Origin: an uncultured Planctomycetota bacterium
Lineage (GTDB): Bacteria > Planctomycetota > Planctomycetia > Isosphaerales > Isosphaeraceae
Assembly (NCBI GenBank): GCA_963823665.1
Contig: CAWGMQ010000003.1
Span: 128,001-192,000, forward strand
Length of the DNA stretch: 64,000 nucleotides
Direction: 5' to 3'
In this document: one piece after another, positions 1-64,000 of the stretch
How the letters are laid out: every line of letters begins with the position of its first letter
Numbering within the stretch: position 1 is the stretch's first letter
Notes under the pieces: generated by a model
What the model was told of the DNA's origin: nothing
The model's database searches: none
The model's input: the letters and a program-made list of their open reading frames with translations, nothing else
Program-made: the position numbers and the translations under genes

Positions 1-1
1 C

Positions 2-1003
2 CAAGTAACGGTCCCACGTGATGTAAGCCGGCAGTCGATCCGTTTGGAGCACCGTCCACTCTGACATCGGCATCTCGCGCATCTTGACCTTGGTGCCACC
101 CGAAGCCGATTTTTTGTGATCCACGCGGCGACGCCCATAGGAGTAGGCTCCGGCGTAGATCGGATGGTGGAGCATTCGAGAGACCGTGGCCAGCGTGGGC
201 CGGCGCCATTCCAGTTGGCCCCGCCGTGAGCCTCGCTGCACTCGCATTCCCAAGCGGATTTTGTTCCGCACCAGATAGCGGTAGACCCGCCCGAAAGAGC
301 CCAGCTCGTCGAACGTGTCGAAAACCAATTGGACGATCGACCTCGCCTCTTCATCGGGGTCGATAACGACCTCGCCGGTGGGTAGTTTTAAGTACCCGCA
401 CGGTACGCTGAGGATTAATTCGCACCGCTGGGCCTTGTAAAGTTTGCCCCCTTCCAGGCGGTTGTGCATCGTAACCAGCTCATATTCACTCATGGTGCCT
501 TTCAGCCCCAAAAGGAGACGGTCGTTGGGGTCCCGCGGATCGTAGAGACCGTCCTCATCCGCCAGGATCGTTCCGAAGATGGAACACATCTGTAATAAGT
601 GATGCCAATCCTCGTTGCAGCGGGCCAACCGACTCATCTCGATCCCCAGGATCAAACCGACGTGTTCCATGGTAACTTCGGCCAGGATGCGATGAAATCC
701 GCTCCGATTTTCGGCCGTCTTGCCGCTGAGTCCTTGGTCGTCGTCGATGATCAGGATACGGTCGCGGGGCCATCCCAGTGCGATCGCGTGGTTGACCAGC
801 GCGTACTGGCGTTCGCGTGATTCTCGGTGATCGCGGATTTGCTGCGGAGAGGATTGGCGGACGTAGATGATCGCCAGCAATCCGAGGTGCCAATCCGTGA
901 TCAGGCCGGGCCGGACGCGACGTACGGTAGGATTCGCGGTGGGCACGGCCACCGGTTGCGGGTTTGCCGAGAGGAGCGGGCAGATGGTTTCACGAGCGCT
1001 CAT
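2..1003 (-). CDS. Large serine recombinase (resolvase + recombinase domains), 3'-truncated by window edge
   Basis: Manual translation from ATG 1003 (absent from ORF track because no stop is in the window): AIIYVRQSSPQQ, IIDDDQGLSG, EMSRLAR, YDPRDPNDRLLLGLKGTMSE, HPIYAGAY. Confidence 0.92.
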   Translation of the reverse strand, partial: MSARETICPLLSANPQPVAVPTANPTVRRVRPGLITDWHLGLLAIIYVRQSSPQQIRDHRESRERQYALVNHAIALGWPRDRILIIDDDQGLSGKTAENRSGFHRILAEVTMEHVGLILGIEMSRLARCNEDWHHLLQMCSIFGTILADEDGLYDPRDPNDRLLLGLKGTMSEYELVTMHNRLEGGKLYKAQRCELILSVPCGYLKLPTGEVVIDPDEEARSIVQLVFDTFDELGSFGRVYRYLVRNKIRLGMRVQRGSRRGQLEWRRPTLATVSRMLHHPIYAGAYSYGRRRVDHKKSASGGTKVKMREMPMSEWTVLQTDRLPAYITWDRYL

Positions 1004-1140
1004 GCGTCACCTCCTTGCCGTCTGGAGGCTTCGCCAGTTGCTGGGCGATGACACGGGTCAGTGCGCTGAGAATTCGTTCTCGAAGCTCGACGGGGAAGGT
1101 CACCCAGATCTGCTGAGAATTGGGATGACTGTTTACTTTC
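990..1140 (-). CDS. Small ORF overlapping the recombinase start; start codon uncertain
   Basis: C-terminal part of ORF 990..1316 (NSQQIWVTFPVELRERILSALTRVIAQQL...KEVTHERS*); contains the AAGGAGG SD of the recombinase. Confidence 0.45.
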
Positions 1141-1319
1141 CCGCGGCGCGGGGGGGACGACGGTGGTTCGAGATTGGAGCGAGACAACCCTCCTTGCTGA
1201 GTTCTCCGCCGGCGCTCCTGATACCACTCCGCCAATCGGAGTAGCGCCGGCAACCCGATGATAGCCACCGTCGACGGCGTCTGGCGAGGTGTGACTAGAT
1301 GAGCAGTTTGTTCCACAGA

Positions 1320-1368
1320 TCCGGATCAGTGGGAGCCCTGGCGGAGCGATCCGCCAAGGCGACCCGGC
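1320..1368 (+). ncRNA. Group II intron 3' remnant (3' strand of DV + DVI)
   Basis: TCCGGATCAGTGGGAGCCCTGGCGGAGCGATCCGCCAAGGCGACCCGGC is nearly identical to 3036-3084; followed by exon GACATCC. Confidence 0.85.
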
Positions 1369-1408
1369 GACATCCTCCAGGAACAGTTCCCTTGTACTTT
1401 CCGATGCG

Positions 1409-1825
1409 CTACGTGGTCGATGCTTTCCTGGATTTGCTTCCCTTAGCGGCCTTGACGGCTGAATTCTTGCGCGTGGAGGACTTGGCGATATTGGAGAGCG
1501 ACGTTTTTGCGGTGCGTTCGTCCATGAGTGGGCCGGTCAAGTCGGCGAGTGTGCCCCCGAGGACGAAGAGGAGCGTCACCATCGCATCAAGCGTTACTCG
1601 GGGCGAGCAGTTCTCGATTTTGGCCACCCGCGATTGATCCACGCGGGCCATTGCGGCGAGTTGCTCCTGCGTGATCTTGCGCTGCGTGCGCAACCGACGA
1701 ATGGCCATAGCCGTCGTGATTTTCAGGTCGATCAGGAGCGACTCTTCGTCGCTGAGGCCGAGGAAATCGGCGGTGTCCCCCTCCACCCATCCCGGCTTTC
1801 GGTCCACATCTCTGACTTTCCGCAT
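1409..1825 (-). CDS. XRE/HigA-like HTH antitoxin
   Basis: GW..GDTADFLGLSDEE then HTH ITQEQLAAMARVDQSRVAKIE; N-terminus may be affected by a deletion. Confidence 0.75.
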   Translation of the reverse strand: MRKVRDVDRKPGWVEGDTADFLGLSDEESLLIDLKITTAMAIRRLRTQRKITQEQLAAMARVDQSRVAKIENCSPRVTLDAMVTLLFVLGGTLADLTGPLMDERTAKTSLSNIAKSSTRKNSAVKAAKGSKSRKASTT

Positions 1826-1943
1826 TGTGAAGGCGTCTCAAGAGCATACCCGCCTCGCGTCTGCCTTCGTTGGAGAAGGGCGGAGACTTGACCTCGCCCT
1901 TCAACCAATGCAGTCGTTTGACCTCGGCAGGCCCCGTGCTCAT
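1826..1943 (-). pseudogene. Truncated RelE/Gp49-like toxin N-terminus
   Basis: KRLHWLKGEVKSPPFSNEGRREAGMLLRRL resembles Gp49/HigB-like toxins but similarity stops after ~40 aa; TTGACA at 1973-1978 (minus) upstream. Confidence 0.65.
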
Positions 1944-2127
1944 CCATGAGGTTTAGGACAAAACTGTCATAATGTCAATCTGAATCGGCTGCATTGATCA
2001 GGAAATTGCTCGAATCGTGAAACGGTTGGTGCCGGATTTGGCTTCAGGCGATCGGCTCGCCCATCTCTTCGCGGAGGGGGAGGAGCGCGGGGAACGGCAG
2101 GGTTGCCAGACACCCACAGCGTTGCCA

Positions 2128-2295
2128 GGCAGGGTTGCCAGACACCCACAGATGGCACCGCGGAAAGTGGGTGTCTTTGCGTCACCCATCGATCGCAGAA
2201 CGCGAACGGGTGCGAGTTACGAGTGCCTGGCTTCTAACAAAACCCACTCCAGAGACCGGGCATCTGGCTGGCCAGAGTTTGGGTGTCTGGCTTCC
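2128..2295 (+). repeat. ~168-bp dispersed repeat, copy 1 (copy 2 3410-3578; partial copy 3 10486-10594)
   Basis: Direct comparison: GGCAGGGTTGCCAGACACCCACAGATGGCAC...GATCGCAGAACGCGAACGGGTG...ACCCACTCCAGAGACCGGGC...GGGTGTCTG. Confidence 0.9.
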
Positions 2296-2351
2296 CCTCT
2301 GGCTTCCCCTGGCTCCCCTGGGTGTTTGGCTTCCCGAGAGGGTGGGTGTCT

Positions 2352-3084
2352 TTGCGTCAGGAAAAGCTCGAGAAAGGGGGAAGTGCCTCGAAACACAGAA
2401 ACCTTTCATCGCGACCCTGCGGGTTAACGAATCCCGCCCGGCAGAGCCTGGCCGGCAGCCGGAAGCAAGTCTTGCGTGGGGAGGGGTGACCCTCACTGCG
2501 AAGCGTAGACAGCGAGTCCACATGCCATGCTATCGAGCCCCGAAATACTCATCGTGGGAGCCTCCGTTGTAGACACAAGCGGGGGCCGTGTCGACACGCC
2601 GCAATGGCCTGGCGTGTTCGGTCCTGCCGGGGTCCAAGAACATGGCGCAGGGACGCGAGGGTTGCTCGGGAACCTGAGAGCCCCATCCGTCTCCACTGAC
2701 ATTTCCGGCTCGGGAACCGGAATACCAACTCCCCGGCCCACGACCCCGCGTCGGGTCGCTGGGAGCGAACAAGACGCAAGGGTGGTATCGCCAAGCGAAG
2801 GCAACGAAGTGCGGCGAAAGGGGCGGATGGGAGTCGGAGTGCTCCGTAGTAGCAGTGAAGCGGGGGAATGGGCCCTCCCAGACCCTGTGGAGCGAAGGGG
2901 GCACCGTGTCGTGGACTGGACGCCGGAACCACGCCGAGGGCATTGGACCTCAGAGCGCGTCACCGCGAGGCGACCAGATCGTGTGAGGGACAGCGACGCC
3001 GCGACATGACGAGCCGGATGCCTTAATTGGGCACGTCCGGATCAGTGGGAGCCCTGGCGGAGCGATCCGCCAGGGCGACCCGGC
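2352..3084 (+). ncRNA. ORF-less group II intron, apparently complete (733 nt)
   Basis: 5' TTGCG after GGGTGTCT; DV GAGCCGGATGCCTTAATTGGGCACGTCCGGATC at 3011-3043; DVI ending GACCCGGC; putative EBS1 AGACAC (2571-2576) complementary to exon GTGTCT; removal restores GGGTGTCT^GGCTTCCC. Confidence 0.85.
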
Positions 3085-3120
3085 GGCTTCCCTCTGGCTT
3101 CCCTCGCAACGACCGAGAGA

Positions 3121-3350
3121 GATTCCAGACGCCCATCTTTTGGTCACGGTCGACCGGATTCCATTCATTCGCGACTCGCACAATCGGCGCACAACCACGA
3201 GATTCCAGACACCCATCGTTTGGTCACGGTCCCCCGCATTCCATTCATTCGCGGCTCGCACGTTCGGCGCACAACCACGGCCTCTGGTCATTTCCAGCAC
3301 GCATCAGGCGAGTGTCCGACGCTCCGCAGACGGTGGGTGTCTGACATCCC
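3121..3350 (+). repeat. Two 80-bp tandem units starting GATTCCAGAC(G/A)CCCATC, overlapping an ~85-bp segment repeated at 11664-11750
   Basis: 3121-3200 vs 3201-3280; CGGCGCACAACCACGGCCTCTGGTCATTTCCAGCACGCA at 3265 and 11666. Confidence 0.85.
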
Positions 3351-3409
3351 GGTGTCTGACATCCCTGACATCCCTTCTTCAATAAGTCCTCGGGGACGAT
3401 GTGAATCGA

Positions 3410-3578
3410 GGCAGGGTTGCCAGACACCCACAGATGGCACTGCGGAAAGTGGGTGTCTTTGCGTCACCCATCGATCGCAGAACGCGAACGGGTGCGAGTT
3501 TACGAGTGCCTGGCTTCTAACAAAACCCACTCCAGAGACCGGGCATCTGGCTCGCCAGACTTTGGGTGTCTGACTTCC
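3410..3578 (+). repeat. ~168-bp dispersed repeat, copy 2
   Basis: Near-identical to 2128-2295. Confidence 0.9.
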
Positions 3579-3601
3579 TTAGAGTTTGGGTGTCTGGCTT
3601 C

Positions 3602-3786
3602 AGAATGATAGCTGATACGACGCCTGCCCAGCTCTTCCACATCCACGTTTGAAACCCAACCGCTTCGGCTATCTTAGTAATAAAACCGGTTACTTCTTCC
3701 TTCGGTGGCATCGCGGTTAAAATTTTGAAGTCATCATTCGCAATATTATACTGCCGCTTTATCTCCTCTCTTGTAGGTATGCTCAT
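3602..3786 (-). pseudogene. Low-GC hypothetical gene fragment running into the CCAGACACCC repeat
   Basis: MSIPTREEIKRQYNIANDDFKIL...SAIIL then repeat-derived KPDTQ. Confidence 0.4.
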
Positions 3787-3899
3787 GAGTTGTCTCCATG
3801 TTATACGCCGCACTTAGCTAACCCATTGTCACAACAGCGTAATCTGATTCAGGGCGGACGTCTACAGGCGGATAGCCACAACCAAAGAGATTGTATCAC

Positions 3900-3929
3900 T
3901 TGACATCAAACGATAACAAACGATACAAG
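3900..3929 (+). promoter_or_regulatory. Sigma70-like promoter with two CAAACGATA direct repeats; probably leaderless
   Basis: TTGACA 3900-3905, TACAAG 3924-3929, repeats at 3907-3915 and 3917-3925, ATG at 3936 without SD. Confidence 0.55.
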
Positions 3930-3935
3930 AGACGC

Positions 3936-5948
3936 ATGGCATCCACGCAATGGCTGAATACGGACGAAGCGGCTCAATATCTGGGGCTTGGGAAAACATT
4001 TGTTTACGCAATGGCTCAGGAAGGTAAAATCCCGGCCAATAAAGTGGGTAAGCAATGGCGGTTTAACACTGTCCATCTCGACGAATGGCTTCGATCGAAA
4101 AAGGACATCAAGTCGTTCTTTAGCACTGTTGTTTTCAACATCGCTGACAACACCGAGCTTCGCCAACCGCAACAAGATGGGTATGACCGAATCTATGAGT
4201 TTTTCACGCGAGGCGGTCGCGTTGCAATTGTGCAATTTCCGGTAGGGTGCGGCAAGACCGGGCTTGCTGCAATCGCTCCATTCGGCATTTGCAAGGGCCG
4301 CGTTCTGTACATCGCTCCAAACCTGACGATAAACGGCGAATTATACGATAATCTGAACATTAGCAACCGTCAAAAGTGTTTCTGGCGGCGGCGGCATGTG
4401 CTCGATGAGAAAGACATGGCAAACGGGCCGTACGTAACGACACTTGACGACTCGAATGTTAATGTCTGCCAACAATCGCACATCATCGTTACGAATATCC
4501 AAGAGCTGGCGTTGGTAGACGAAAAGTGGCTTCACAAATTCGGCAGTGATTTCTTCGACATGATCGTTGTCGATGAGGCACATCACAATGCGGCTGCGAG
4601 CTGGCAGAAAGTGTTTCAGCAGTTTCCAGAGGCGAAGGTCTTAAACCTCACTGCAACCCCTTTCCGAAGCGACAAAAAGGAGATACAGGGCGACCTTGTT
4701 TACCGCTATTCATTCAAAAATGCCGCGATTAAAGGCTACATAAAAAAACTGCGTGCCAGTTATGTGGCTCCAGACGAAGTAGTGATGTTCACGGCGGAGG
4801 GCAAAAAGACGACTTACACCCTCGCCGAAGTTATGAAAATGAAGGAAGATGAATGGTTTAGCAAAAACATCGCCTTATCCGAAGCGTGCAACACGAATAT
4901 CGTAAATAACAGTCTGGAAAAGCTCGAGCATCTGAGGCTGACTGGAACACGACACCAGGTTATCGCCGTGGCGTGTTCGATTCGGCACGCTAAGCAGGTT
5001 GCAGCACTCTACAAAGAGCGGGGCTTCTCTTGCGAAATTCTGCACAGCCACATGAAAGAGGATGAGCAGACGCAAGTACTGCTCAGCCTGCGAAACGGGA
5101 CGCTTGATTGTATTGTTCAGGTCGCGATGCTGGGTGAAGGTTTCGATCATCCCAAGCTGAGCGTAGCGGCGATCTTTCGCCCATTCCGCACATTGGCCCC
5201 GTACATCCAGTTTGTCGGCCGGATCATGCGGGTCATCGTGCAAAATAACCCAACGCACCCAGATAATTACGGCCACATCGTGACGCACGTCGGCATGAAT
5301 CAGGATGTGTTGCTGAAAGAATTTCGCGAGTTTGAGAGGGATGACGAAGAGTTCTGGGCAAAAGTCATCGGCGGTGAAGAGCCCGAGCCCCCGGGCAACG
5401 TGACATCTGGGGCTGCTCGCCTCCGTGGCCACAACGACGTGCGGATCCACGAAGAGATCGTAGACAATCTGTTTGAGGAAGCGTTCCTGGACGAAGATGA
5501 CGAAGCCATGTTGAAGGCAATTCGCGAGCAGCTAGAGGCACTTGGGCTTGATCCTGCGGCTGCCCAGGAAATGTATGAAAAAGCTAAACGGGGACGTTCC
5601 GGCCTGCAAAAGGTCGATGCTGCGGAACCTTTTGCAGTGCTCCCACAGAAAGCATTTCAAGAGGCCCGAATACTGTTATTAGATGATGTAAAACACCACG
5701 CCAAGATACTGCTTAACCGATGTGAATTACCGCTGATGGGCATGGAGCTTCAGGCGAAAAAAGCAATCCTGGGTCCGAATCTGGCGGTGGCGACCATTAT
5801 GTTCAATAAGGAACTCGGTAAGAGGGCGGTAAATAAGGAAGCTCGCTCACAGTGGTCGGTAGACGATTTCAAAGCCGCGAAAGACCTCCTCCCGGATATC
5901 CTGAACGCATTAACCCGTCAACTGAAGAAAGTACTCGCGGATGAGTAA
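3936..5948 (+). CDS. Excisionase-type HTH fused to SF2 (ResIII-like) DEAD/DEAH helicase
   Basis: WLNTDEAAQYLG...GKIPANKVGKQWRF; PVGCGKTG, DEAHH, TATP, GEGFDHP, QFVGRIMR. Confidence 0.9.
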   Translation: MASTQWLNTDEAAQYLGLGKTFVYAMAQEGKIPANKVGKQWRFNTVHLDEWLRSKKDIKSFFSTVVFNIADNTELRQPQQDGYDRIYEFFTRGGRVAIVQFPVGCGKTGLAAIAPFGICKGRVLYIAPNLTINGELYDNLNISNRQKCFWRRRHVLDEKDMANGPYVTTLDDSNVNVCQQSHIIVTNIQELALVDEKWLHKFGSDFFDMIVVDEAHHNAAASWQKVFQQFPEAKVLNLTATPFRSDKKEIQGDLVYRYSFKNAAIKGYIKKLRASYVAPDEVVMFTAEGKKTTYTLAEVMKMKEDEWFSKNIALSEACNTNIVNNSLEKLEHLRLTGTRHQVIAVACSIRHAKQVAALYKERGFSCEILHSHMKEDEQTQVLLSLRNGTLDCIVQVAMLGEGFDHPKLSVAAIFRPFRTLAPYIQFVGRIMRVIVQNNPTHPDNYGHIVTHVGMNQDVLLKEFREFERDDEEFWAKVIGGEEPEPPGNVTSGAARLRGHNDVRIHEEIVDNLFEEAFLDEDDEAMLKAIREQLEALGLDPAAAQEMYEKAKRGRSGLQKVDAAEPFAVLPQKAFQEARILLLDDVKHHAKILLNRCELPLMGMELQAKKAILGPNLAVATIMFNKELGKRAVNKEARSQWSVDDFKAAKDLLPDILNALTRQLKKVLADE

Positions 5949-6198
5949 ACCGCCATCCCTGATTAGTGGCTGCAACGGTAAACCGGAAGCGTACCAAGCA
6001 AGCCGTCAGGTAACGTGTTGCCGTTGTGACACGAAAATCGTGAAAGACGGTGCTGCTGTCAAAATCCCAACGAAGACGCAAGGCTACGCGGCGAAAAAAA
6101 TCTACTGTCTAGTCTGTTTTGCCGCGATCGTTAAACAGACACGCCTGGATTTAACTCACCTTGAGCAAACATTGATCCCGATACACGCCGCACAATGA
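5941..6198 (+). CDS. Small putative zinc-binding protein
   Basis: CCRC...CLVC; overlaps the helicase stop. Confidence 0.65.
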   Translation: MSKPPSLISGCNGKPEAYQASRQVTCCRCDTKIVKDGAAVKIPTKTQGYAAKKIYCLVCFAAIVKQTRLDLTHLEQTLIPIHAAQ

Positions 6199-6229
6199 GA
6201 GTTGTGCCTGGGCGGTCAAAGGTGACGCG

Positions 6230-6700
6230 ATGATACTTCCGGCAGGGACAGTGAGGTGCAACATGTGCGGCGGTAGCGGTATCTCGAGGCTGAGCAACCT
6301 CGCATGCGAGGAATGCAACGCTTTTGGGTTTCGCCCGGCTGATCCGACACGGACCTTGCGGTGCAACATTTGTGGAGGCAGCGGGATATCGAGGCTATCC
6401 TCACAAAAGTGTGAAAGATGTGATGGATACGGCACCGTCGCTCCACCGAGCTTTGTTCGCGGCGGCGATGACAATGTGGTAAGGAGGGGTTTGAAAATAC
6501 CGTGGCCGAAAGGATTAGGGCAGCGGGGTGACGTGGTGCTTGCCACGGTGGAGATCGCATTGTTCGTTGCAGCAGCGGTTTTCGGAATACTCTGGATTAG
6601 AGCGTCAGGCAGCAGCTATGAAGCGTTGGCCGCGTTCTTCGCCCTAGTAAGCGGCGGGGGCGTCGGCCAGTTGCGTCGCTATCTAGGGCACCGGCAGTGA
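6230..6700 (+). CDS. DnaJ-type CxxCxGxG zinc-finger repeat protein with two C-terminal hydrophobic helices
   Basis: CNMCGGSG, CEECNAFG, CNICGGSG, CERCDGYG; hydrophobic C-terminus. Confidence 0.6.
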   Translation: MILPAGTVRCNMCGGSGISRLSNLACEECNAFGFRPADPTRTLRCNICGGSGISRLSSQKCERCDGYGTVAPPSFVRGGDDNVVRRGLKIPWPKGLGQRGDVVLATVEIALFVAAAVFGILWIRASGSSYEALAAFFALVSGGGVGQLRRYLGHRQ

Positions 6701-6873
6701 ATCGTCGTCTGATCGTGTTCCCGATCCAAGTCGACCACGACATGGGCGGTGAATAGCTCGGATTATCCGACGCCAAGAAGATTGGCGGTTGCTGGGAGGC
6801 GTCGCTTGCCTTACAAGGTAGAGAATCGATGCCTGCGGGTAGTCATGTTGCCAATCACTTAACGATTATTAGT

Positions 6874-7530
6874 ATGGACAAATCCACACTTACGGTCGAA
6901 CTATTGCTGGATGAGGCGAAGATCTTCTCAGAACAAGAATCGGTGCACCCAGAACCGACAATTTTCGGCGTGACCGATGGAAAAGCCATCGGCACCTATC
7001 TCGAGCATAAGTTTCAGCAGCATTTAGAAATAAAGTATGTGCATGCTCCTGGAAATTCTGCGAGCGGCATCGACCTGCCCGGCCTCGCGGTGGATATGAA
7101 AGTAACAAGCATTCGTCAGCCGCAGTCGTCGTGCCCTTTCAAACATGCTCGTCAAAAGATCTACGGCCTCGGATATTCGTTGCTTGTTTTCGTATATGAC
7201 AAGACAGATGATTCAGCAAATCGCACCGCGATTTTGAACATCCAACACACCATCTTTATTGACGCCAAACAGACGGGCGATTTCCAGATGACCAAGGGCT
7301 TGCGCGAAATCATCGAACGGGAAGGCAATGAGGACGACCTGGTTTCTTTCATGCAAGACAAAATGCTGCCGGTGGATGAGATCGAGGTCCGTCGGATCGC
7401 ACAGGATCTTTTGAAATCGCCCCCCGAGCAAGGCTATCTTACAATCTCGAACGCACTGCAATGGCGGCTTCAGTATGGTAGGGTGATCGTACAAGCCGGT
7501 GCAGTAGCAGGGATTACAAGGATACGGTAA
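6874..7530 (+). CDS. Type II restriction endonuclease (NspV-like by recall, unverified)
   Basis: GVTDGKAIGTYLE, IDLP...VDMKVTS (PD-D/ExK-like), QPQSSCPFK; directly upstream of an MTase. Confidence 0.75.
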   Translation: MDKSTLTVELLLDEAKIFSEQESVHPEPTIFGVTDGKAIGTYLEHKFQQHLEIKYVHAPGNSASGIDLPGLAVDMKVTSIRQPQSSCPFKHARQKIYGLGYSLLVFVYDKTDDSANRTAILNIQHTIFIDAKQTGDFQMTKGLREIIEREGNEDDLVSFMQDKMLPVDEIEVRRIAQDLLKSPPEQGYLTISNALQWRLQYGRVIVQAGAVAGITRIR

Positions 7531-7534
7531 ATCA

Positions 7535-9055
7535 ATGGCTTCTGGAAGGATCGCAGCGGTGCCCGATGAGTTCGGCGATTTTCAAACTCCTGAAACCTTG
7601 GCGGCGAGTGCATGTCGGCTTCTTTCGGGACGTGGCCTGAACCCGGCTTCTGTTCTCGAACCGACCTGCGGTGTGGGCAATTTTCTGCTAGCGGCAATCG
7701 AGCAGTTTCCCGATTTGACGACCGGAAGCGGCATCGATATTAATAATGACTATGTGTGCCTGGTTAGAAAAAGGCTAATCGACGGCTCTTATGCCGATAA
7801 GGTGAAAGTCCTTCAGGAGAGCTTCTTCGACGTCGACTGGAAGACCATTCTCCACGATTTGCCGGAACCAATCCTCGTTGTCGGAAACCCGCCGTGGGTG
7901 ACGAATTCGACACTCGGCGTGATCGGAAGTTCAAACCTGCCGAAAAAATCCAACTTCCAGAATTTCAACGGGCTGGAAGCCCTTACCGGCAAAAGCAATT
8001 TCGATATATCGGAATGGATGCTGATAAAACTGTTGGAAATGCTCGATGGACGTAGGGCAACTCTGGCCATGCTATGCAAAACGGCGGTTGCCCGAAAGGT
8101 CTTGGTCAATGCTTGGAAAAACGATGTCGGCCTAGCTGGTGCCGAAATCTATCCAATAGACGCCGCGGCGTCGTTCGGTGCTGCCGTCGATGCCTGCCTG
8201 TTGGTCTGCTCTCTGTCGCCCGCCAGTCACGGTCGGGATTGCCGCGTTTTCAAGAGTTTGGAAGATTCAATGCAGGTCGCGACCATCGGCTTTCACGATG
8301 GCCAGTTGGTGGCGGACGTTTCGGCCTACGAGCGTTGGAAGCACTTAAGTGGAAAGGAAGTCTACAAGTGGCGTTCCGGCGTCAAGCACGATTGCTCGAA
8401 GGTGATGGAACTGCGAAGAGAAGGCAATAACTTTCGCAACGGATTTGACGAACTAATTGATTTGGAATTGGATTATGTTTATCCGATGTTGAAAAGCTCG
8501 GAGATTACTAATGGGAAGAGCAAGCAACCGACCCGCTGGATGCTGGTTACACAGAAAGCCGTAGGCGATGAGACATCGGCCATACGATTGGACGCACCAA
8601 GAACTTGGGCGTACTTACAGAAGCAAGGCGAATTGCTGGATCGCAGGGGCAGCTCAATTTACCGGAATCGTCCTCGATTCTCGGTGTTCGGCGTCGGCGA
8701 TTACTCGTTTGCACAGTGGAAGGTGGCAATTTCTGGATTTTACAAGAAGCTGCAGTTCGCGACTATTGGTCCCCATGAGGGAAAGCCGGTAGTTCTTGAT
8801 GATACGTCGTATTTTGTGGCGTGCCAAAGTGAGCGGGAAGCCCGATTCATCGCGGATTTGCTAAACTCTGACACTGCCCGCGAGTACTTCTCTGCGTTCG
8901 TGTTCTGGGATGCAAAACGTCCGATAACGATTGACATACTGCGGCGGCTCGATCTGGCCGCTTTGGCGTATGAGCTCGGCTCGATCGACACTTTGGAGAG
9001 TTTTCGGGCAAAATCGCGAACGCACCAGCCCTATCGCCAAGTTGAGCTATTCTGA
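7535..9055 (+). CDS. Amino-DNA methyltransferase (gamma order, N6-adenine type)
   Basis: GDFQTP, LEPTCGVGNF (motif I), GNPPW (motif IV). Confidence 0.9.
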   Translation: MASGRIAAVPDEFGDFQTPETLAASACRLLSGRGLNPASVLEPTCGVGNFLLAAIEQFPDLTTGSGIDINNDYVCLVRKRLIDGSYADKVKVLQESFFDVDWKTILHDLPEPILVVGNPPWVTNSTLGVIGSSNLPKKSNFQNFNGLEALTGKSNFDISEWMLIKLLEMLDGRRATLAMLCKTAVARKVLVNAWKNDVGLAGAEIYPIDAAASFGAAVDACLLVCSLSPASHGRDCRVFKSLEDSMQVATIGFHDGQLVADVSAYERWKHLSGKEVYKWRSGVKHDCSKVMELRREGNNFRNGFDELIDLELDYVYPMLKSSEITNGKSKQPTRWMLVTQKAVGDETSAIRLDAPRTWAYLQKQGELLDRRGSSIYRNRPRFSVFGVGDYSFAQWKVAISGFYKKLQFATIGPHEGKPVVLDDTSYFVACQSEREARFIADLLNSDTAREYFSAFVFWDAKRPITIDILRRLDLAALAYELGSIDTLESFRAKSRTHQPYRQVELF

Positions 9056-9126
9056 AACGTTGACGCGTCTATTCGGTGATTCAAAACCAAGGCGGGGCAG
9101 GCGTGCGGAGTGCGAGAGCGATGGAG

Positions 9127-9804
9127 TCAGGCCAGAGCGTCATCGGAATCTTGCTCCTGACCATCCCGATCGAACGAGTCCGCATACTGCTGTAATACTT
9201 CTGACATTTCATACCGGCTTTGTTCAAGATCTGTCTCCACATTCAAGCCGAAATCGATGGCTTCTAGACCGGCGAGAACCTCGCTCATGGTTGTAGAAAA
9301 GGCGTGTAGACTGATTGTCTGATTTAGTGGGGTTGCATGCTTGCCATCCCGATCGATGGGGTAGCGATAGGAGAATGATTCGGGATCGATGCGGGCGAAC
9401 TCGGACGCCGTTGTCAGTGTTTTTTGCAGGAAGAACTCCAGATCATTGTCGTTTGGGAACAATCGTCTGAGTATCTTCGCGGCAGCTTCGGCGAGCGGCA
9501 CAAGCCGGTGGTCGTTCCAGAGTTTTCTTGGGAAGTCATGAATACCCTTAAATGCACACAGCAAAGCTGGCGTATAGATGACGTGCTTTAGATACAATTC
9601 AAATGCGTGCCGATATAAGAAAACAGCAGGATACGCTTCGTAATCGCGGAAGCCGTACTCCCTGGCGAGGAGTTCCTTCGCCAACATCTCTGCTGCACGG
9701 CTATATCCTTTGGCAAATACGCCGAAGTGATCCTTCGGTGTACTGCCAAAGCCAATACTGAAATCGTGTGTGTTGCTGATCGTGTTGTAAAAAGCCATGG
9801 TCAC
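9127..9804 (-). CDS. Hypothetical protein, HEPN-like
   Basis: YPAVFLYRHAFELYLK, HRLVPL, DPESFSYRYP pattern. Confidence 0.55.
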   Translation of the reverse strand: MTMAFYNTISNTHDFSIGFGSTPKDHFGVFAKGYSRAAEMLAKELLAREYGFRDYEAYPAVFLYRHAFELYLKHVIYTPALLCAFKGIHDFPRKLWNDHRLVPLAEAAAKILRRLFPNDNDLEFFLQKTLTTASEFARIDPESFSYRYPIDRDGKHATPLNQTISLHAFSTTMSEVLAGLEAIDFGLNVETDLEQSRYEMSEVLQQYADSFDRDGQEQDSDDALA

Positions 9805-10162
9805 GCACCTGACAAGCCCGTCTCAGTAAAACCACAGATTCCATGCGCCCAGACACACTCATAATAGTTTGGTTCGGTAACTGGTACTATGCCCACGGCC
9901 TGGCTTCGTCGCATTTCCCCGCCACATTTGTCTCACGCACCAGATAGCCGAATTTTCCTGCCTCGTCAAAAAAAGACGGGCCAGTTACCCACCCCCCGCC
10001 TGCTTCAGCGTTGTGGTTCACACTCCGCCGGGGCGTGGATAACTGGCCCGGCATCCTGCCATTAACCACTCATCACGCGGCTAAGCGTAAATCCTTACTG
10101 TGTCAGTCGGATGGCTAAATAGCCTGTTTTCAGGCTGTTTTCGCGTAAGGAGATTCCAGACA

Positions 10163-10472
10163 TCGCGCCAAGAAGCTCGGAAAGGGAGGATCATCTTAAA
10201 TGTGAAACCTTTTAGTCGAACCCTGCGGGTATACAATCCCGTCCGGCAGAGCCTGGCCAGCAGCCGGAAGCCAGTCTTGTATGTGGGGAGGCGACTCTCA
10301 CTGCGAAGCGTAGACAGCGAGATCAAACGCTGTGCGATTGAGCCCCGAAATTTCCCTCTTTGTTCTGAGCCCTCGTCCTTGTCTGACGCGGGGGGCCGCG
10401 CCGGGCATTAGCGACACCTGGACCCACAAGCGTGCCCGGTCAGACCGGGGTCGAGGGACATGGCGAAGGGGG
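10163..10472 (+). ncRNA. 5' fragment (domain I) of a related group II intron
   Basis: Starts TCGCG after ATTCCAGACA; shares ACCCTGCGGGT, GGCAGAGCCTGGCC, CACTGCGAAGCGTAGACAGCGAG, GAGCCCCGAAAT with 2352-3084; putative EBS1 TGTCTG at 10380-10385. Confidence 0.8.
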
Positions 10473-10783
10473 ACCGCGAGGCACCGATCGATCGCAGAAC
10501 GCGAACGGGTGGGAGTTACGGGTGCCTGGCTTCTAAGAAAACCCACTCCAGAGACCGGGCGTCTGGCTCGCCAGAGGTTGGGTGTCAGTCTTCCGCTGTG
10601 CGCGCTGTCGGCCGCGAGTCATCTGGCAATCGCGGGGCGCGAACTGGCGCGAGTCATCTGTGCCTGGCTTTTCCCTGACTCAGTCCGGAGAATGGTAACC
10701 GGCTCGTCTCGGGCTCCTCTCCGTGTCATGTGTGCCTGGCTTTTCCCGGAGCCGAGTCCGAAGAATGGATGTTTGGCTTGCCC

Positions 10784-11422
10784 TTACCAAGTTGCCGGTT
10801 TATGGATCGTTCCGTGGGCATCGGTGAGGGTCCCCGGGAGTTGGCATGTGGGCAGAAGCGAGGTATCCACGAGCAGCGATTTCGTGGCCACCTTGCGTAA
10901 TTCAAAGCTGGGTTTCCGGCCGGGCCTGCACGGATGCAGCACCAGCACGTTCTTTTTGAATTTCTGCCGCACGAGGCGGATCGGCTCCGCCAGGTCGGAA
11001 TCATTGGAGACGATCACCGCTGTTTCATACTCGTCGTCGAAAGCGTCCACCAGTAGGTAGGTCGCAATGTTCACGTCCGACCCTTTCTCCTCGCTCTTCA
11101 TCACCTGCACCGTCTTCGGTCCCGTTGCCGGCATCGGGTGCAACGGCATGCGTGTCGGTTTTTCCAAGTAACTGCCGAGGTGAACCGTCAGATGAGGCAG
11201 GGTCCGCAGGGCACGCAGATAAGTTTGCTGCCGAACCCGTTGTTGCGGATTATTCGACCGGGCGTTGACGTGAGCTGTGAAATAGCGGATGCGAGTGATC
11301 TGATTGCGTGGAGGAGGAAAGGACGCTTGGCAAAAAGTAGCGAGGTCAAGCCATTTATGTGGGGTGCCTTTCAGGCAGCCATAATACAGGTTGAAGCCGT
11401 CGATGTAGACGTTCGTCTTCAT
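10784..11422 (-). CDS. NYN-domain (PIN-like, LabA/DUF88) nuclease
   Basis: VYIDGFNLYYG, EEKGSDVNIA, IVSNDSDLAE acidic catalytic motifs. Confidence 0.92.
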   Translation of the reverse strand: MKTNVYIDGFNLYYGCLKGTPHKWLDLATFCQASFPPPRNQITRIRYFTAHVNARSNNPQQRVRQQTYLRALRTLPHLTVHLGSYLEKPTRMPLHPMPATGPKTVQVMKSEEKGSDVNIATYLLVDAFDDEYETAVIVSNDSDLAEPIRLVRQKFKKNVLVLHPCRPGRKPSFELRKVATKSLLVDTSLLPTCQLPGTLTDAHGTIHKPATW

Positions 11423-11435
11423 CCATGATCGCTTG

Positions 11436-11507
11436 GGGAAAAGCTAGGGCCACCCGGTGAAGGGTGGCCCTGCTACCCAACCGCCGAAGTGGTTGGGGGG
11501 GTGATGT
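11436..11507 (-). ncRNA. Putative ~70-nt leader RNA: cUUCGg hairpin plus terminator-like hairpin
   Basis: CCCAACCAC-TTCG-GCGGTTGGG (11476-11497); AGGGCCACCC-TTCACC-GGGTGGCCCT (11446-11471) followed by AGCTTTT. Confidence 0.6.
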
Positions 11508-11513
11508 AAGCAT

Positions 11514-11542
11514 ATTATGCTTCAAAATGACCGGATTGTCAA
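11514..11542 (-). promoter_or_regulatory. Near-consensus sigma70 promoter
   Basis: TTGACA-17 nt-CATAAT on the minus strand. Confidence 0.75.
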
Positions 11543-12025
11543 CAACGGCATTCTAGTGGCGTCGAATCGCAGCATGTAGGTTCGCTTGTGAAGCATGGCA
11601 CCTGTGCGACTGGGTGCTCAATGATCCCCACTCCTCGAATGCAGCAAGGAAGGAAATACGCCGTTCGGCGCACAACCACGGCCTCTGGTCATTTCCAGCA
11701 CGCAAGAGACGCGTGTCCGACGCTCCGCCGACGGTGGTTTCTGACATCCGTGGACGGCCCATACAAGGATTCCCGATCGCGGCGCCGGCGAGTACCGCGC
11801 GAGTGAGTTCACGCTTCGCTGAACGAGCATTTTCCGAAAAGGGCGCGCGCTCTCCCCGCTGGATTTCCGCCTTGATCTCTGGGGGAGTGTCAGAGATTTT
11901 GGTGTGGCCCGGCCGTTCATCCGGCTCGCCCGTTCAACTTTCGTTGACGGAGGAGTCGCATGCTGGGGATCGATCTCGCTCTCGGGCGGCCGAGCGTGAA
12001 ACCACCGATGGCGGAGGCTTGCGCG

Positions 12026-12258
12026 ATGCGTGACTCGAATCGACGTGGCTTCCTGGCAACCTCAGCCGCGGCGGCAGCCGCGCCACTCTTGCCGGATCTT
12101 GGCTTTCTTGCCCCGGTCAGCCGGGCGGCCGCCACCGATACGCGAATCGACCCCAATCAGGTCCGCCATAGCCCGAGCATCGGTCAGTTGATCAAGCTGA
12201 TCCAAACGACGCCACGGGACAAGTGCGTCCCCGTCTTCCTCGAGCAACTTCAGGCCGG
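12026..12258 (+). pseudogene. N-terminal fragment of a Tat-exported hypothetical protein, cut at a CAGACACCC repeat
   Basis: MRDSNRRGFLATSAAAAAAP twin-arginine signal; reading becomes repeat-derived at GGGTTTCAGACACCC. Confidence 0.6.
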
Positions 12259-12358
12259 GGGTTTCAGACACCCGCATTTCCCTCTGTGAGGGAATTCAGG
12301 CGGCTGACAGCGCCCAGGAGCTTGCAAGGAAATTGTGGATGTCTGCAACTCCCGTCGA

Positions 12359-13492
12359 TCAACGCACTCGCGGAAGCGTGCTCGGCGCGAGGCGATAAAC
12401 CATCGACTTCAACCAGACCCCGATCTCGAGCACATCCACGTCTCCATTCTGGCTGAGCGCCGTCCATTTCGGGATCGGGTTAGCAACAGTGCCGCGGGGG
12501 ATGGATTCGGTCAGGCTGTAGGCCGTGGCCACGCCCTTGGGATTGATGCGGCCGATCGCGTAGCCGTTCAACGTCGAGAACCAGAGCGAACCATCGGCCG
12601 ATCCCAGATACGTGTAAAATGCGCTGGCAATCGCGGCAGGGAGCTTGTAAGGCGTGATGGTCCCGGCGGTCGACACCCGATCGACCACGTTCTGCCCCTT
12701 CGCGTTGGCAGCGGTCACGATCAGAGTGCCGTGTGGCCCATTCCCCACCTTCGCATAAGCCGCGTGATTGATCGGGAATTCAGTGACGGCGCCCGCTGGC
12801 GAGAGCCGGCCGAGGACCGAGTTATTGCCGGAGAGCTCGGTGAACCGGAGATTGCCGTCGGCTCCCACCGTGAGCGAGTTGAGTACCGTTTGGGGACCGA
12901 CGGACGGGAGGGGGAAAACCGTGATCGCTCCAGCGTTCGTCACCAGGTCGACGTAGTTCTGGTTCTGGCCGGACGCATTCTGGCCATTCCAACCGAACCA
13001 GGCGTCGTCGCCGGAACCGCTGACGATCCCGACCGGCAAGGTGAATCCTCCGGAAGGATCAGGAACCGCAAATTCGGTGACTGCACCGACCGGCGTCAGT
13101 TCGCCAACGAAAACGTTCAGGCTTTCATTAGAGGTGGAAGCATAATTTAACCCCGCGAACCACACGTTGCCATCCGACCCAGCCGTGAGCATGAAGGCAA
13201 ATGCGTTGCCGGGGACGGGGAACGACGTGAGCTTACCGCTGGGGCTGATCCGATCGATCTCGTGTGACAAAGGGTTTGCGGCGAACCACCCAGGGTCTTC
13301 GCCGAGCCACAGGTTTCCGCCCGGACCGGAGGCCACCTGCGACGGGTAGTCGGACAGCGTCACAGGCAGATCGATCGCCTGCGACAAGAGCCGGCGGCCT
13401 TCGAGGTCTTCGATGGCGAACGGCCGGCTGCGTTTCGGTGGCCGTCGTGATGGGCGGGGGAGCGACTTCAACGCGGAGAAGAACCATGCCAT
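12359..13492 (-). CDS. Vgb (virginiamycin B lyase)-like beta-propeller protein with planctomycete N-terminal motif
   Basis: EDLEGRRLLS; repeated GPGGNLW / GSDGNVWF / GADGNLRF / SADGSLWF blades. Confidence 0.8.
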   Translation of the reverse strand: MAWFFSALKSLPRPSRRPPKRSRPFAIEDLEGRRLLSQAIDLPVTLSDYPSQVASGPGGNLWLGEDPGWFAANPLSHEIDRISPSGKLTSFPVPGNAFAFMLTAGSDGNVWFAGLNYASTSNESLNVFVGELTPVGAVTEFAVPDPSGGFTLPVGIVSGSGDDAWFGWNGQNASGQNQNYVDLVTNAGAITVFPLPSVGPQTVLNSLTVGADGNLRFTELSGNNSVLGRLSPAGAVTEFPINHAAYAKVGNGPHGTLIVTAANAKGQNVVDRVSTAGTITPYKLPAAIASAFYTYLGSADGSLWFSTLNGYAIGRINPKGVATAYSLTESIPRGTVANPIPKWTALSQNGDVDVLEIGVWLKSMVYRLAPSTLPRVR

Positions 13493-13864
13493 GATCGAGC
13501 CTCCATGCTTGAATGAGTCCGGGTTGTGGGCTCTCTGACGTGTTTATCGCTGACGTCGCCAACATGTACAAGGCCAATCGCGAGTTACCGTTCGGAGAAA
13601 CCAGCTTTGGCGCGAATACGAGCGCGGACTTGGTCCGCTGTGGGTGCTGATACTCAGCAGCATCACGGACGTGTTCGCGATGCTTCCGAACAAGACCAAG
13701 GACCCTTCTCCCGAAGAGGCCAAGAGGTGTCGGAAAGTTAGCGATGAGGCTTGCAGGATGAGCTTCGCTTTGTTGCAGACTTCGGCCAACCAGGCGGCTT
13801 TCATGCAGGCCGCTCGCAGCCTGCTTTGTGTCAAGGCGACGCGCGACCCGCACGACCTCCAGTA

Positions 13865-14008
13865 CGTGGGCGAAGCCTCGACCCACACGTCGAGATCCTT
13901 CGTGTAGCGCGGCTCCGTGTACTTAATCACCGCAAATCCGCCTACGACGAGGTAGCGAACTTTATGCTCGTTGAAAACTCTCAACAGATCTTTGAAGTCT
14001 GAGTTCAT
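13865..14008 (-). pseudogene. Truncated nucleotidyltransferase
   Basis: YLVVGGFAV...PRYTKDLDVWV, interrupted at the duplicated segment. Confidence 0.7.
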
Positions 14009-14238
14009 CCGGCTTCATGCCTTGTTGTCGGTGATAGAACTCGATCAATTCCCACGCGGCGCGATAAATTGCAGCGTCGCCTTGCCGTTGCCAGTACTCG
14101 ATGTCGAACGAACGATCTGCGTCCTTAATGCGGCCGAATCGCTCCATCACGAAATCAGTCTCGGTGCTTTCGACTGAGGCAGAATTGACATTGAGACTTG
14201 CTTTGGTTGCTTGTGTTTCTCGAGAACGCTTTCTCATG
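13962..14238 (-). CDS. Small partner protein upstream of the nucleotidyltransferase; start uncertain
   Basis: DRSFDIEYWQRQGDAAIYRAAWEL...RLQRSV, overlapping the NTase start. Confidence 0.55.
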
Positions 14239-14743
14239 GCTGATGCCTCGGTTAACCTGGCGCCCGTCGATTCGTCCGCGGGTTGAAACGGTCGGCCTGT
14301 GCGTGGGTCAATTATGCGAAGTCCACCGTATTCTTGGAAGGGTCGGTTCATTCGCAAGGGAAGCTGGAGGTCTAGGCTTGCAGGATGAGCTTCGCCTTGT
14401 TGCAGACTTCGGCCAACCTGGTGGCTTTCATGCAGGCCGCTCGCAGCCCGCTTTGTGTCAAGGCGACGCGGAGACCCGCACGACCTCAAGTATCCCGTGG
14501 CGGCATTCGAAGACACGAGCCTGGCGAATGCGGAGTGGCGCCCCTACCTTCTGGCCTCGTCGGTCCATGCGCTCCACGGTACTGCGAGCGCCGACTCGAC
14601 CGCGCTCGTCCAGGCGCGGAAGGCGCTGATGTAATCGGCACGACTTGCGTCAGCGGAATCCGCGCGGCAACTCGGAAGCACAGTGTATGTTCTTTTTTCT
14701 TTCGAACTGAGCTTGAGTGCGATCGAGCACACGAGCCGAGGGC

Positions 14744-16708
14744 TCATGTTGTTCCGAGCAGGAGAGACGCGACGCTCGCTGCCACCGGCGCCAGGATCGA
14801 AACGCCGGCGCGGAGGTGCTCAACCGCACCTGAACCTATTTGCATGCGTTTTTCGAGGCTCTTGCGGTTGGCGTCCCAACCGGAGAACTTAGCCCAGTCC
14901 AGATCGAACGCGGTGATCGGATACGCCGAATCAATAAGATCGGACCCGACAGAGGCGAGGAGTGTATACAACGGTATGTAGACCAACGCGAGCAGCCCTG
15001 TGAAATATCCTCCCTCGAGCAGCCCGTATTCGGGCGGGAAATGCAGCAGCAGCCCCTCCGGTGGCCAAGATTGCCTGTCGTAAGGCGCCGTTGGCCAGCA
15101 CGGTCAGGGCAATGATCGCTCCCAGCACCGTGATGAAGCGCTGCAAGTAGGCCCGCAAGTCGATAATGGTCTGAATTCCTGCTTGAAGGGAGCTTACGGG
15201 ACGGCCGCCTGTGCCTTTTTCCGTAAACGTTTTCACGGCGCGGCGCGGACGTGCCAGATCCCGGCCATGGCGACCAGCGCGACCGCAGAGGCGAGCGTGC
15301 TCACGATCACCATCTTCAGTTGGTGATGGGCCAAATTGGAGTCGGGCACGATGAGGGTCAGGAAGAAAACGGGCAGGACGAAAAAGAAAGCAGCGGCCGT
15401 GGCCTTCAGCGGGATATCACGATTCAGGCGGACGCCATAGTCCAGCCGCAGCCTCGACCGCCAGCGCCAGACCGGCCCAATAATCGCGGCCCAGAAAGCG
15501 ACCTGACCGGCGACCAGGCAAATCCAGACCAGAGTTTTCGGCGAATGGAGAAACGTCCAGTTCCTCGAAGACAGCCACGGACCGGCCCACATGTAGTCGG
15601 CAGTAATGATCAGGAGCCCGGCAAAGAAGCCAAGGAGTACTCTCATGAGGATCTTGATCGGTATTCGATCCGTGTCGGATTCCTTCAGCGTTGATGGAAA
15701 GCTTACCGCTTCCTGCGTCGAACTGGGATCGCTCACAATCGAGACAGCAGGAGTCATGGCCGAAGCCGTTTCTGGTGCGCTCTTCAGAAACTCCCTCAGC
15801 TCGTCTGCCATGTCTCGAGCTGTTGTGAAACGGTCGGTGGAACGCTTCGACATCGCTTTCAGGCAGATGCGTTCGAGCTCCTTGGGAATCGTGTCGTCGA
15901 TCTGGCGCGGTGGACGAGGTTCGACGGTGGCGATCAGGTCCAGGAGTTCGACGAGGGCCTCGACCTTGTCGTGCGCTTTCGCGATGAACGGTCGTCTCCC
16001 GCTCAGCAATTCGTACAACACGACCCCAAGGCTGAAGATATCGGAGCGCCCGTCAACCCTGTGTCCCTCGCCCAGTGCTTGTTCTGGGCTCATGTACGAG
16101 GGAGTTCCCGCGACTCTTGCGCCGCTGCCAAAGTCCTCTTCCTTGAGCGCCAACCCGAAGTCGGACAGGAATGGCTTCCCCGAAGCATCAATCAGAATGT
16201 TGGCTGGCTTGACGTCGCGATGAACCAAGCCGTGCGTATGGGCGCAATGAAGGGCTTCGGCCACGTTCGCCACCAGCAAGGCGGCGGCGCGGCAATCGAC
16301 CCGTTGTTGTTTCAGTGTTTTCGAGAGGTCGGTCCCGTCGATAAATTTCGAGACAACGTAGCAGGGGCAGTTATCCGTGCTTCCCACATCATGCACTGGG
16401 ACGATGCCGGGATGGTCGAGATTGGCGACCGTGCGAGCCTCGGCCAGATACGCTTCGGTATCTTCGGGTTGCGAGATCAGGCTGGCGTGCGGCACCTTGA
16501 CGGCGACGGGCCGGTTCAGTTGCTCATCGTGAGCGAGATAGACGAGGCCGAAGGCCCCTTGGCCCAGCACTTTCTCGATGCGATAGCGACCGATCCGCTG
16601 GGGATGCTCGGCAGGCGCAGCCCCACGTTGGGAGATCGGTTTCCCTTTGTAGTCCTCCGTCACATCGAGTGCATTGGTTTCGTCCACGTCTGCTGTCGCC
16701 ATGCTCAC
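14744..16708 (-). CDS. Ser/Thr protein kinase with multi-TM C-terminus (apparent frameshifts near 15240 and 15040)
   Basis: LGQGAFG, VAVK, HRDVKPAN, DFG, GTPSYMSPEQ; hydrophobic helices continue through ORFs 14931..15236 and 14744..14986. Confidence 0.8.
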
Positions 16709-16993
16709 CCATGCCCGTCATCTTCGTCAGCTCTGGATCAGGTTCGATTTTACAGGCATGATTCGAGATCGGCCACAACCCATCAATCATCGTCAAGCCT
16801 GGGCGGACCTCTATTCGGACGCCGGTTGGTAACAAATTAGTAACGGCTTCGGCAACGTCAGCCGCATACGGCCACATCGTGAAATCACCAAGGTGGCGAC
16901 GCGCTAGCCCTGGATTCGCAGACTTCAGGCGCAGCGGCAACGTTTTCGGGCGGGACTCAAGGAAAAGGGGAGAAGTCAGGGAGAAGTCAGACA

Positions 16994-17031
16994 TTGCGCA
17001 AGAAGCTCGGAAAAGGAGGATCATCTCAAAT
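16994..17031 (+). ncRNA. 38-nt 5' remnant of the intron type seen at 10163
   Basis: CAGACA|TTGCGCAAGAAGCTCGGAAAAGGAGGATCATCTCAAAT matches 10163-10201. Confidence 0.7.
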
Positions 17032-17337
17032 CTCCGCAGATGACGCCGATTGACGCAGATAAGAAAGAAAGGGGCGGCCGTATTTGCTCGGATTGCCTTG
17101 GAGCTGGGACGGTGGCGGCCAGATATTCCGCCGTAGCGGCGCCTTGGGCGGCTGTTACTTAGGCGGGCGATCCAGCCCTTCCTCGCCGATGTCCTCCAGG
17201 AACGCGAGCGTCCCTGCGCAGATGTCGGAACGTCTGCAGCACTTGGTCATACGGCGGGTAGGCCGACAGATCATCCCGAGTCTCGCTGCCCCAGTGATCG
17301 CGCTGGGTGCCGAGGTACGCGACCTTGATGCCGCTGA

Positions 17338-17811
<474 letters not shown>

Positions 17812-18237
17812 GACCTTCGCCGCCCGTACGGAGACCGATGGCCCGACCAGCGGGGTATGGTTTCACAGAGCGCTTACGTGCCGCGGGCTGATGACAGCTT
17901 GCGTAAACGCCAGTCGCACGGCACATGATGAGTTAGACGTGTTGAGGACGAACGATCCGATCGGTCCGGAGATCGTGAGACTCCAGCCTGAGATGTCGGA
18001 CGCGGGGAGAAAATCGCCCAAAGCTCCGTTCGTGGTGATCGTGCCCTCGGCCGTATATCCGTTCTGAGGAGGCGCGGCGGCAGTGGCGGGCGGTGTTGGA
18101 GGAGTGGCCGGGAGATCGGGAGGCGGTTGCGCGGCTGGGCGATGTTGGATCATAGGGTCGGCTATCTGCGGGGCGTGCGGGCGGATGTGATGCCGGTTGC
18201 GCGGGCGGTTACTGGAGGAAGCCGGCGCCTGCAGAGC

Positions 18238-18710
18238 CCGGGGCTTACGCGGGCTCGATCCCGGGGCTGACGCCGGCGGGCTATATGATGTCGCCCGTTT
18301 GGGGCTGGCGTGGCGGTGGGTGCCATTTCGAGGGACCCGGGGCTGACGCGGGCTCGATCTTACGCCGCCGGGCTTTATGATGTCGCCTCTTCGAGGCTGA
18401 CGTGCTGCGCGCGCCGATTCAGGGGCCCCTTACGCCGCCGGGCTATATGATGTCGCCTCTTCGAGGCTGACGTGCTGGCGCGCGCCGATTCAGGGGCCCC
18501 GGGGCTTACGCCGCCGGGCTTTATGATGTCGCCTCTTCGAGGCTGACGTGCTGGCGCGCGCCGATTCAGGGGCCCCGGGGCTTACGCCGCCGGGCTTTAT
18601 GATGTCGCCTCTTCGAGGCTGACGTGCTGGCGCGTGCTTTTCGGGGAACTTCGGGAAACCCGGGGCTTACGCCACCGGGCTATATGATGTTGCCGCTTAC
18701 GCGGCTTCGG
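18238..18710 (+). repeat. Tandem REP-like repeat, ~70-85 bp period, about 6 units
   Basis: TTACGCCGCCGGGCT(T/A)TATGATGTCGCCTCTTCGAGGCTGACGTGCTG at 18360, 18430, 18506, 18582; degenerate units at 18238-18350 and 18667. Confidence 0.9.
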
Positions 18711-18719
18711 AGTTACCCA

Positions 18720-19100
18720 CATATCTCTCATCGCCTTTTGTTTGCGTCGATTCACAGCTACCTCGACCCGTCAAACGGTGCGGCGCTCGCAACGCGCGAG
18801 CTGCTCGAATTGCTGGCGGGGCGCGGGTGGGATTGCCGGGCCTTCACTTGCGGCGTGCTTGACTATCAGAACGAGACGCCCATTGAGAATGTCCTGAGTT
18901 CGATCGAGCGGCCGGGTTCGCGCGTCGGCGCGGCGCTCAGCCTTGGGGGCGAAGCTGAGGTTTTCGATCTGGACGTCGACGGTGTGCGCGTCACGCTCTT
19001 GCCCACGTCGTCCAGCCGCGGCGACAAGTCACCCAATCCGCGGGACGGGGCCATGTACCTCGACCTGGCCACTGCGGTGCTCGATCGGTTTCCGGCCGGA
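18720..19100 (+). pseudogene. Glycosyltransferase (GT4-like) N-terminal fragment
   Basis: RLLFASIHSYLDPSNGAALATRELLELLAGRGWDC; no start or C-terminal domain. Confidence 0.55.
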
Positions 19101-19619
19101 GATTCTGCGACTGGTCCGTTGTCAAATGCGAACCATGCTGGTCGGAACGGGCCAACTGGATGCGGGAATCGCGACGGGCGTCTTTGGCGGGTGACGGGTG
19201 GTGCGTGGCGGGTGGTGCGACTCAATTGAGAATGCGCGTTGGCTCTCGATTCGGGGGTCGCGATCGCTTTGATCGTTGGATTCATTGCGATCGGAATAAA
19301 AAGCCTAGATTTTCTGGGCGATGAAATTGCCGAATCGCGAAAGTCGATCCATGTTATAGGTAGCTCAGTCTCGATCACTGACATCGGAGTCGGTGCGAGG
19401 GGCCACCCATGTCTCTGGAACCGGGAATGATTACCGACGGAAGAGTTCCAGGCGCTCGAAGTGTTCCAGGCGGTCGAAGGCCCTGCCTGTTGACCTGCGC
19501 CCCATTGAATCGGCGCAACCTTGCCCGCGCCGGTGGGCGGGTACAGACTGAATTCAGATCAAGATCGGGATTCAGAATGTGGCCCCTTTACACTAGTGTA
19601 CGGATGCTGGAAGGCAGCC

Positions 19620-20380
19620 GTAAAGCGCCACTTTGCGCCACTTTGTGCCACGTGTTCGACGATCGTTTCGGGTGGACTCATTCTTTGCAAGTTCAATGGG
19701 CGTCAACAAATGGGAACAGGGCGAGGCGTTCTTCGGCGATGGCGCACGCGAGTGGCGCGTGCCACCAAGAAGCGCCACGACAAATCGATGGCTTTGTTCA
19801 CTATGTATTTTCGTCCCTTTTTCGCTGCACTCGGAGGGGTGTCTGGCTTTCCCGATGTTGGCCGGGTTCGGGTCTGAGACAGAAAATGGCGCGGCCATGG
19901 CGTTGGGACGCCCGGGTCCCGAGCAAGCGATGCAAAGCCTTGGCGTGGGATGAGATCGGTGAGTGGAATGTGACTATTTTTGGGCAAATTCGTCTCATTT
20001 CGTCTCATTTCGTCTCACTATCCAATCCATGTGAGAACCGAACGTGACTCCACCTGCATTGAGCAAGATTCTATCAGGCGACGGACGAGGCCCAGTCCGC
20101 ACTGCCGGAAGCGAGCAATTTACAGTAGTGTACTGATGCTTTAAGGCCCTCGTAATATTGCCACTTTTTGCCATTTTTTCGAGGGATTCAGCGATTGCTT
20201 TGGGTAGAGTGGCTGTTCTGTAAATGCAATGAGCGTAATCAAATGGGAATAGAGCGAGGCGTTCTTCGGCGATCGCACTAGCTTTTGGCACGTGCCACTG
20301 AGAATTGCCACGATCAGGTGCTGGTCTTGTTCACTATGTTTTGGGCCGTGATTTCACGGAACTGGAGGAGGATGCCGTTT
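19620..20380 (+). repeat. Non-coding repeat family A (two direct copies; diverged inverted copy ~43230-43480)
   Basis: GCGAGGCGTTCTTCGGCGAT...GTGCCAC...TTGTTCACTATGT at ~19721-19806 and ~20254-20339; GCGCCACTTT 10-bp repeats. Confidence 0.7.
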
Positions 20381-20748
20381 CAAAGCGTGTTGAACGGGCA
20401 GAACATTATGAAATTATTTCAACCTTAAGAACCTATGCTGATTGAAGTTGCGTCTTCACGCCGGTCGCGGAAGTGCGGTCGAAGGGTGTGTCAGACCCAA
20501 ACCCGCGCATAATATTACTTGGCGGAGAGTTCGTCGTCGTCGCGGACGGGCGGTAAGGCGGCGCGAACCTGACCGTATCCTGGGCAACCATGCTGGTTGG
20601 TCCGTGGCTCGAATCGCGCAAGCCGACCGAATCGCGGGAGTGGAGCGCGGAGGCGTCTGGCACGCATCGGTCGATGGCGCGATTGATTGCATGTTGCGTT
20701 GTTTCAAACGCGGGGCGGGAACGCGGGGCTGGACCGGACCGAGAGACA

Positions 20749-20905
20749 GAGAGAGATACAAGAATTTCTCGCGTGGATTACCATAAATTACCAAATATTA
20801 CCATGGGTGAAACACTTTCGATGAGGCCGAAAACCCAAGTCGCCTTTGGTGTTACGGAGGGCGTCGTGCTCGTAGAGTGCGTGTGAGACCATCAACCCGG
20901 AGCTT
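20749..20905 (+). repeat. Non-coding repeat family B (inverted copy 44225-44383)
   Basis: CAAGAATTTCTCGCGTGGATTACCA...TTACCAAAT..TTACCA...GATGAGG.CGAAAA.CCAAGTCGCCTTTGGTGTTACGGAGGG in both copies. Confidence 0.85.
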
Positions 20906-20952
20906 CGCCGTCGTGCGAAGGCTATTTTCATTTTGCACGGGCGTGGCGAAAT

Positions 20953-21010
20953 CGTCGGGCTAAAGCCTGACCTACAACTGGGGGAATCGTCAGGCTGAAT
21001 CCTGACCTAC
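20953..21010 (-). repeat. Pair of GTAG-type REP sequences (second pair at 47642-47692, + strand)
   Basis: GTAGGTCAGG-N-CCTGACG short palindromes. Confidence 0.75.
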
Positions 21011-21464
21011 ACTAGCGCCGGGTCGTTCCCTTAATGCTTACAGGCAAAGAAGCATCGTCAAAGTTACAAAACGAACGAACGGTCATGTCTAGAGGGGCGT
21101 CACCCAGCCCGATGAAAATGCGTGAATGCACGATCCAGCCGCGGGAGCTCAATTTTCAGAGTAACTGTTGGGCGATCGACGGAGGGCGAATGGGTTGAAT
21201 CGCAGGACGGAGGTCGGAGGGCGGAGGACGAGCGGCGGGGCGGCACGCGGATGTCATCGCGGAGCGCGCCGCGGAGCGGCGAGGGGGACGTTCCGACGCG
21301 GAGCATCGGAACGAGTGGAGCGCTCCGCGGGGCGCGGTGGACGGCGGTTGCCGTCCCATCCATGAGCCTGTTCCTGCGTCGGATGTCACGCTCTAGCCGA
21401 TCCCGCTCCCGAAAGGGTTACAATAGCGGATGGAGTTCTTCTCTTTCCAACCCGGAGTTGCAAC

Positions 21465-21962
21465 GTGGCCGATTCACATTCTTTCGATGTCGTCAGCGAG
21501 ATCAACCACGCCGAGATGCATAACGCAATCGTGCAGGCTCAGCATGAGATCGCGGTGAGGTTTGACTTCAAGGGAACGCGCGCTTCGATCGAATTCGATA
21601 AGAAAGAAAACACGGTCAAGCTCGAGGCCGATCACAAGGGTCAGCTTGATACCGTCGTTCAGATCGTGAAGGAAAAGATGGCGCGTCGAAGCGTGCCAGT
21701 GGGAGCACTTCGGCGCGGCAAGATCGAGGACGCCACACACGATACGGTGCGCGAGACCCTCAAACTGCACACGGGCATCGAAACCGATGACGCCCGCAAG
21801 TTGATCAAAGAGATCAAACAGCTCAAGATCAAGGTGCAGGCCCAGATCATGGAGGACAAGATCCGGGTGACGGGCAAGAAGATTGACGATCTGCAGGCGG
21901 TGATCGCGTACTTGAAAGCGCACGGGCCGGAATACCCGCTTCAGTTCGTCAACCTTGCCTGA
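21465..21962 (+). CDS. yajQ: YajQ family nucleotide-binding protein
   Basis: SFDVVSE, RFDFKG, KIRVTGKKIDDLQAVI, LQFVN. Confidence 0.95.
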   Translation: MADSHSFDVVSEINHAEMHNAIVQAQHEIAVRFDFKGTRASIEFDKKENTVKLEADHKGQLDTVVQIVKEKMARRSVPVGALRRGKIEDATHDTVRETLKLHTGIETDDARKLIKEIKQLKIKVQAQIMEDKIRVTGKKIDDLQAVIAYLKAHGPEYPLQFVNLA

Positions 21963-22124
21963 CTGACAGGATGGCGGCGATACGCACAATCTCGCGGGCT
22001 CGTCGGGCTGTGGCACTACAGAGCCGGGACTCTTTCGCCCGATTTAATAGTCACCCGGGCCGGACTGGCCGCGGGCCGCTTCGTCTACGTCGCGGGCGCC
22101 TCGAGGATCACTGGAGAGAAGAAC

Positions 22125-23310
22125 ATGGGCTTCTGGAACGGCCGAGTCACATTCACCCGGTATCGAGTCAGCGGCGATAGAGCGCTTCCGTTCGGCGAAG
22201 AACTGCTGGAGCGCACCCGGGAACATTTAATCGGTGTGCACGGTTCCACGGCGGCTGCCGATGGCGTGGCCTCGGGTTGGGCCGGCGGCGATCACGTGCT
22301 CGACCTGAATATCGAACTGGGCAAGAACATTGTGGACGACGCGCTTCACCTCGCCATGCGGATTGATACGGACAAGATTCCGTCGGCCCTGTTGCGAGCA
22401 TATACGCAGATCGAGATCGACGCGCTCGCGCAACTAAACCCAAGCGGCGTCGCGACCAAATCCCAGCGTCAAGAAGCCAAAGAGATTGCGCTCGAAGCGC
22501 GCCGAGGCCGAGGCGGCGGACGGGCGGTTTCGCCGTCTCAAGCATCAGCCTGTGCTCTGGGACGGCCGGACCAATACGCTTTATGCCGGCACGACGAGCT
22601 CTAGCGTGCTCGAGCGGCTGCAAGCGCTTTTCCGCGAGACATTTGATCGTGACCTGGAGCCGATTTCGTCGGGCAGCATCGCCCAGGCCCTTTCCGACGA
22701 TCCAAACGGAGATGCAGGGGTGCTGGCGGCAAGCTTCGAGAATGGCCGGTTCACGACCAGCATCGAAAAGGGCAGCGAGCCTTCGGTTCTGGCCTGGTCG
22801 GGCGATGACCAGACCGGCCTCGACTACCTGGGGAATGAGTTTCTGGTATGGATCTGGCATGCGCAGCAAAGCGCGGGCGGGAACATCAAGCTGGGAGACG
22901 GCTCGGATGTCAGCGTGATTCTGGCGAAGACGTTGACGCTGGATTGTCCGCTAGGTGAGACGGGTCGCGATCAGCTCGCCGACGATGCGCCCACGCGTCT
23001 GCCGGAAGCGATGCGCGCGCTTCAAGCTGGAAAGCTTCCCCGCCGGGCGGGGATGATGCTGGTGCGTCAGGGGGCGGACTATGAGCTGACGATTCAGGCC
23101 GAGAGCTTCGCGGTTTCGGGGGCTACCTTGCCCAAGCCGGAGGGCGGAAAGCTCTCGCCGCATGAATTCCGGATCGCCAGACTGGAGAGCCTGCGGCATC
23201 TGACGGAAACGCTCGACCTGCTGTTTTCGGCCTATCTCGATCGCCGGACGTCGCGGAAGTGGTCGGAAGAGCTGCGGCGCATTCGCGGGTGGTTGCACGA
23301 GGCCGCGTGA
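22125..23310 (+). CDS. RdgC-like recombination-associated protein (frameshift near 22490)
   Basis: MGFWNGRVTFTRYRV, MRIDTDKIP, YLGNEFLVWIW, EAMRALQAGKLP across ORFs 22125..22604 and 22486..23310. Confidence 0.7.
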
Positions 23311-23462
23311 AGTCGAGATGAGGGAGCGGGCTTGTCTGCTGGCCTCACGGACAAATCGATGGTGGCACGTGACGTTGGTAACAGAGTGCTCATTGAGGCA
23401 TCAGGTCGCCCAGTCTTCGATTCGCAGTCCAGGCACGCGGCCAAAATCGCGACGATTGCGGG

Positions 23463-23777
23463 TCACGACGGTTGCTCGGTCTCGCACCCATTGGAGCTTT
23501 CCAGCGTTTCCCGATCGGCGCGATATGTCTCCACTGCCGCCAACCAGGCGTCGAACAAGGGGTTTTCGGCTAATGGCAGAACCGGAATCGGCGGCCGAGG
23601 CGGATGGACGGGCCGATCGATGAGAATCGCCCCTCGCTCAAGCCGGTTCGCGATCTTTTCCTCCAGGGCACTGACAGCCTCGGCAGCGGAGACCGCTTCC
23701 GCCGACAAATCGAGCGGTCCACCCGTCGTCGCGCGAAACCCGACCCCGTTGGGTTCCACCAGAATCGAAATCGTCAT
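23463..23777 (-). CDS. Small hypothetical protein, HicB-like
   Basis: GGAGG SD; ILVEP..GFRA...LSAEA.SAAEAV pattern. Confidence 0.6.
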   Translation of the reverse strand: MTISILVEPNGVGFRATTGGPLDLSAEAVSAAEAVSALEEKIANRLERGAILIDRPVHPPRPPIPVLPLAENPLFDAWLAAVETYRADRETLESSNGCETEQPS

Positions 23778-24052
23778 GGCAACCTCCAGCGCGTATGGGC
23801 TTCGTTTACCGCTACTCTAGTCTATCAGTCAAGTCATGAGGCCGGAATCAGCCAGGGGAGAAGCAGACAGCCAAGATCCGAGGCGAGGGACGCCAGCACG
23901 GTCGCTCCGTCGGTAACGCCGTCGGACTACTGCCGCACCCACCTCGATTGACAACCGCCTTGCAAGACCGCGGTACGAAGGCAAAGCTAGGAATCCGTTT
24001 GCGTCCGGCCGAAATAGGGCATGGAGCCGAAACGGGTCATTCCGGAGCTTGC

Positions 24053-26320
24053 ATGAGCCACACGACCGCGGAATCGCTGGCGCCTGCGATGGCGGTGCCG
24101 CATTCGGCCTCGAACCGCGACCGCCTGCGCGATCTTTTTCTGATCAGCTTCTTGCTCCTTTTTCTCGAGCTCAGTTCGATTCGCTGGTTCGGCAGCACAG
24201 TCATTTTCTTGTCGTACTTTACCAATCTCGTGCTTCTGGGCTGCTTCCTCGGAATGTCGGTAGGATGCCTGGCCGCGCCCTCGCGGCGCGACTATGTCTC
24301 CTGGACGCTGCCGCTCTTGCTCCTGGGAGTGCTGCTCTCGTGGCTGACGACCGCGCTCCACGGCATCTTCGGCAAAGTGCTGATTGACGTCGGCGGCCAG
24401 GGATCGCCGCAGCAGGTCTTCTTCGGTATTCAGTATCGGGCACGCGATCCGGGCACGTTCGTCATCCCGATTGAAGCCGTGGCCGCCGTCTTTTTTTTGA
24501 TCGTCGCGCTGTCGTTCGTGGGGCTCGGCCAGGAGATGGGCCGGGTACTCTCCTCGATCCCGAATCGCCTCTGGGCGTATACCGCCAACGTGATCGGGAG
24601 CCTGGCCGGGATCGTCGTCTTCGGTCTCATGTCCGAGCTCCGCACGCCGCCGGTGGTGTGGTACGCGATATCGGCTCTGCTCGTGTTTCGGTTCCTCCGG
24701 TCGTGGTCGGCAGCTCAGATCATCTGCGCGGTCGGGCTCATCACCACGCTGGGTTTTGTCTCGTACCGCGACAGTATGAGGCTCGTGACGATCTGGTCGC
24801 CCTATTACAAGGTCTCATATAGCCCGCAGCGCGGAACGGTGGTCGCAAATGGCGTCGGCCACCAGGTGATGGCCAATATCCTCGAATCGGGTGGCGCTTA
24901 TATGCTGCCCCATTTGCTCAACCGCGACGCCGGCCGCCCGCCGTTCAGAGACGTGCTGGTGATCGGCGCCGGCACGGGCAACGACGTTGCCGCGGCCCTG
25001 GCCGTGCGAAGCCGCCACGTCGATGCGGTCGAGATCGAACCGGTCATGAGCGAGATCGGCCGGGACGACCACCCCAACGACCCCTATCATTCGCGGCGCG
25101 TCTCAATGTATCTGACAGACGGCCGCAGCTACATACGCAACGCTCGCGAGTCGTACGACCTGATTGCCTACGGCCTGGTCGATTCGCTCGTCTTGCATTC
25201 GGGCTACTCGACATTACGGCTCGAGGATTTCCTGTTCACCAAGGAGGCGTTTCACGACGTCGCAGCGAAGCTCAATCCCGACGGTGTCTTTATCCTGTAC
25301 AACTTCTACCACCGGGGCTGGATCGTGGGCCGGGTCCAGAAGATGCTCGAAGAAGTCTTCGGCACCGAACCCCTGGTGATCCCACTGCCTCATAGCGACG
25401 CGATTGCGGCGAGCGGAACGGCCGGCAGCGGCGTCACGTTCTTGATTGCCGGCAAGCCGGGCAGCAAGACGCTCGAGGCCATCCGAGGCAAATTCCGCGA
25501 GAAGTCGCGGTTCTGGCTCAGCGAGCGGCCGAGGGATAACGAGAAAATCAATGGCTACGCGCAAGAGCCGCCGCAGGTCGCCGGAGTTGCTGAAAACCGC
25601 TGGCTCATGATCGCCCCATGTCGCGTCGATGCGACGGGAGTCTCGACACTCGCCACCGACGACTGGCCCTTTTTCTACCTGCGCGACCCGATCATCCCTG
25701 CCTTGAACCTCCGCGGGATGGCGATCGTTGCCGCGCTTTCGCTCTTGCTCCTTTTCGCGTTCGCCCCGGTCCGGACACTACGCCCGAACGGGCGGATGTT
25801 CTTCTTGGGCGCCGGATTCATGTTGCTGGAGACGAAGAGCGTCGTGCACATGGCCCTCCTCTTCGGCTCGACCTGGTACGTCAACTCGATCGTTTTCGTC
25901 GCGATCCTGGTCATGATCCTTTTGAGCAACCTTTATGTGCTCGCGAACAAACCGCGCCGACTCTGGCCATGGTACGTGCTCTTGATTGCCGCACTTCTGG
26001 TCAATGCTTACGTCCCGATGAGCGCATTCTTGAGCCTGCCGGGAATCACGAAGGTGGCAGCATCATGTGGCGTCGTCTTCGTGCCAATCTTCTTCTCCGG
26101 CGTGATCTTCGCCGCAACGTTCCGTGACAGCCGGCATCCCGATGTTGATTTCGGCTCCAATATCGCAGGCGTCATCCTGGGCGGCCTGTGCGAGAATCTC
26201 TCGCTCGTCATCGGCTTTAGCCATCTGACGTTGGTGGCCGCGGCAATCTATGCGCTGTCATGGTGCCTGCGCCCGCGACTGGCGATCGGCGGCGCCCTAC
26301 CGACGGGAACAGGGGTATGA
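24053..26320 (+). CDS. Membrane protein with spermidine synthase-like SAM-binding domain
   Basis: Multiple TM helices flanking VLVIGAGTGND, VEIEP, DGR, TDDWPFFYL. Confidence 0.85.
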   Translation: MSHTTAESLAPAMAVPHSASNRDRLRDLFLISFLLLFLELSSIRWFGSTVIFLSYFTNLVLLGCFLGMSVGCLAAPSRRDYVSWTLPLLLLGVLLSWLTTALHGIFGKVLIDVGGQGSPQQVFFGIQYRARDPGTFVIPIEAVAAVFFLIVALSFVGLGQEMGRVLSSIPNRLWAYTANVIGSLAGIVVFGLMSELRTPPVVWYAISALLVFRFLRSWSAAQIICAVGLITTLGFVSYRDSMRLVTIWSPYYKVSYSPQRGTVVANGVGHQVMANILESGGAYMLPHLLNRDAGRPPFRDVLVIGAGTGNDVAAALAVRSRHVDAVEIEPVMSEIGRDDHPNDPYHSRRVSMYLTDGRSYIRNARESYDLIAYGLVDSLVLHSGYSTLRLEDFLFTKEAFHDVAAKLNPDGVFILYNFYHRGWIVGRVQKMLEEVFGTEPLVIPLPHSDAIAASGTAGSGVTFLIAGKPGSKTLEAIRGKFREKSRFWLSERPRDNEKINGYAQEPPQVAGVAENRWLMIAPCRVDATGVSTLATDDWPFFYLRDPIIPALNLRGMAIVAALSLLLLFAFAPVRTLRPNGRMFFLGAGFMLLETKSVVHMALLFGSTWYVNSIVFVAILVMILLSNLYVLANKPRRLWPWYVLLIAALLVNAYVPMSAFLSLPGITKVAASCGVVFVPIFFSGVIFAATFRDSRHPDVDFGSNIAGVILGGLCENLSLVIGFSHLTLVAAAIYALSWCLRPRLAIGGALPTGTGV

Positions 26321-26550
26321 CGAATTCATGGGCGGAACGGCGCGGTCGCGCATCGCGGATTGGTGGGGGTCCGCACGATGCCCTTGAAGCATCTCGGCGC
26401 GGCTTGCTAAGATTCTCTTCAATTCACCGGGCCGCGTCGCTTCAGGGTTAATCACCGAGGCGACGCGGCCCCGTCTACGTCCACAGGCAACTTCAGGCCG
26501 TTTGCGCTCTTGTGTCCGGCCGGAATGTCACACCGGGAAGGCTCTCCACT

Positions 26551-29790
<3,240 letters not shown>

Positions 29791-30029
29791 ACGTAGAAGC
29801 AACCTGGCGTGGAGCAAGAGACAGCGGTCCATGCAGTTCCGACGCTGCTGACGGCTGAGGAAGCGAGATATTCGATGAAATGGCGGCGCACGAATCGACG
29901 AAATCCGTATAATCGCTAGGCGGGGTTGATCGCTCGGCATCTCATGATTGCATTTCACCGCAGAAGCACGAGTGGAATCCCGGACGTTGGGTCCTGACCG
30001 CTTGAATGTCCGAGAGGGAGACTGTTTCG

Positions 30030-31167
30030 ATGCCGAGGCGATTACGAAATGTATTTCTGTCCATTATTGCGGCAGCCTTGACCGGCCTCGCGGCGCGCAG
30101 GCGCAGCAGGCTCAGACCAAAACAGCCCTGGCCGCGGCGCCGGCGGCGCGCCCGCCGGTGGCGCGGGTGGCATTCGCGGGGAGATTCAGATTCCGGGTCA
30201 AAACGACGTGCTGGCAACGGTTGTCGACGGGACCTTGACGGAGACAGTGACGAGGGGCGATCTGATCCGGTTTCTGAGCAATTATCAGATTCCCGAGGAT
30301 GAAGATCGACAGGCGATCTATGACGGGGCGATGGAGCGGCTGCTGAATACCAAGCTGCTCATGATGTTCCTCGCCCGGCAACAGATACCGGTTTCCCCGG
30401 AGAAGATCGACGAGATGGTTGAAAAGCTCAAAGCGGAACTGAAGCGAGATGGCCAGGATCTGGGGTCGGCAATCATCCAGCACAAGATTTCGATGGAGAG
30501 CATCCGCAAGGAGTATGAGAACCGGATCCGCTGGCAGGAGTATCAGAACAAGCAAGCGACCGAGGCGACCCTGCGCCGGTATGCAAGCGAGCACCGCGAT
30601 CTCTTCGCGGGAACGCAGATTCGTGCAAGCCACATCCTGATCAAGGTCGAGCCCGATGCGCCCGCGGCTGAGAAGGAGAAGGTCAAACAGAAGCTCGTCC
30701 AGATCAAGAAGGACATCCAGAGCGGAACGACCACGTTCGCCGCTGCGGCCAACAAGTTCTCGCAGGATGAAGCGAATTCAGGCGGGGCCGGCGGAGACCT
30801 GGATTATTTCACGCTTACCACTGGATACGTGGAGGAATTCACCGACGTCGCGTTCAAGCTCAAGAAAGGCGTGATTTCCGATCCCGTCGAGACTCCGTTC
30901 GGGTTCCACCTGATCATGGTGACCGACCGCAAAGAGGGTAAGCCCGTCGATTTCGCGCAGCACGAGCCTTATATCCGGACGGAGTTTGCGAACGAGCTTC
31001 AGCGAAACGTCGTCAATGCCGAACGCGGGCGTGCGAAGATCGACATCAAGCCGATGCCCAAGGATCTCTTCCCGGCTCCTGCGCCGGCTGCTCCGCCGAG
31101 CGGTAGCAGCGCTGGCGCCGGCACCCAAGCGGCGCCAAAACCCGCTGCGGCGGCGCCGAAGTTTTGA
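30030..31167 (+). CDS. Parvulin-type peptidylprolyl isomerase (SurA/PrsA-like); frameshifts in the N-terminus
   Basis: Signal peptide MPRRLRNVFLSIIAAAL; IRASHILIK, GGDLDYF, PVETPFGFHLI. Confidence 0.85.
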
Positions 31168-31173
31168 CGCGGC

Positions 31174-32144
31174 TTAGAGATCCGACAGATCGAGCTCGCC
31201 CCGATCGCGGAGGGCGACGAAGCGATGAAACGTCTCGGCGATCCCGTCGCGCAGCGATGTGCGCGGGATCGGGCCGAGCGTGGCTTCGAGGCGGCTGTCA
31301 TCGAGCGAGGGGGCGATTGGAAGCTGGCGCTGGCCGTGGCTCAGGAGCGGGCGGGCTTGCGGGACGACGTCGCAAAGCGCGCTGACAAATCGTTCGATGG
31401 GCTCAACGGCACCGCGAAGGTTAAACGCGTCGGCGCCCTGGAACGGTTGAGTGAGGGCACGGACGAAGGTCGCGGCGACGTCGGCCACGTACTGGAGGTC
31501 TTGCTGGCCGCCATAGCTGATCTGATAGGGTCGGCCGACGGCCACCGACTTGATTGCCTTGGTTGGCTCGCTGGTCATTCCGAAGTCGCGACCGACGCCG
31601 TAGACCGTCCAGGGACGCAGGCCGATGCTGGTGATGCCGTGATCGAGCCAGTAAACGCGGGCGTTCAGCTCGTTGCAAACCTTGAAAGCCCCGTAGTGCG
31701 AGAGGGGGGCCAGTCGGACGCGGTCGCCGACGGGGGCCGTGGTGTTTGGCTCGGGCGGGCCATGGACCGCGGCGGAGCTGGCATAGACGACTCTGTGGAC
31801 CTGGTCCTTGAGCGCGAGCGCCGTCTCGAATACCGCCAGGGTGCCGATCACGTTGACTTTCGCGCCGAGATCGGGTTGGCGCGGCACGCGGGAGTTTGCA
31901 GCCCGGCGAGATGAAGAATATGGCTGGCCTGGATGGAAGCGGCGGCGGCATGCAAGGCACCTGAGTCGGAGACGTCTCCTTGCAGGAAATGAACGGCCGC
32001 CCTGTGCTTCGGGTCGAGCACGAGGTCGAGGCGGTGTGTGTCTTCCTTCAGGTCGTAGATCCAAACTTGCTCGCCGGCCTCACAGAGTTGCTTGGCGATC
32101 CAGCTTCCGATGCATCCATAACCGCCTGTCATCAATACCCGCAC
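31174..32144 (-). CDS. NAD-dependent epimerase/dehydratase (frameshift near 31870)
   Basis: VLMTGGYGCIG, HLAGLQ, YASSAAVHG, YGAFK. Confidence 0.88.
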
Positions 32145-32200
32145 GTGGGGATCTCCTTGAACAAAAGCGTAAGAAAAAGCTCGCAAAACCAAGCTCGTGC

Positions 32201-32611
32201 CTACCAGCCGGAGGGTAGGCCCCATATTCCGGGGGTCACGAGCTCGACCGAGTTTCGTGCGGGATCGCGGAAATAAAGGGACTTCCCACCGCGTTCCCAG
32301 GTTTGCTCGTGCTCGATCTCCACACCATGGCGGGCGAGCCGTTGCCGCCACAGGTCGAGGTCTTCCGGCCGGACGCCGAGGGCGACGTGGCCGGGGCCGT
32401 GAGCTCCGTGGGCGGGCAGGCGATCGCCTTTGAGCGTGCTCTCCGGGTAGAAAACGAGCAGGACTTGCTGGTCGCCCACCTGGAAAAACACATGCCGGCC
32501 CGCTTCTTTTCCAAGCAGCGTCAGGCCGAGCACTTCGCTGTAGAACCGCTCGGCCGCGCCCAGGTCACTGGAATAAATCGCGGTTTCCACGATAGCACGG
32601 ATTGCGTTCAT
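32201..32611 (-). CDS. VOC/glyoxalase family protein
   Basis: ETAIYSSDL.AAERFY, GPGHVAL, SLYFRDPARNSVEL. Confidence 0.9.
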   Translation of the reverse strand: MNAIRAIVETAIYSSDLGAAERFYSEVLGLTLLGKEAGRHVFFQVGDQQVLLVFYPESTLKGDRLPAHGAHGPGHVALGVRPEDLDLWRQRLARHGVEIEHEQTWERGGKSLYFRDPARNSVELVTPGIWGLPSGW

Positions 32612-32903
32612 GGCAGAGTGATTCCAGCAGGGATGGCGCCGTTTTCCGGTTCGCGGCCGATGGGCGGGAGCTCGCCAATAATCGGCCTGCAAGTGCAAGG
32701 TGCGTCGGAAACGTCAATGACATTATCTTGACAACACGGTGCCCTGATCGTACATGATAACCACTACTCGCGACGACCGAGGGCTGCCGGCGGGGCAGTT
32801 CCTGGTATTCGTGTGCGGCGGCGACCTGCGGCCATATCCTGTTCGGGTGGGCCGTCGTTCGAGCGAGTGTTTCAACCAGAGTTTCGTCCCCGGGGAGGAC
32901 GCT

Positions 32904-33428
32904 ATCGGCCCGATTGAACGCGGTTTGAGGGTGAATGAGCAGATCCGCATCTCACCCGTGCGGGTAATCAACGCCGAAGGTGCAATGCTCGGCGTGATGC
33001 CAACGAGCAAGGCCCTTGAAGCTTCTCGCGAGGCGGGTCTTGACCTGGTGGAGGTTGCTCCCAACGAGCGTCCGCCTGTGTGCAAGATCATCGATTACGG
33101 GAAGTTCAAGTACACCCAGAAGAAGAAGCTCTCCAAGCAGAAGCAGCACCAGGTGCACGTCAAGGAGATTCGCGTGCGCCCCAAGACCGGCGATCACGAT
33201 ATCGAGGTCAAGGTGAAGCGTGCCAAGGAGTTCCTGGAGCAGAAGGACAAAGTCCTGGTGAATGTCCTGTTTCGCGGGCGCGAGCTCGCGCACATCGACG
33301 AAGGCCGCAAGGTGATGCTCGAGGTCTTGGCCGCGCTCGAGGAGTTCGGCAAGGTTGAAAAAACGCCTTCGATGGAAGGCAAGCGGATGACGGCGATCGT
33401 GGCGCCTCGAGCGGGCGGTCAGGCATGA
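32904..33428 (+). CDS. infC: Translation initiation factor IF-3 (non-AUG start, ATC 32904 or ATT 32913)
   Basis: [39 protein letters not shown] 5 nt before ATC. Confidence 0.96.
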
Positions 33429-33675
33429 TTCCTGGGTGTCGTGCGCGGATTCTCCGCTGCCGGCGACTGGACGAGAGCCTCCGCGGTTTGCTACAGTGAT
33501 CGGCTCGGCATCCGGGACTGCCCGAATGCGCCCGATGCCCCGGCGGCAATCGCCGGCTGGCATCACTTTGCTCGGTCATCCTGTGCGGAAGCGGGCGAGG
33601 AATCGCGGGCCTCTTGCTCACGGTTCGATAGCCGGCTCGAACTCGAATTGTTGAAATGGAGAGGAATGGGCCCTC

Positions 33676-33984
33676 ATGCCGAAGTTGAAGACACACAAAG
33701 GGATGAAGAAACGTTTCAAGGTCTCGGCGACGGGGAAGGTGAGTCACAAGCGGTGCGGATCTTCGCACTTGAACAGCCACAAGAGCGGCAAGCGCGTGCG
33801 GCGGCTTCGCAAATCGACCCAGCTCAAGGTTGCCGCTGAGAGCCGGCGGATCCGCTTCGCCTTGCTCGACCGGCAGAACGTGAATCCCGACACGGTGCAT
33901 GCCGAGAAGCTCGCGGCTGTGGCCGAGCACGCTTCAGAGGCCGGCGGCTCCGGCCCGAGTGCGACAGTTACGAAGAAGAGTTGA
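33676..33984 (+). CDS. rpmI: 50S ribosomal protein L35 with C-terminal extension
   Basis: MPKLKTHKGMKKRFKVSATGKV; operon context. Confidence 0.95.
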   Translation: MPKLKTHKGMKKRFKVSATGKVSHKRCGSSHLNSHKSGKRVRRLRKSTQLKVAAESRRIRFALLDRQNVNPDTVHAEKLAAVAEHASEAGGSGPSATVTKKS

Positions 33985-34017
33985 ACTGATTGACCACGAG
34001 AAAGAGCGAGTGGATCG

Positions 34018-34416
34018 ATGCGTACGACCAATGGACCGGCCACGAGGAAGCGAAAGAACCGGATCTTTCACCGCGCGAAGGGGTTCGTGGGTGGCAGGCG
34101 GCGATTGTTGCGGTCGGCCAAGGAAACGCTGCTCCGAGCCGGGATGTTTGCGTTCCGCGATCGCCGGGCGAAAAAGCGCGAGTTTCGCCGATTATTCATC
34201 ATCCGGCTCTCGGCCGCGGCGGAGATGCGGGGCCTGCGGTACAGCCGGCTGATCCACGGCCTCAAGATGCTCAAGATCGGGCTGGACCGCAAGAGCCTCT
34301 CGGAGCTGGCGATTCACGATCCGCAGACCTTTGACGCGATCATCACAATGGTGCGGGCCGAGAACGACAAGCACGACGCCGCGGTCCGCGAGCGCCAGAA
34401 GGCCAAACGAGCCTGA
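34018..34416 (+). CDS. rplT: 50S ribosomal protein L20
   Basis: AKGFVGGR, AFRDRRAKKREFR, LDRKSLSELAI. Confidence 0.96.
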   Translation: MRTTNGPATRKRKNRIFHRAKGFVGGRRRLLRSAKETLLRAGMFAFRDRRAKKREFRRLFIIRLSAAAEMRGLRYSRLIHGLKMLKIGLDRKSLSELAIHDPQTFDAIITMVRAENDKHDAAVRERQKAKRA

Positions 34417-34430
34417 GCGACCTACCAGCG

Positions 34431-35489
34431 ATGAGCGCGAGTGACTCTCTCTCCGATGCGCTCGAGGCTCTCGAGTCTCTCGAGCGGGCCGGCTTGGCCG
34501 CGTTCGGGACCGCAGCAGACCCAGCGGTCGTTGAAGCGGCACGGGTCGAGTTCCTGGGCCAGAAACAGGGCCGGCTCAAGGCGGCGCAGGAGCGGCTCAA
34601 ATCGCTCGAGCCGGCCCACAGGCGCGAATATGGTCAGAAGTTCAACAGCACAAAAGTCGCCCTCGAGGGGGCATGCGAGGCAGCCAGGCTGCGTCTGGAG
34701 CAGAAGCGGGCAAAGCCCGACGACGCGATCGACGTGACGCTGCCCGGCGTGCGCCCGCGGCTTGGCCACCGCCATCCGCTCACTCAAACCGCCGACGAAT
34801 TGATCGATATCTTCGGCCGTTTCGGCTTTTCGGTGGCGCGCGGCCCGGAGGTTGAAGACGTCCACCATAATTTCGACGCGCTCAACATCCCGCCGAACCA
34901 TCCCGCTCGTGATCCGCTCGACAATTTCTACCTGGCGGCGGCGAGATCGGCCGCGAGTGCCGCGGGCCGTGCCGGATCGGATCCCGGCCATTCGATGCTG
35001 CGCAGCCAGACGAGCACGGTCCAGATCCGGGTGATGGAGTCGCAGCCGCCGCCGGTGCGAGTGATCGCGATCGGGCGGGTTTATCGGCCGGATACAGTCG
35101 ACGCCACGCACTCGTTCATGTTCCATCAGATCGAAGGCTTGATGGTGGACCGCGGCGTGACCATGGCGCATCTCAAGTCGGTGCTCCGGCTGTTTGCCCA
35201 GAGCTATCTGGGGCAAGACGTGAAAATCCGCTTCCGCCCGTCGTTCTTCCCGTTCACCGAGCCCAGCGTCGAGGTGGACATGCTCTGGCACGGGGGCCAG
35301 CGCTGGGTTGAGATGGGCGGGGCAGGCATGGTCGACCCGAACGTGCTGCGATCGGTCGGTTACGACCCCGAGGAGGTCACGGGCTTCGCCTTCGGCCTGG
35401 GAATCGAGCGCCTCTGCATGCGCCGGCACAAGATCGACGACATCCGGCTGCTGTTTCAGAATGATGTGAGGTTTCTGCGGCAGTTCTGA
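34431..35489 (+). CDS. pheS: Phenylalanine-tRNA ligase alpha subunit
   Basis: NFDALNIP.NHPARD, FHQIEGL, RPSFFPFTEPS, GFAFGLGIER. Confidence 0.98.
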   Translation: MSASDSLSDALEALESLERAGLAAFGTAADPAVVEAARVEFLGQKQGRLKAAQERLKSLEPAHRREYGQKFNSTKVALEGACEAARLRLEQKRAKPDDAIDVTLPGVRPRLGHRHPLTQTADELIDIFGRFGFSVARGPEVEDVHHNFDALNIPPNHPARDPLDNFYLAAARSAASAAGRAGSDPGHSMLRSQTSTVQIRVMESQPPPVRVIAIGRVYRPDTVDATHSFMFHQIEGLMVDRGVTMAHLKSVLRLFAQSYLGQDVKIRFRPSFFPFTEPSVEVDMLWHGGQRWVEMGGAGMVDPNVLRSVGYDPEEVTGFAFGLGIERLCMRRHKIDDIRLLFQNDVRFLRQF

Positions 35490-35503
35490 CCCGATATTCG
35501 CGG

Positions 35504-36784
35504 CACGGCTGTTGACAGATTGAGCCTGAGGCAGATAGGAAAGGTTCTATCGGTATGGAAACCGCCCACACCAAGGATTTTCGGCATGGAGGCATCGCAT
35601 GGAAGCCCAAACCACCGGCAGTCTTCTTTCCTTTCTTGCCGTTGTTCCCGATCCTCGCAGTCGGCATGGCCGACAACATCCGCTGTCGGCCATTCTTGCG
35701 TTGGTGTGTTGTGCCGTCATGTGTGGTGCGAAGAGCTATTCTGCCATTGCGCAATGGGCACGGGACCAAGACATCGGGCTGATGCATCGACTTGGCTTCA
35801 CTCGCAGACCTCCGAAGATGGGCGGCATTCGCAAGGTTCTGATCGCATTAGACCCAAAGGCCTTCGAGGACGCTCTGAGCCGGTGGGCCGAATCGTTGCT
35901 GGACCGTCCAGTCTCAAGCGAGCCTTCGCCGCCGGAAGCTTTTGCTCTCGATGGCAAGACAGCTCGTGGCAGCTTCGACGGCCTCGAGAAGGCGGTCCAC
36001 CTGCTCTCCTTGGTAGCGCACGAGTCGGGATTAACGTTGGCTCAGACACAGGTCCCCAACGGCGGCGAAAACAAGACCAACGAGCACAAGACAGCTCTTC
36101 AGTTGCTCCGAGGTATCGTTCTGGAGGGGCGAGTGGTAACCGGCGACGCCATGTTCTGCCAGCGTGATCTTTCCCAGCAGGTCATCGATGCACGCGGCCA
36201 CTACTTTTGGTTTGTGAAGGACAACCAGCCGACGCTCCTCAACGATATTAAGGCCGCCTTCGACGCATCAACCGAGGCGGCTTTTTCCCCCTAAACAGCG
36301 ACGAATCTGGGAACAGGCGCAGGACACGACCACGAGCATAGACAAGGGCCATGGTCGTCGTGAACGCCGCACCTTGAAGGCAACGACAGCATTGAATGAG
36401 TATCTGGATTGGCCCGGCGTGGCTCAGGTCGGGCAGATTGAGAGTGTGGTTGAGCAAGGCGGAGAGGTTTCAAACGAGACTCGCTATTTCATTACCAGCG
36501 TTCCCCGCGCTCTCGGCAACGCCAGCCATTTGCTTGCTTGGGGACGGGGCCACTGGTCCATCGAGAATCGATCCCACTACGTGCGTGACGTCACGTTCGC
36601 CGAGGATAAGAGCCGAATCCGCAAGGGGTCCGGTCCGGAAATCATGGCTGCGCTGCGTAATGCAGCGATCGGATTCCTTCGAATCACTGGCGCGACCAAC
36701 ATCGCCGAGTCCGTTCGTCGCAATGCTTCCCAAGTCCGAACGCTCTTCGCCAAACTGGGTATCCTCAATTAGTCAACAGCCCTG
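35504..36784 (+). mobile_element. ISAs1-family insertion sequence with 10-bp target duplication
   Basis: IRs CACGGCTGTTGAC / GTCAACAGCCCTG; ATATTCGCGG at 35494-35503 and 36785-36794. Confidence 0.95.
35599..36772 (+). CDS. ISAs1 transposase in two frames (+1 shift at TTTTTCCCCCTAA, ~36282-36294)
   Basis: VPDPR, ALDGKTARGS, TGDAMFCQ, VKDNQP | DKGHGRRERR, HWSIEN.SHYVRDVTF.ED. Confidence 0.9.
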
Positions 36785-36905
36785 ATATTCGCGGCATGCG
36801 GCTTGCATCTCAATCCGTTTCATGGTCGAATCGGGCGTAGGTGTCGTCAACCTCCGATCGATCAACTCAGCTCGTGAAGTTAAGCATTCAGCCGCCGAGG
36901 CCCCC

Positions 36906-37157
36906 ATGAAAACCGAATTGACCCGGGTGATCGTGGCGCACAGCGGGAGTTCATCGACGTTCGTGGTTCATCACCGTGAGTTCCCCGAGATACGGGCCGA
37001 GGGCGGCTCGCCCCGGGAAGCGGCGTCGCACCTTGTGAACAAGCTGGCCTGCGCGCTGGATTCCGCGCTCACCGACTGGCGCCGCGAGGCGGTCGATCAC
37101 GCGATTGCGGACGTCAAGGCGTTCGAGGCACAGAAGGAAGACGTCGCAAGCCCGTGA
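36906..37157 (+). CDS. Small hypothetical protein
   Basis: VHHREFPEIRAEGGSPREAA; stop overlaps the next gene start (GTGA). Confidence 0.65.
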   Translation: MKTELTRVIVAHSGSSSTFVVHHREFPEIRAEGGSPREAASHLVNKLACALDSALTDWRREAVDHAIADVKAFEAQKEDVASP

Positions 37158-38647
37158 CCACTGAAACGACGAGCCAAAAATCTCAGGCAAGCTCGCTGGT
37201 GCGCGAGCTGGGCACGATCGACGCGACGATGATCGTCGTGGGCTCGATGATCGGCTCGGGTATATTCATCACGTCCGCCGAGTCAGCCAGGCTGGTCGGA
37301 ACGCCCGGTTGGCTGCTGGCGGCGTGGGCAGTGGCGGGCGTCATGACGGTCTGCGGCGCGGCCACGGCGGCCGAGATCGCCGCCATGATGCCGCGCGCCG
37401 GCGGTCAGTACGTCTTCCTGCGCGATACCTACTCGCCCCTATTCGGGTTTCTGTTCGGCTGGGCGATGTTTCTGGTCGTCCAGACCGGGACGATCGCTGC
37501 GGTGTCCGTCGCTTTTGCGAAGTTCCTCGGCGTCTTTCTCCCGGGCATTGCCGCGGACGTGTATATCGTCGCGCCGATCCGTCTGGGGCGATTTGCGGTG
37601 AGCCTGTCGAGCCAGCAGATTGTCGCCGTTGCACTGATCGTTGGCCTCACTGCAATCAACATGATGGGGCTCAAGTTCGGCAAATGGATCCAGAACTCAT
37701 TCACCTTCACCAAGACCGCAGCGCTCTTCGGATTGATCGTTGTCGGCATCTTGTTCGGAACGAACCGGGAAAGTGCCGCGTGGACTTCGTCGTGGTGGGA
37801 TGCGCCCGCTAACGGTTGGTCGGCGGAGACGGCCCTCAAGGGTCTGGGCATCACTGGGGGAACTGCTCTCCTGCTCCTGTTTGGCAAAGCGATGATCGGG
37901 CCGCTTTTCTCGCAATCGGCCTGGAACAACGTCACCTTTACCGGCGGCGAGATCAAGGAACCCGAGCGAGTTCTGCCGCGCGCGATGATCCTGGGCACCT
38001 TCTCGGTTGTCGTTCTTTATCTTCTGGCGAACGTTGCCTATGTGCTGACGCTTGGGCTCGCCGATATTCAGAATGCTCCGGAGAAGCGGGTCGGCACGGC
38101 GGTGATGCAGGCGATCTTCGGTGAGCCGGGCGCGAAGGTGATGGCCGCGGCGATCCTGATTTCGACTTTCGGATGCGTGAACGGGCTGGTGATGGCCGGA
38201 GCGCGAATCTATTTCGCGATGGCTCGCGACGGGCTGTTCTTCAAAAGCATTGCGCGCGCGAACCGTTTTCATGTACCGGGCTGGGCGCTGGCCGCTCAGT
38301 GCGTATGGACCGTTTTGCTCGTTTTGCCCGCGGGAAACCTGTACAACGATCTGCTTGAGTACGTCATTCCCGTCGACGTGACGTTTTATACGCTGATGGT
38401 GGTGGCCGTCATCGTGTTGCGATTCCGAGCGCCGCTTGCCGCGCGGCCGTACCGCACGATTGCCTACCCGCTGCCGCCGATCCTGTACATCGCCCTGGCG
38501 GTGTTGCTCGTCGTCGACTTCATTTATTTAAACCCCGAGACTTCCGGAATCGGGTTCTTGATCGTGCTCGCGGGGATACCTGTGTACTTGATCTGGTCGC
38601 GGTGGGGGGCGGGAACGGGCGTACGCGACGCTTCGAGCATTGGTTGA
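37154..38647 (+). CDS. APC-family amino acid permease
   Basis: GSMIGSGIF, MPRAGGQYVFL, about 12 TM helices. Confidence 0.93.
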   Translation: MTTETTSQKSQASSLVRELGTIDATMIVVGSMIGSGIFITSAESARLVGTPGWLLAAWAVAGVMTVCGAATAAEIAAMMPRAGGQYVFLRDTYSPLFGFLFGWAMFLVVQTGTIAAVSVAFAKFLGVFLPGIAADVYIVAPIRLGRFAVSLSSQQIVAVALIVGLTAINMMGLKFGKWIQNSFTFTKTAALFGLIVVGILFGTNRESAAWTSSWWDAPANGWSAETALKGLGITGGTALLLLFGKAMIGPLFSQSAWNNVTFTGGEIKEPERVLPRAMILGTFSVVVLYLLANVAYVLTLGLADIQNAPEKRVGTAVMQAIFGEPGAKVMAAAILISTFGCVNGLVMAGARIYFAMARDGLFFKSIARANRFHVPGWALAAQCVWTVLLVLPAGNLYNDLLEYVIPVDVTFYTLMVVAVIVLRFRAPLAARPYRTIAYPLPPILYIALAVLLVVDFIYLNPETSGIGFLIVLAGIPVYLIWSRWGAGTGVRDASSIG

Positions 38648-38893
38648 AGTCGGGATTGGTTCGGTTGGCCTTTCGTCTCTCGCATCGCATGTTTAATTGG
38701 CTAGCATGGGCTGATCTGGCTCAAATCAAGACTCGAAGCGGCCCGTCTGCTACAATCCATCCAGCCACCTGTTTGACGCAAAGTGGTTCGTACGTGAGCT
38801 TGTTTGCGGGGGGGTTAGTGGAATGATCAAACCGTGAGGACCCAAGGCTAAGCAGCAAAAGCCGAAGCAGGCGGTGAGGTACCCGTATAAACC

Positions 38894-40908
38894 ATGATCA
38901 TAAGCTGGAACTGGCTCACCGATTACCTGAAGCTCGACATGCCCGTCGAGGCATTGACCGAGCGGCTGGCCTTGTCCGGGCTGAACCTCGAGTCGATCTC
39001 GGACGTCGGCGGCGACATCGCAATCGATCTCGAAGTGACGAGCAACCGCCCGGACTGCCTGGGGCACCTGGGCGTCGCGCGAGAGATCGCCGTTCTATTT
39101 AACAAGGATCGCTGCGTTCCGGACCCACGGCCGCCGGTTTCGGGCCCGGCGGCCGAGGCGTGCACTGGAGTCGCCGTTCTGGACGACGTCCTCTGCCCGC
39201 GGTTCACCGCCCGGGTGATCTCGGGCGTGAAGGTGGGTGAGAGCCCCTGGTGGATGCGCAAGAGGCTGGAGACGATCGGTGTGCGGCCGATCAGCAATCT
39301 TGTCGACGTGACCAACTATGTGATGTTTGAATGCGGGCAGCCGCTGCACGCGTATGACCTTGAGCGCCTTGGCCGAGCACCGGCTGGTCGTGCGGCGGGC
39401 TCAGAAGGGCGAAACGCTGCTGGCGATCAACAATAAGGTGTACGAGCTGAGCCCAGAAATGCTCGTGATCGCCGATGCAACCAGGCCGGTCGGGCTGGGT
39501 GGAGTGATGGGGGGGGCGGATACCGAGATCTCGGGCAAGACCACTCAGGTGCTGGTCGAAGCGGCCCAGTTCGATCCGATCTCGGTGCGGCGGACGTCGC
39601 GCGCTCTCGGCTTGTTCAGCCCGTCGAGCTTCCGCTTCGAGCGCGGGCTCGACCCCGATTTCACCGACTGGGCGAGCCGGCGGGCCTGCGAGCTGATCTT
39701 GAAAATTGCCGGCGGGACTCTGCACCCCGGATCAATCGACACCGGCGGGCGCCGTCCGGAGCGGCCGGTGATCCAGTTGCGGCTGCCCCAGATCGAGCGC
39801 GTGCTCGGAATCGACATCGATCGGGCAAAGGTCGTGCGGATCCTACAGGCACTGGGGCTCGCAGAGGAGTCGCACAATGGCACGACCTTGAGCTTCCGCC
39901 CGCCTGCATGGCGTAACGACCTGGAGCGTGAGATCGACTTGATCGAAGAGGTGGCGAGGATTCACGGCTACGAACATATTCCCGAAGACCGGCCTGTGGC
40001 GGTTTCGAGCTCGCCGCGGGGTCTTCGCGAGCGGGTCGAGTCGGCCGTGCGCCAGGTGCTTTCCGGAGCGGGATTCGATGAAGCGGTGACGGTGAGCTTG
40101 GTGGAAGAGCGCCTGGCCGTCCCAGTGCGTCCGGGCCCGCCGGCCGCGCCGCTTTCGGTCGATCATTCGAGCCGGAAGCGGGAATCCGCCCTGCGGCAGA
40201 GCGTGATTCCCAGCTTGCTGGCCGCCCGGGTGCACAACGAGACGCACGGGCAAGCGGATGCCGATCTATTCGAGATCGCGAATGTCTACCTGGCCCGGCC
40301 CGGCAGCGCCCTGCCGGTTGAGCCGACGCACCTTGCGCTCGTCCGGCGGCGATTTCCGCGGAATGAAAGGCGTGATCGAAGGATTGTTGGAAGGGCTGCA
40401 CATGAAAAAGCCACTTTCGGCCCGGCCTGCCGAGATCGGCTTTTTCGCCGCGGGCCGCTCTGCGGAGCTCACAATGGGCGAGGAACACCTGGGATACCTC
40501 GGTGAAATCGACGCCGCCGTGCTTTCGCAATTCGAGCTTCGCGGAAAGTGTGTGGCGGCGGAGATCGACTTCGACGTCCTATTGAAGCAAGCGAACCTGG
40601 TGGCACAGCAACGGCCGCTGCCTCCTTATCCGGCCGTCGCTCGCGACCTTTCGCTGGTGGTGGACCGGGCTCTGGGATGGGGCGAGCTGCGCGAAGCCGT
40701 AGCTGGAACGGCAGGCTCGACCCTGGAGGCGGTGACGTATCTGGACACGTTTCGGGGCGGAAACCTTCCGGAAGACAAGCAAAGCGTGCATTTCAACATG
40801 GTTTTTCGTCATCCCGAGCGGACACTCACAGGCGAGGAAGTCGAGCGGGCCGTGAAGTCGGTGGTCGAGGCATGCGAGCGGCGCTTCACGGCAAAGCTTC
40901 GAACCTGA
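38894..40908 (+). CDS. pheT: Phenylalanine-tRNA ligase beta subunit without the B2 OB domain (frameshifts near 39360 and 40340)
   Basis: MIISWNWL, TSNRPDCLG, QPLHAYD, RFERG, DLIEEVARIHGY, RDLS, ERTLT across three ORFs. Confidence 0.95.
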
Positions 40909-40948
40909 TCACCGAGAACGAGGGCCGGGAGGCGCGGAGGGTTGCGTG

Positions 40949-42520
40949 ATGAGCCCACTCTGGCGATGGCGATCGTGGGTCCTGGTTCTACTCCTGGTGG
41001 GGCCGGTGCTCGCTTATGTCGGCCTGGGGATGCTCTGGCTCTGGGAGCGCGGCTGGGTGGCATGCACGGTGGCGGCTGTGCTGTGGCTATTCGCGGGTGG
41101 AGTCTTCGCAATCCTGGCGTCGCGCTGGACAAAGACCTCACGACCGCTCCTTCCTCCGCTCGACTGGGATTCGCCCCATCTTTTTTCCCCACTCGATCGC
41201 GAAGGCTGGAAGCTCGTGCAGCTCGAGGCGGAGAAGGGCGAAAACCTGTCCTTCGACAGTCTGCTCGGAAGCGATACGTACATTGACACGGGCCGCACCT
41301 TGTTGAACCGCATCGCCAAACACTATCGTCCGTTCACAAGCGAGCCGCTCGACGACGTTCCGCTGGTCGAGCTGATGACGGCCCTCGAGCTTGCCGCCGA
41401 GGATCTCTCGGGAATGTGCCGGCAGATTCCCGGCGGCGACATGATCGCACTTTCGCACTGGCGGCGGGCTGTGCAAGTCGCGGGCTACATCAACCGGGCA
41501 AACGACCTGTACTCATTCGTGCTGCCGTTCCTCAATCCCGTGACGGGGCTCACCCGCTTAGGAACACGCGAGTGGGTTGTGAAGCCGGCGTGGAAGTCGA
41601 TGCAGCAGAATGTGCTGCGCTGGTTCTACCAGGCATATGTCAACCGCCTGGGCATGCACCTGATCGAGCTCATGAGCGGCCGCCTGGCGATCGGGGCTCA
41701 TCACTACCGCCGGCTGACCAAACGCCCGCGCATGGGGTCGGGCGGGGTTCTGGGCGAAGACATCAAGCCGCTGTCCATCGCGGTGGTCGGGGCAACGGGC
41801 GCGGGGAAGTCTCGGTTGATCAAGTTGATTCAGGACGCCTGCTCGGGCGAGATGCATCTGATCAAGGCGAAGGTTGCGCCGCTGTGCCTCGAGCCGTCGC
41901 TGCTTGACCGGCTCAAGGAGGCGCGGTGGATTGAATCACCGGGATATCCTGGCGCGAGTGTGGCTGAGAGCCGGCGAGGGAGGGCGCGGCGGCTCGCCGC
42001 GATCGCCGCGGCGGCAGACTCCGATCTTTGCATTCTGGTGATTGACGGATGCAACTCCGACCACTCAAACGACGTGGTGTTTGCCCAGGCCTGGGACCGA
42101 TGGTTTCAGGAACATCCCCAGCATGAAGTACCGCCCGCGCTCGTCGTCGTTACAGGCATCGATCGTCCCGACTTTGGCGGAACTTCGAACATCGCTCACG
42201 AGGAGGGTTTCACACCCGAGCGCCGCGAATCGCTGATCCGGGCTGAGCTCGAGTCGCTCAGGTCGATGCTTCCGCCGGCGTTTCACGAATACGCGGCGGT
42301 GGGCCTCGGCGCGGAGACGCCCGCCGCGGTGATCGAGCACGTCGTGCCCTCGCTCACACCTCTTCTACTCAAAGCGGAGCGGACGGCCCTCTTGCGCCGG
42401 CTGCACGAAGTCTCCAGTCGATCTCGCGTCGGCCGGCTCGTCCAGCAGATCGGGGAGCAGGGGCGATCGCTGTGGGGAAGCCTTAAGGCGCGAAGAAAAG
42501 CGGGAAGCGCGCCACGGTGA
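40949..42520 (+). CDS. Membrane-anchored P-loop GTPase-domain protein
   Basis: Two N-terminal TM helices; VVGATGAGKS; degenerate ESPG and TGID motifs. Confidence 0.75.
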   Translation: MSPLWRWRSWVLVLLLVGPVLAYVGLGMLWLWERGWVACTVAAVLWLFAGGVFAILASRWTKTSRPLLPPLDWDSPHLFSPLDREGWKLVQLEAEKGENLSFDSLLGSDTYIDTGRTLLNRIAKHYRPFTSEPLDDVPLVELMTALELAAEDLSGMCRQIPGGDMIALSHWRRAVQVAGYINRANDLYSFVLPFLNPVTGLTRLGTREWVVKPAWKSMQQNVLRWFYQAYVNRLGMHLIELMSGRLAIGAHHYRRLTKRPRMGSGGVLGEDIKPLSIAVVGATGAGKSRLIKLIQDACSGEMHLIKAKVAPLCLEPSLLDRLKEARWIESPGYPGASVAESRRGRARRLAAIAAAADSDLCILVIDGCNSDHSNDVVFAQAWDRWFQEHPQHEVPPALVVVTGIDRPDFGGTSNIAHEEGFTPERRESLIRAELESLRSMLPPAFHEYAAVGLGAETPAAVIEHVVPSLTPLLLKAERTALLRRLHEVSSRSRVGRLVQQIGEQGRSLWGSLKARRKAGSAPR

Positions 42521-42720
42521 TTGCCGAGCGCAGGGAAGTCGTTTTTTGCCCGCGACCGATTTCTCGGGGACGCCCCGCGTCGGTAGCTCCACCAGCCTCT
42601 CCACGGCAACCTCAACGTCGACACCCGTTCGCCCCTCCTTCGCCCTCCCTCCAGTTCGGGCCTGATTCAATCGCGCGGCTGCTCGAGTAACACGTTGCGC
42701 ACCCGTCCCGGCGACTACAC

Positions 42721-42776
42721 TAGCCCGAAGCGTAAGCGAGGGTTCCGGTTAATCTCGCTCACGCTTCGCCCTGGTT
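42721..42776. repeat. Planctomycete-type REP palindrome
   Basis: AGCCCGAAGCGTAAGCGAG...CTCGCTCACGCTTCG. Confidence 0.65.
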
Positions 42777-44224
42777 CGCGGGCGGTATTACCCGCAGTTG
42801 AACCAGGGCAAAAAAAAGTTTGCGAGGCCCCCGATTGTGCGCCACATGCGCCACAGCCTTGCGGCGCTTGGAGTTACGTGTGGCGCAGGTATAATCGGGC
42901 GCGCACGGAATCAACACAACGTCATGTCCTCCTGCGAGTTGCGTGTGGCGCAGGAATAATCGTTACGGCGCGCGTCGAGCGCGAGTCGCCTGACACTTCG
43001 TTCCGCGAAAGGCCATCGGCCATTCCTCCCGCCCTTGTGAGGAAGGTGCCGCCACAGACGAACGATGAACGCGGCGCAACGCCGCTACCGTGACCATCGA
43101 TTGAGTCCACCGCGTTGGGTTCGTTCGCGCAATTCAGCCACGTTGTCAAGTCGCGGTTCATGGGTGTTTTCGCGATCCAACCTTCACTCTAATTCCAAGT
43201 TACGCATCTCCAGCCACCTGAGCTCCTTGGGTTCGTTCGCGCATTTTCGCGCCCTGCTCAGAAATCCCGATGAAAAACCTCGGTCAAACATAGTGAACAG
43301 AACCCCTGCCGCACCGTGGCGCTCGGGTACGACCCGCGCCACGGTGTAGTCCAACTCCCGAAAAGCCCACCAGGTAATTCCGATCCCCTTGTGCTGCCCA
43401 AATTTGCGAAACGCCTCTCTCGCCCGTGAAAAGCTGCTGCCCCCCTCGAAACGTGGCGCAAAGTGGCGCATTCTGAAGGTTCTTGCAGCATCTGTACAGT
43501 GGTGTAAATCCCGCGATCCGTAGGGCGGGTGCAACCCACCGGCTCCCAGCACCTTTGGCATTCCTCCGCGCGTGGGCGAGTGGTGAAGACGTGCAATCCA
43601 CCACCCTCCACCGGCGTCGCCACTCCTCTTCCGCGGACCTACCGGCCCGATACCGAGTCCCCGGCGGCCGCTTCGCGCGTCCACGACGTGCGCACCCCAC
43701 CGCAAATGTTGCGATCGACAATGCCTCAAGGTGATCCAGCTCCAATTGAAAAAAATGACGGCATCCTCGGCCCTTACCCAGATGATCTACAAACGCCTCG
43801 AGCTGTTTGCGCAATAGATGTGGTATTCGTCCATTTCGACGAAAATTCCTCCGCCCTCCGCCGCCGCCCTCCGTCCTGATTTCCGTCCTCCGCCCTCAAG
43901 CTGTGTTGGGCGCGGGACTCTGATCCCGCCGGAATTGTTTCTGTGTTCGGCGCGGGTCTCCGACCTGACCGCCATTGTGACCGGAGGTCGACATGTTCGG
44001 CGCGGGGTGTATCCAGGAGTGGTACCCCATGTCGAACCAGGCCCAATTTCGTTTTGTATATTCGACGCGCGCCCTTTCCCCGCAAGGATTAAGGGAACGA
44101 AACCTCCGCCTCAGCTCGCCGATCTCCCGCGCCGACGAATAGACGCAAAGACGTCCAGTAGGTCGGGCTTCAGTCTGACGATCTCGCCGCGCGGCGCAAG
44201 CGCAAACGGCGATCCCACACCGTA

Positions 44225-44383
44225 AAATTCCGGGCTGACGTTCACGCACGCACGCCACGACCGTTATCCCCTCCGTAACACCAAAGGCGACTTGGATTTT
44301 CGACCTCATCAAAGGTCATTTACTCGTGGTAAGATTTGGTAATAAATGGTAATCCACGCGAGAAATTCTTGCTTCTCTCTCGC
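44225..44383 (-). repeat. Non-coding repeat family B, inverted copy
   Basis: Reverse complement aligns with 20749-20905. Confidence 0.85.
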
Positions 44384-44824
44384 TGCTCCGCGTTCTCGCC
44401 CCCGTTTGACGACAATGCAAATCGGCCTGAAAGGCCACAACAACACAGCCCAATGGCAACGCCTTGGGTTTCCGGTGCAACGCCGTGGGTTTCCGAGGCA
44501 CGCGCCCTGGGTATCCAGTCTCGCCCCGACTCCAGTGTCGGCGATCGAGATCCTGCTACATATATTATGCGACGGTTTTCCCGGATTTCACGATTTCGTC
44601 GACTAGAAAACTTGGAATTTTTTTCACGTCGTAACGGTTGCAACGACGAACTTGATCGAACCCCCCGGTTTGCGCACGATGCGGCTAAAGAGTCGGCAAA
44701 ACAGCGTCGCGATTCCCACATCCAGTTGGCCCGCTCCGACCAGCATGGCTCGCATTCGGCTTATCGCGATCGCGCCCATTCGCTAGCCTCCAAACTCACG
44801 AATTGACTTTTTTTTGAAAATCCG

Positions 44825-44859
44825 CGTAAGGCAAATCCGCCTCACTCGTATCTTCCTTA
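44825..44859 (+). promoter_or_regulatory. Conserved upstream motif, copy 1 (putative ECF sigma promoter)
   Basis: CGTAAGGCAA-N10-CTCGTATCTTCCTTA, blocks identical to 47781-47815. Confidence 0.7.
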
Positions 44860-44934
44860 TAGAGGCCCAGCGCTTCGGCCCACGCAACTTCGCCCGAACA
44901 CATCCCTGCGCTCCTCCGGCGAAAGATCCTTGCA

Positions 44935-46557
44935 ATGACAAGCCACGAGATCCACCCGGCGATCGGAATCGCGCGCCTCGGCTCAAGCGCGGTTCACTCG
45001 CCCGACGGTTTCTTCACCGGCCCCGAGCCCGACTCGCCCCCGCCCGCCAGTTACCGTGATCCATCAGGCGACCTCAAACGCCAAGCCGCCCGATTCCGCC
45101 TCTTCCAATGCGAGCGCGACGACCACGGCCGGCTCCTGCGAGCCGATGAGCAAACTCTCTCCGACGTGCAAACGCTCACCTGGACCGTCCACCTCGTCAA
45201 CCGCAAGGGAACCGCCCGTCGCCAGTATGGAACACGCCCCGGTTTCCGCAACAACTGGATCCGCGAACCCGACAAGGACTCGCCGCTCATCATCGATCCC
45301 GCGCCAAGATCGGTGAACGCCCCAGGTGAACGCCGGCAATTGGATACGGGCAAGTTTCGCACAACCCGCGTGCACCTCGGCGAGATCGAAATGGAGCCTT
45401 CCGGCCGACTCCTCGTCCTGGGCGGCCACGGCCGCTCCGGCTCCGACCCAGAACAGCCCAGGCTGACCGACCAATCCGGTCACTTCGCCGATAACGACAA
45501 CTGGTTCGACGACACCTCCGACGGACCAGTCACCGCTACGTTTGAGTTGCCGGACGGCACCACCAAGCAGGCCACGGCGTCGGTCGTCGTCGGCCCACCC
45601 GACTTCGCCCCCGGCATCACCAACCTCGTCACCCTTTATGACCTTCTCTTCGACCTGGGCGTCAAGCGCGGAATTCTGACGGCACCGACCGATTCACCAG
45701 GCTTCGTTTCATTCTCGCGCCACGTGCAGCCGATCCTCGCCCGCGCGATGGGATACCGTTGGGTCAACCGCCCCGCCGCATTTGGCTACGCAGGGAATGG
45801 CACCGGTCACTCATCCGGCGGCTCCGGCGATTTCGCGGCCCGGTGGGCTGCACTCGCTGATCCTTCGCCCGCTCACCAAGAGCTGCGCGAATCGATCGCC
45901 GGGCGCCTCCGCAACCCGGACCCGCGAGGCGTTCAGCCCTTCACGAATCCGCTCAACCTTCTGCCGCGCCTTTCCGACCACCAGTGGATAAACGATGGCC
46001 CCGACAATGTCCTCCCACTCACCACGACTCAGTATCGCATCATGCAGGCCTGGGCCGCCGGCGATTTCGTAAACGACCTCGGCCACGGTCGCCCGCTGGA
46101 AGAATCGACGCCGGACGCACTGACCCGCGTGGCCCTCGAGGCATGCGTCGGCGCGGCCCTTTTCCCGGGAATTGAGGTCAGCGGCTATATCATGAATTTC
46201 CCCGAAAGATTCACGGACGGCAACCCATTTCGGCTCTCGCACGACAGGGTCTTACCGGGCGAAGTCACTCAGTACAACGCCGTCCCCTGGCAAGCCGACT
46301 TCCAGCTCTGCAGTTGGCAGGAGACGCAGGGTATCCTCCCCAAACGCCTCGGCTGGTGGCCCGCTCAGCGCCCAGACGACGTCTTCCCAGCGGTCGGTGC
46401 CACCGAAATGCGACCGTGGGCACGCGGCCTGGGCCCCGATTTCCAGGACATGGTCGACAAGTGGCACCGCCTCGGCATCGTCGTCAACCGCGCCCCGCCC
46501 GGAGACCCGCCATTCTTCGTCGAAACCGAACGAGACTCCGATGCCCTCGGCCATTGA
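44935..46557 (+). CDS. LodA/GoxA-family CTQ-dependent amino acid oxidase
   Basis: IHPAIGIARLG, KRQAARFR, DNDNWFDDTSDGPV, PWQADFQLC, WWPAQRPDDV. Confidence 0.93.
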   Translation: MTSHEIHPAIGIARLGSSAVHSPDGFFTGPEPDSPPPASYRDPSGDLKRQAARFRLFQCERDDHGRLLRADEQTLSDVQTLTWTVHLVNRKGTARRQYGTRPGFRNNWIREPDKDSPLIIDPAPRSVNAPGERRQLDTGKFRTTRVHLGEIEMEPSGRLLVLGGHGRSGSDPEQPRLTDQSGHFADNDNWFDDTSDGPVTATFELPDGTTKQATASVVVGPPDFAPGITNLVTLYDLLFDLGVKRGILTAPTDSPGFVSFSRHVQPILARAMGYRWVNRPAAFGYAGNGTGHSSGGSGDFAARWAALADPSPAHQELRESIAGRLRNPDPRGVQPFTNPLNLLPRLSDHQWINDGPDNVLPLTTTQYRIMQAWAAGDFVNDLGHGRPLEESTPDALTRVALEACVGAALFPGIEVSGYIMNFPERFTDGNPFRLSHDRVLPGEVTQYNAVPWQADFQLCSWQETQGILPKRLGWWPAQRPDDVFPAVGATEMRPWARGLGPDFQDMVDKWHRLGIVVNRAPPGDPPFFVETERDSDALGH

Positions 46558-46560
46558 TCA

Positions 46561-47645
46561 ATGGACGTAATAATCCTCGGCGGCGGCCCCGCCGGCACCG
46601 CGGCCGCCCTCGCGCTCTCGCAGCTCGGCCGCTCGGTAACGCTCCTCGAGCGCTCTCACTACGACTCCCCGCGCGTCGGCGAAGCTGCTTGCCCCGGAGG
46701 TGCGCCGCCCCTTGACCGAGCTCGGCCTCTGGAATCGCTTCATGGCCGAAAACCCGATCGCCTCACCAGGAACCGCGGCCGCCTGGGGCCGCGCCGATCT
46801 GGAAGACAATGACCACATCACCAACCCATCCGGCCCCGGATGGCACGTCGATCGCACTCGCTTCGACAGAATGCTGGCAATAGCCGCCAAGGCCGCCGGC
46901 GCGGAGGTCATTCACGGCGCCCGCCTGAACCGCTGTCGCGCCACCCCCGCCATCAACTGGCACATCGAGGCGACCACCGCCGACGGCACAACCATCGAAC
47001 GGCGTGCCCGCGCCATGATCGACGCCACCGGCCGTCACGCAGTCGCCGCGCGCAGCTCGGCGTCGGCCGAATCATTCACGACCGTCTGGTCGGCCTCTGG
47101 GCGCTGATCGACCCAGCCCCTGGCAACGCGACCCACGATCGTCGAACACTGATCGAAGCCACTGAGCACGGCTGGTGGTATTCCGCGCTCCTCCCCGACG
47201 GCCGCCACGCCGCGGCGTTCATGACCGACCCCGACCTGCTCCCCTCCGGCACAGCCGCGCGAAATGCGCCTGGCGCACATTCCTCGCGCAAGCTCCACAC
47301 ACAAAGGCTCGTGTAGGCCCAGCTCCAGACCTCCCGCGCCCGAGAATCGTCCCCGCATTCACCTCCCGTCTCGAGATGACGGCCGGCTCAGGTTGGCTGG
47401 CCGTAGGCGACGCCGCGATGTCATTCGACCCACTCTCAGCGCAAGGCGTAACTTGGGCCCTGGAGTCCGCCCTCGCCGCCGCCCGCGCCCTGCACGCCCA
47501 CCTCGACGGAAACCCGAGCGCGGCCCTCGACTACACCCACCGCGCCAACCTCGATTTCCACCTCTATCTCAGCCAACGCCGCGCCGTCTATTCCCAGGAG
47601 CACCGCTGGCCAAACTCCCCCTTCTGGCGCCGCCGCGCACCGTAG
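46561..47645 (+). CDS. LodB/GoxB-like FAD-dependent oxidoreductase (frameshifts near 46695, 47050, 47270)
   Basis: ILGGGPAG, RVGE, GWHVDRTRFD, IDATGR, GWWYSALLP, AVGDAAMSFDPLSAQG, RWPNSPFWRRR. Confidence 0.88.
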
Positions 47646-47780
47646 GTCAGGCATCAGCCTGACGATTGAGTAGGTCAGGCTCTAGCCTGACGCCCCACCA
47701 GCGTGCGCCCCATCACCCGCCGGCCAGAACCCGCACCACTCATCGACCAATCCATGAATCAACCTCCCCAAAAAAAATCA

Positions 47781-47815
47781 CGTAAGGCAATTCGTCCCGG
47801 CTCGTATCTTCCTTA
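47781..47815 (+). promoter_or_regulatory. Conserved upstream motif, copy 2
   Basis: CGTAAGGCAA-N10-CTCGTATCTTCCTTA. Confidence 0.7.
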
Positions 47816-47881
47816 ATAGATGGAACGCTCAATGCCAAAGCCAACCCACATGTAAGAAACCAGCCCACGGAGCCCCAACCC

Positions 47882-48136
47882 ATGCCCAACCAATACAAGG
47901 GCGGCCAGGGAAACACGCCCGCGACCTGCTATGGCGCCCCGATTCCACCTGACCTGGGCGTCGACCCGATGGCGGGTCCGTTCCTCCCAATGGTATCCGT
48001 CTCAAACCCGTTCCAGACGTGCGGCCCGTCCGTGTGCCCGGCAACCTCGTGCTGCGGCGGCGGCACAGGCGGCGGCACAAGCGGCGGAACAACCAAAGGC
48101 GCGGGTTCCATTAATCCCGGATCCGTCACGCGTTAA
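47882..48136 (+). CDS. Small Cys/Gly/Pro-rich protein (84 aa)
   Basis: GGAG SD; lies between the motif and the RHS gene; 5 Cys and a GGGTGGGTSGG stretch. Confidence 0.55.
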   Translation: MPNQYKGGQGNTPATCYGAPIPPDLGVDPMAGPFLPMVSVSNPFQTCGPSVCPATSCCGGGTGGGTSGGTTKGAGSINPGSVTR

Positions 48137-48273
48137 GCAGCCCCCATCGGCATCGTCTAGCAAACCGAACGCCGCCCGAGCCAACTCACCCGGCACTCCC
48201 GACAGCGCCGCTCTCGGTCGCGCACGCGCTCCGTCCTCCGCTCCGTCTTCCGTCCTATTTTGGGAGATCTCCA

Positions 48274-51200
48274 ATGGACCCGTCCGTCCAGGGCACCGGC
48301 CAGCTCGTCCTCGCCCGCGCCAACGCGGCCTCACGCCAGCTCTCGGTCCAGCCCCCGCTGCCCCCAGGCTGTGCCACGGGCGGATGCATCGCTCCAGTTG
48401 GAAGTAGCTGCATGGTTCAGAGTGCCACGGTCGATCCGAGGTCTCTCTTCCTGATCCTGAACTGGGCTCCACCCTCCGGCAGCCCCGCCGACCTACCTCT
48501 TGTCTTCACTTATAAGAGCGACGGTTCTTACACCAACGAGTTCGGGGCCAACTGGTCCGCAACCCACCAGCGCTTCGCTGAAAACATCGTTCCCGTCAAT
48601 CCCAACCCCGTTAACCTCAACACTCCGAACTTTCTCTACTCCTATACCAACAATGGCACGTCCTACTCGGTCGTCGGCCCCAGCCAGAACAGCTTGGTCG
48701 GCAACACCACCACGGGCTGGACCGAAACCCAGCCCGATGGCACGAGCTTCAAGTACTTGAATACCGGGGTCCTCAGCGCCGTCGCCAACCGGGCGAACGT
48801 CCGCTGGACCATGATCTGGGACGCCGGCTTCAACCACGTGCAGGCGATCCTGGGACCCTTCGGCCGCCGCACCACCTTCATCTACAACGCATCAAACTTC
48901 GTCAAGCGCATAGTGGACCCCGGCGGCCGGATCACGTCGCTCACCGTGAACGCCAACAGCGATCTCTCACGGATCATCAGCCCCGAGCTCTGCACCACAA
49001 CCTTCGTCTACGACGGCTCGCACCACCTGGTCGCCTGGATTAATCCCCTGGGTGACCGCACCACCTTTATCTACAAATCCGGAACTCCCAACGTGAGCGC
49101 CGTCCAGCAGCCGCTGGGCCAGCGCACCACCTTTGCCTCGGTGACGACATTCTTCCCGTCGACGACCAGCACGGTGATCACCAGCCCCCGAAACGCACGG
49201 ACCACACTCCAGTTCGGGCTCCTGACAGCTCCAACGATCGTGATCACAGACCCGTTCGGCAACCAAGCGCTGAGCTTCCCGGACCGCAGCGGCCAGACCG
49301 GCCAGACCCAGGCCGTCGCCGACGCTCGCGGTGTCCGCACCTCCTTCACCTTCCAGTTGCTGAACAACGGCGTCTACACTGTCTCAGGCATCCAGAAAAA
49401 CGGCTACAATTCCGGCACGGGACTAGGCCAGTACGCGTTCTTCTACAACAGCAACAGCCAGGTCAAAGCCGTCGTCGACGAGATCGGCAACCGTTCGACC
49501 CTGGTCTGGAACAGCCAGGGCAACCGCGCTGCCGTGATCGACCCCTTCGGCAAGCGAACGAGCTATGTCTACGATTCGCTCGGGCGTCTATCAGCAGTGC
49601 AAAACGCGCTGGGCCAGCGTGCAACCCAAACCTACGACACTCAGGGACGCCCCCTGGCCGATATCAACCCGCTAGGCCAGCGATACACGTACGCGTACGA
49701 CGTCAACAGCCAGCTCCTGCGCACGACCGACCCACTTGGGCACATAGCAACAACAATCCATGACAATATGAACCGTCTGACCTTACAAATCGACGCAGTC
49801 GGTAACCGCACGAGCTTTACCTACGACGCCAACGGCCGCATGACGCGCGTGACCGCGCCACTCGGGCGAATCACGACCTGGCTCTACGATAACAACAGCC
49901 GGGTCGTGGCGAAGGTCGATCCTCTCGCCCTGCGCACGAGCTATGCCTACGATGCGGCGAGCAACCCGATCCGAACAACCAATCCGCTGGGCCAGATCAC
50001 TTCAAACGTCTTCGACCTCGGAAATCGTGTCACCGCCCAGATCGACCCGCTTGGTAACCGCACCAGCATTTCCTACGACGTCGCGTGGAACCAGGTCCGT
50101 GTCACAAACCCTCTCGGTCAGATCTCGAGCATAGTCTTTGACACGACGAACCGCCCGTCCGTAACGATTGACCCCCTGGGCAACCGCTTCAGTTTCACCT
50201 ACGACTTCGCCGACGATCGGATCCGGACGACAAACCCGCTCGGGTTCATCACGACGACGGTATTCGACAAGTTGCTGCGGCCAGTGGCGAAAATCGACCC
50301 ACTGTTCAACCGAACGACGGCAACATTCGACATCGGCGGCCGTTCGATCCGCGTCCAGGACGCCAACGCCAAGATTACGACGATCCTCTACGACGGAGCG
50401 AATCGCGTCGCCGGCACTCTGAACGCCAACGGCTTCCGCACAACCCAAGTCTACGACGCCGAAGGCCGGGTCGTCGCCCTCGTCGACGCCAACGCTCACC
50501 GAAACACGTTCGTGTTCGACGCCGACGGCAGGCAAACGGTCGCAATCGATCCCCTGGGCCATCGAACGAGCTCTCAGTACGACGCCGCCAGCCGCCAGAC
50601 ACTTCGTATCGATGCCAGGGGCTTCCGCACGAGCTATCTCTACGACAACGACGACCGACCCACAGGCCAGCAGTACCCCGATGGCACGCGCGTCACGTAC
50701 GCCTACGACAACGCGGGCCGCCGCACCCTACTGAGCGACGCCACGGGCCGCACTTCGACCACGTACGATGCCGATGGCCGAACAACCCTCGTCGTCAATC
50801 CAGCCGCGCTGCGTCTGACATATGCCTACGACGCCGCCAGCCGGAGGAAGTATCTGACCGAGCCCGAAGGCGCTCGCTTCACCTACGTCTTCGACGCCGC
50901 GGGCCGAACAAGCTACGTCGCCAATCCACAGGCTCAGCGTGCAACTTACAGCTACGACGCCGCCAGTCGCGTCACAGGCATCCACTACGCCAACACGACC
51001 CGCACATCGTACCTATATGACAACGCCGACAGACTCCTCCGCGTGGCCAACCTGAACTCGACGAACACGACCCTCTCGAGCTTCTCTTACGCGCTCGACG
51101 CAGTGGGCAACCGCAAGCGCGTGGTCGAAGTCACCGGCAACCGTGTCACCTGGACTTACGACAATACCTACCAGCTCACCAACGAACAGCGCAGCGGCTC

Positions 51201-51529
51201 GAATTTTTATAACATCACATGTACATATGATCCTATAGGCAATCGCCTCGCCCTGATCAACGGTGGAGTCCGCACCACCAGCACCTACGTCGCGGCCAAC
51301 GAACTGATCAAAACGCAGGTTATCGCCGGCGTGACGACCATCACCTATGACGCCAATGGTAACACGCTGCTCAGCCGCGACCCCTCGAACAATCGAACCT
51401 CATACACCTGGGACTTCGAGAACCGAATGACCCAGGTTGCCTTGCCAGCCGCGATTGTGAATACCTTCACATACAACGGTGACGGCCAGCGAACTCAAAA
51501 GCAGGATTCAACGGGAACGACCAAACACG
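48274..51529 (+). pseudogene. RHS/YD-repeat protein truncated by IS21 before the core end and toxin domain
   Basis: Dozens of YD..GR / DPLG..T repeats; frame enters the IS at STGTTKH; no DPxG cleavage motif. Confidence 0.9.
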
Positions 51530-51776
51530 TGTCAGCAGCAACGAAACGCTGAGCCATTATCGCAGAGCCACCTGAGCCATTCCGCGATCGGTCGATGGTG
51601 GGTTTGGCTCTCTCTCAGCGTCTTTACCAAGTTTCTGGCACGTGTGATTCAATGCAGGTAGGCTGGAGTGTAATTGCCGCTCAGTCGCCGATGACGGCTC
51701 TTTCAATCCACGGCGCAAAGTGGCGGCGGGAAGTTCCACCTTCCCGCCGCCTGACCGCTCGGGAGCAATCCCTCCC

Positions 51777-52436
51777 GTGGGCCATTCTCAGTTTCCGCGC
51801 GCATCACCGTCGGGTCAATCACCCCGATCTCGGCGTTGGCACCCCAACTGCCACCGTTGCCTGCTCAAAGGCTGTGAAGTCTGGTTCTTGCCGCGCCGGC
51901 CTCAGGCGCGATATTGCAGCCCGGCCTGTCAGGAATCCGCCTGCCGCTGGCGCCGCTGGCTTTCCTGCCAGCGCTTCAAGGCTACTACCCATGGCAAGGC
52001 AATCCGGCGAGAGCAGGCCCGACGCTATCGAATCCGTCTCCAGCAACGATCATTTCTTGCTGAACCGGCGCCGCCAGCCTGCGACGTCGAGCTGACTTCC
52101 CCAGTCGTCGAGTCGCAGACATCCACCGCATCCGAGCCGCCTCCGCTCGCCTCAACACCCGCCGAGGGCCAGCGCCCAGCCAAAATACCCGAACAATCTT
52201 GCGGTCTGCCTTGCCACAGACCTGGCTGCTACATGTTATTCCTTCCCTCGGGGCGTTCTCCCGATCAGAAATTCTGTTCCTACTCGTGCCACCAAGCGTT
52301 ACGACGAGTTCGACAACGCGAACTTCGACTCCGGCAACGACGCCGGCGCGGGGTTCTTCCCCGTTATATGCATCGCCGCGGACCGCCTCAACATCCCCTT
52401 CTCATGTCGTCACGTATAGAGGACGTTACCCCCTAA
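51777..52436 (+). CDS. Cys-rich, Arg-rich IS21 passenger protein (two putative zinc modules)
   Basis: CLLKGC..WF.P....ARYCSPAC and CHRPGC..LF.P....QKFCSYSC. Confidence 0.65.
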   Translation: MGHSQFPRASPSGQSPRSRRWHPNCHRCLLKGCEVWFLPRRPQARYCSPACQESACRWRRWLSCQRFKATTHGKAIRREQARRYRIRLQQRSFLAEPAPPACDVELTSPVVESQTSTASEPPPLASTPAEGQRPAKIPEQSCGLPCHRPGCYMLFLPSGRSPDQKFCSYSCHQALRRVRQRELRLRQRRRRGVLPRYMHRRGPPQHPLLMSSRIEDVTP

Positions 52437-52541
52437 TACTTATGTTTGTTCTTGCCCAAGAACCGAGGAGGAAGCGGGAGGGCCGGGCCCTCCGGTCTCC
52501 CGTTTCCTTACTCGGATTGGGCCTTTGTGACCAGGTTTCTC

Positions 52542-53474
52542 ATGACAGACTCGTACACGACGGACATCCGCTTCATGGCGGTGGATCAACTGGGTCAGCG
52601 GTATCGGCGCTATCGCCTTCCCGATCCCGACGCCGAGGCCGCCATGGCGGCATCCCTGAGTCGCTATGGACAGCAAACTCCCGTAGTCGTCTGCCTGCGA
52701 GAGGAAAGATACGAGGTTCTCGACGGCTTCAAGCGTCTGGCAGCCGCGCAGACACTCGGTTTCCTGACCGTCAGCACGCGGGTCGTGGAAGTTAATGAGC
52801 GCCTGGCCAAGGCGACGATCCTGGGCCTCAATCAAACCGGCAGGCGGACTCAAGAGTGGGAGGAAGCTTGGATCGTGCACGCCTTGGTGCGCGAGGACGG
52901 TCTGACGCAGGAGGAGGTCGCCGAGCTGCTCTCCCACCACAAGAGCTGGGTCTGCCGTCGGCTGGCCCTGGTCGAGAAGCTGGCCGACGCGGCCAAGAAC
53001 GACCTGCGATTGGGGCTGTTGTCGGTCACGGCCGCTCGCTCGCTGGTGCGGTTGCCGGCCGGCAACCAACCTGAGCTTCTTGCAACGCTCCGCCGCGACA
53101 AGCTGACGGCTGCCGAGCTCGATGGCGTCGTGAATCTGCTCCAAGCGGCGCCCGGTCAGACTCAGGAAGAGTACATCTTGGCCCAGCCGCGCCAGGCCTT
53201 GCGGCAAGCACGGGAGGAGACTGGCTGGGCCTGGGACCCAAGGCTAAGCAGTTCGGGCAACCGCGTGGCGCGACGTCTCACCTACGTCCTTGAGGACCTG
53301 GGTCGCATCGAGACCTGGCTGCGCAGTCAGGGCCGCGCCGGCTTGACCCCCTGCGATCACTTGGTGCTGACGTCAGCATTCTCCAAGTTGGCGCGTGATG
53401 CCTCCAGCGTGGCCTCTTTGGCTCAGGACCTCATCGGAGAGTTGAACAATCATGACCGAGCAAAAGCGCAATGA
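52542..53474 (+). CDS. ParB/RepB/Spo0J-like protein
   Basis: SLSRYGQQTPVVV, VLDGFKRL, HTH LTQEEVAELLSHHKSWVCRRL. Confidence 0.88.
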   Translation: MTDSYTTDIRFMAVDQLGQRYRRYRLPDPDAEAAMAASLSRYGQQTPVVVCLREERYEVLDGFKRLAAAQTLGFLTVSTRVVEVNERLAKATILGLNQTGRRTQEWEEAWIVHALVREDGLTQEEVAELLSHHKSWVCRRLALVEKLADAAKNDLRLGLLSVTAARSLVRLPAGNQPELLATLRRDKLTAAELDGVVNLLQAAPGQTQEEYILAQPRQALRQAREETGWAWDPRLSSSGNRVARRLTYVLEDLGRIETWLRSQGRAGLTPCDHLVLTSAFSKLARDASSVASLAQDLIGELNNHDRAKAQ

Positions 53475-55014
53475 GATTGTCAGCCGCTGGCGCGGCGGTG
53501 CATCAATGCGACAGATCGCCCGCGAGTTGGGACTGGCACGGAACACGGTGAGCCGGGTGCTTGTCGGGATTGATGCCCAGCGGGCCGGCAAGGCGTCGAC
53601 CTCGCGCAGACGACCCAGCCAGCTCGATCCCTACGAGCCGGTCATCCTCGAGCTCCTGGGCCGATATCCCGATTTGACCGGCGTACGGCTCTTGGAAGAG
53701 CTGCGCCAGCAGGGCTTCCCGGGCAGCTATAGCACGGTCCGCCAGCGGCTACGCGAGCTCCGTCCGGGCTCGGGACCACAGCCGGTCATCCGCTTTGAGA
53801 CTGGGCCGGGTGTCCAGGCTCAGATGGATTACGCCGTCTACGATCTGGACTTCACTTGTGAAGGCCGGCGCCGCGTCAATTTGTTCAGCTACATCCTGGG
53901 CTATTCACGGCGGCAGTATCTGCGCTTCGTCGAGGCCCAGGACATGGTGACCACCCTGCGTGAGCACGTGCGGGCCTTTATGCATCTGGGAGGCGTGGCC
54001 GCTACCTGCTTGTATGACAATATGAAAGTTGTGGTCAGTGGTCACGAGGATGACGTGCCGATCTACAACCCGCGGTTCCTGGCCTTCGCCACCCACTACG
54101 GATTCCGGCCAGTGGCCTGCCGCGTGCGGCGGCCTCAAACCAAGGGAAAGGTGGAACGCCCGTTTTATTACGTTGAAACCAGCTTGTTCAACGGCCGCAG
54201 CTTCGAATCGCTCAGTCATCTGAATGAGACCACCGATTGGTGGCTGGCGCAGGTCGCGGATGTCCGCGAGCTCCGCGCCGCCGGCAAGACGCCCTTGCAG
54301 CTGCATCAGGAGGAACTTCCCCACCTGATCCCGTTACCAAACCAAGCTTATGTGGTCGCCCCGGTTATCTATCGCACAGTCGACGTCGAAGGCTTGGTCA
54401 CTTACTGCCAGAACGGCTACTCAGTGCCTTGGCGGTACATCGGCTGCGTGTTGCCGGTGCGGGTGACCGAGACCGAGGTGATCGTTTACGGTCCTCAGGT
54501 CGAGGAGATCACCCGGCACGCGCTGTTGCCGCGCACGGCCAGAGGGCAACGGAGCGTGCACAAGGAGCACCGGCCTAACGAAAGCACACACCGGCGACAG
54601 GCGCAACTGGAGGAACGCTTTGGCGAGCTGGGCGAAGTGGGCCGTCGGTTCCTGGAAGGGCTGCTGAGAGTTCAGCGATACGGTAAGGACCAGGCGCAGC
54701 GAGTGCTGGCACTATTGGGAACCTACACCCGAACAGACGTGATCGCCGCGTTGGAGCGAGCGGTCCGATATGGTGCTTATTCTCATGCGGCGGCGGCACG
54801 TATCCTGTCGGTCCAAGCTCGACCGAAGACTATCTTGGAGGTGCTGGCCGACGAAGAGCGTCCGCTGCCTCCTTGGCTGGGCGAGGATAAGGTGTCCCCG
54901 CGCCCGACGTCAGGCTACCAATACCTTTGCGAGCCGGAGGAGCACGAGGATGAAGACCCGACCAGCGCCCAAGGCGAAGCCGGCGGGGACGGAACTGCGC
55001 CAGAAGATCCTTGA
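53452..55014 (+). CDS. istA: IS21 transposase
   Basis: N-terminal HTH, RFETGPG.QAQMD, YDNMK, PQTKGKVER. Confidence 0.95.
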   Translation: MTEQKRNEIVSRWRGGASMRQIARELGLARNTVSRVLVGIDAQRAGKASTSRRRPSQLDPYEPVILELLGRYPDLTGVRLLEELRQQGFPGSYSTVRQRLRELRPGSGPQPVIRFETGPGVQAQMDYAVYDLDFTCEGRRRVNLFSYILGYSRRQYLRFVEAQDMVTTLREHVRAFMHLGGVAATCLYDNMKVVVSGHEDDVPIYNPRFLAFATHYGFRPVACRVRRPQTKGKVERPFYYVETSLFNGRSFESLSHLNETTDWWLAQVADVRELRAAGKTPLQLHQEELPHLIPLPNQAYVVAPVIYRTVDVEGLVTYCQNGYSVPWRYIGCVLPVRVTETEVIVYGPQVEEITRHALLPRTARGQRSVHKEHRPNESTHRRQAQLEERFGELGEVGRRFLEGLLRVQRYGKDQAQRVLALLGTYTRTDVIAALERAVRYGAYSHAAAARILSVQARPKTILEVLADEERPLPPWLGEDKVSPRPTSGYQYLCEPEEHEDEDPTSAQGEAGGDGTAPEDP

Positions 55015-55765
55015 GGACTTCGAGGTGCTGGGCATTCCCCTGCGGTCCGAGCAACTCGACGCGGTTGTAGGCCGTGCCGAGAGCGACGGGCTATCCCACC
55101 TGGAATTCCTACGGTTGCTGATCAGCGAGCAAGCCAACGGGCGTCGTGATCGCAGGATTGCCCACCGTATCCGCGAAGCCAGCTTCGCTGAAAACAAAAC
55201 GCTGGCTGACTTCGATTGGCAGTTCAATGCGGCGGTTATCGATCGAGTGCGGATCGAGGCATTAGCCGAAGGGGAGTTCATCGGCCGGCATCAAAGTCTG
55301 GTTTGGGTGGGTCAAAGCGGCGTCGGCAAAAGTCATCTGATCCAAGCGATTGGCCAGTGTGCCTGTGTGCTGGGTTACCGGGTGCGGTACGAGACCAGCA
55401 GCTCAATTTTGCAAAAACTGACAGCAGCGCTGGCGGACCAGACGTTGCCGAGCCACTTGCGATACTATGCCAAATTCGATCTGTTGATTCTCGACGAGGT
55501 CGGCTTCGACCGACTGGAACGGATCGAATCGCCCCAAGCGGCCAGCCTGTTGTACAAGCTGATCAACGTCCGCAGTGGGCGGTCGACGGCATTGGTGACG
55601 AACATCGACTTCGACGCATGGGGCGACTACTGGGGCGATCCACCGTTGGCAATGGCGTTCTTGGACCGAGTTGTCGACGGAGCGATCATCATGAAGATCA
55701 ACGGCAAGTCGTATCGGGCGCATCGGGGCGAACAAGCATCGGCCGTCAAGCGACCGAAGAAGTGA
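54950..55765 (+). CDS. istB: IS21 helper ATPase
   Basis: GQSGVGKS, LLILDEVG, TN, AFLDRV, GKSYR. Confidence 0.95.
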   Translation: MKTRPAPKAKPAGTELRQKILEDFEVLGIPLRSEQLDAVVGRAESDGLSHLEFLRLLISEQANGRRDRRIAHRIREASFAENKTLADFDWQFNAAVIDRVRIEALAEGEFIGRHQSLVWVGQSGVGKSHLIQAIGQCACVLGYRVRYETSSSILQKLTAALADQTLPSHLRYYAKFDLLILDEVGFDRLERIESPQAASLLYKLINVRSGRSTALVTNIDFDAWGDYWGDPPLAMAFLDRVVDGAIIMKINGKSYRAHRGEQASAVKRPKK

Positions 55766-56202
55766 AATAGCGTCGACGCCGGAGCTAGGGATCAGCCAGT
55801 CGACTTGATTTGATCCACGCTTCATCGAACGACGGCCGTCACATCCCGAAGCACCTTGTCTGTGCTTCACGCGGCAACCATTCAAGTGGTTCAATTCTGG
55901 CTGCGAAAGTGGCTCACTTCCTGGCTGCCGTTGAAACAAATGTTTCGTTTGTAATGTCGATGGTTGGCATGTCGACATCATACCAAGTGCCACGATGCCA
56001 CGCCGGCGGCCGCTGGCGGAAATAAAGGGGATTATCTACGCCTAGAAGGGAGCTTGGCCGATGCTGCGGGCGGGTGTTGCCGAAACACCACGCAGCTCAA
56101 AAGACTCGGCGTCATTCGCAACCCCGGAAATGAACTTGTCCTGTTGGTACTGCAAGTCTACAGCGGCGACCGCATCATCGCCAGCCAAGCCCAATCACAT
56201 GA

Positions 56203-57307
56203 CTACGCTGACATCGGCGTTACGAAATCATCTCGCATTCGAAATGCGGCGGATGACCCGTTCTCGACAAGCGAATCAAGCAGCAGAAGTACCGCGTCTC
56301 GCAGATCTTTCTGGCGTTTCAGTTCCAAGGGCCTACCATAAACATATCGCTGCAGCAGAACTTCGAGCATGTAGACTGTATCACTGCTCTTTAACATTTG
56401 TGTGGGATCCGCGTGGGCCAGACGTTTTGCAATCACCTCGAAGGCTTTCGGGAGCGATTGCTCACCGATGCGGTACAGGAACTCAACGTAGTCATGCAGA
56501 ATCGTCGAAGAGGCGGGCAACGCCTCGAAGAACGAATGAACGTTGTTTGCATATCCCTCCAGGCTTCGCCAGTGACGCGCCTCCTTTTTCCACCAACTTC
56601 CTAGAAACATAGCCGACATCATCTCGCCGCCCGTCGGATATCTGGTGTCGATCGTTTCAAGCCAAGGTGCGTGTCGGACCTTGTCGGCAAAAAGCGACCA
56701 AAGGGACCAAAACACTGGAGTATTAGGCTGTCGATCTTCGACACCGATCAGTTTAAGCAGAATCCAATGGACTTCCTTAGGGTGACGATCAACGGCGCCA
56801 AGTATTGGCTCGAGTATATCGGTTGCCGCCCCGGTTGACGTCTGGAGTAAGAAGTTTTCGAGAAGTTCCGTCAGTGATGATTCGGTCTCGTGGTTTCGTT
56901 CTCGCCGTCCGTTTTGGTGGTTTTTTTGGCGATCGTCATCTGCGTCCCACCACGCGACCAAGGTATGCGCGAGCCGCTGAAATCCCTTTCTCGCTGCAGA
57001 TTCATTCGGCGCCTGTCCTAAGATCGCTAGGATTCGGCAATCCGCCTCCGCACCGAACCACTGGGTGGTGTCCAACGCTTCGTACGCATCATTCGCGAAG
57101 GCATTTGCGTCGAAGAAACCCTGTCGAACAACGGCGCATACCTCGGCGGCAATATCGTCGAACTGCCGGCGATCCTGATAAGGGCGGCGTGCCTCAGTAT
57201 CTGACGCCTGTTGCAACAACGATGCTTCCGTCGCCAGAGCGTTTATAGAACGCAGCGCCAATTCACGATCAACCGCCCACAAATGATTTCCTATGCCCCA
57301 TGCAGCG
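56203..57307 (-). pseudogene. C-terminal fragment of a large helical protein, possibly an Avs-like STAND NTPase; 5' part lost at IS3
   Basis: Open ~367 codons ending LLLLDSLVENGSSAAFRMRDDFVTP; family from recall only. Confidence 0.5.
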
Positions 57308-58933
57308 TGTCTTGGTTCACCGTGAAATGGAATTTCGTCCGATTGGCGTAAATGAATGGGGAACGGCATCGTGGCCTGGATGTCGCGGCATCGTGCCGCG
57401 AAGGTTTGTCGCATTGGTGCCAATCCCGGAGCTGTCGTGCTGCGATCGAGGAGAGCGCAGAGCCGAGGTATGCTCGGCTCTGGCTCCGGTCTTGGCCCCT
57501 GGCTCGGCGCTCGGGGTGCTCCTCAGCAGTACCCTATCCTCCGCCCAGGTCAACATCGTTTGTAGCTCGTCCGCGATCTTCACGCAACCTCTTGTGACCC
57601 GTGTCTAACTGTTGCTCGACGCTCGCGCGCCTCCTCCAGCTTGCGGTCACGCTCAGCGAAGATTTCTTTTTCCAGCCCGATCAACTTGTCGGCTGGGGTC
57701 AAATAACCTAACGCGCTATGCAACCGTATATTATTGTAGTGATCCACATATGATGCAATGTGACGTAGAGCCTCATCGAACGAAGACACCGCCGCTGGCC
57801 GTACGCACTCGCGTTTCAAACTGCCGTGCCAGCGCTCAAGTTTTCCGTTCGATTGCGGATAATACGGGCTCGTCCGAACGTGCGTTATGCCCGTCAGCCG
57901 GATGAATTCCTTGAAATCCCGGGCAATGAACTGCGGGCCATTGTCACTGATGATCCGTGGCTTTTCTCCTGGATGCCGCTCCAACGCCCGCTGGATGATT
58001 GTCTCGACTTCGCGCTCGGTCATGCTCTCACGAATCTCCCAGTGCACAATGTATCGGCTGCAACCGTCCAGCACGCTCGTCAGGTAGTAAAACGTCCCCG
58101 AGACGTTGATGTAAGAGATGTCCACATGCCAGTGTTCATGAGGCACCAGTGGTTGCACGAAGCCGGTTCCCTTCTTCGACGGTGAGAACCGCCTGCGATC
58201 GAGCCGGTTCGCTTGCTTGAGCACGCGATAGACGCTCGCTGGGCTGACGGCCACCACGTCGTCGTCGAGCATCATGAAGGTCAAGCGGCGATATCCTTCG
58301 AGAGGATGGCGATCGTGAAAATCGACGATGGCTCGTTTTTCCCAGTCCTCGAGCCACCAATCGCGCGGGACCTTGCCGTTGTGCTCGTTGACTTTGCCGT
58401 AACGGTGCTTCCAGTCGTGGAACTTACTTGTGCCCAGGCCGAGCCAACTCAGGAGCTGACGAGCCGGAAGCTCCGTGCGGTCGACCCAATGCTTGACGTA
58501 GTCGACGACCTGGTCACGCGTGTCGTGGGGAACCCAGGCTCCGTTCAGAGTTCCCCAAGTTCTTTTTTTAGCTGGACGTGCTCCTGCATCAGCTCGGCGA
58601 TGACCTCGTTCTTCTTGACGAGACTGGATTGGAGCCGCTCGACGAGCTTCGCTTGAAGCCGCTCTGCGCGGGGCGGACGGCCTGCTGCGCGCTCCAAAGC
58701 ATGCTCGGCCTGGTCGAGTACCTGCTTAATCCAGTTGTGGATCTGGCTGGGTTGAAGGCCGAACTCATCGGCCAAGTTGGAAACAGGCTCTTTGCCACTG
58801 ATATGGCGACGGACGATTTGAGCCTTTTGCGGCGCTGAGAAATGCCGGCGCGACTGTCTCATGGAACTCACCTCCGATAGGGTTAATTATAACCCAACCG
58901 GCGCGACATTCTATTTTCAGGTGAGGCAGGACA
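57308..58933 (-). mobile_element. IS3-family insertion sequence
   Basis: IRs TGTCTTGGTTCACCGTGAAATGGAA / TGTCCTGCCTCACCTGAAAATAGAA; no target duplication seen. Confidence 0.92.
57580..58862 (-). CDS. IS3 transposase OrfA/OrfB (-1 frameshift at A7G, 58562-58569)
   Basis: OrfA HTH 58545..58862; OrfB WHVDISY, SDNGPQF, PQSNGKLERW, RLHSALGY. Confidence 0.92.
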
Positions 58934-59421
58934 GCCGGATTGTCGATTACGTGGGGATCGCCATTCCTTTCGTCTTATTGGGAATAACGGTTGTTGTGCT
59001 GCGTACCAAGCTTCCGGAACTAACCTTCGTGGTGATCGCTGACGTCATCGGCGTCGCCTTGGGCCTCCTCATCCTGTTCAAAGAGTATTTTAAATGGCAA
59101 GAAAAATTCAGCGATCATCAGAGGTTGCTTGAGCAAAACATTGATCTGGCGCGTGATGCGGCGCGTCTACTGGAGCGTAGGACGACGGTATCCGGGGAAG
59201 TTGCTGATTTGCTTTTTGAACGAGCCGATCAGATCGAGCGCCGGGACCTGGAGGTTTTCGGGGAAATCCCTGAGCCGCTCAGGCGAGAATACTACCGCCG
59301 CGCGCTGCGGGAGATGGGAACGGCGGCGGTCTGTGAATGCGGTGCGTCGCCGTGGCAATTCCAGCCTGGAACGTGTCAGATTTGTGGCGGAACTCCGGTC
59401 GTTACTCAAGGAGCGAAATGA
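58934..59421 (+). pseudogene. 5'-truncated 2-TM protein with C-terminal Cys motif (mobilome CxxCx(11)CxxC / SLATT-like)
   Basis: Two TM helices, YRRALRE, CEC-x11-CQICG; starts abruptly at the IS end. Confidence 0.6.
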
Positions 59422-59630
59422 TGGCCAGTCCAGTCGATGATCTGAAATCGTGGTTTAGCAAACTGCTCGATTCCGACAAAGAAAAGGTCGTGGAATATCT
59501 TTACGGTACGCAACTTGAGCGCGCTAAGGCAGCGCAAAAGGCCGGGATAGGGTATTTCACACGCGGCCTGTTCCTTGGACCAGCCCCGACGGCGGCAAAC
59601 GTCTGTGATCGGTGCGGGCGCCCCTACTAA
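59418..59630 (+). CDS. Small protein with C-terminal zinc-ribbon motif
   Basis: AAGGAG SD, overlapping ATGA, GLFLGPAP...CDRCGRPY. Confidence 0.65.
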   Translation: MMASPVDDLKSWFSKLLDSDKEKVVEYLYGTQLERAKAAQKAGIGYFTRGLFLGPAPTAANVCDRCGRPY

Positions 59631-59651
59631 ATGCCCCGTGCGCAACTTGGT

Positions 59652-60608
59652 TTAATCGAACAGCATTTTTTCGCCATTCGTTGAATGCTTACGTGATTTG
59701 CGGCGGGCGGGGATAACCGCCGGGGCATCCTGTGCCTGTTTTTCATGTGGTTCAAACCGGAACCGGCTGGCTTCCAGGTATTCGGCGTTGTGCTCGACGG
59801 CAATCCAGTTGCGCGCCAGCTCCTCGCACGCCTCACCGGTCGTGTTGCTGCCGGCGAACGGGTCGATCACCAGGTCGCCCGGATCAGTCAGAAACCGGAT
59901 GAAAAAATGCGGTAGCTGAATCGGGAAGCGTGCTGGATGCGGCTTCACGCCGGATTCGTTGCACCGCTCAAGGTAATGGCCGTTTGCGTCGTTGTTGCCG
60001 CAGATGATGATGTTGCCCGGTATCGACCCGCCGTTGTCCTTGAATTTCTTGGTGATGATGTGGCCCGACGGCCTGACCTTCGGCTTGTAGCCCTTAATCA
60101 GCAGCCGCTTCATGTCCGGGCTGTATTCCTGGAGAACCTTCTGGTTATCCGCCTTTGGCCACGGCGTTTTCGATAACCACCAGACGCATTCGACGGAATC
60201 CTTGACGCGAATCTTGCGCACGTTAACCCATTCGGCAGGCGATGGCAGCTTGCCTGGGTTGTACCAGAAGAATTCCTGCGCCAGATGGAATCCGGCCTGC
60301 CGGCACAGGGCGATCAGCAGCTCAAAATGATAAAGCGACCGCGTAGGCTTCCCCGGCGTCCACGCGCCGCCAATGTCGATCACGGCGCTGCCGTCGTCGG
60401 CAAGGATACGATGGATTTCGCGGGCGAACGGCAGGAACCATTGGATGTAATCACCCTGGTTGGCGTTGCCGTATTCCTTTTTGAAATGCAGGGCATAAGG
60501 CGGCGAGGTCATCATCAGATTGACGCTGCCGCCGGGCATGCCCTTCATAAATTCCAGCGAATCCGTGACGTAAGCTTTGCCGAGGTCCGTCTTGTAAAGC
60601 GGGGTCAT
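59652..60608 (-). CDS. Beta-class DNA methyltransferase (N4-cytosine type, PvuII-like)
   Basis: [22 protein letters not shown]. Confidence 0.92.
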
Positions 60609-61177
60609 GGGCGATGCGCGTCTCCGATTGCCTGTTCAAGATGCTCGCGCCAATGGCCGGCAGCCGTCGGCGGAACCTTCTGCATGATGACGAGATAGTC
60701 CGGGTGCGGCGTCCGGCGCTCAAGATTGACGCTGGCGCAAAACAGGAACTTCCATTCGCCTGTTTGGTTGAACAGGCACGCTGCCAGGATGTCGAACTCA
60801 TCCACCTTATATCCGCGGCTGGGGCCGCCCGCGATGGCATTTCTCGTTTTCTGAATCTCCACCTTGAAACCGTCGCGGAAAACCTTCGTGCCGCTGCGGA
60901 CGTTCTTGCATTCGATCCGGTAAGTGGCACCGCCGATTTCGACGATGAAGTCGGGGTCACCTGTTGCATCGCTCCACGTGAGGCTGCCGATGTTCAATCT
61001 CGCGCGCCCGGCGTCCATATACCGGTGGAGATAGAATTCAGCCAGCTTGCCTTTCACATCCGTCCGCGCCCGATGGCCATGCTCGATGGCCGACAGAATT
61101 TCCCAGCCGGGCGCTTTGAATAGTTCCTCAAGAGGATGTTTCCTCGGTTGTCCGCTTTCCCAAAACTCGGGCGGCAT
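60605..61177 (-). CDS. Putative PD-(D/E)xK restriction endonuclease coupled to the MTase
   Basis: KGKLAE, PDF...IECKN; ATGA overlap with the MTase. Confidence 0.7.
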
Positions 61178-61493
61178 CCTTGCCTCCTGGCAACGTCGTC
61201 CCTGACGCTGGCAGTACGGAACAAACGATCATTGTAACGGGCAAATCTCCCAATCGCTAGGATCGGCTTTTCGGGTGCCTTGGAATTCCTCTTTTTCCTA
61301 AAGAAATCCCGTCCCGCGTGCGCCCAGAACGCTTAGCGGGACGCTGGCCACTGCCATACGCTTTCCTGCAACCGGCGTTGCGGCGGCTTTTCACCTAAGC
61401 GTTGCTCGATCCTGCCCCATTTCTGATTGGGCGTTCCGGCTGCGCCGCCGCGGGGATGTCGCCGGGTCGCCTTGGGGGATCGCTCCCCCAAGG

Positions 61494-63913
61494 GCCGGGT
61501 AAGGAGGTGACGTTACCGCCACCCCCTCCCCTCAGAACTGCACGTGAAAGTTTCCCTTCATGCAGCTCAAGCCTTCACGAACGCCCCTCGCAGGACGCGG
61601 CCGCTTTCGTCAGTCGTTCTTGGACATGGATCTGCCGATGACAGTTGGCATGCAACAACTCCAGGTTGTCGGCTGTGCCAGAACCGCCCCGGCTGCGCCA
61701 GATGCGATGGTGGAGATGCAAGTCTTCCTCTGCGATCCGCAGCGGTTGACCACAGACCACGCATCGTCCCTCTTGTTCCTTCCATAAGTATTCGATCCGA
61801 CCCCGACCTGCCAGCGTTTGGCTCAGTTGCCAACCCAGTCGTGCTTCCAGGTACAGTTCCCACTTCGGATCGTAGGGATTCACGTCGCTCCGGATCTTCA
61901 CATAACGAATGATCTTCACTTTGGCTGCTTCCATCAACTGGATCGGCCGGCCTTGGCCTTTCTGGTCAAACAGCGTACCGGTGAAGACCCAGTGGCGGTA
62001 ACCGTCTTGCTGGAAGTATTTCTCCTTGATCCACCTCCGGCCTTTGTTCTGGTGCCGTCGTCGACACCAACGCCACAATTTCTGGAAAATCCGGTGATCC
62101 ACGTACGTAAAAGTGCGCTTGCTCGCCGCGTAACGGTGGTACATGGTCCAGCCCTTGATCTGCTGATTCAAACGCCAGATCATCTCTCCTGCCGTTAGGC
62201 TGCCCGAGCCGTCGATCGTTTCCTGTATCTTGTTCAAGAACGTCTTCACGTTTCGCAAGGACGGCTTGGTGAACACCTTGCCGCAGCGATAGCGTCGCAC
62301 ATTCTGCCCCAAGAAATCGAAGCCATCCTCCACATGCGTGATCTGGGTTTTCTCGTGGGAAAGTTCCAAGCCGCGTTCCTTCAAGAAATGAGCCACGAGA
62401 GGTTGCACTTGGTCACGGAGGAGTTCCTTTGAGATGCCCGTGATCAAGAAGTCATCCGCATAGCGGACCAGGTGGACTTTAAACTTCCGTTGTCGCCCGT
62501 GCTTCTCGGCGAACTGTTCCGCCAACAGCCGTTGCAGTCCATCCAGAGTCCAATTCGCCAGGACGGGTGAAATGATCCCGCCTTGAGGTGTTCCTTCCGT
62601 GGTGGCGAACCAGGCGTGCTTCTCCAGGAAACCCACTTTCAGCCATTGCCCGAGCAACTGCCGGTCCATGGGGACGTGCGTCAAGAGCCAGTCATGACTG
62701 ATGCGATCAAAGCAAGCTTTGATGTCCCCTTCGAGAATCCATGCTGGACCGCTCCGATTACCCAAGACAATATGAGATTGTTCCAGGGCGTCGGCACAAC
62801 GACGTTCCAGCCGAAAGCCATAGGAATGGCCGTCGGCTCGAGATTCCGCAATGGGATCGAGGCCTAGCAAGTATAATGCCTGCATGGCTCGATCTGACAT
62901 GGTGGGAATTCCGAGAGGACGTCGCTTGCCGTTGCTTTTGGGAATGTACACCCGGCGGAGCGGTTGCGGTTGGTAACCGTGCCGACGCAGAGTGCTGAAA
63001 GCAGCCGACTTGGCTTCCGGTGTGTTCCAGAGAACTCCGTCCACACCGGGAGTCTTCGCACCCGAATTACTGATGACTCGCAAAATGGCCAGGGCCCGGC
63101 CACTGAACGAGTGCGTGAGCAGATAAACCAGAGCCTTGACCTTATTCCATCTGCCCTCCGCAACAGCCTTCACGATACGCGCCTGGAGCCGACGGACTGT
63201 GCGCCAGACTTTCTTCCATTCGATGGAGTGCCAGTCGGGCGTAAGCTCGGGAGCCGCACCAGCAAGCATTTCTGCCGCCGACATATCTGCTTGTCTCCCT
63301 GAGTCGGTTGGCCAAGGTTCTCTCGTGACGGAACACCTGAGGGAAGTCGGCACCGCTTTCGCGGTGAGGGGATGTCGTCCGTGGGAGGACTCACCCTCTA
63401 TCCGATCGACTACCGAACGGCATTGGCTTGCTCCCTCATCCTCCACCCGCCGCCCCATCGGCGACGCCTTACGACGGTCCTACCCCGAAGGGAGGGCGAC
63501 GGGCTTACCACGTTCCACGGATGAATCACGGATGGTTTAGGCTCTGCCTCTCCGCCGGTGGCTCGGATGACGACGACAGGGGATGGGAAATCCCACTGTA
63601 CCTGGCCACGTACCTTTTTGGTTCAAGCCTCTCAGCGCCTTTGGCTTGTTGGATCTCACGACGTTTATCGGCAGTTCACCTGGATTAGCCATGCCATCCA
63701 CCCCTGGCCCCCGACCGCATTGGCGTTCGCAGTCGCCGGATTCCCTCACGGGATATCCAACCACCCGAAGGTGAGGTTACGTTGTCCCAAGAGCTTCGCA
63801 CGGTCGGATTGCTCCGGCCGCACGTCCTGGTAGGGTTCCGGTGGTCGTACATCGGGTTATGTCCTGGTTGCAAATCCAGTCATAACAGACTCATCCGCAG
63901 CTTCGTTTCGCGA
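61494..63913 (-). mobile_element. Inner group II intron (IIB, chloroplast-like class), complete
   Basis: 5' TCGCGAAACGAAG; DV GAGCTGCATGAAGGGAAACTTTCACGTGCAGTTC; DVI ending TTACCCGGC. Confidence 0.9.
61575..63284 (-). CDS. ltrA: Group II intron reverse transcriptase/maturase with HNH endonuclease
   Basis: TPGVDG, RPLGIPT, GTPQGG, RYADDF, GFDFLG, CVVC...HLHH...[10 protein letters not shown]. Confidence 0.96.
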
Positions 63914-64000
63914 CTCCCACAGATCCGGGCTTGCCCAATTCAGGCACCCGGCTCGTCATGTCACTTGTTCGCTACGAGACGGCATACCGAGTGGATCGCG

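Follow-up and report, generated by a model that had tools for sequence, protein, structure and literature searches.

Two group II intron lineages with putative landing sites on opposite strands of a nearly palindromic repeat in a planctomycete genome

Results

The window, that is, the whole 64,000-nt stretch of planctomycete DNA analysed, carries a complete copy of one group II intron, A, and pieces of A-type introns and of a second intron, B. All coordinates and sequences in a preliminary description of this DNA were correct when checked against the sequence. The features that concern intron A are as follows.

1320..1368, + strand: 3′ fragment of an A-type intron, 5′-truncated (A positions 685-733), exiting into GACATCC (blastn, 98% over 49 nt)
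2344..2351, + strand: 5′ exon end of intron A, GGGTGTCT, with IBS1 GTGTCT at 2346-2351; occupied half of the REP-like motif
2352..3084, + strand: intron A, complete ORF-less group II intron, 733 nt (RF02005, 139.5 bits, 2428-2642)
2571..2576, + strand: EBS1 of intron A, AGACAC, within the 9-nt terminal loop GUAGACACA (Rfam structure, covariation)
3011..3043, + strand: domain V hairpin of intron A, 33 nt (fold of 3005-3084, -48.1 kcal/mol, z -4.77)
3044..3084, + strand: domain VI of intron A (fold)
3085..3092, + strand: 3′ exon start of intron A, GGCTTCCC, other half of the REP-like motif

The boundaries of intron A, which begins with TTGCG and ends with CCCGGC (last base C3084), were set by comparing filled and empty sites. 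Its domain V has AGC at positions 2-4 and a 2-nt bulge on the 3′ strand, with the fold ((.((((((((((.....)))))..))))).)). Judged by eye, the G of the triad lies opposite A, not U, and RF00029, the Rfam domain V-VI model, gave no match to intron A at E<=1. A GA is unpaired in the domain VI fold, and A3078, seven bases from the 3′ end, is a candidate branch point. In the predicted structure, domains V and VI of intron A fold as expected for a group II intron.

Over the whole genome, RF02005 has 31 matches, 28 of them above the cut-off of 49 bits, and the intron class of A and B is present in 44 of 72 related genomes. Intron A lacks an ORF, as described earlier, and has siblings that carry one: the genome holds 14 A copies without an ORF and six with an ORF for a 465-aa RT. 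The ORF-less copies (median identity 98.9%) comprise one that is interrupted and 13 that are complete, including 2352-3084, to which the other 12 are 97-99% identical (blastn). The flank predicted from the window copy, GGGTGTCT, was found at 19 of the 20 A 5′ junctions and GGGTGTCC at one, while the junction GGTGTCY^TTGCGTC occurs 27 times in the genome, compared with 0 for the reversed pattern.

Intron B is represented in the window by the following features.

10149..10162, + strand: 5′ exon of intron B, GGAGATTCCAGACA, which is the REP-like motif on the other strand; IBS1 CAGACA at 10157-10162
10163..10468, + strand: intron B, 3′-truncated within domain I, beginning with TCGCG (RF02005, 103.9 bits, 10233-10460; blastn, alignment)
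10380..10385, + strand: EBS1 of intron B, TGTCTG
10487..10594, + strand: right half of local repeat 'X', joined to the truncated intron B and ending in GGGTGTC
16994..17031, + strand: B-type 5′ stub, 38 nt, after CAGACA at 16988-16993 (blastn, 94% over 33 nt)

Similarity of the window's intron B to other B copies stops at about 10468-10472, and the adjoining part of repeat X is 93% identical to 2186-2296. Several B copies, truncated or internally deleted, lack EBS1; only one was found complete and uninterrupted (locus L012), and none of the B copies of the genome has an ORF. The expectation that B copies follow CAGACA held at eight of 13 5′ junctions and failed at five (CAGACG, CAGGAA, CCATCC, CGGACG, and GCGTCC), one of which is compensated, the exon GCGTCC of a divergent B-like copy being matched by the loop GGACGC. 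The full B copy at C6:913070 follows CCATCC, without complementarity. A and B had been called sister introns, a relationship contradicted by a tree of domain I (D1) without the EBS1 columns, which puts them in different well-supported clades. Both clades also contain introns from other genomes with other EBS1s.

The hexamers AGACAC and TGTCTG, earlier proposed to be EBS1, do occupy the terminal loop of a homologous D1 hairpin and pair with the six bases that end the 5′ exon. The Rfam consensus structure leaves them single-stranded, and the stem below the loop is 81% paired, compared with 37-56% in slid controls. Covariation also bears out the pairing, which holds across 24 intron lineages from 22 genomes. 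In 17 of these 24, six of six bases pair, and the mean is 5.375 of 6 as against 2.96 +/- 0.24 when shuffled, a value attained in 0 of 10,000 shuffles. When every exon window was compared without bias with every D1 column, the EBS1 loop was the sole segment to covary with the 5′ exon. No second covarying segment (EBS2) appeared in about 370 aligned D1 columns, a conserved, non-covarying partner being invisible to such a test. The site would be found mainly via this one six-base pairing between the EBS1 loop of domain I and the 5′ exon. The AGACAC loop of A would pair with GTGTCT, for insertion at GGGTGTCT^GRNWTCCC, and the TGTCTG loop of B with CAGACA, for insertion at GGGAWNYCAGACA^CCC, which lies five bases from A's site and is the same motif read from the opposite strand. 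By itself, a pairing of six bases is too little to account for site specificity, so other determinants must contribute.

An unoccupied version of the target lies close to intron A.

3201..3350, + strand: unoccupied ~150-nt inverted-doublet element, GGAATC-CAGACACCC ... core ... GGGTGTCTGACATCCC

The empty landing site is a 16-nt near-palindrome, GGGTGTCTGACATCCC, present at 3335-3350. Its core, TGTCTGACA, is its own reverse complement except for the centre base and reads as CTGACA or as CAGACA depending on the strand. The intron 3′ ends at 1368 (+) and 61461 (-) both lead into GACATCC, and the unoccupied motif GGGTGTCTGRNWTCC occurs 71 times in the genome, compared with 0 for the control. The "short genomic repeat" of the preliminary description is not a free-standing word; as a terminal motif, it belongs to a larger repeat system. 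The ~150-nt element, whose motifs face outward and whose ends pair in folds, has at least 44 matches in this genome and was found in four of the 73 genomes searched, including G001 of the same genus. Copies are scattered between ordinary genes, the ORFs between repeats lie in both orientations and are not integron cassettes, and tandem arrays of the motif are common. Because outward-facing, near-palindromic motifs bound the element, each of its strands would present one B site on the way into the element and one A site on the way out.

The motif resembles REPs in that it is an imperfect palindrome, repeated intergenically, and forms inverted doublets. A 418-aa ORF lies between outward-facing motifs, an inverted flanking arrangement seen at loci L016 and L007. 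It scores 33.6 bits (E 3e-8) against NCBIfam REP_Tyr_transpos (NF047646), below the cut-off of 80, and has no Pfam match. Its nearest Atlas clusters (0.96) have Y1_Tnp on 13-20% of members, and JGI annotation puts the RayT name on many of its homologues. This sub-threshold and annotation evidence suggests that the motif serves as the REP for a RayT-like (Y1/HUH) transposase system present in multiple copies. The transposase-like gene has 60 matching pieces in this genome and 46 in G001, and it behaves like a multicopy IS, not like a single-copy, vertically inherited RAYT.

At the right edge of the window, one intron interrupts another.

61461..61493, - strand: 3′ end of domain VI of an outer, ORF-bearing A-type intron, exiting into GACATCCCC
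61494..63913, - strand: inner intron of the twintron, 2420 nt, inserted after GTGGGAG in the outer domain VI
61575..63458, - strand: inner-intron ORF with RT, maturase, and HNH endonuclease (Pfam RVT_N, RVT_1, GIIM, HNH)
63914..64000, - strand: outer A-type intron upstream of the nested intron, domain V and start of domain VI (blastn, A 652-700)

The insertion site was defined by comparing uninterrupted with interrupted domain VI. The inner intron (RF02012, 105.5 bits; RF00029, 63.4 bits) is of another Rfam D1-D4 type than A and B, and its ORF scores 342.3 bits against TIGR04416 (cut-off 300). All seven genomic copies of the nested intron sit in domain VI of A or B hosts and are 100% identical over 300 nt. 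From these positions, domain VI of A and B introns appears to be the sole homing target of the nested, HNH-bearing intron, whose insertion turns its hosts into twintrons.

The 465-aa ORF of the A copies matches RVT_1 and TIGR04416 (326.5 bits, cut-off 300), with no HNH match. The A/B class encodes an RT/maturase without an endonuclease domain. PDB relatives include class-diverse RTs with similar E-values. The frame is intact in two of the six copies, at two loci on contig C6. The outer intron at the right edge, once named as a possible RT donor for intron A, is a poor candidate: it extends past the window to contig position C3:193892, its 465-aa frame, broken beyond the window edge, has frameshifts and one stop (tblastn), and its domain VI is split. 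Most copies, which appear to have lost the RT gene, would depend for splicing and mobility on the 465-aa protein supplied in trans by the two intact ORF-bearing A copies, and we assume that this protein mobilises B as well.

Discussion

We consider it probable, at roughly 85%, that A and B, two lineages of one group II intron class, spread through this 16.5-Mb planctomycete genome by retrohoming. A quite different origin would be passive multiplication, the introns being carried along by a transposing host repeat or by segment duplication and never retrohoming into pre-existing repeats. Such copying would fit three observations: the host elements, too, are repetitive and number in the dozens, two A copies lie in tandem 24 nt apart at L008, and there are local clusters, such as one of six A copies in 30 kb of C11. 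However, the median identity is 97.6% between intron bodies but only 60.7% over the 112 nt upstream, and just one of 190 flank pairs exceeds 90%. A copies are also found in varied contexts (in either arm of the 150-nt element, beside the transposase gene at L007, and, in the window, in an X-type repeat), some of them sharing only the proximal ~15-20 nt, and 71 motifs are still empty. We therefore regard passive copying as very improbable and retain retrohoming.

Judged from their junctions, A and B appear to land on opposite strands of a single short intergenic repeat that is almost palindromic, in agreement with the earlier proposal that both strands serve as landing pads. Other genomes point the same way: in G001, CAGACA precedes three of four readable B junctions, and in G030, of another genus, GGGTGTCT precedes both readable A junctions. 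A single EBS1 substitution may have flipped an intron between the strands of the palindromic target, a tentative suggestion that draws on TGTCAG, one base away from B's TGTCTG, in B's nearest outgroup and several other lineages. It is also possible, although we would not favour it, that B was never retargeted, a TGTCTG-like EBS1 being ancestral and the opposite strand being used as a by-product of a near-palindrome that happens to contain CAGACA. That A and B are not sisters, that the motif core is self-complementary except at its centre, and that TGTCAG recurs in these other lineages are all compatible with this history, which departs from the main reading in history only. On the other side, the motif context GG(G/A)..CAGACA holds the B junctions in eight of 13 cases here and in three of four in G001, while the relatives with a TGTCAG loop in G014, G003, and G040 sit at (A-rich)..CTGACA, outside this repeat, and the 150-nt element was found in four of the 73 genomes searched. 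If the strand flip did occur, each repeat would offer twice as many sites on the strand that an intron without an endonuclease prefers.

The whole population could also consist of dead relics of a past burst, with neither splicing nor movement now. RT frames are broken in four of six cases, truncation or internal deletion affects many B copies, stubs of 8 to 38 nt occur, and in seven hosts the nested intron divides domain VI. We nevertheless find this unlikely, as the ORF-less A copies are 98.9% identical (median), the seven nested introns show no differences over 300 nt, and two RT frames are intact. Contigs from soil RNA libraries that match the intron interior without differences argue weakly in the same direction, DNA carry-over being possible. 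No joint between exons occurred among these contigs, a kind of data that cannot reveal self-splicing with lariat formation.

The closest precedent is the intron population of Thermosynechococcus elongatus (Mohr, Ghanem & Lambowitz 2010). As described there, dozens of closely related copies form families that differ in EBS and hence in target, ORF-less derivatives arose by ORF deletion and are mobilised in trans, other mobile elements (an IS200-family element, other introns) are preferred as targets, and identical inner introns lie inside diverged outer hosts (PMC2882425). The planctomycete population shares many related copies, families differing in EBS, ORF-less forms, mobile-element targets, and identical inner introns. 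Compared with that account, it differs in that the target is a near-palindromic short repeat used on both strands by two non-sister lineages. Its nested intron is of another Rfam D1-D4 type, bears an endonuclease, and enters domain VI, not the start of an ORF. In addition, no EBS2 pairing was detected, and the 16.5-Mb genome belongs to a planctomycete of mesophile type. Nested introns have also been described in Methanosarcina acetivorans (PMC4424553, PMC2882425); by comparison with those descriptions, the nesting here has a single level and is into domain VI, by another intron type.

RmInt1 of Sinorhizobium meliloti is described as lacking the endonuclease domain and homing into ISRm2011-2 (PMC1802570, PMC5010178). 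The A/B introns likewise have a protein without that domain and a homing site inside a repeated mobile element. However, RmInt1 is presented with a single IS target and a retained ORF, whereas here the targets are RayT-like terminal repeats, used on both strands by mostly ORF-less introns. Class C (IIC) introns land downstream of terminator stem-loops or in the attC sites of integrons (Zimmerly & Semper 2015, PMC4424553). Similar to these, A and B are En-minus, with short exon pairing and imperfect inverted repeats in intergenic DNA. They differ from IIC introns, by description, in the RF02005 match, the 33-nt domain V, and insertion inside a palindrome set by a covarying 6-nt EBS1, and from those at integrons in that the genes between repeats are ordinary, lie in both orientations, and form no cassettes. 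The landing repeat itself resembles published REP/REPIN-RAYT systems in its short palindromic intergenic motif, inverted doublets, and inversely flanked, putatively Y1-type gene (PMC3337134, PMC3116915, PMC5581495). Typical RAYTs are described as single-copy (PMC5581495), whereas the transposase-like gene here is multicopy (60 pieces) and scores under the cut-offs of curated families, the doublets have a long spacer (~118 nt), and tandem arrays are frequent.

Spreading without harm to genes is an already known mode for mobile introns, of which this genome provides a clear new example. It may hold a three-storey stack of mobile elements, in which the REP/RayT system would house introns A and B and these in turn an intron of introns, each living in the storey below.

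Two intron types on opposite strands of one repeat

Introns A and B, two group II introns of the window, score 139.5 and 103.9 bits against the Rfam D1-D4 model RF02005 (cut-off 49), and the coordinates given for them in the preliminary description were all correct when checked against the sequence.

Introns, target sites and associated elements (window coordinates unless a contig of the source genome, C, is named; the window is C3:128001-192000)
2352-3084, plus strand: intron A, T2352 (TTGCG...) to C3084 (...CCCGGC), splitting GGGTGTCT^GGCTTCCC
2571-2576, plus strand: EBS1 hexamer AGACAC of intron A, in the 9-nt terminal loop GUAGACACA of the RF02005 structure
10163 to ~10468-10472, plus strand: intron B, starting after CAGACA; likeness to other B copies stops at ~10468-10472
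10380-10385, plus strand: hexamer TGTCTG of intron B
16994-17031, plus strand: 38-nt stub of B, also preceded by CAGACA
1368 (plus strand) and 61461 (minus strand): intron 3′ ends, both continuing into GACATCC
3335-3350: empty site GGGTGTCTGACATCCC
3201-3350: ~150-nt element with outward-facing motif copies at both ends
C3:193892 to window 61461, minus strand: outer A-type intron
61494-63913, minus strand: nested intron, 2420 nt, matching RF02012 and RF00029, with an RT-maturase-HNH ORF

In the fold of the last 80 nt of intron A (z −4.77), domain V spans 33 nt and is bulged by 2 nt, and in domain VI an A seven bases before the 3′ end is left unpaired; the Rfam D5-D6 model RF00029 gave no match on this end at E ≤ 1. 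The G of the AGC triad in domain V usually faces U. By eye, it stands opposite an A (3011-3043) in all A/B copies seen, and both bases of this position are unpaired in the intron A fold.

RF02005 has 31 matches in the source genome (16.46 Mb, 12 contigs). Blastn on loci taken from this genome (L numbers below) identified 13 complete A copies without an ORF, each of 733 nt, one further ORF-less copy interrupted close to its 3′ end, and six copies in which positions 560-651 are exchanged for ~1.37 kb with a 465-aa ORF. The 5′ exon is GGGTGTCT in 19 of these 20 copies and GGGTGTCC in the other, and the 3′ exons follow the pattern G/A-N-N-W-T-C/A-C. The exact junction GGTGTCY^TTGCGTC occurs 27 times, accounted for by the 20 copies and short stubs, and the reversed pattern never. 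The A bodies share a median identity of 97.6% (98.9% among the ORF-less copies alone), whereas the 112 nt upstream share 60.7%, with only one of 190 pairs above 90%. The A copies thus entered different pre-existing sites and were not duplicated with their surroundings.

Thirteen B-type 5′ junctions were found, which brings the A/B 5′ junctions of the genome to ~33, besides seven nested introns. CAGACA precedes B in eight of the 13, each time behind GG(G/A)-rich sequence, the motif entered by A read on its other strand. One junction reads CAGACG, a divergent copy combines the exon GCGTCC with the loop GGACGC in full compensation, and three do not fit (CCATCC, CGGACG and CAGGAA). No B copy carries an ORF. 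The only complete copy free of interruption, C11:703037, has a 3′ exon, CCCATCC..., that leads into the repeat element's core. The proposal that both strands of one repeat are used therefore stands, with A after GGGTGTCT and B mostly after CAGACA; the flanks of most other copies are related to the repeat.

Some B fragments share a breakpoint. Five 5′ fragments (L080, C3:793870; L081, C3:915433; L083, C5:1516721; L087, C10:1134203; L088, C10:1212078) cease to resemble B past GGAAGYGAG, at ~nt 112, and go on in unrelated sequence that differs between them; two later resume B. In four places an 8-nt stub of intron A (TTGCGTCA) leads into another repeat, X, which from the identical point (ATCGATCG...) is also joined to intron B cut at ~nt 306. 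X has only five close copies, all on C3 near the window (window 2175-2296, 3457-3580 and 10487-10594; C3:198135-198261 and C3:200512-200638).

The hexamers act as EBS1

RF02005 was found in 55 of the 121 genomes searched, the source genome included, and in 44 of 72 within the same family. Domain I and the 5′ flanks were aligned with one locus per genome, and the six loop columns were compared with the last six exon bases strictly by alignment column. Pairing was complete (6/6) in 17 of 24 lineages, with a mean of 5.375 in which two of the poorly pairing rows are 1-nt or 5′-end misalignments, kept uncorrected; shuffling the exons among introns gave 2.96 ± 0.24, and none of 10,000 shuffles reached the observed mean. 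When all 5-nt windows of the exon (−1 to −18) were compared with all 5-column windows of the intron in an unbiased scan, only this loop emerged, with a signal reaching −7. The 9-bp stem around the loop is 81% paired, against 37-56% in slid controls, and five of its pairs are changed on both sides. The hexamers thus behave as EBS1, as had been suggested, lying in a terminal loop and covarying with the exon instead of being paired internally.

Since the scan of exon −1 to −18 against domain I returned no second covarying partner, no EBS2 is detectable; candidates for EBS2 picked by eye were not consistent and were rejected. By eye, the 5′ exons show an A-rich tract from about −9 to −16.

A and B had been described as sisters. 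This was not borne out by a maximum likelihood tree built on domain I without the EBS1 columns, in which the two introns fall into separate clades. The neighbors of A are introns of G030, a genome of another genus (AGACAC), and of two further genomes, G040 (TGACAC) and G062 (TGGCAC); those of B are an intron of G037 (TGTCAG) and the GGACGC copy, in a clade with support 100/99. The EBS1s of tree neighbors show single-base differences. Judged from these sequences, A and B are cousins in one widespread class. Readable A junctions in G030 are GGGTGTCT in both cases, and readable B junctions in G001, a genome of the same genus, are CAGACA in three of four and CACACA in the fourth. In G014, G003 and G040 the TGTCAG relatives are preceded by (A-rich)...CTGACA, and their sites have no relation to the REP-like motif.

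The landing pad is a REP-like motif

The source genome holds 71 unoccupied copies of the motif GGGTGTCTGRNWTCC and none of its control. In the form seen most often, GGGTGTCTGACATCCC, the palindrome is imperfect: TGTCTGACA equals its reverse complement at every position but the center, so that GTGTCT^ is presented on one strand and CAGACA^ on the other, five bases apart. The ~150-nt element has at least 44 matches in this genome, and its ends pair in folds. Of the 73 genomes searched, G001 also has many copies, matches in G008 and G030 are only weak, and the remaining 69 gave none. An integron/attC reading of the repeat was rejected, as ordinary genes lie in both orientations between the elements (among those of C11:546-585 kb are ORFs for ribosomal protein L19 and an aminotransferase).

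A multicopy element of ~2 kb carries a 418-aa ORF (L016 6529-7785, plus strand), which stands between outward-facing motif arrays. It has no Pfam match, and a PDB sequence search returned nothing meaningful. It matches the NCBIfam REP-associated tyrosine transposase at E 3e-8 (33.6 bits, below the cut-off of 80), its nearest Atlas clusters (score 0.96) have Y1_Tnp in 13-20% of members, and many of its homologs are named "REP element-mobilizing transposase RayT" at JGI. From the flanking arrays, the sub-threshold match and these Atlas and JGI assignments, we infer that the landing pad is the REP of a RayT-like system; the 150-nt elements would be REPIN-like doublets. The RayT-like gene departs from typical RAYTs, as portrayed in the consulted part of PMC5581495, by its multicopy state. 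Being multicopy in both the source genome and G001 and lacking a Pfam match, it may represent a divergent IS-like planctomycete branch of Y1 transposases. The flank of the A copy at L007 is this ~2-kb element (60 matching pieces in the source genome, 46 in G001), and an empty-site comparison in G001 with this transposase element (L007:3300-4514) yielded paralogous empty ends only, ...GGTGGGTGTCT^GCCATCCC.

The motif often forms tandem arrays of 22-30-nt units, with up to ~8 units beside a RayT-like gene (L007 2960-3260; L016 6287-6340; L009 7507-7690; window 3335-3370), which makes tandem intron insertions possible. At L008, two A copies lie in tandem, 24 nt apart.

Reverse transcriptase supply and a nested intron

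The 465-aa protein scores 326.5 bits against TIGR04416 (cut-off 300), contains RVT_1, lacks an HNH domain and resembles solved group II intron RTs in a PDB sequence search. Only two of the six frames are intact (C6:911560-912957 and C6:1319998-1321392). The idea that intron A is served by an RT in trans holds, but the outer intron at the right edge, proposed as the donor, is unlikely to be the source because its frame is broken by frameshifts and one stop. Intron B would also depend on a trans-acting protein.

That outer intron hosts the nested intron, which enters after GTGGGAG in domain VI. All seven copies of the nested intron (the other six start at approximately C11:558706, C6:1321443, C3:1263880, C8:678068, C8:519605 and C6:913782) lie in domain VI of A/B-type introns and nowhere else: four ORF-bearing A, one ORF-less A, one B and the GGACGC copy. 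Their first 290 nt, taken with 10 nt of host domain VI, show 100% identity. The nested intron/host junction is also present in a DNA contig from a soil run. By eye, a candidate EBS1, UUCCCA, lies at ~intron nt 326 and is complementary to UGGGAR.

Activity and surroundings

Contigs of four runs were examined, three from soil RNA libraries and one from DNA. RNA library contigs, several with 0 differences, cover the intron-internal positions 2404-2880 and 2982-3083; unique flanks are uncovered, the multicopy intron outweighing them. Contigs of this kind cannot show transcription, and no exon-exon joint was found among them. Splicing and mobility of the introns are predicted from sequence features.

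In a comparison of intron strand with replication, orientation agreed with the local GC skew, taken in short windows, in ~2/3 of loci. The plus-strand skew changes sign near 40 kb of the window (+0.04 to +0.07 before, −0.10 to −0.02 after); plus-strand introns fall on the positive side of this change, the minus-strand twintron on the negative side. The intron/repeat cluster is surrounded by a large serine recombinase with Resolvase and Recombinase domains (2-1003, minus strand, running off the left edge), an HTH_3 protein (1409-1825, minus strand) and an HTH_17-ResIII-helicase protein (3891-5948, plus strand). By eye, the sequence between ~3.6 and 10.1 kb appears richer in AT; it is flanked by repeat elements, and on these grounds it may be an integrated element.

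Discussion

[quoted passage not shown] The T. elongatus introns, in the consulted portion of PMC2882425, share several mechanisms with those described here: EBS sequences that have diverged into families, copies without an ORF that depend on a protein in trans, entry into an IS200-family element as well as other introns, and identical inner introns inside diverged hosts. What is new is a near-palindromic REP-like repeat serving as target on both strands for two non-sister lineages, EBS1 as the sole apparent target determinant, and a cross-type nested intron specialized for domain VI. Searches outside the subscription journals brought up no paper that ties group II introns to REP, REPIN or RAYT targets, and none on such introns in planctomycetes.

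These introns bear on how group II introns reach high copy number without killing their bacterial host. Four routes are combined in this genome: retargeting by way of EBS1, an RT gene that is lost and made good in trans, repeats of another element as harmless sites, and homing into other introns. The 24 natural EBS1/IBS1 pairs offer ready material for the target rules of a little-studied En-minus class. To these routes the repeat adds a geometric point, as one palindrome, through its two strands, serves two intron lineages.

Follow-up and report, generated by a model that had tools for sequence, protein, structure and literature searches.

Can one group II intron be programmed to insert into the conserved catalytic region of another? 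The question is raised by one end of the window, the 64,000-nucleotide stretch of planctomycete DNA analysed here, which the initial annotation described as a twintron: an intron encoding an RT-HNH protein, lodged at the DV-DVI junction of a different intron family. Our results confirm that the description is largely correct, and the evidence on the inner intron, its host, its guide sequences and its copies is taken in turn below.

The inner intron and its protein

The inner element comprises the following features.

61494..63913, minus strand: inner group II intron, 2420 nt, with 5' end UCGCG and 3' end ACCCGGC (Rfam matches, identical copies, flank comparison)
61575..63284, minus strand: 569-aa protein encoded by the intron; RT, maturase (X) and HNH endonuclease domains (Pfam, NCBIfam and PDB matches)
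61494..61570, minus strand: inner domains V and VI, a full-length RF00029 match with a bulged A 7 nt from the 3' end

On the minus strand the intron runs from UCGCGAAAC at 63913 to CCUUACCCGGC at 61494, boundaries that were set by comparison of the flanks and by covariation between EBS3 and position +1. The domain I-IV body matches RF02012 over the whole model (105.5 bits against a gathering threshold of 34; 63707-63856, model positions 1-151 of 151), as do DV and DVI with RF00029 (63.4 bits against 40; 61494-61570, model positions 1-77 of 77). The interval 61494-63913 is a complete group II intron. All seven full copies begin with UCGCG, which departs from the conserved group II GUGYG; the aligned 5' ends of relatives read UUGCG, GUGCG or AUGCG, i.e., (G/U/A)UGCG, and position 2 is U both in a 98% relative from another genome (L071) and in one RNA-library contig. 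On this alignment, UCGCG is therefore a single-base departure in a family in which the first base already varies.

The reading frame of the intron-encoded protein is intact and contains the Pfam domains RVT_N, RVT_1, GIIM and HNH. The protein scores 342.6 bits against NCBIfam TIGR04416 (cut-off, 300) and matches PDB 6ME0 chain C over nearly its full length (residues 3-556; E of 7e-181). The passages cited from PMC8643678 assign 6ME0 and 6MEC to Th.e.I3/T.el4h, an intron of Thermosynechococcus elongatus that is of type IIB1 and has a CL1 RT, and the T.el4h maturase is the nearest match of the inner protein.

The outer intron and the insertion junction

The host sequence, and other members of its family in the window, are as follows.

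63955..64000, minus strand: another portion of the ORF-containing outer intron, which continues past the end of the window
63922..63954, minus strand: outer domain V (alignment A1, pair counts), homologous to 3011-3043
63914..63927, minus strand: target in the outer intron, consisting of IBS2a, IBS2 and IBS1; 3' strand of DV, J5/6 and the first 5 nt of DVI
61461..61493, minus strand: rest of the outer DVI, with upper helix, branch A and 3' end GACCCGGC
2352..3084, plus strand: ORF-less outer-family intron, 5' UUGCG and 3' GACCCGGC; RF02005 at 139.5 bits, boundaries from multi-copy comparison
1323..1368, plus strand: isolated piece of an outer DVI, its one-mismatch site empty

The outer introns form a second group II family, one without an endonuclease, and the inner intron sits within their domain VI. 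In the window the interrupted outer intron consists of 61461-61493 and of the sequence from 63914 to past 64000, its 5' end lying about 1.9 kb beyond the window. Comparison of multiple copies placed the 5' end of the family at UUGCG; past 61461, beyond the outer 3' end, the sequence differs from locus to locus. Domains D1-D4 of these outer copies match RF02005 at 138-140 bits, a model different from that of the inner intron, and the ORF-containing outer encodes a 434-aa RT (TIGR04416, 330.2 bits) without HNH, which shares with the inner protein only 34% identity over 228 residues. The RT gene carries 1-nt frameshifts in three of the four occupied ORF-containing outers, which may be real decay or long-read errors. 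A second RF02005 match in the window, at 10233-10460, was rejected as a usable outer copy, there being no DV-DVI within 3.4 kb downstream.

A search with RF00029 gave no match to the outer DV-DVI at an E of 1 or better; the fold was checked, therefore, by covariation in an alignment (A1) of 12 unoccupied copies from five genomes. In this alignment 93.2% of cells were paired, 11 of 27 pairs were compensatory and none of 500 shuffles did as well. On these grounds of fold, Rfam match and RT, the host sequence of the inner intron is itself a group II intron.

The last nucleotides of the 5' flank of the inner intron are GGATCTGTGGGAG; the 3' flank opens with CCTTGGGGG and continues to GACCCGGC, ending at 61461. 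Both flanks are collinear with positions 3011-3084. Deletion of 61494-63913 does indeed restore an outer DV-DVI, as had been proposed. The insertion point lies in that region but not at the DV-DVI junction itself, being 5 nt into DVI (A1 columns 43/44). With a host that has both an RF02005 match and an RT, and with all eight inner copies found in the genome at the same outer position, the twintron status of the locus and the targeting of another family's DV/DVI are both upheld.

Guide sequences match the occupied site

The guide sequences of the inner intron are these.

63584..63589, minus strand: EBS1, UUCCCA, nucleotides 2-7 in the 7-nt loop of a hairpin; partner, exon positions -6..-1
63651..63655, minus strand: EBS2, GAUCC, together with a spacer A (63656) and EBS2a, G (63657); EBS2 and EBS2a pair with exon positions -13..-9 and -14
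63550..63550, minus strand: EBS3, a single G at position 364 of the intron, complementary to the first nucleotide of the 3' exon (C at +1)

The initial annotation had located AGATCC and TTCCCA on the minus strand at 63651-63656 and 63584-63589, coordinates that hold, and had suggested that they act as EBS2 and EBS1. A single-sequence minimum free energy (MFE) fold of domains I-III was no better than folds of shuffled sequences (z of -0.82) and hence uninformative for placing the EBSs; a comparative alignment of the inner intron with 10 relatives from other genomes was used instead. Across these 11 introns, each with its own unrelated 5' exon, EBS/IBS covariation puts both motifs in the positions suggested. 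The EBS1 loop pairs at six of six positions (Watson-Crick and G-U) with the intron's own exon in 10 of 11 cases, for EBS2, five of five positions pair in 9 of 11, and in 10 of 11 EBS2a forms a Watson-Crick pair with -14. EBS3 is the sole column of the domain I alignment that is complementary to +1 in at least eight of the nine introns with a known 3' exon, and it scores nine of nine. In the intron studied here, EBS1 forms five Watson-Crick pairs and one G-U pair, EBS2 forms all five, EBS2a is Watson-Crick paired and the G of EBS3 faces C at +1.

The six-pair EBS2 envisaged at first needs amendment: five pairs (-13..-9) and the additional EBS2a pair at -14 are supported, but the sixth, at -8, is not conserved. 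Position -8 was rejected as a conserved EBS2 partner, the spacer being A in all 11 introns though -8 is T, C, A or G. The EBS2a-IBS2a rule for IIB1 and IIB2 introns, in which EBS2a is the nucleotide two upstream of a 5-nt EBS2, has been described for EcI5 and Th.e.I3 in the cited part of PMC8643678; it is likewise obeyed by the inner intron and by 9 of its 10 aligned relatives. In principle there is no difference from those systems, except that the DNA target happens to be the catalytic tail of another intron. EBS2a and EBS3 also behave as in IIB introns, the class features being the EBS2a-IBS2a pair, an EBS3 apart from EBS1 and a CL1-type protein. Taken together, the inner element is very probably an autonomous mobile RT-maturase-HNH intron, with EBSs fixed on the outer-family site, and probably of the IIB1/chloroplast-like-1 kind, a label that reflects the nearest protein match and the EBS features.

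Copies of the inner intron and occupancy of the site

The genome surveyed is a large soil-type bacterial genome (16.46 Mb in 12 contigs, 91.9% complete) that contains seven full copies of the inner intron, 100% identical to one another, and one 3' fragment (L008). The full copies lie on four contigs with distinct flanks; all seven, and the fragment, are at the same outer position, and the flanks of all seven are collinear with those of unoccupied outers, among them L027, an empty copy that is otherwise nearly identical. The occupied outers are ORF-containing, ORF-less or diverged (74% alike), and represent at least three subtypes plus a fourth DVI variant at L008; past their 3' ends the sequences are unrelated. 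The exact 13-nt site, GGATCTGTGGGAR, adjoins every full copy; it occurs nine times in the 16.46 Mb, with seven occurrences occupied, against none for a reversed control. This association is far beyond chance. Two perfect sites are empty: C7:960479, within an ORF-containing outer that is intact, and C4:1201361, within an isolated fragment.

None of the 24 one-mismatch 14-mers in the genome is occupied. The two empty one-mismatch sites, GGATCAGTGGGAG, that had been noticed in the window at 1323-1335 and 3039-3051 are confirmed. The most successful outer subfamily in this genome consists of 13 near-identical ORF-less copies, all unoccupied, with a derived A at -8 and C at +7. That sites with the -8 mismatch are empty is a correlation only.

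How the copies spread is a separate matter from where they lie. Spread mainly at the DNA level, by ectopic gene conversion or double-strand-break repair between outers rather than by RNA-guided retrohoming into each locus, would account for the perfect homogeneity of the inner copies and for two local anomalies: L002 and L003 have the 3' DVI hairpin of the ORF-containing outers, with 5' parts of other subtypes, where a different hairpin type was expected, and the outers of L003 and L005 are alike at 670 of 759 positions (~88%) overall but identical over the last ~160 nt before the inner intron. These anomalies make it likely that DNA recombination has contributed some spread or homogenisation. 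As the main route, however, it is unlikely, as the junction falls at exactly the same nucleotide in outers that are just 74% alike, 5' flanks retain subtype-specific bases up to the junction, 5'-truncated copies typical of reverse transcription exist (L008 here; L097, L118 and L128 in other genome records), the guide sequences match the site and a 98% relative occupies the same site in another genome. The truncated copies fit aborted reverse transcription. Retrohoming of the inner intron, the reading that we prefer, and its splicing receive indirect support from the seven identical copies, the truncated copies and the intact ORF.

It is also conceivable that the twintron moves as one unit, with an outer intron carrying the inner one as it retrohomes, so that few independent inner insertions would be needed. 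Within each of two pairs, L001/L006 and L004/L007, occupied outers at separate loci are nearly identical, the same RT frameshift recurs in L001 and L006, and composite mobility is named as one possible route in the cited part of PMC2882425. We consider this highly unlikely, since the insertion splits the outer DVI beside the branch site and an unspliced composite would hardly splice; the inner copies have 0 differences in 2420 nt, whereas the outers of L001 and L004, which differ at 9 of 1500 aligned positions, would predict about 14; the inner intron is found in three outer subtypes and in the fourth DVI variant; and unoccupied sister outers exist.

Relatives in other genomes and in RNA libraries

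In all, 66 relative loci were fetched, of which 46 had a readable 3' flank; 4 of these 46, from other metagenome-assembled genomes, are in the same outer site and 42 are not in an outer DVI. The arrangement in full, with both junctions and 98% protein identity, is present in an independent public genome record (L071), and 3' junctions with the outer site were also found at L097, L118 and L128. One further candidate, L042, was rejected: its 3' flank is outer-like but its 5' flank is not DV-like. Homologues in unrelated targets had been named in advance as evidence against the proposal, and relatives 75-90% identical do literally occupy such targets. However, their EBSs differ and match their own exons, so these insertions do not refute intron targeting, and the reading stands.

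Public runs of soil and peat metagenomes contain part of the window stretch. Contigs of three soil RNA libraries contain many pieces of related introns (90-99%), with junctions of the unspliced type only; one contig (X15 record 16) crosses the 5' junction and another (X17 record 25) runs across the 3' junction to the outer 3' end. No clean ligated-exon, ligated-outer or lariat joint was found in the contigs of these three libraries, the joints listed there having short sides (30 nt or less) that make them uninterpretable. A ligated-outer joint would be ambiguous in any case because the empty outer exists as DNA.

These records also bear on whether the copies are an artefact of assembly, through collapsed repeats or polishing of the consensus in a metagenome-assembled genome. 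The 12-contig, 91.9% complete state of the genome, the 100% identity of the copies and the 1-nt indels in the outer RT genes are what an artefact might leave, and the identity could partly reflect repeat polishing. For the arrangement as a whole, this explanation is extremely improbable: the seven loci are on four contigs with distinct flanks, the same junctions are present in L071, and contigs of two RNA libraries span one junction each.

Discussion

Under the mechanism that we propose, the inner intron would recognise a 15-nt target, C(-14), GGAUC(-13..-9), UGGGAG/A(-6..-1) and C(+1), which spans the 3' strand of DV, the linker and the base of DVI. The excised lariat with its protein would base-pair to the DNA site via EBS2a, EBS2, EBS1 and EBS3 and insert by reverse splicing at the G/A(-1)-C(+1) junction, with the HNH domain nicking the opposite strand and target-primed reverse transcription copying the intron into the site. 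As a multi-copy family with a site conserved across genera, the outer introns offer a renewable and harmless landing pad. For the outer intron, insertion splits the DVI helix just above the branch adenosine; with that helix split, the outer ribozyme is probably inactive until the inner intron has been spliced out, as first suggested, the order of splicing, and any cost to the outer that would make the inner intron a hyperparasite, being what we infer. 'Zombie' twintrons of plant mitochondria, in which splicing of the outer intron need not depend on that of the inner (cited part of PMC7049729), are a caveat to this view. However, the inner introns there are dead and the one site stated in that part is the structurally irrelevant domain IV, whereas the inner intron here looks intact and splits DVI.

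The mark of an intron-targeting lineage, namely several copies at a shared conserved site in diverged hosts, is seen in eight of eight cases here and at four loci in other genome records. The homing site of the nested introns of Methanosarcina acetivorans reportedly lies within an intron ORF. These introns are described as homing repeatedly and site-specifically into group II introns, and, as here, no host genes are involved and the outer intron is a perpetual homing site; nesting there, however, is up to five deep and into related introns, as opposed to a maximum of two levels seen here (cited part of PMC4424553). In Thermosynechococcus elongatus, ORF-less TeI3/F3 introns lie inside TeI4/F1 introns (cited part of PMC2882425). 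The two systems are alike in that inner copies are identical and outers diverged, that ORF-less derivatives occur beside ORF-containing ones and that the inner protein studied here is closely related to the T.el4h maturase. In the account cited, the T. elongatus inner intron is ORF-less, related to its host and placed in domain IV between two start codons, where it need not disable the ribozyme; in contrast, the present inner intron is autonomous (RT-HNH), its host belongs to a different, endonuclease-less family (34% RT identity, another Rfam D1-D4 model) and its site is in DV/J5-6/DVI.

Two further systems share other features. The Trichodesmium erythraeum twintron is likewise bacterial and of IIB type, with an ORF in each intron, and its sequential splicing has been demonstrated; as far as the cited part of PMC4649490 describes, it differs in that it occurs once, within protein-coding sequence, has its inner intron in domain I and is not a multi-copy, site-aimed lineage. 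In euglenoid plastid twintrons, too, the inner intron may interrupt functionally needed parts of the outer and has to be removed first, and in one case three nt separate the internal intron from the external 3' splice site (PMC5572947); these introns, however, are organellar, degenerate, mostly immobile and situated in genes, and EBS-programmed multi-copy homing is not described for them in the cited parts of PMC4424553, PMC3534033 and PMC5572947. Introns homing into introns are hence a rare but known arrangement, already described in Thermosynechococcus and Methanosarcina. What sets the present case apart is that the target belongs to another intron family and lies inside its DV/J5-6/DVI segment.

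The general picture of group II intron biology is unchanged by these results. Nevertheless, they show that a conserved catalytic segment of one retroelement can be a stable homing site of another, and the many occupied and unoccupied natural sites allow the target choice of a IIB1-type intron to be read directly. Challenging the inner RNP with outer-site variants at -8 and +7 would be a simple system for telling RNA-read from protein-read positions, and the same system could show whether one intron checks another's spread. A tentative and somewhat doubtful extension is an arms race of parasite on parasite, in which the inner intron disables outers at a site that is hard to change, the 13-copy subfamily has escaped by A at -8 and/or C at +7, these positions then being read by the inner intron's protein rather than by its RNA, and the hairpin transfer at L002 and L003 is a by-product. 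The sequence GGATCTGTGGGAG is kept in the outers of at least four genomes.

An RT-HNH intron within a second group II intron family

At the minus-strand locus 61494-63913 a group II intron with an RT-HNH protein (the inner intron) lies within a member of a second, endonuclease-less group II family (the outer intron).

Intron features in the window
61494-63913, minus: inner group II intron, 2420 nt, 5' start UCGCGAAAC, 3' end CCUUACCCGGC
63707-63856, minus: inner intron, Rfam D1-D4-7 group II match, 105.5 bits
63284-61575, minus: inner ORF, 569 aa, between the two Rfam matches; RVT_N, RVT_1, GIIM and HNH domains
61494-61570, minus: inner intron, full-length Rfam DV/DVI match, 63.4 bits
2352-3084: ORF-less outer element, 733 nt, RF02005 (D1-D4-6) 139.5 bits; start UUGCG, end GACCCGGC
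10233-10460: a further RF02005 hit at 103.9 bits; DV-DVI not recognised in the 3.4 kb downstream; probably an outer-family member that is truncated or interrupted

The inner ORF product scores 342.6 bits against the NCBIfam group II RT/maturase model (cut-off 300). Among solved structures it is closest to 6ME0/6MEC chain C, with a nearly end-to-end alignment (E 7e-181); this structure is of the T. elongatus Th.e.I3/T.el4h intron, described as IIB1 with a chloroplast-like-1 RT (PMC8643678).

The flanks of the inner intron (5' ...GAGCCGGGTGCC...GCCCGGATCTGTGGGAG; 3' CCTTGGGGGAGCGATCCCCCAAGGCGACCCGGC) are both collinear with window 3011-3084, in agreement with the initial annotation that removing 61494-63913 restores a DV-DVI homologous to that segment, which is the 3' end of the ORF-less outer at 2352-3084. 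The outer boundaries were set by comparing more than 20 copies, similarity beginning and ending at those bases. There are 45 matches to the outer element in the genome (16.46 Mb, 12 contigs), including 13 near-identical ORF-less copies and six copies of about 2 kb in which domain IV carries an insert of 1372 nt; other members show a similarity of no more than about 74%. Encoded in this insert is a 434-aa RT that passes TIGR04416 (330.2 bits) and lacks an HNH domain. As the inner and outer proteins are only 34% identical over 228 residues, the two introns represent distinct families. The outer at the window's twintron locus is of the ORF-containing kind and extends past the window end.

The outer DV-DVI fold was tested on 12 unoccupied copies (lacking the inner intron) from five genomes, with 500 shuffles and slid controls. 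Pairing was found in 93.2% of cells, with compensatory changes in 11 of 27 pairs; no shuffle (0/500) was as good, and pairing in slid controls did not exceed 54%. In domain V of this alignment (A1, columns 3 and 33) the G of the AGC triad lies opposite A, not the usual U, in 11 of the 12 outers, and in the single exception, a GGCTC variant, it forms a G-C pair. Outers often occur in tandem at 34-80 nt spacing, as at C10:1458594/1459351; a second example is the ORF-less outer directly upstream of the window's twintron. The family has a repeated homing site of its own, GGTGGGTGTCT | G-N-C-(A/T)-TCC (also at intron loci L014, L019 and L023), of which an uninterrupted copy is present at window 3332-3349.

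Guide sequences and the target site

Relatives of the inner intron were sought in 41 genomes from the bacterium's own family and class, and inner-type introns of 75-90% identity were found in six, located in unrelated sequences. These introns begin with UUGCG, GUGCG or AUGCG and terminate in ACCCGGC or ACCCGAC; the UCGCG 5' end of the inner intron fits this picture less well. Domain I was aligned for the inner intron and 10 relatives, and target bases were numbered from the insertion point (-1, last 5' exon base; +1, first 3' exon base). A 7-nt loop, which contains UUCCCA in the inner intron, forms 6/6 pairs (Watson-Crick plus GU) with each intron's own exon -6 to -1 in 10 of 11 introns, the exception (L052) forming four of six. 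The five nucleotides homologous to GAUCC form 5/5 pairs with exon -13 to -9 in nine introns and 4/5 in the remaining two. The EBS1 (UUCCCA) and EBS2 (AGAUCC) placed by the initial annotation were thus correctly located, since the homologous positions pair with each intron's own exon; the sixth EBS2 pair it proposed (A with U at -8) is not a conserved contact, the spacer being A in 11/11 introns whatever the base at -8. In 10 of 11 introns the base two positions 5' of the GAUCC homologue makes a Watson-Crick pair with -14, which is the EBS2a-IBS2a rule described for IIB1/IIB2 introns (PMC8643678). At inner position 364 (window 63550) the column is complementary to +1 in all nine introns with a known 3' exon, and no other domain I column was complementary in eight or more of these nine. 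By this complementarity position 364 is EBS3, and its match to +1 fixes the inner intron's 3' boundary.

In the outer RNA, IBS2a and IBS2 occupy the final six bases in the 3' strand region of domain V (A1 columns 30-35), positions -8 and -7 fall within the linker, and IBS1 extends from the linker's last base to the end of GGGAG in DVI. The insertion point lies between A1 columns 43 and 44, in the DVI helix immediately above the internal loop with the branch A. A at -1, present in three occupied sites, makes the EBS1 helix fully Watson-Crick. GGATCTGTGGGAG is also present in unoccupied outers of genomes G003, G014 and G022, and the -8 A of the ORF-less subfamily is therefore derived.

Copies and occupancy

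The genome contains seven full inner copies, identical at 2420/2420 positions, and one 182-nt 3' fragment (L008) followed by a further, different DVI variant. All seven full copies are preceded by GGATCTGTGGGA(G/A) and followed by CC and the rest of the outer DVI; past the outer 3' end, sequences are unrelated from locus to locus. Of the seven, four lie in ORF-containing outers, one in an ORF-less variant and two in outers of the 74% type. The outers at two of the loci, L001 and L004, have nine differences in 1500 aligned positions and their inner copies none, which argues for recent separate insertions of the inner intron rather than movement of the composite; the same argument has been made for T. 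elongatus (PMC2882425). The perfect identity of the inner copies may be inflated by assembly polishing.

The 13-mer GGATCTGTGGGAR occurs nine times in the genome, versus none for the reversed control, and seven of the nine are occupied. The two empty exact sites are in an intact ORF-containing outer (C7:960479), a perfect site whose vacancy fits the picture less well, and in a lone DVI fragment (C4:1201361). Extending the site to a 14-mer with C at +1 and allowing at most one mismatch gave 33 matches versus 8 for the control: the two exact empty sites, the seven occupied sites and a further 24 with one mismatch, all of which are unoccupied (0/24 occupied); 14 of these 24 read GGATCAGTGGGAGC. 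Two lone outer DVI fragments (window 1323-1368 and C4:1201361, L069) share the exact start base, -13 (GGATC...), and the former has an inverted partial copy (CCACAGATCC) in front, forming a near-palindrome.

Other genomes and RNA libraries

When one genome per species was scanned with the protein as guide, 66 loci were obtained; the 3' end of the intron was located in 47, and the flank was present in 46. An outer-type DVI follows the intron at the same register in four of these 46 (L071, L097, L118 and L128, all in other genome records), the other 42 introns lying elsewhere. Both junctions are present at L071, where the protein is 98% identical and the 5' end is UUGCG; the other three are 5'-truncated. 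Related copies are also present in contigs of two soil RNA libraries: record 16 of X15 crosses the 5' junction, and record 25 of X17 crosses the 3' junction and continues as far as the outer 3' end. These contigs show that the arrangement exists elsewhere, as evidence for the presence of the junctions and not for splicing. In two public MAG records, eight loci (L078-L080, L089-L092 and L099) hold a sister group to the inner intron, with 77-83% protein identity, in which the 3' exon begins with a different shared sequence, ACGCACA; this suggests that the group has another multi-copy target.

Discussion

We have described the anatomy, distribution and pairing rules of an intron lodged in the DV-DVI region of another intron family. 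By analogy with EcI5 and the T.el4h system, the inner intron would reach this site by reverse splicing into DNA, nicking by the HNH domain and target-primed reverse transcription. Since DVI is split at the branch site by the insertion, splicing of the outer plausibly has to await removal of the inner. In plant 'zombie' twintrons, the outer can splice without depending on its inner intron if the insertion lies in a structurally irrelevant part, e.g., domain IV (PMC7049729).

Homing of group II introns into group II introns is already known, from T. elongatus (PMC2882425) and M. acetivorans (reviewed in PMC4424553). A bacterial twintron of Trichodesmium, with its inner intron in domain I, splices sequentially (PMC4649490), and in euglenoid plastids inner introns lie within essential parts of outers (PMC4424553, PMC3534033, PMC5572947). 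In the records returned by a search of open full-text literature, no bacterial lineage aimed at the DV/DVI of a different intron family was described.

Retrohoming may not be the only process at these sites. At L002 and L003 (G000:C8; G000 is this genome) the DVI hairpin that follows the inner intron on its 3' side is identical to that of ORF-containing outers while the upstream parts are of other subtypes, and the outers of L003 and L005 (G000:C6), alike at 670/759 positions overall, are identical for about 160 nt adjoining the inner intron. These patterns suggest flank co-conversion or ectopic gene conversion besides retrohoming. Of the four occupied ORF-containing outers, three (L023, L025 and L026) have 1-nt frameshifts in the outer RT gene (434 aa); the two unoccupied ones read through, the unoccupied L027 being intact. 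In L024 (unoccupied) and L028 (occupied), RT differences are confined to near the C-terminus. The frameshifts may reflect decay of disabled hosts or long-read sequencing error.

An IS-type integrase (rve domains; 57580-58284, minus) and an N6/N4 DNA methylase (59652-60608, minus) adjoin the twintron, in what looks like a mobile-element-rich stretch. Elsewhere in the window, seven Acido-Lenti-1-like RNA matches lie in a run at 18260-18706 (plus), with one more at 44423-44468 (minus), all slightly under the gathering score (top two, 35.3 bits versus 37).
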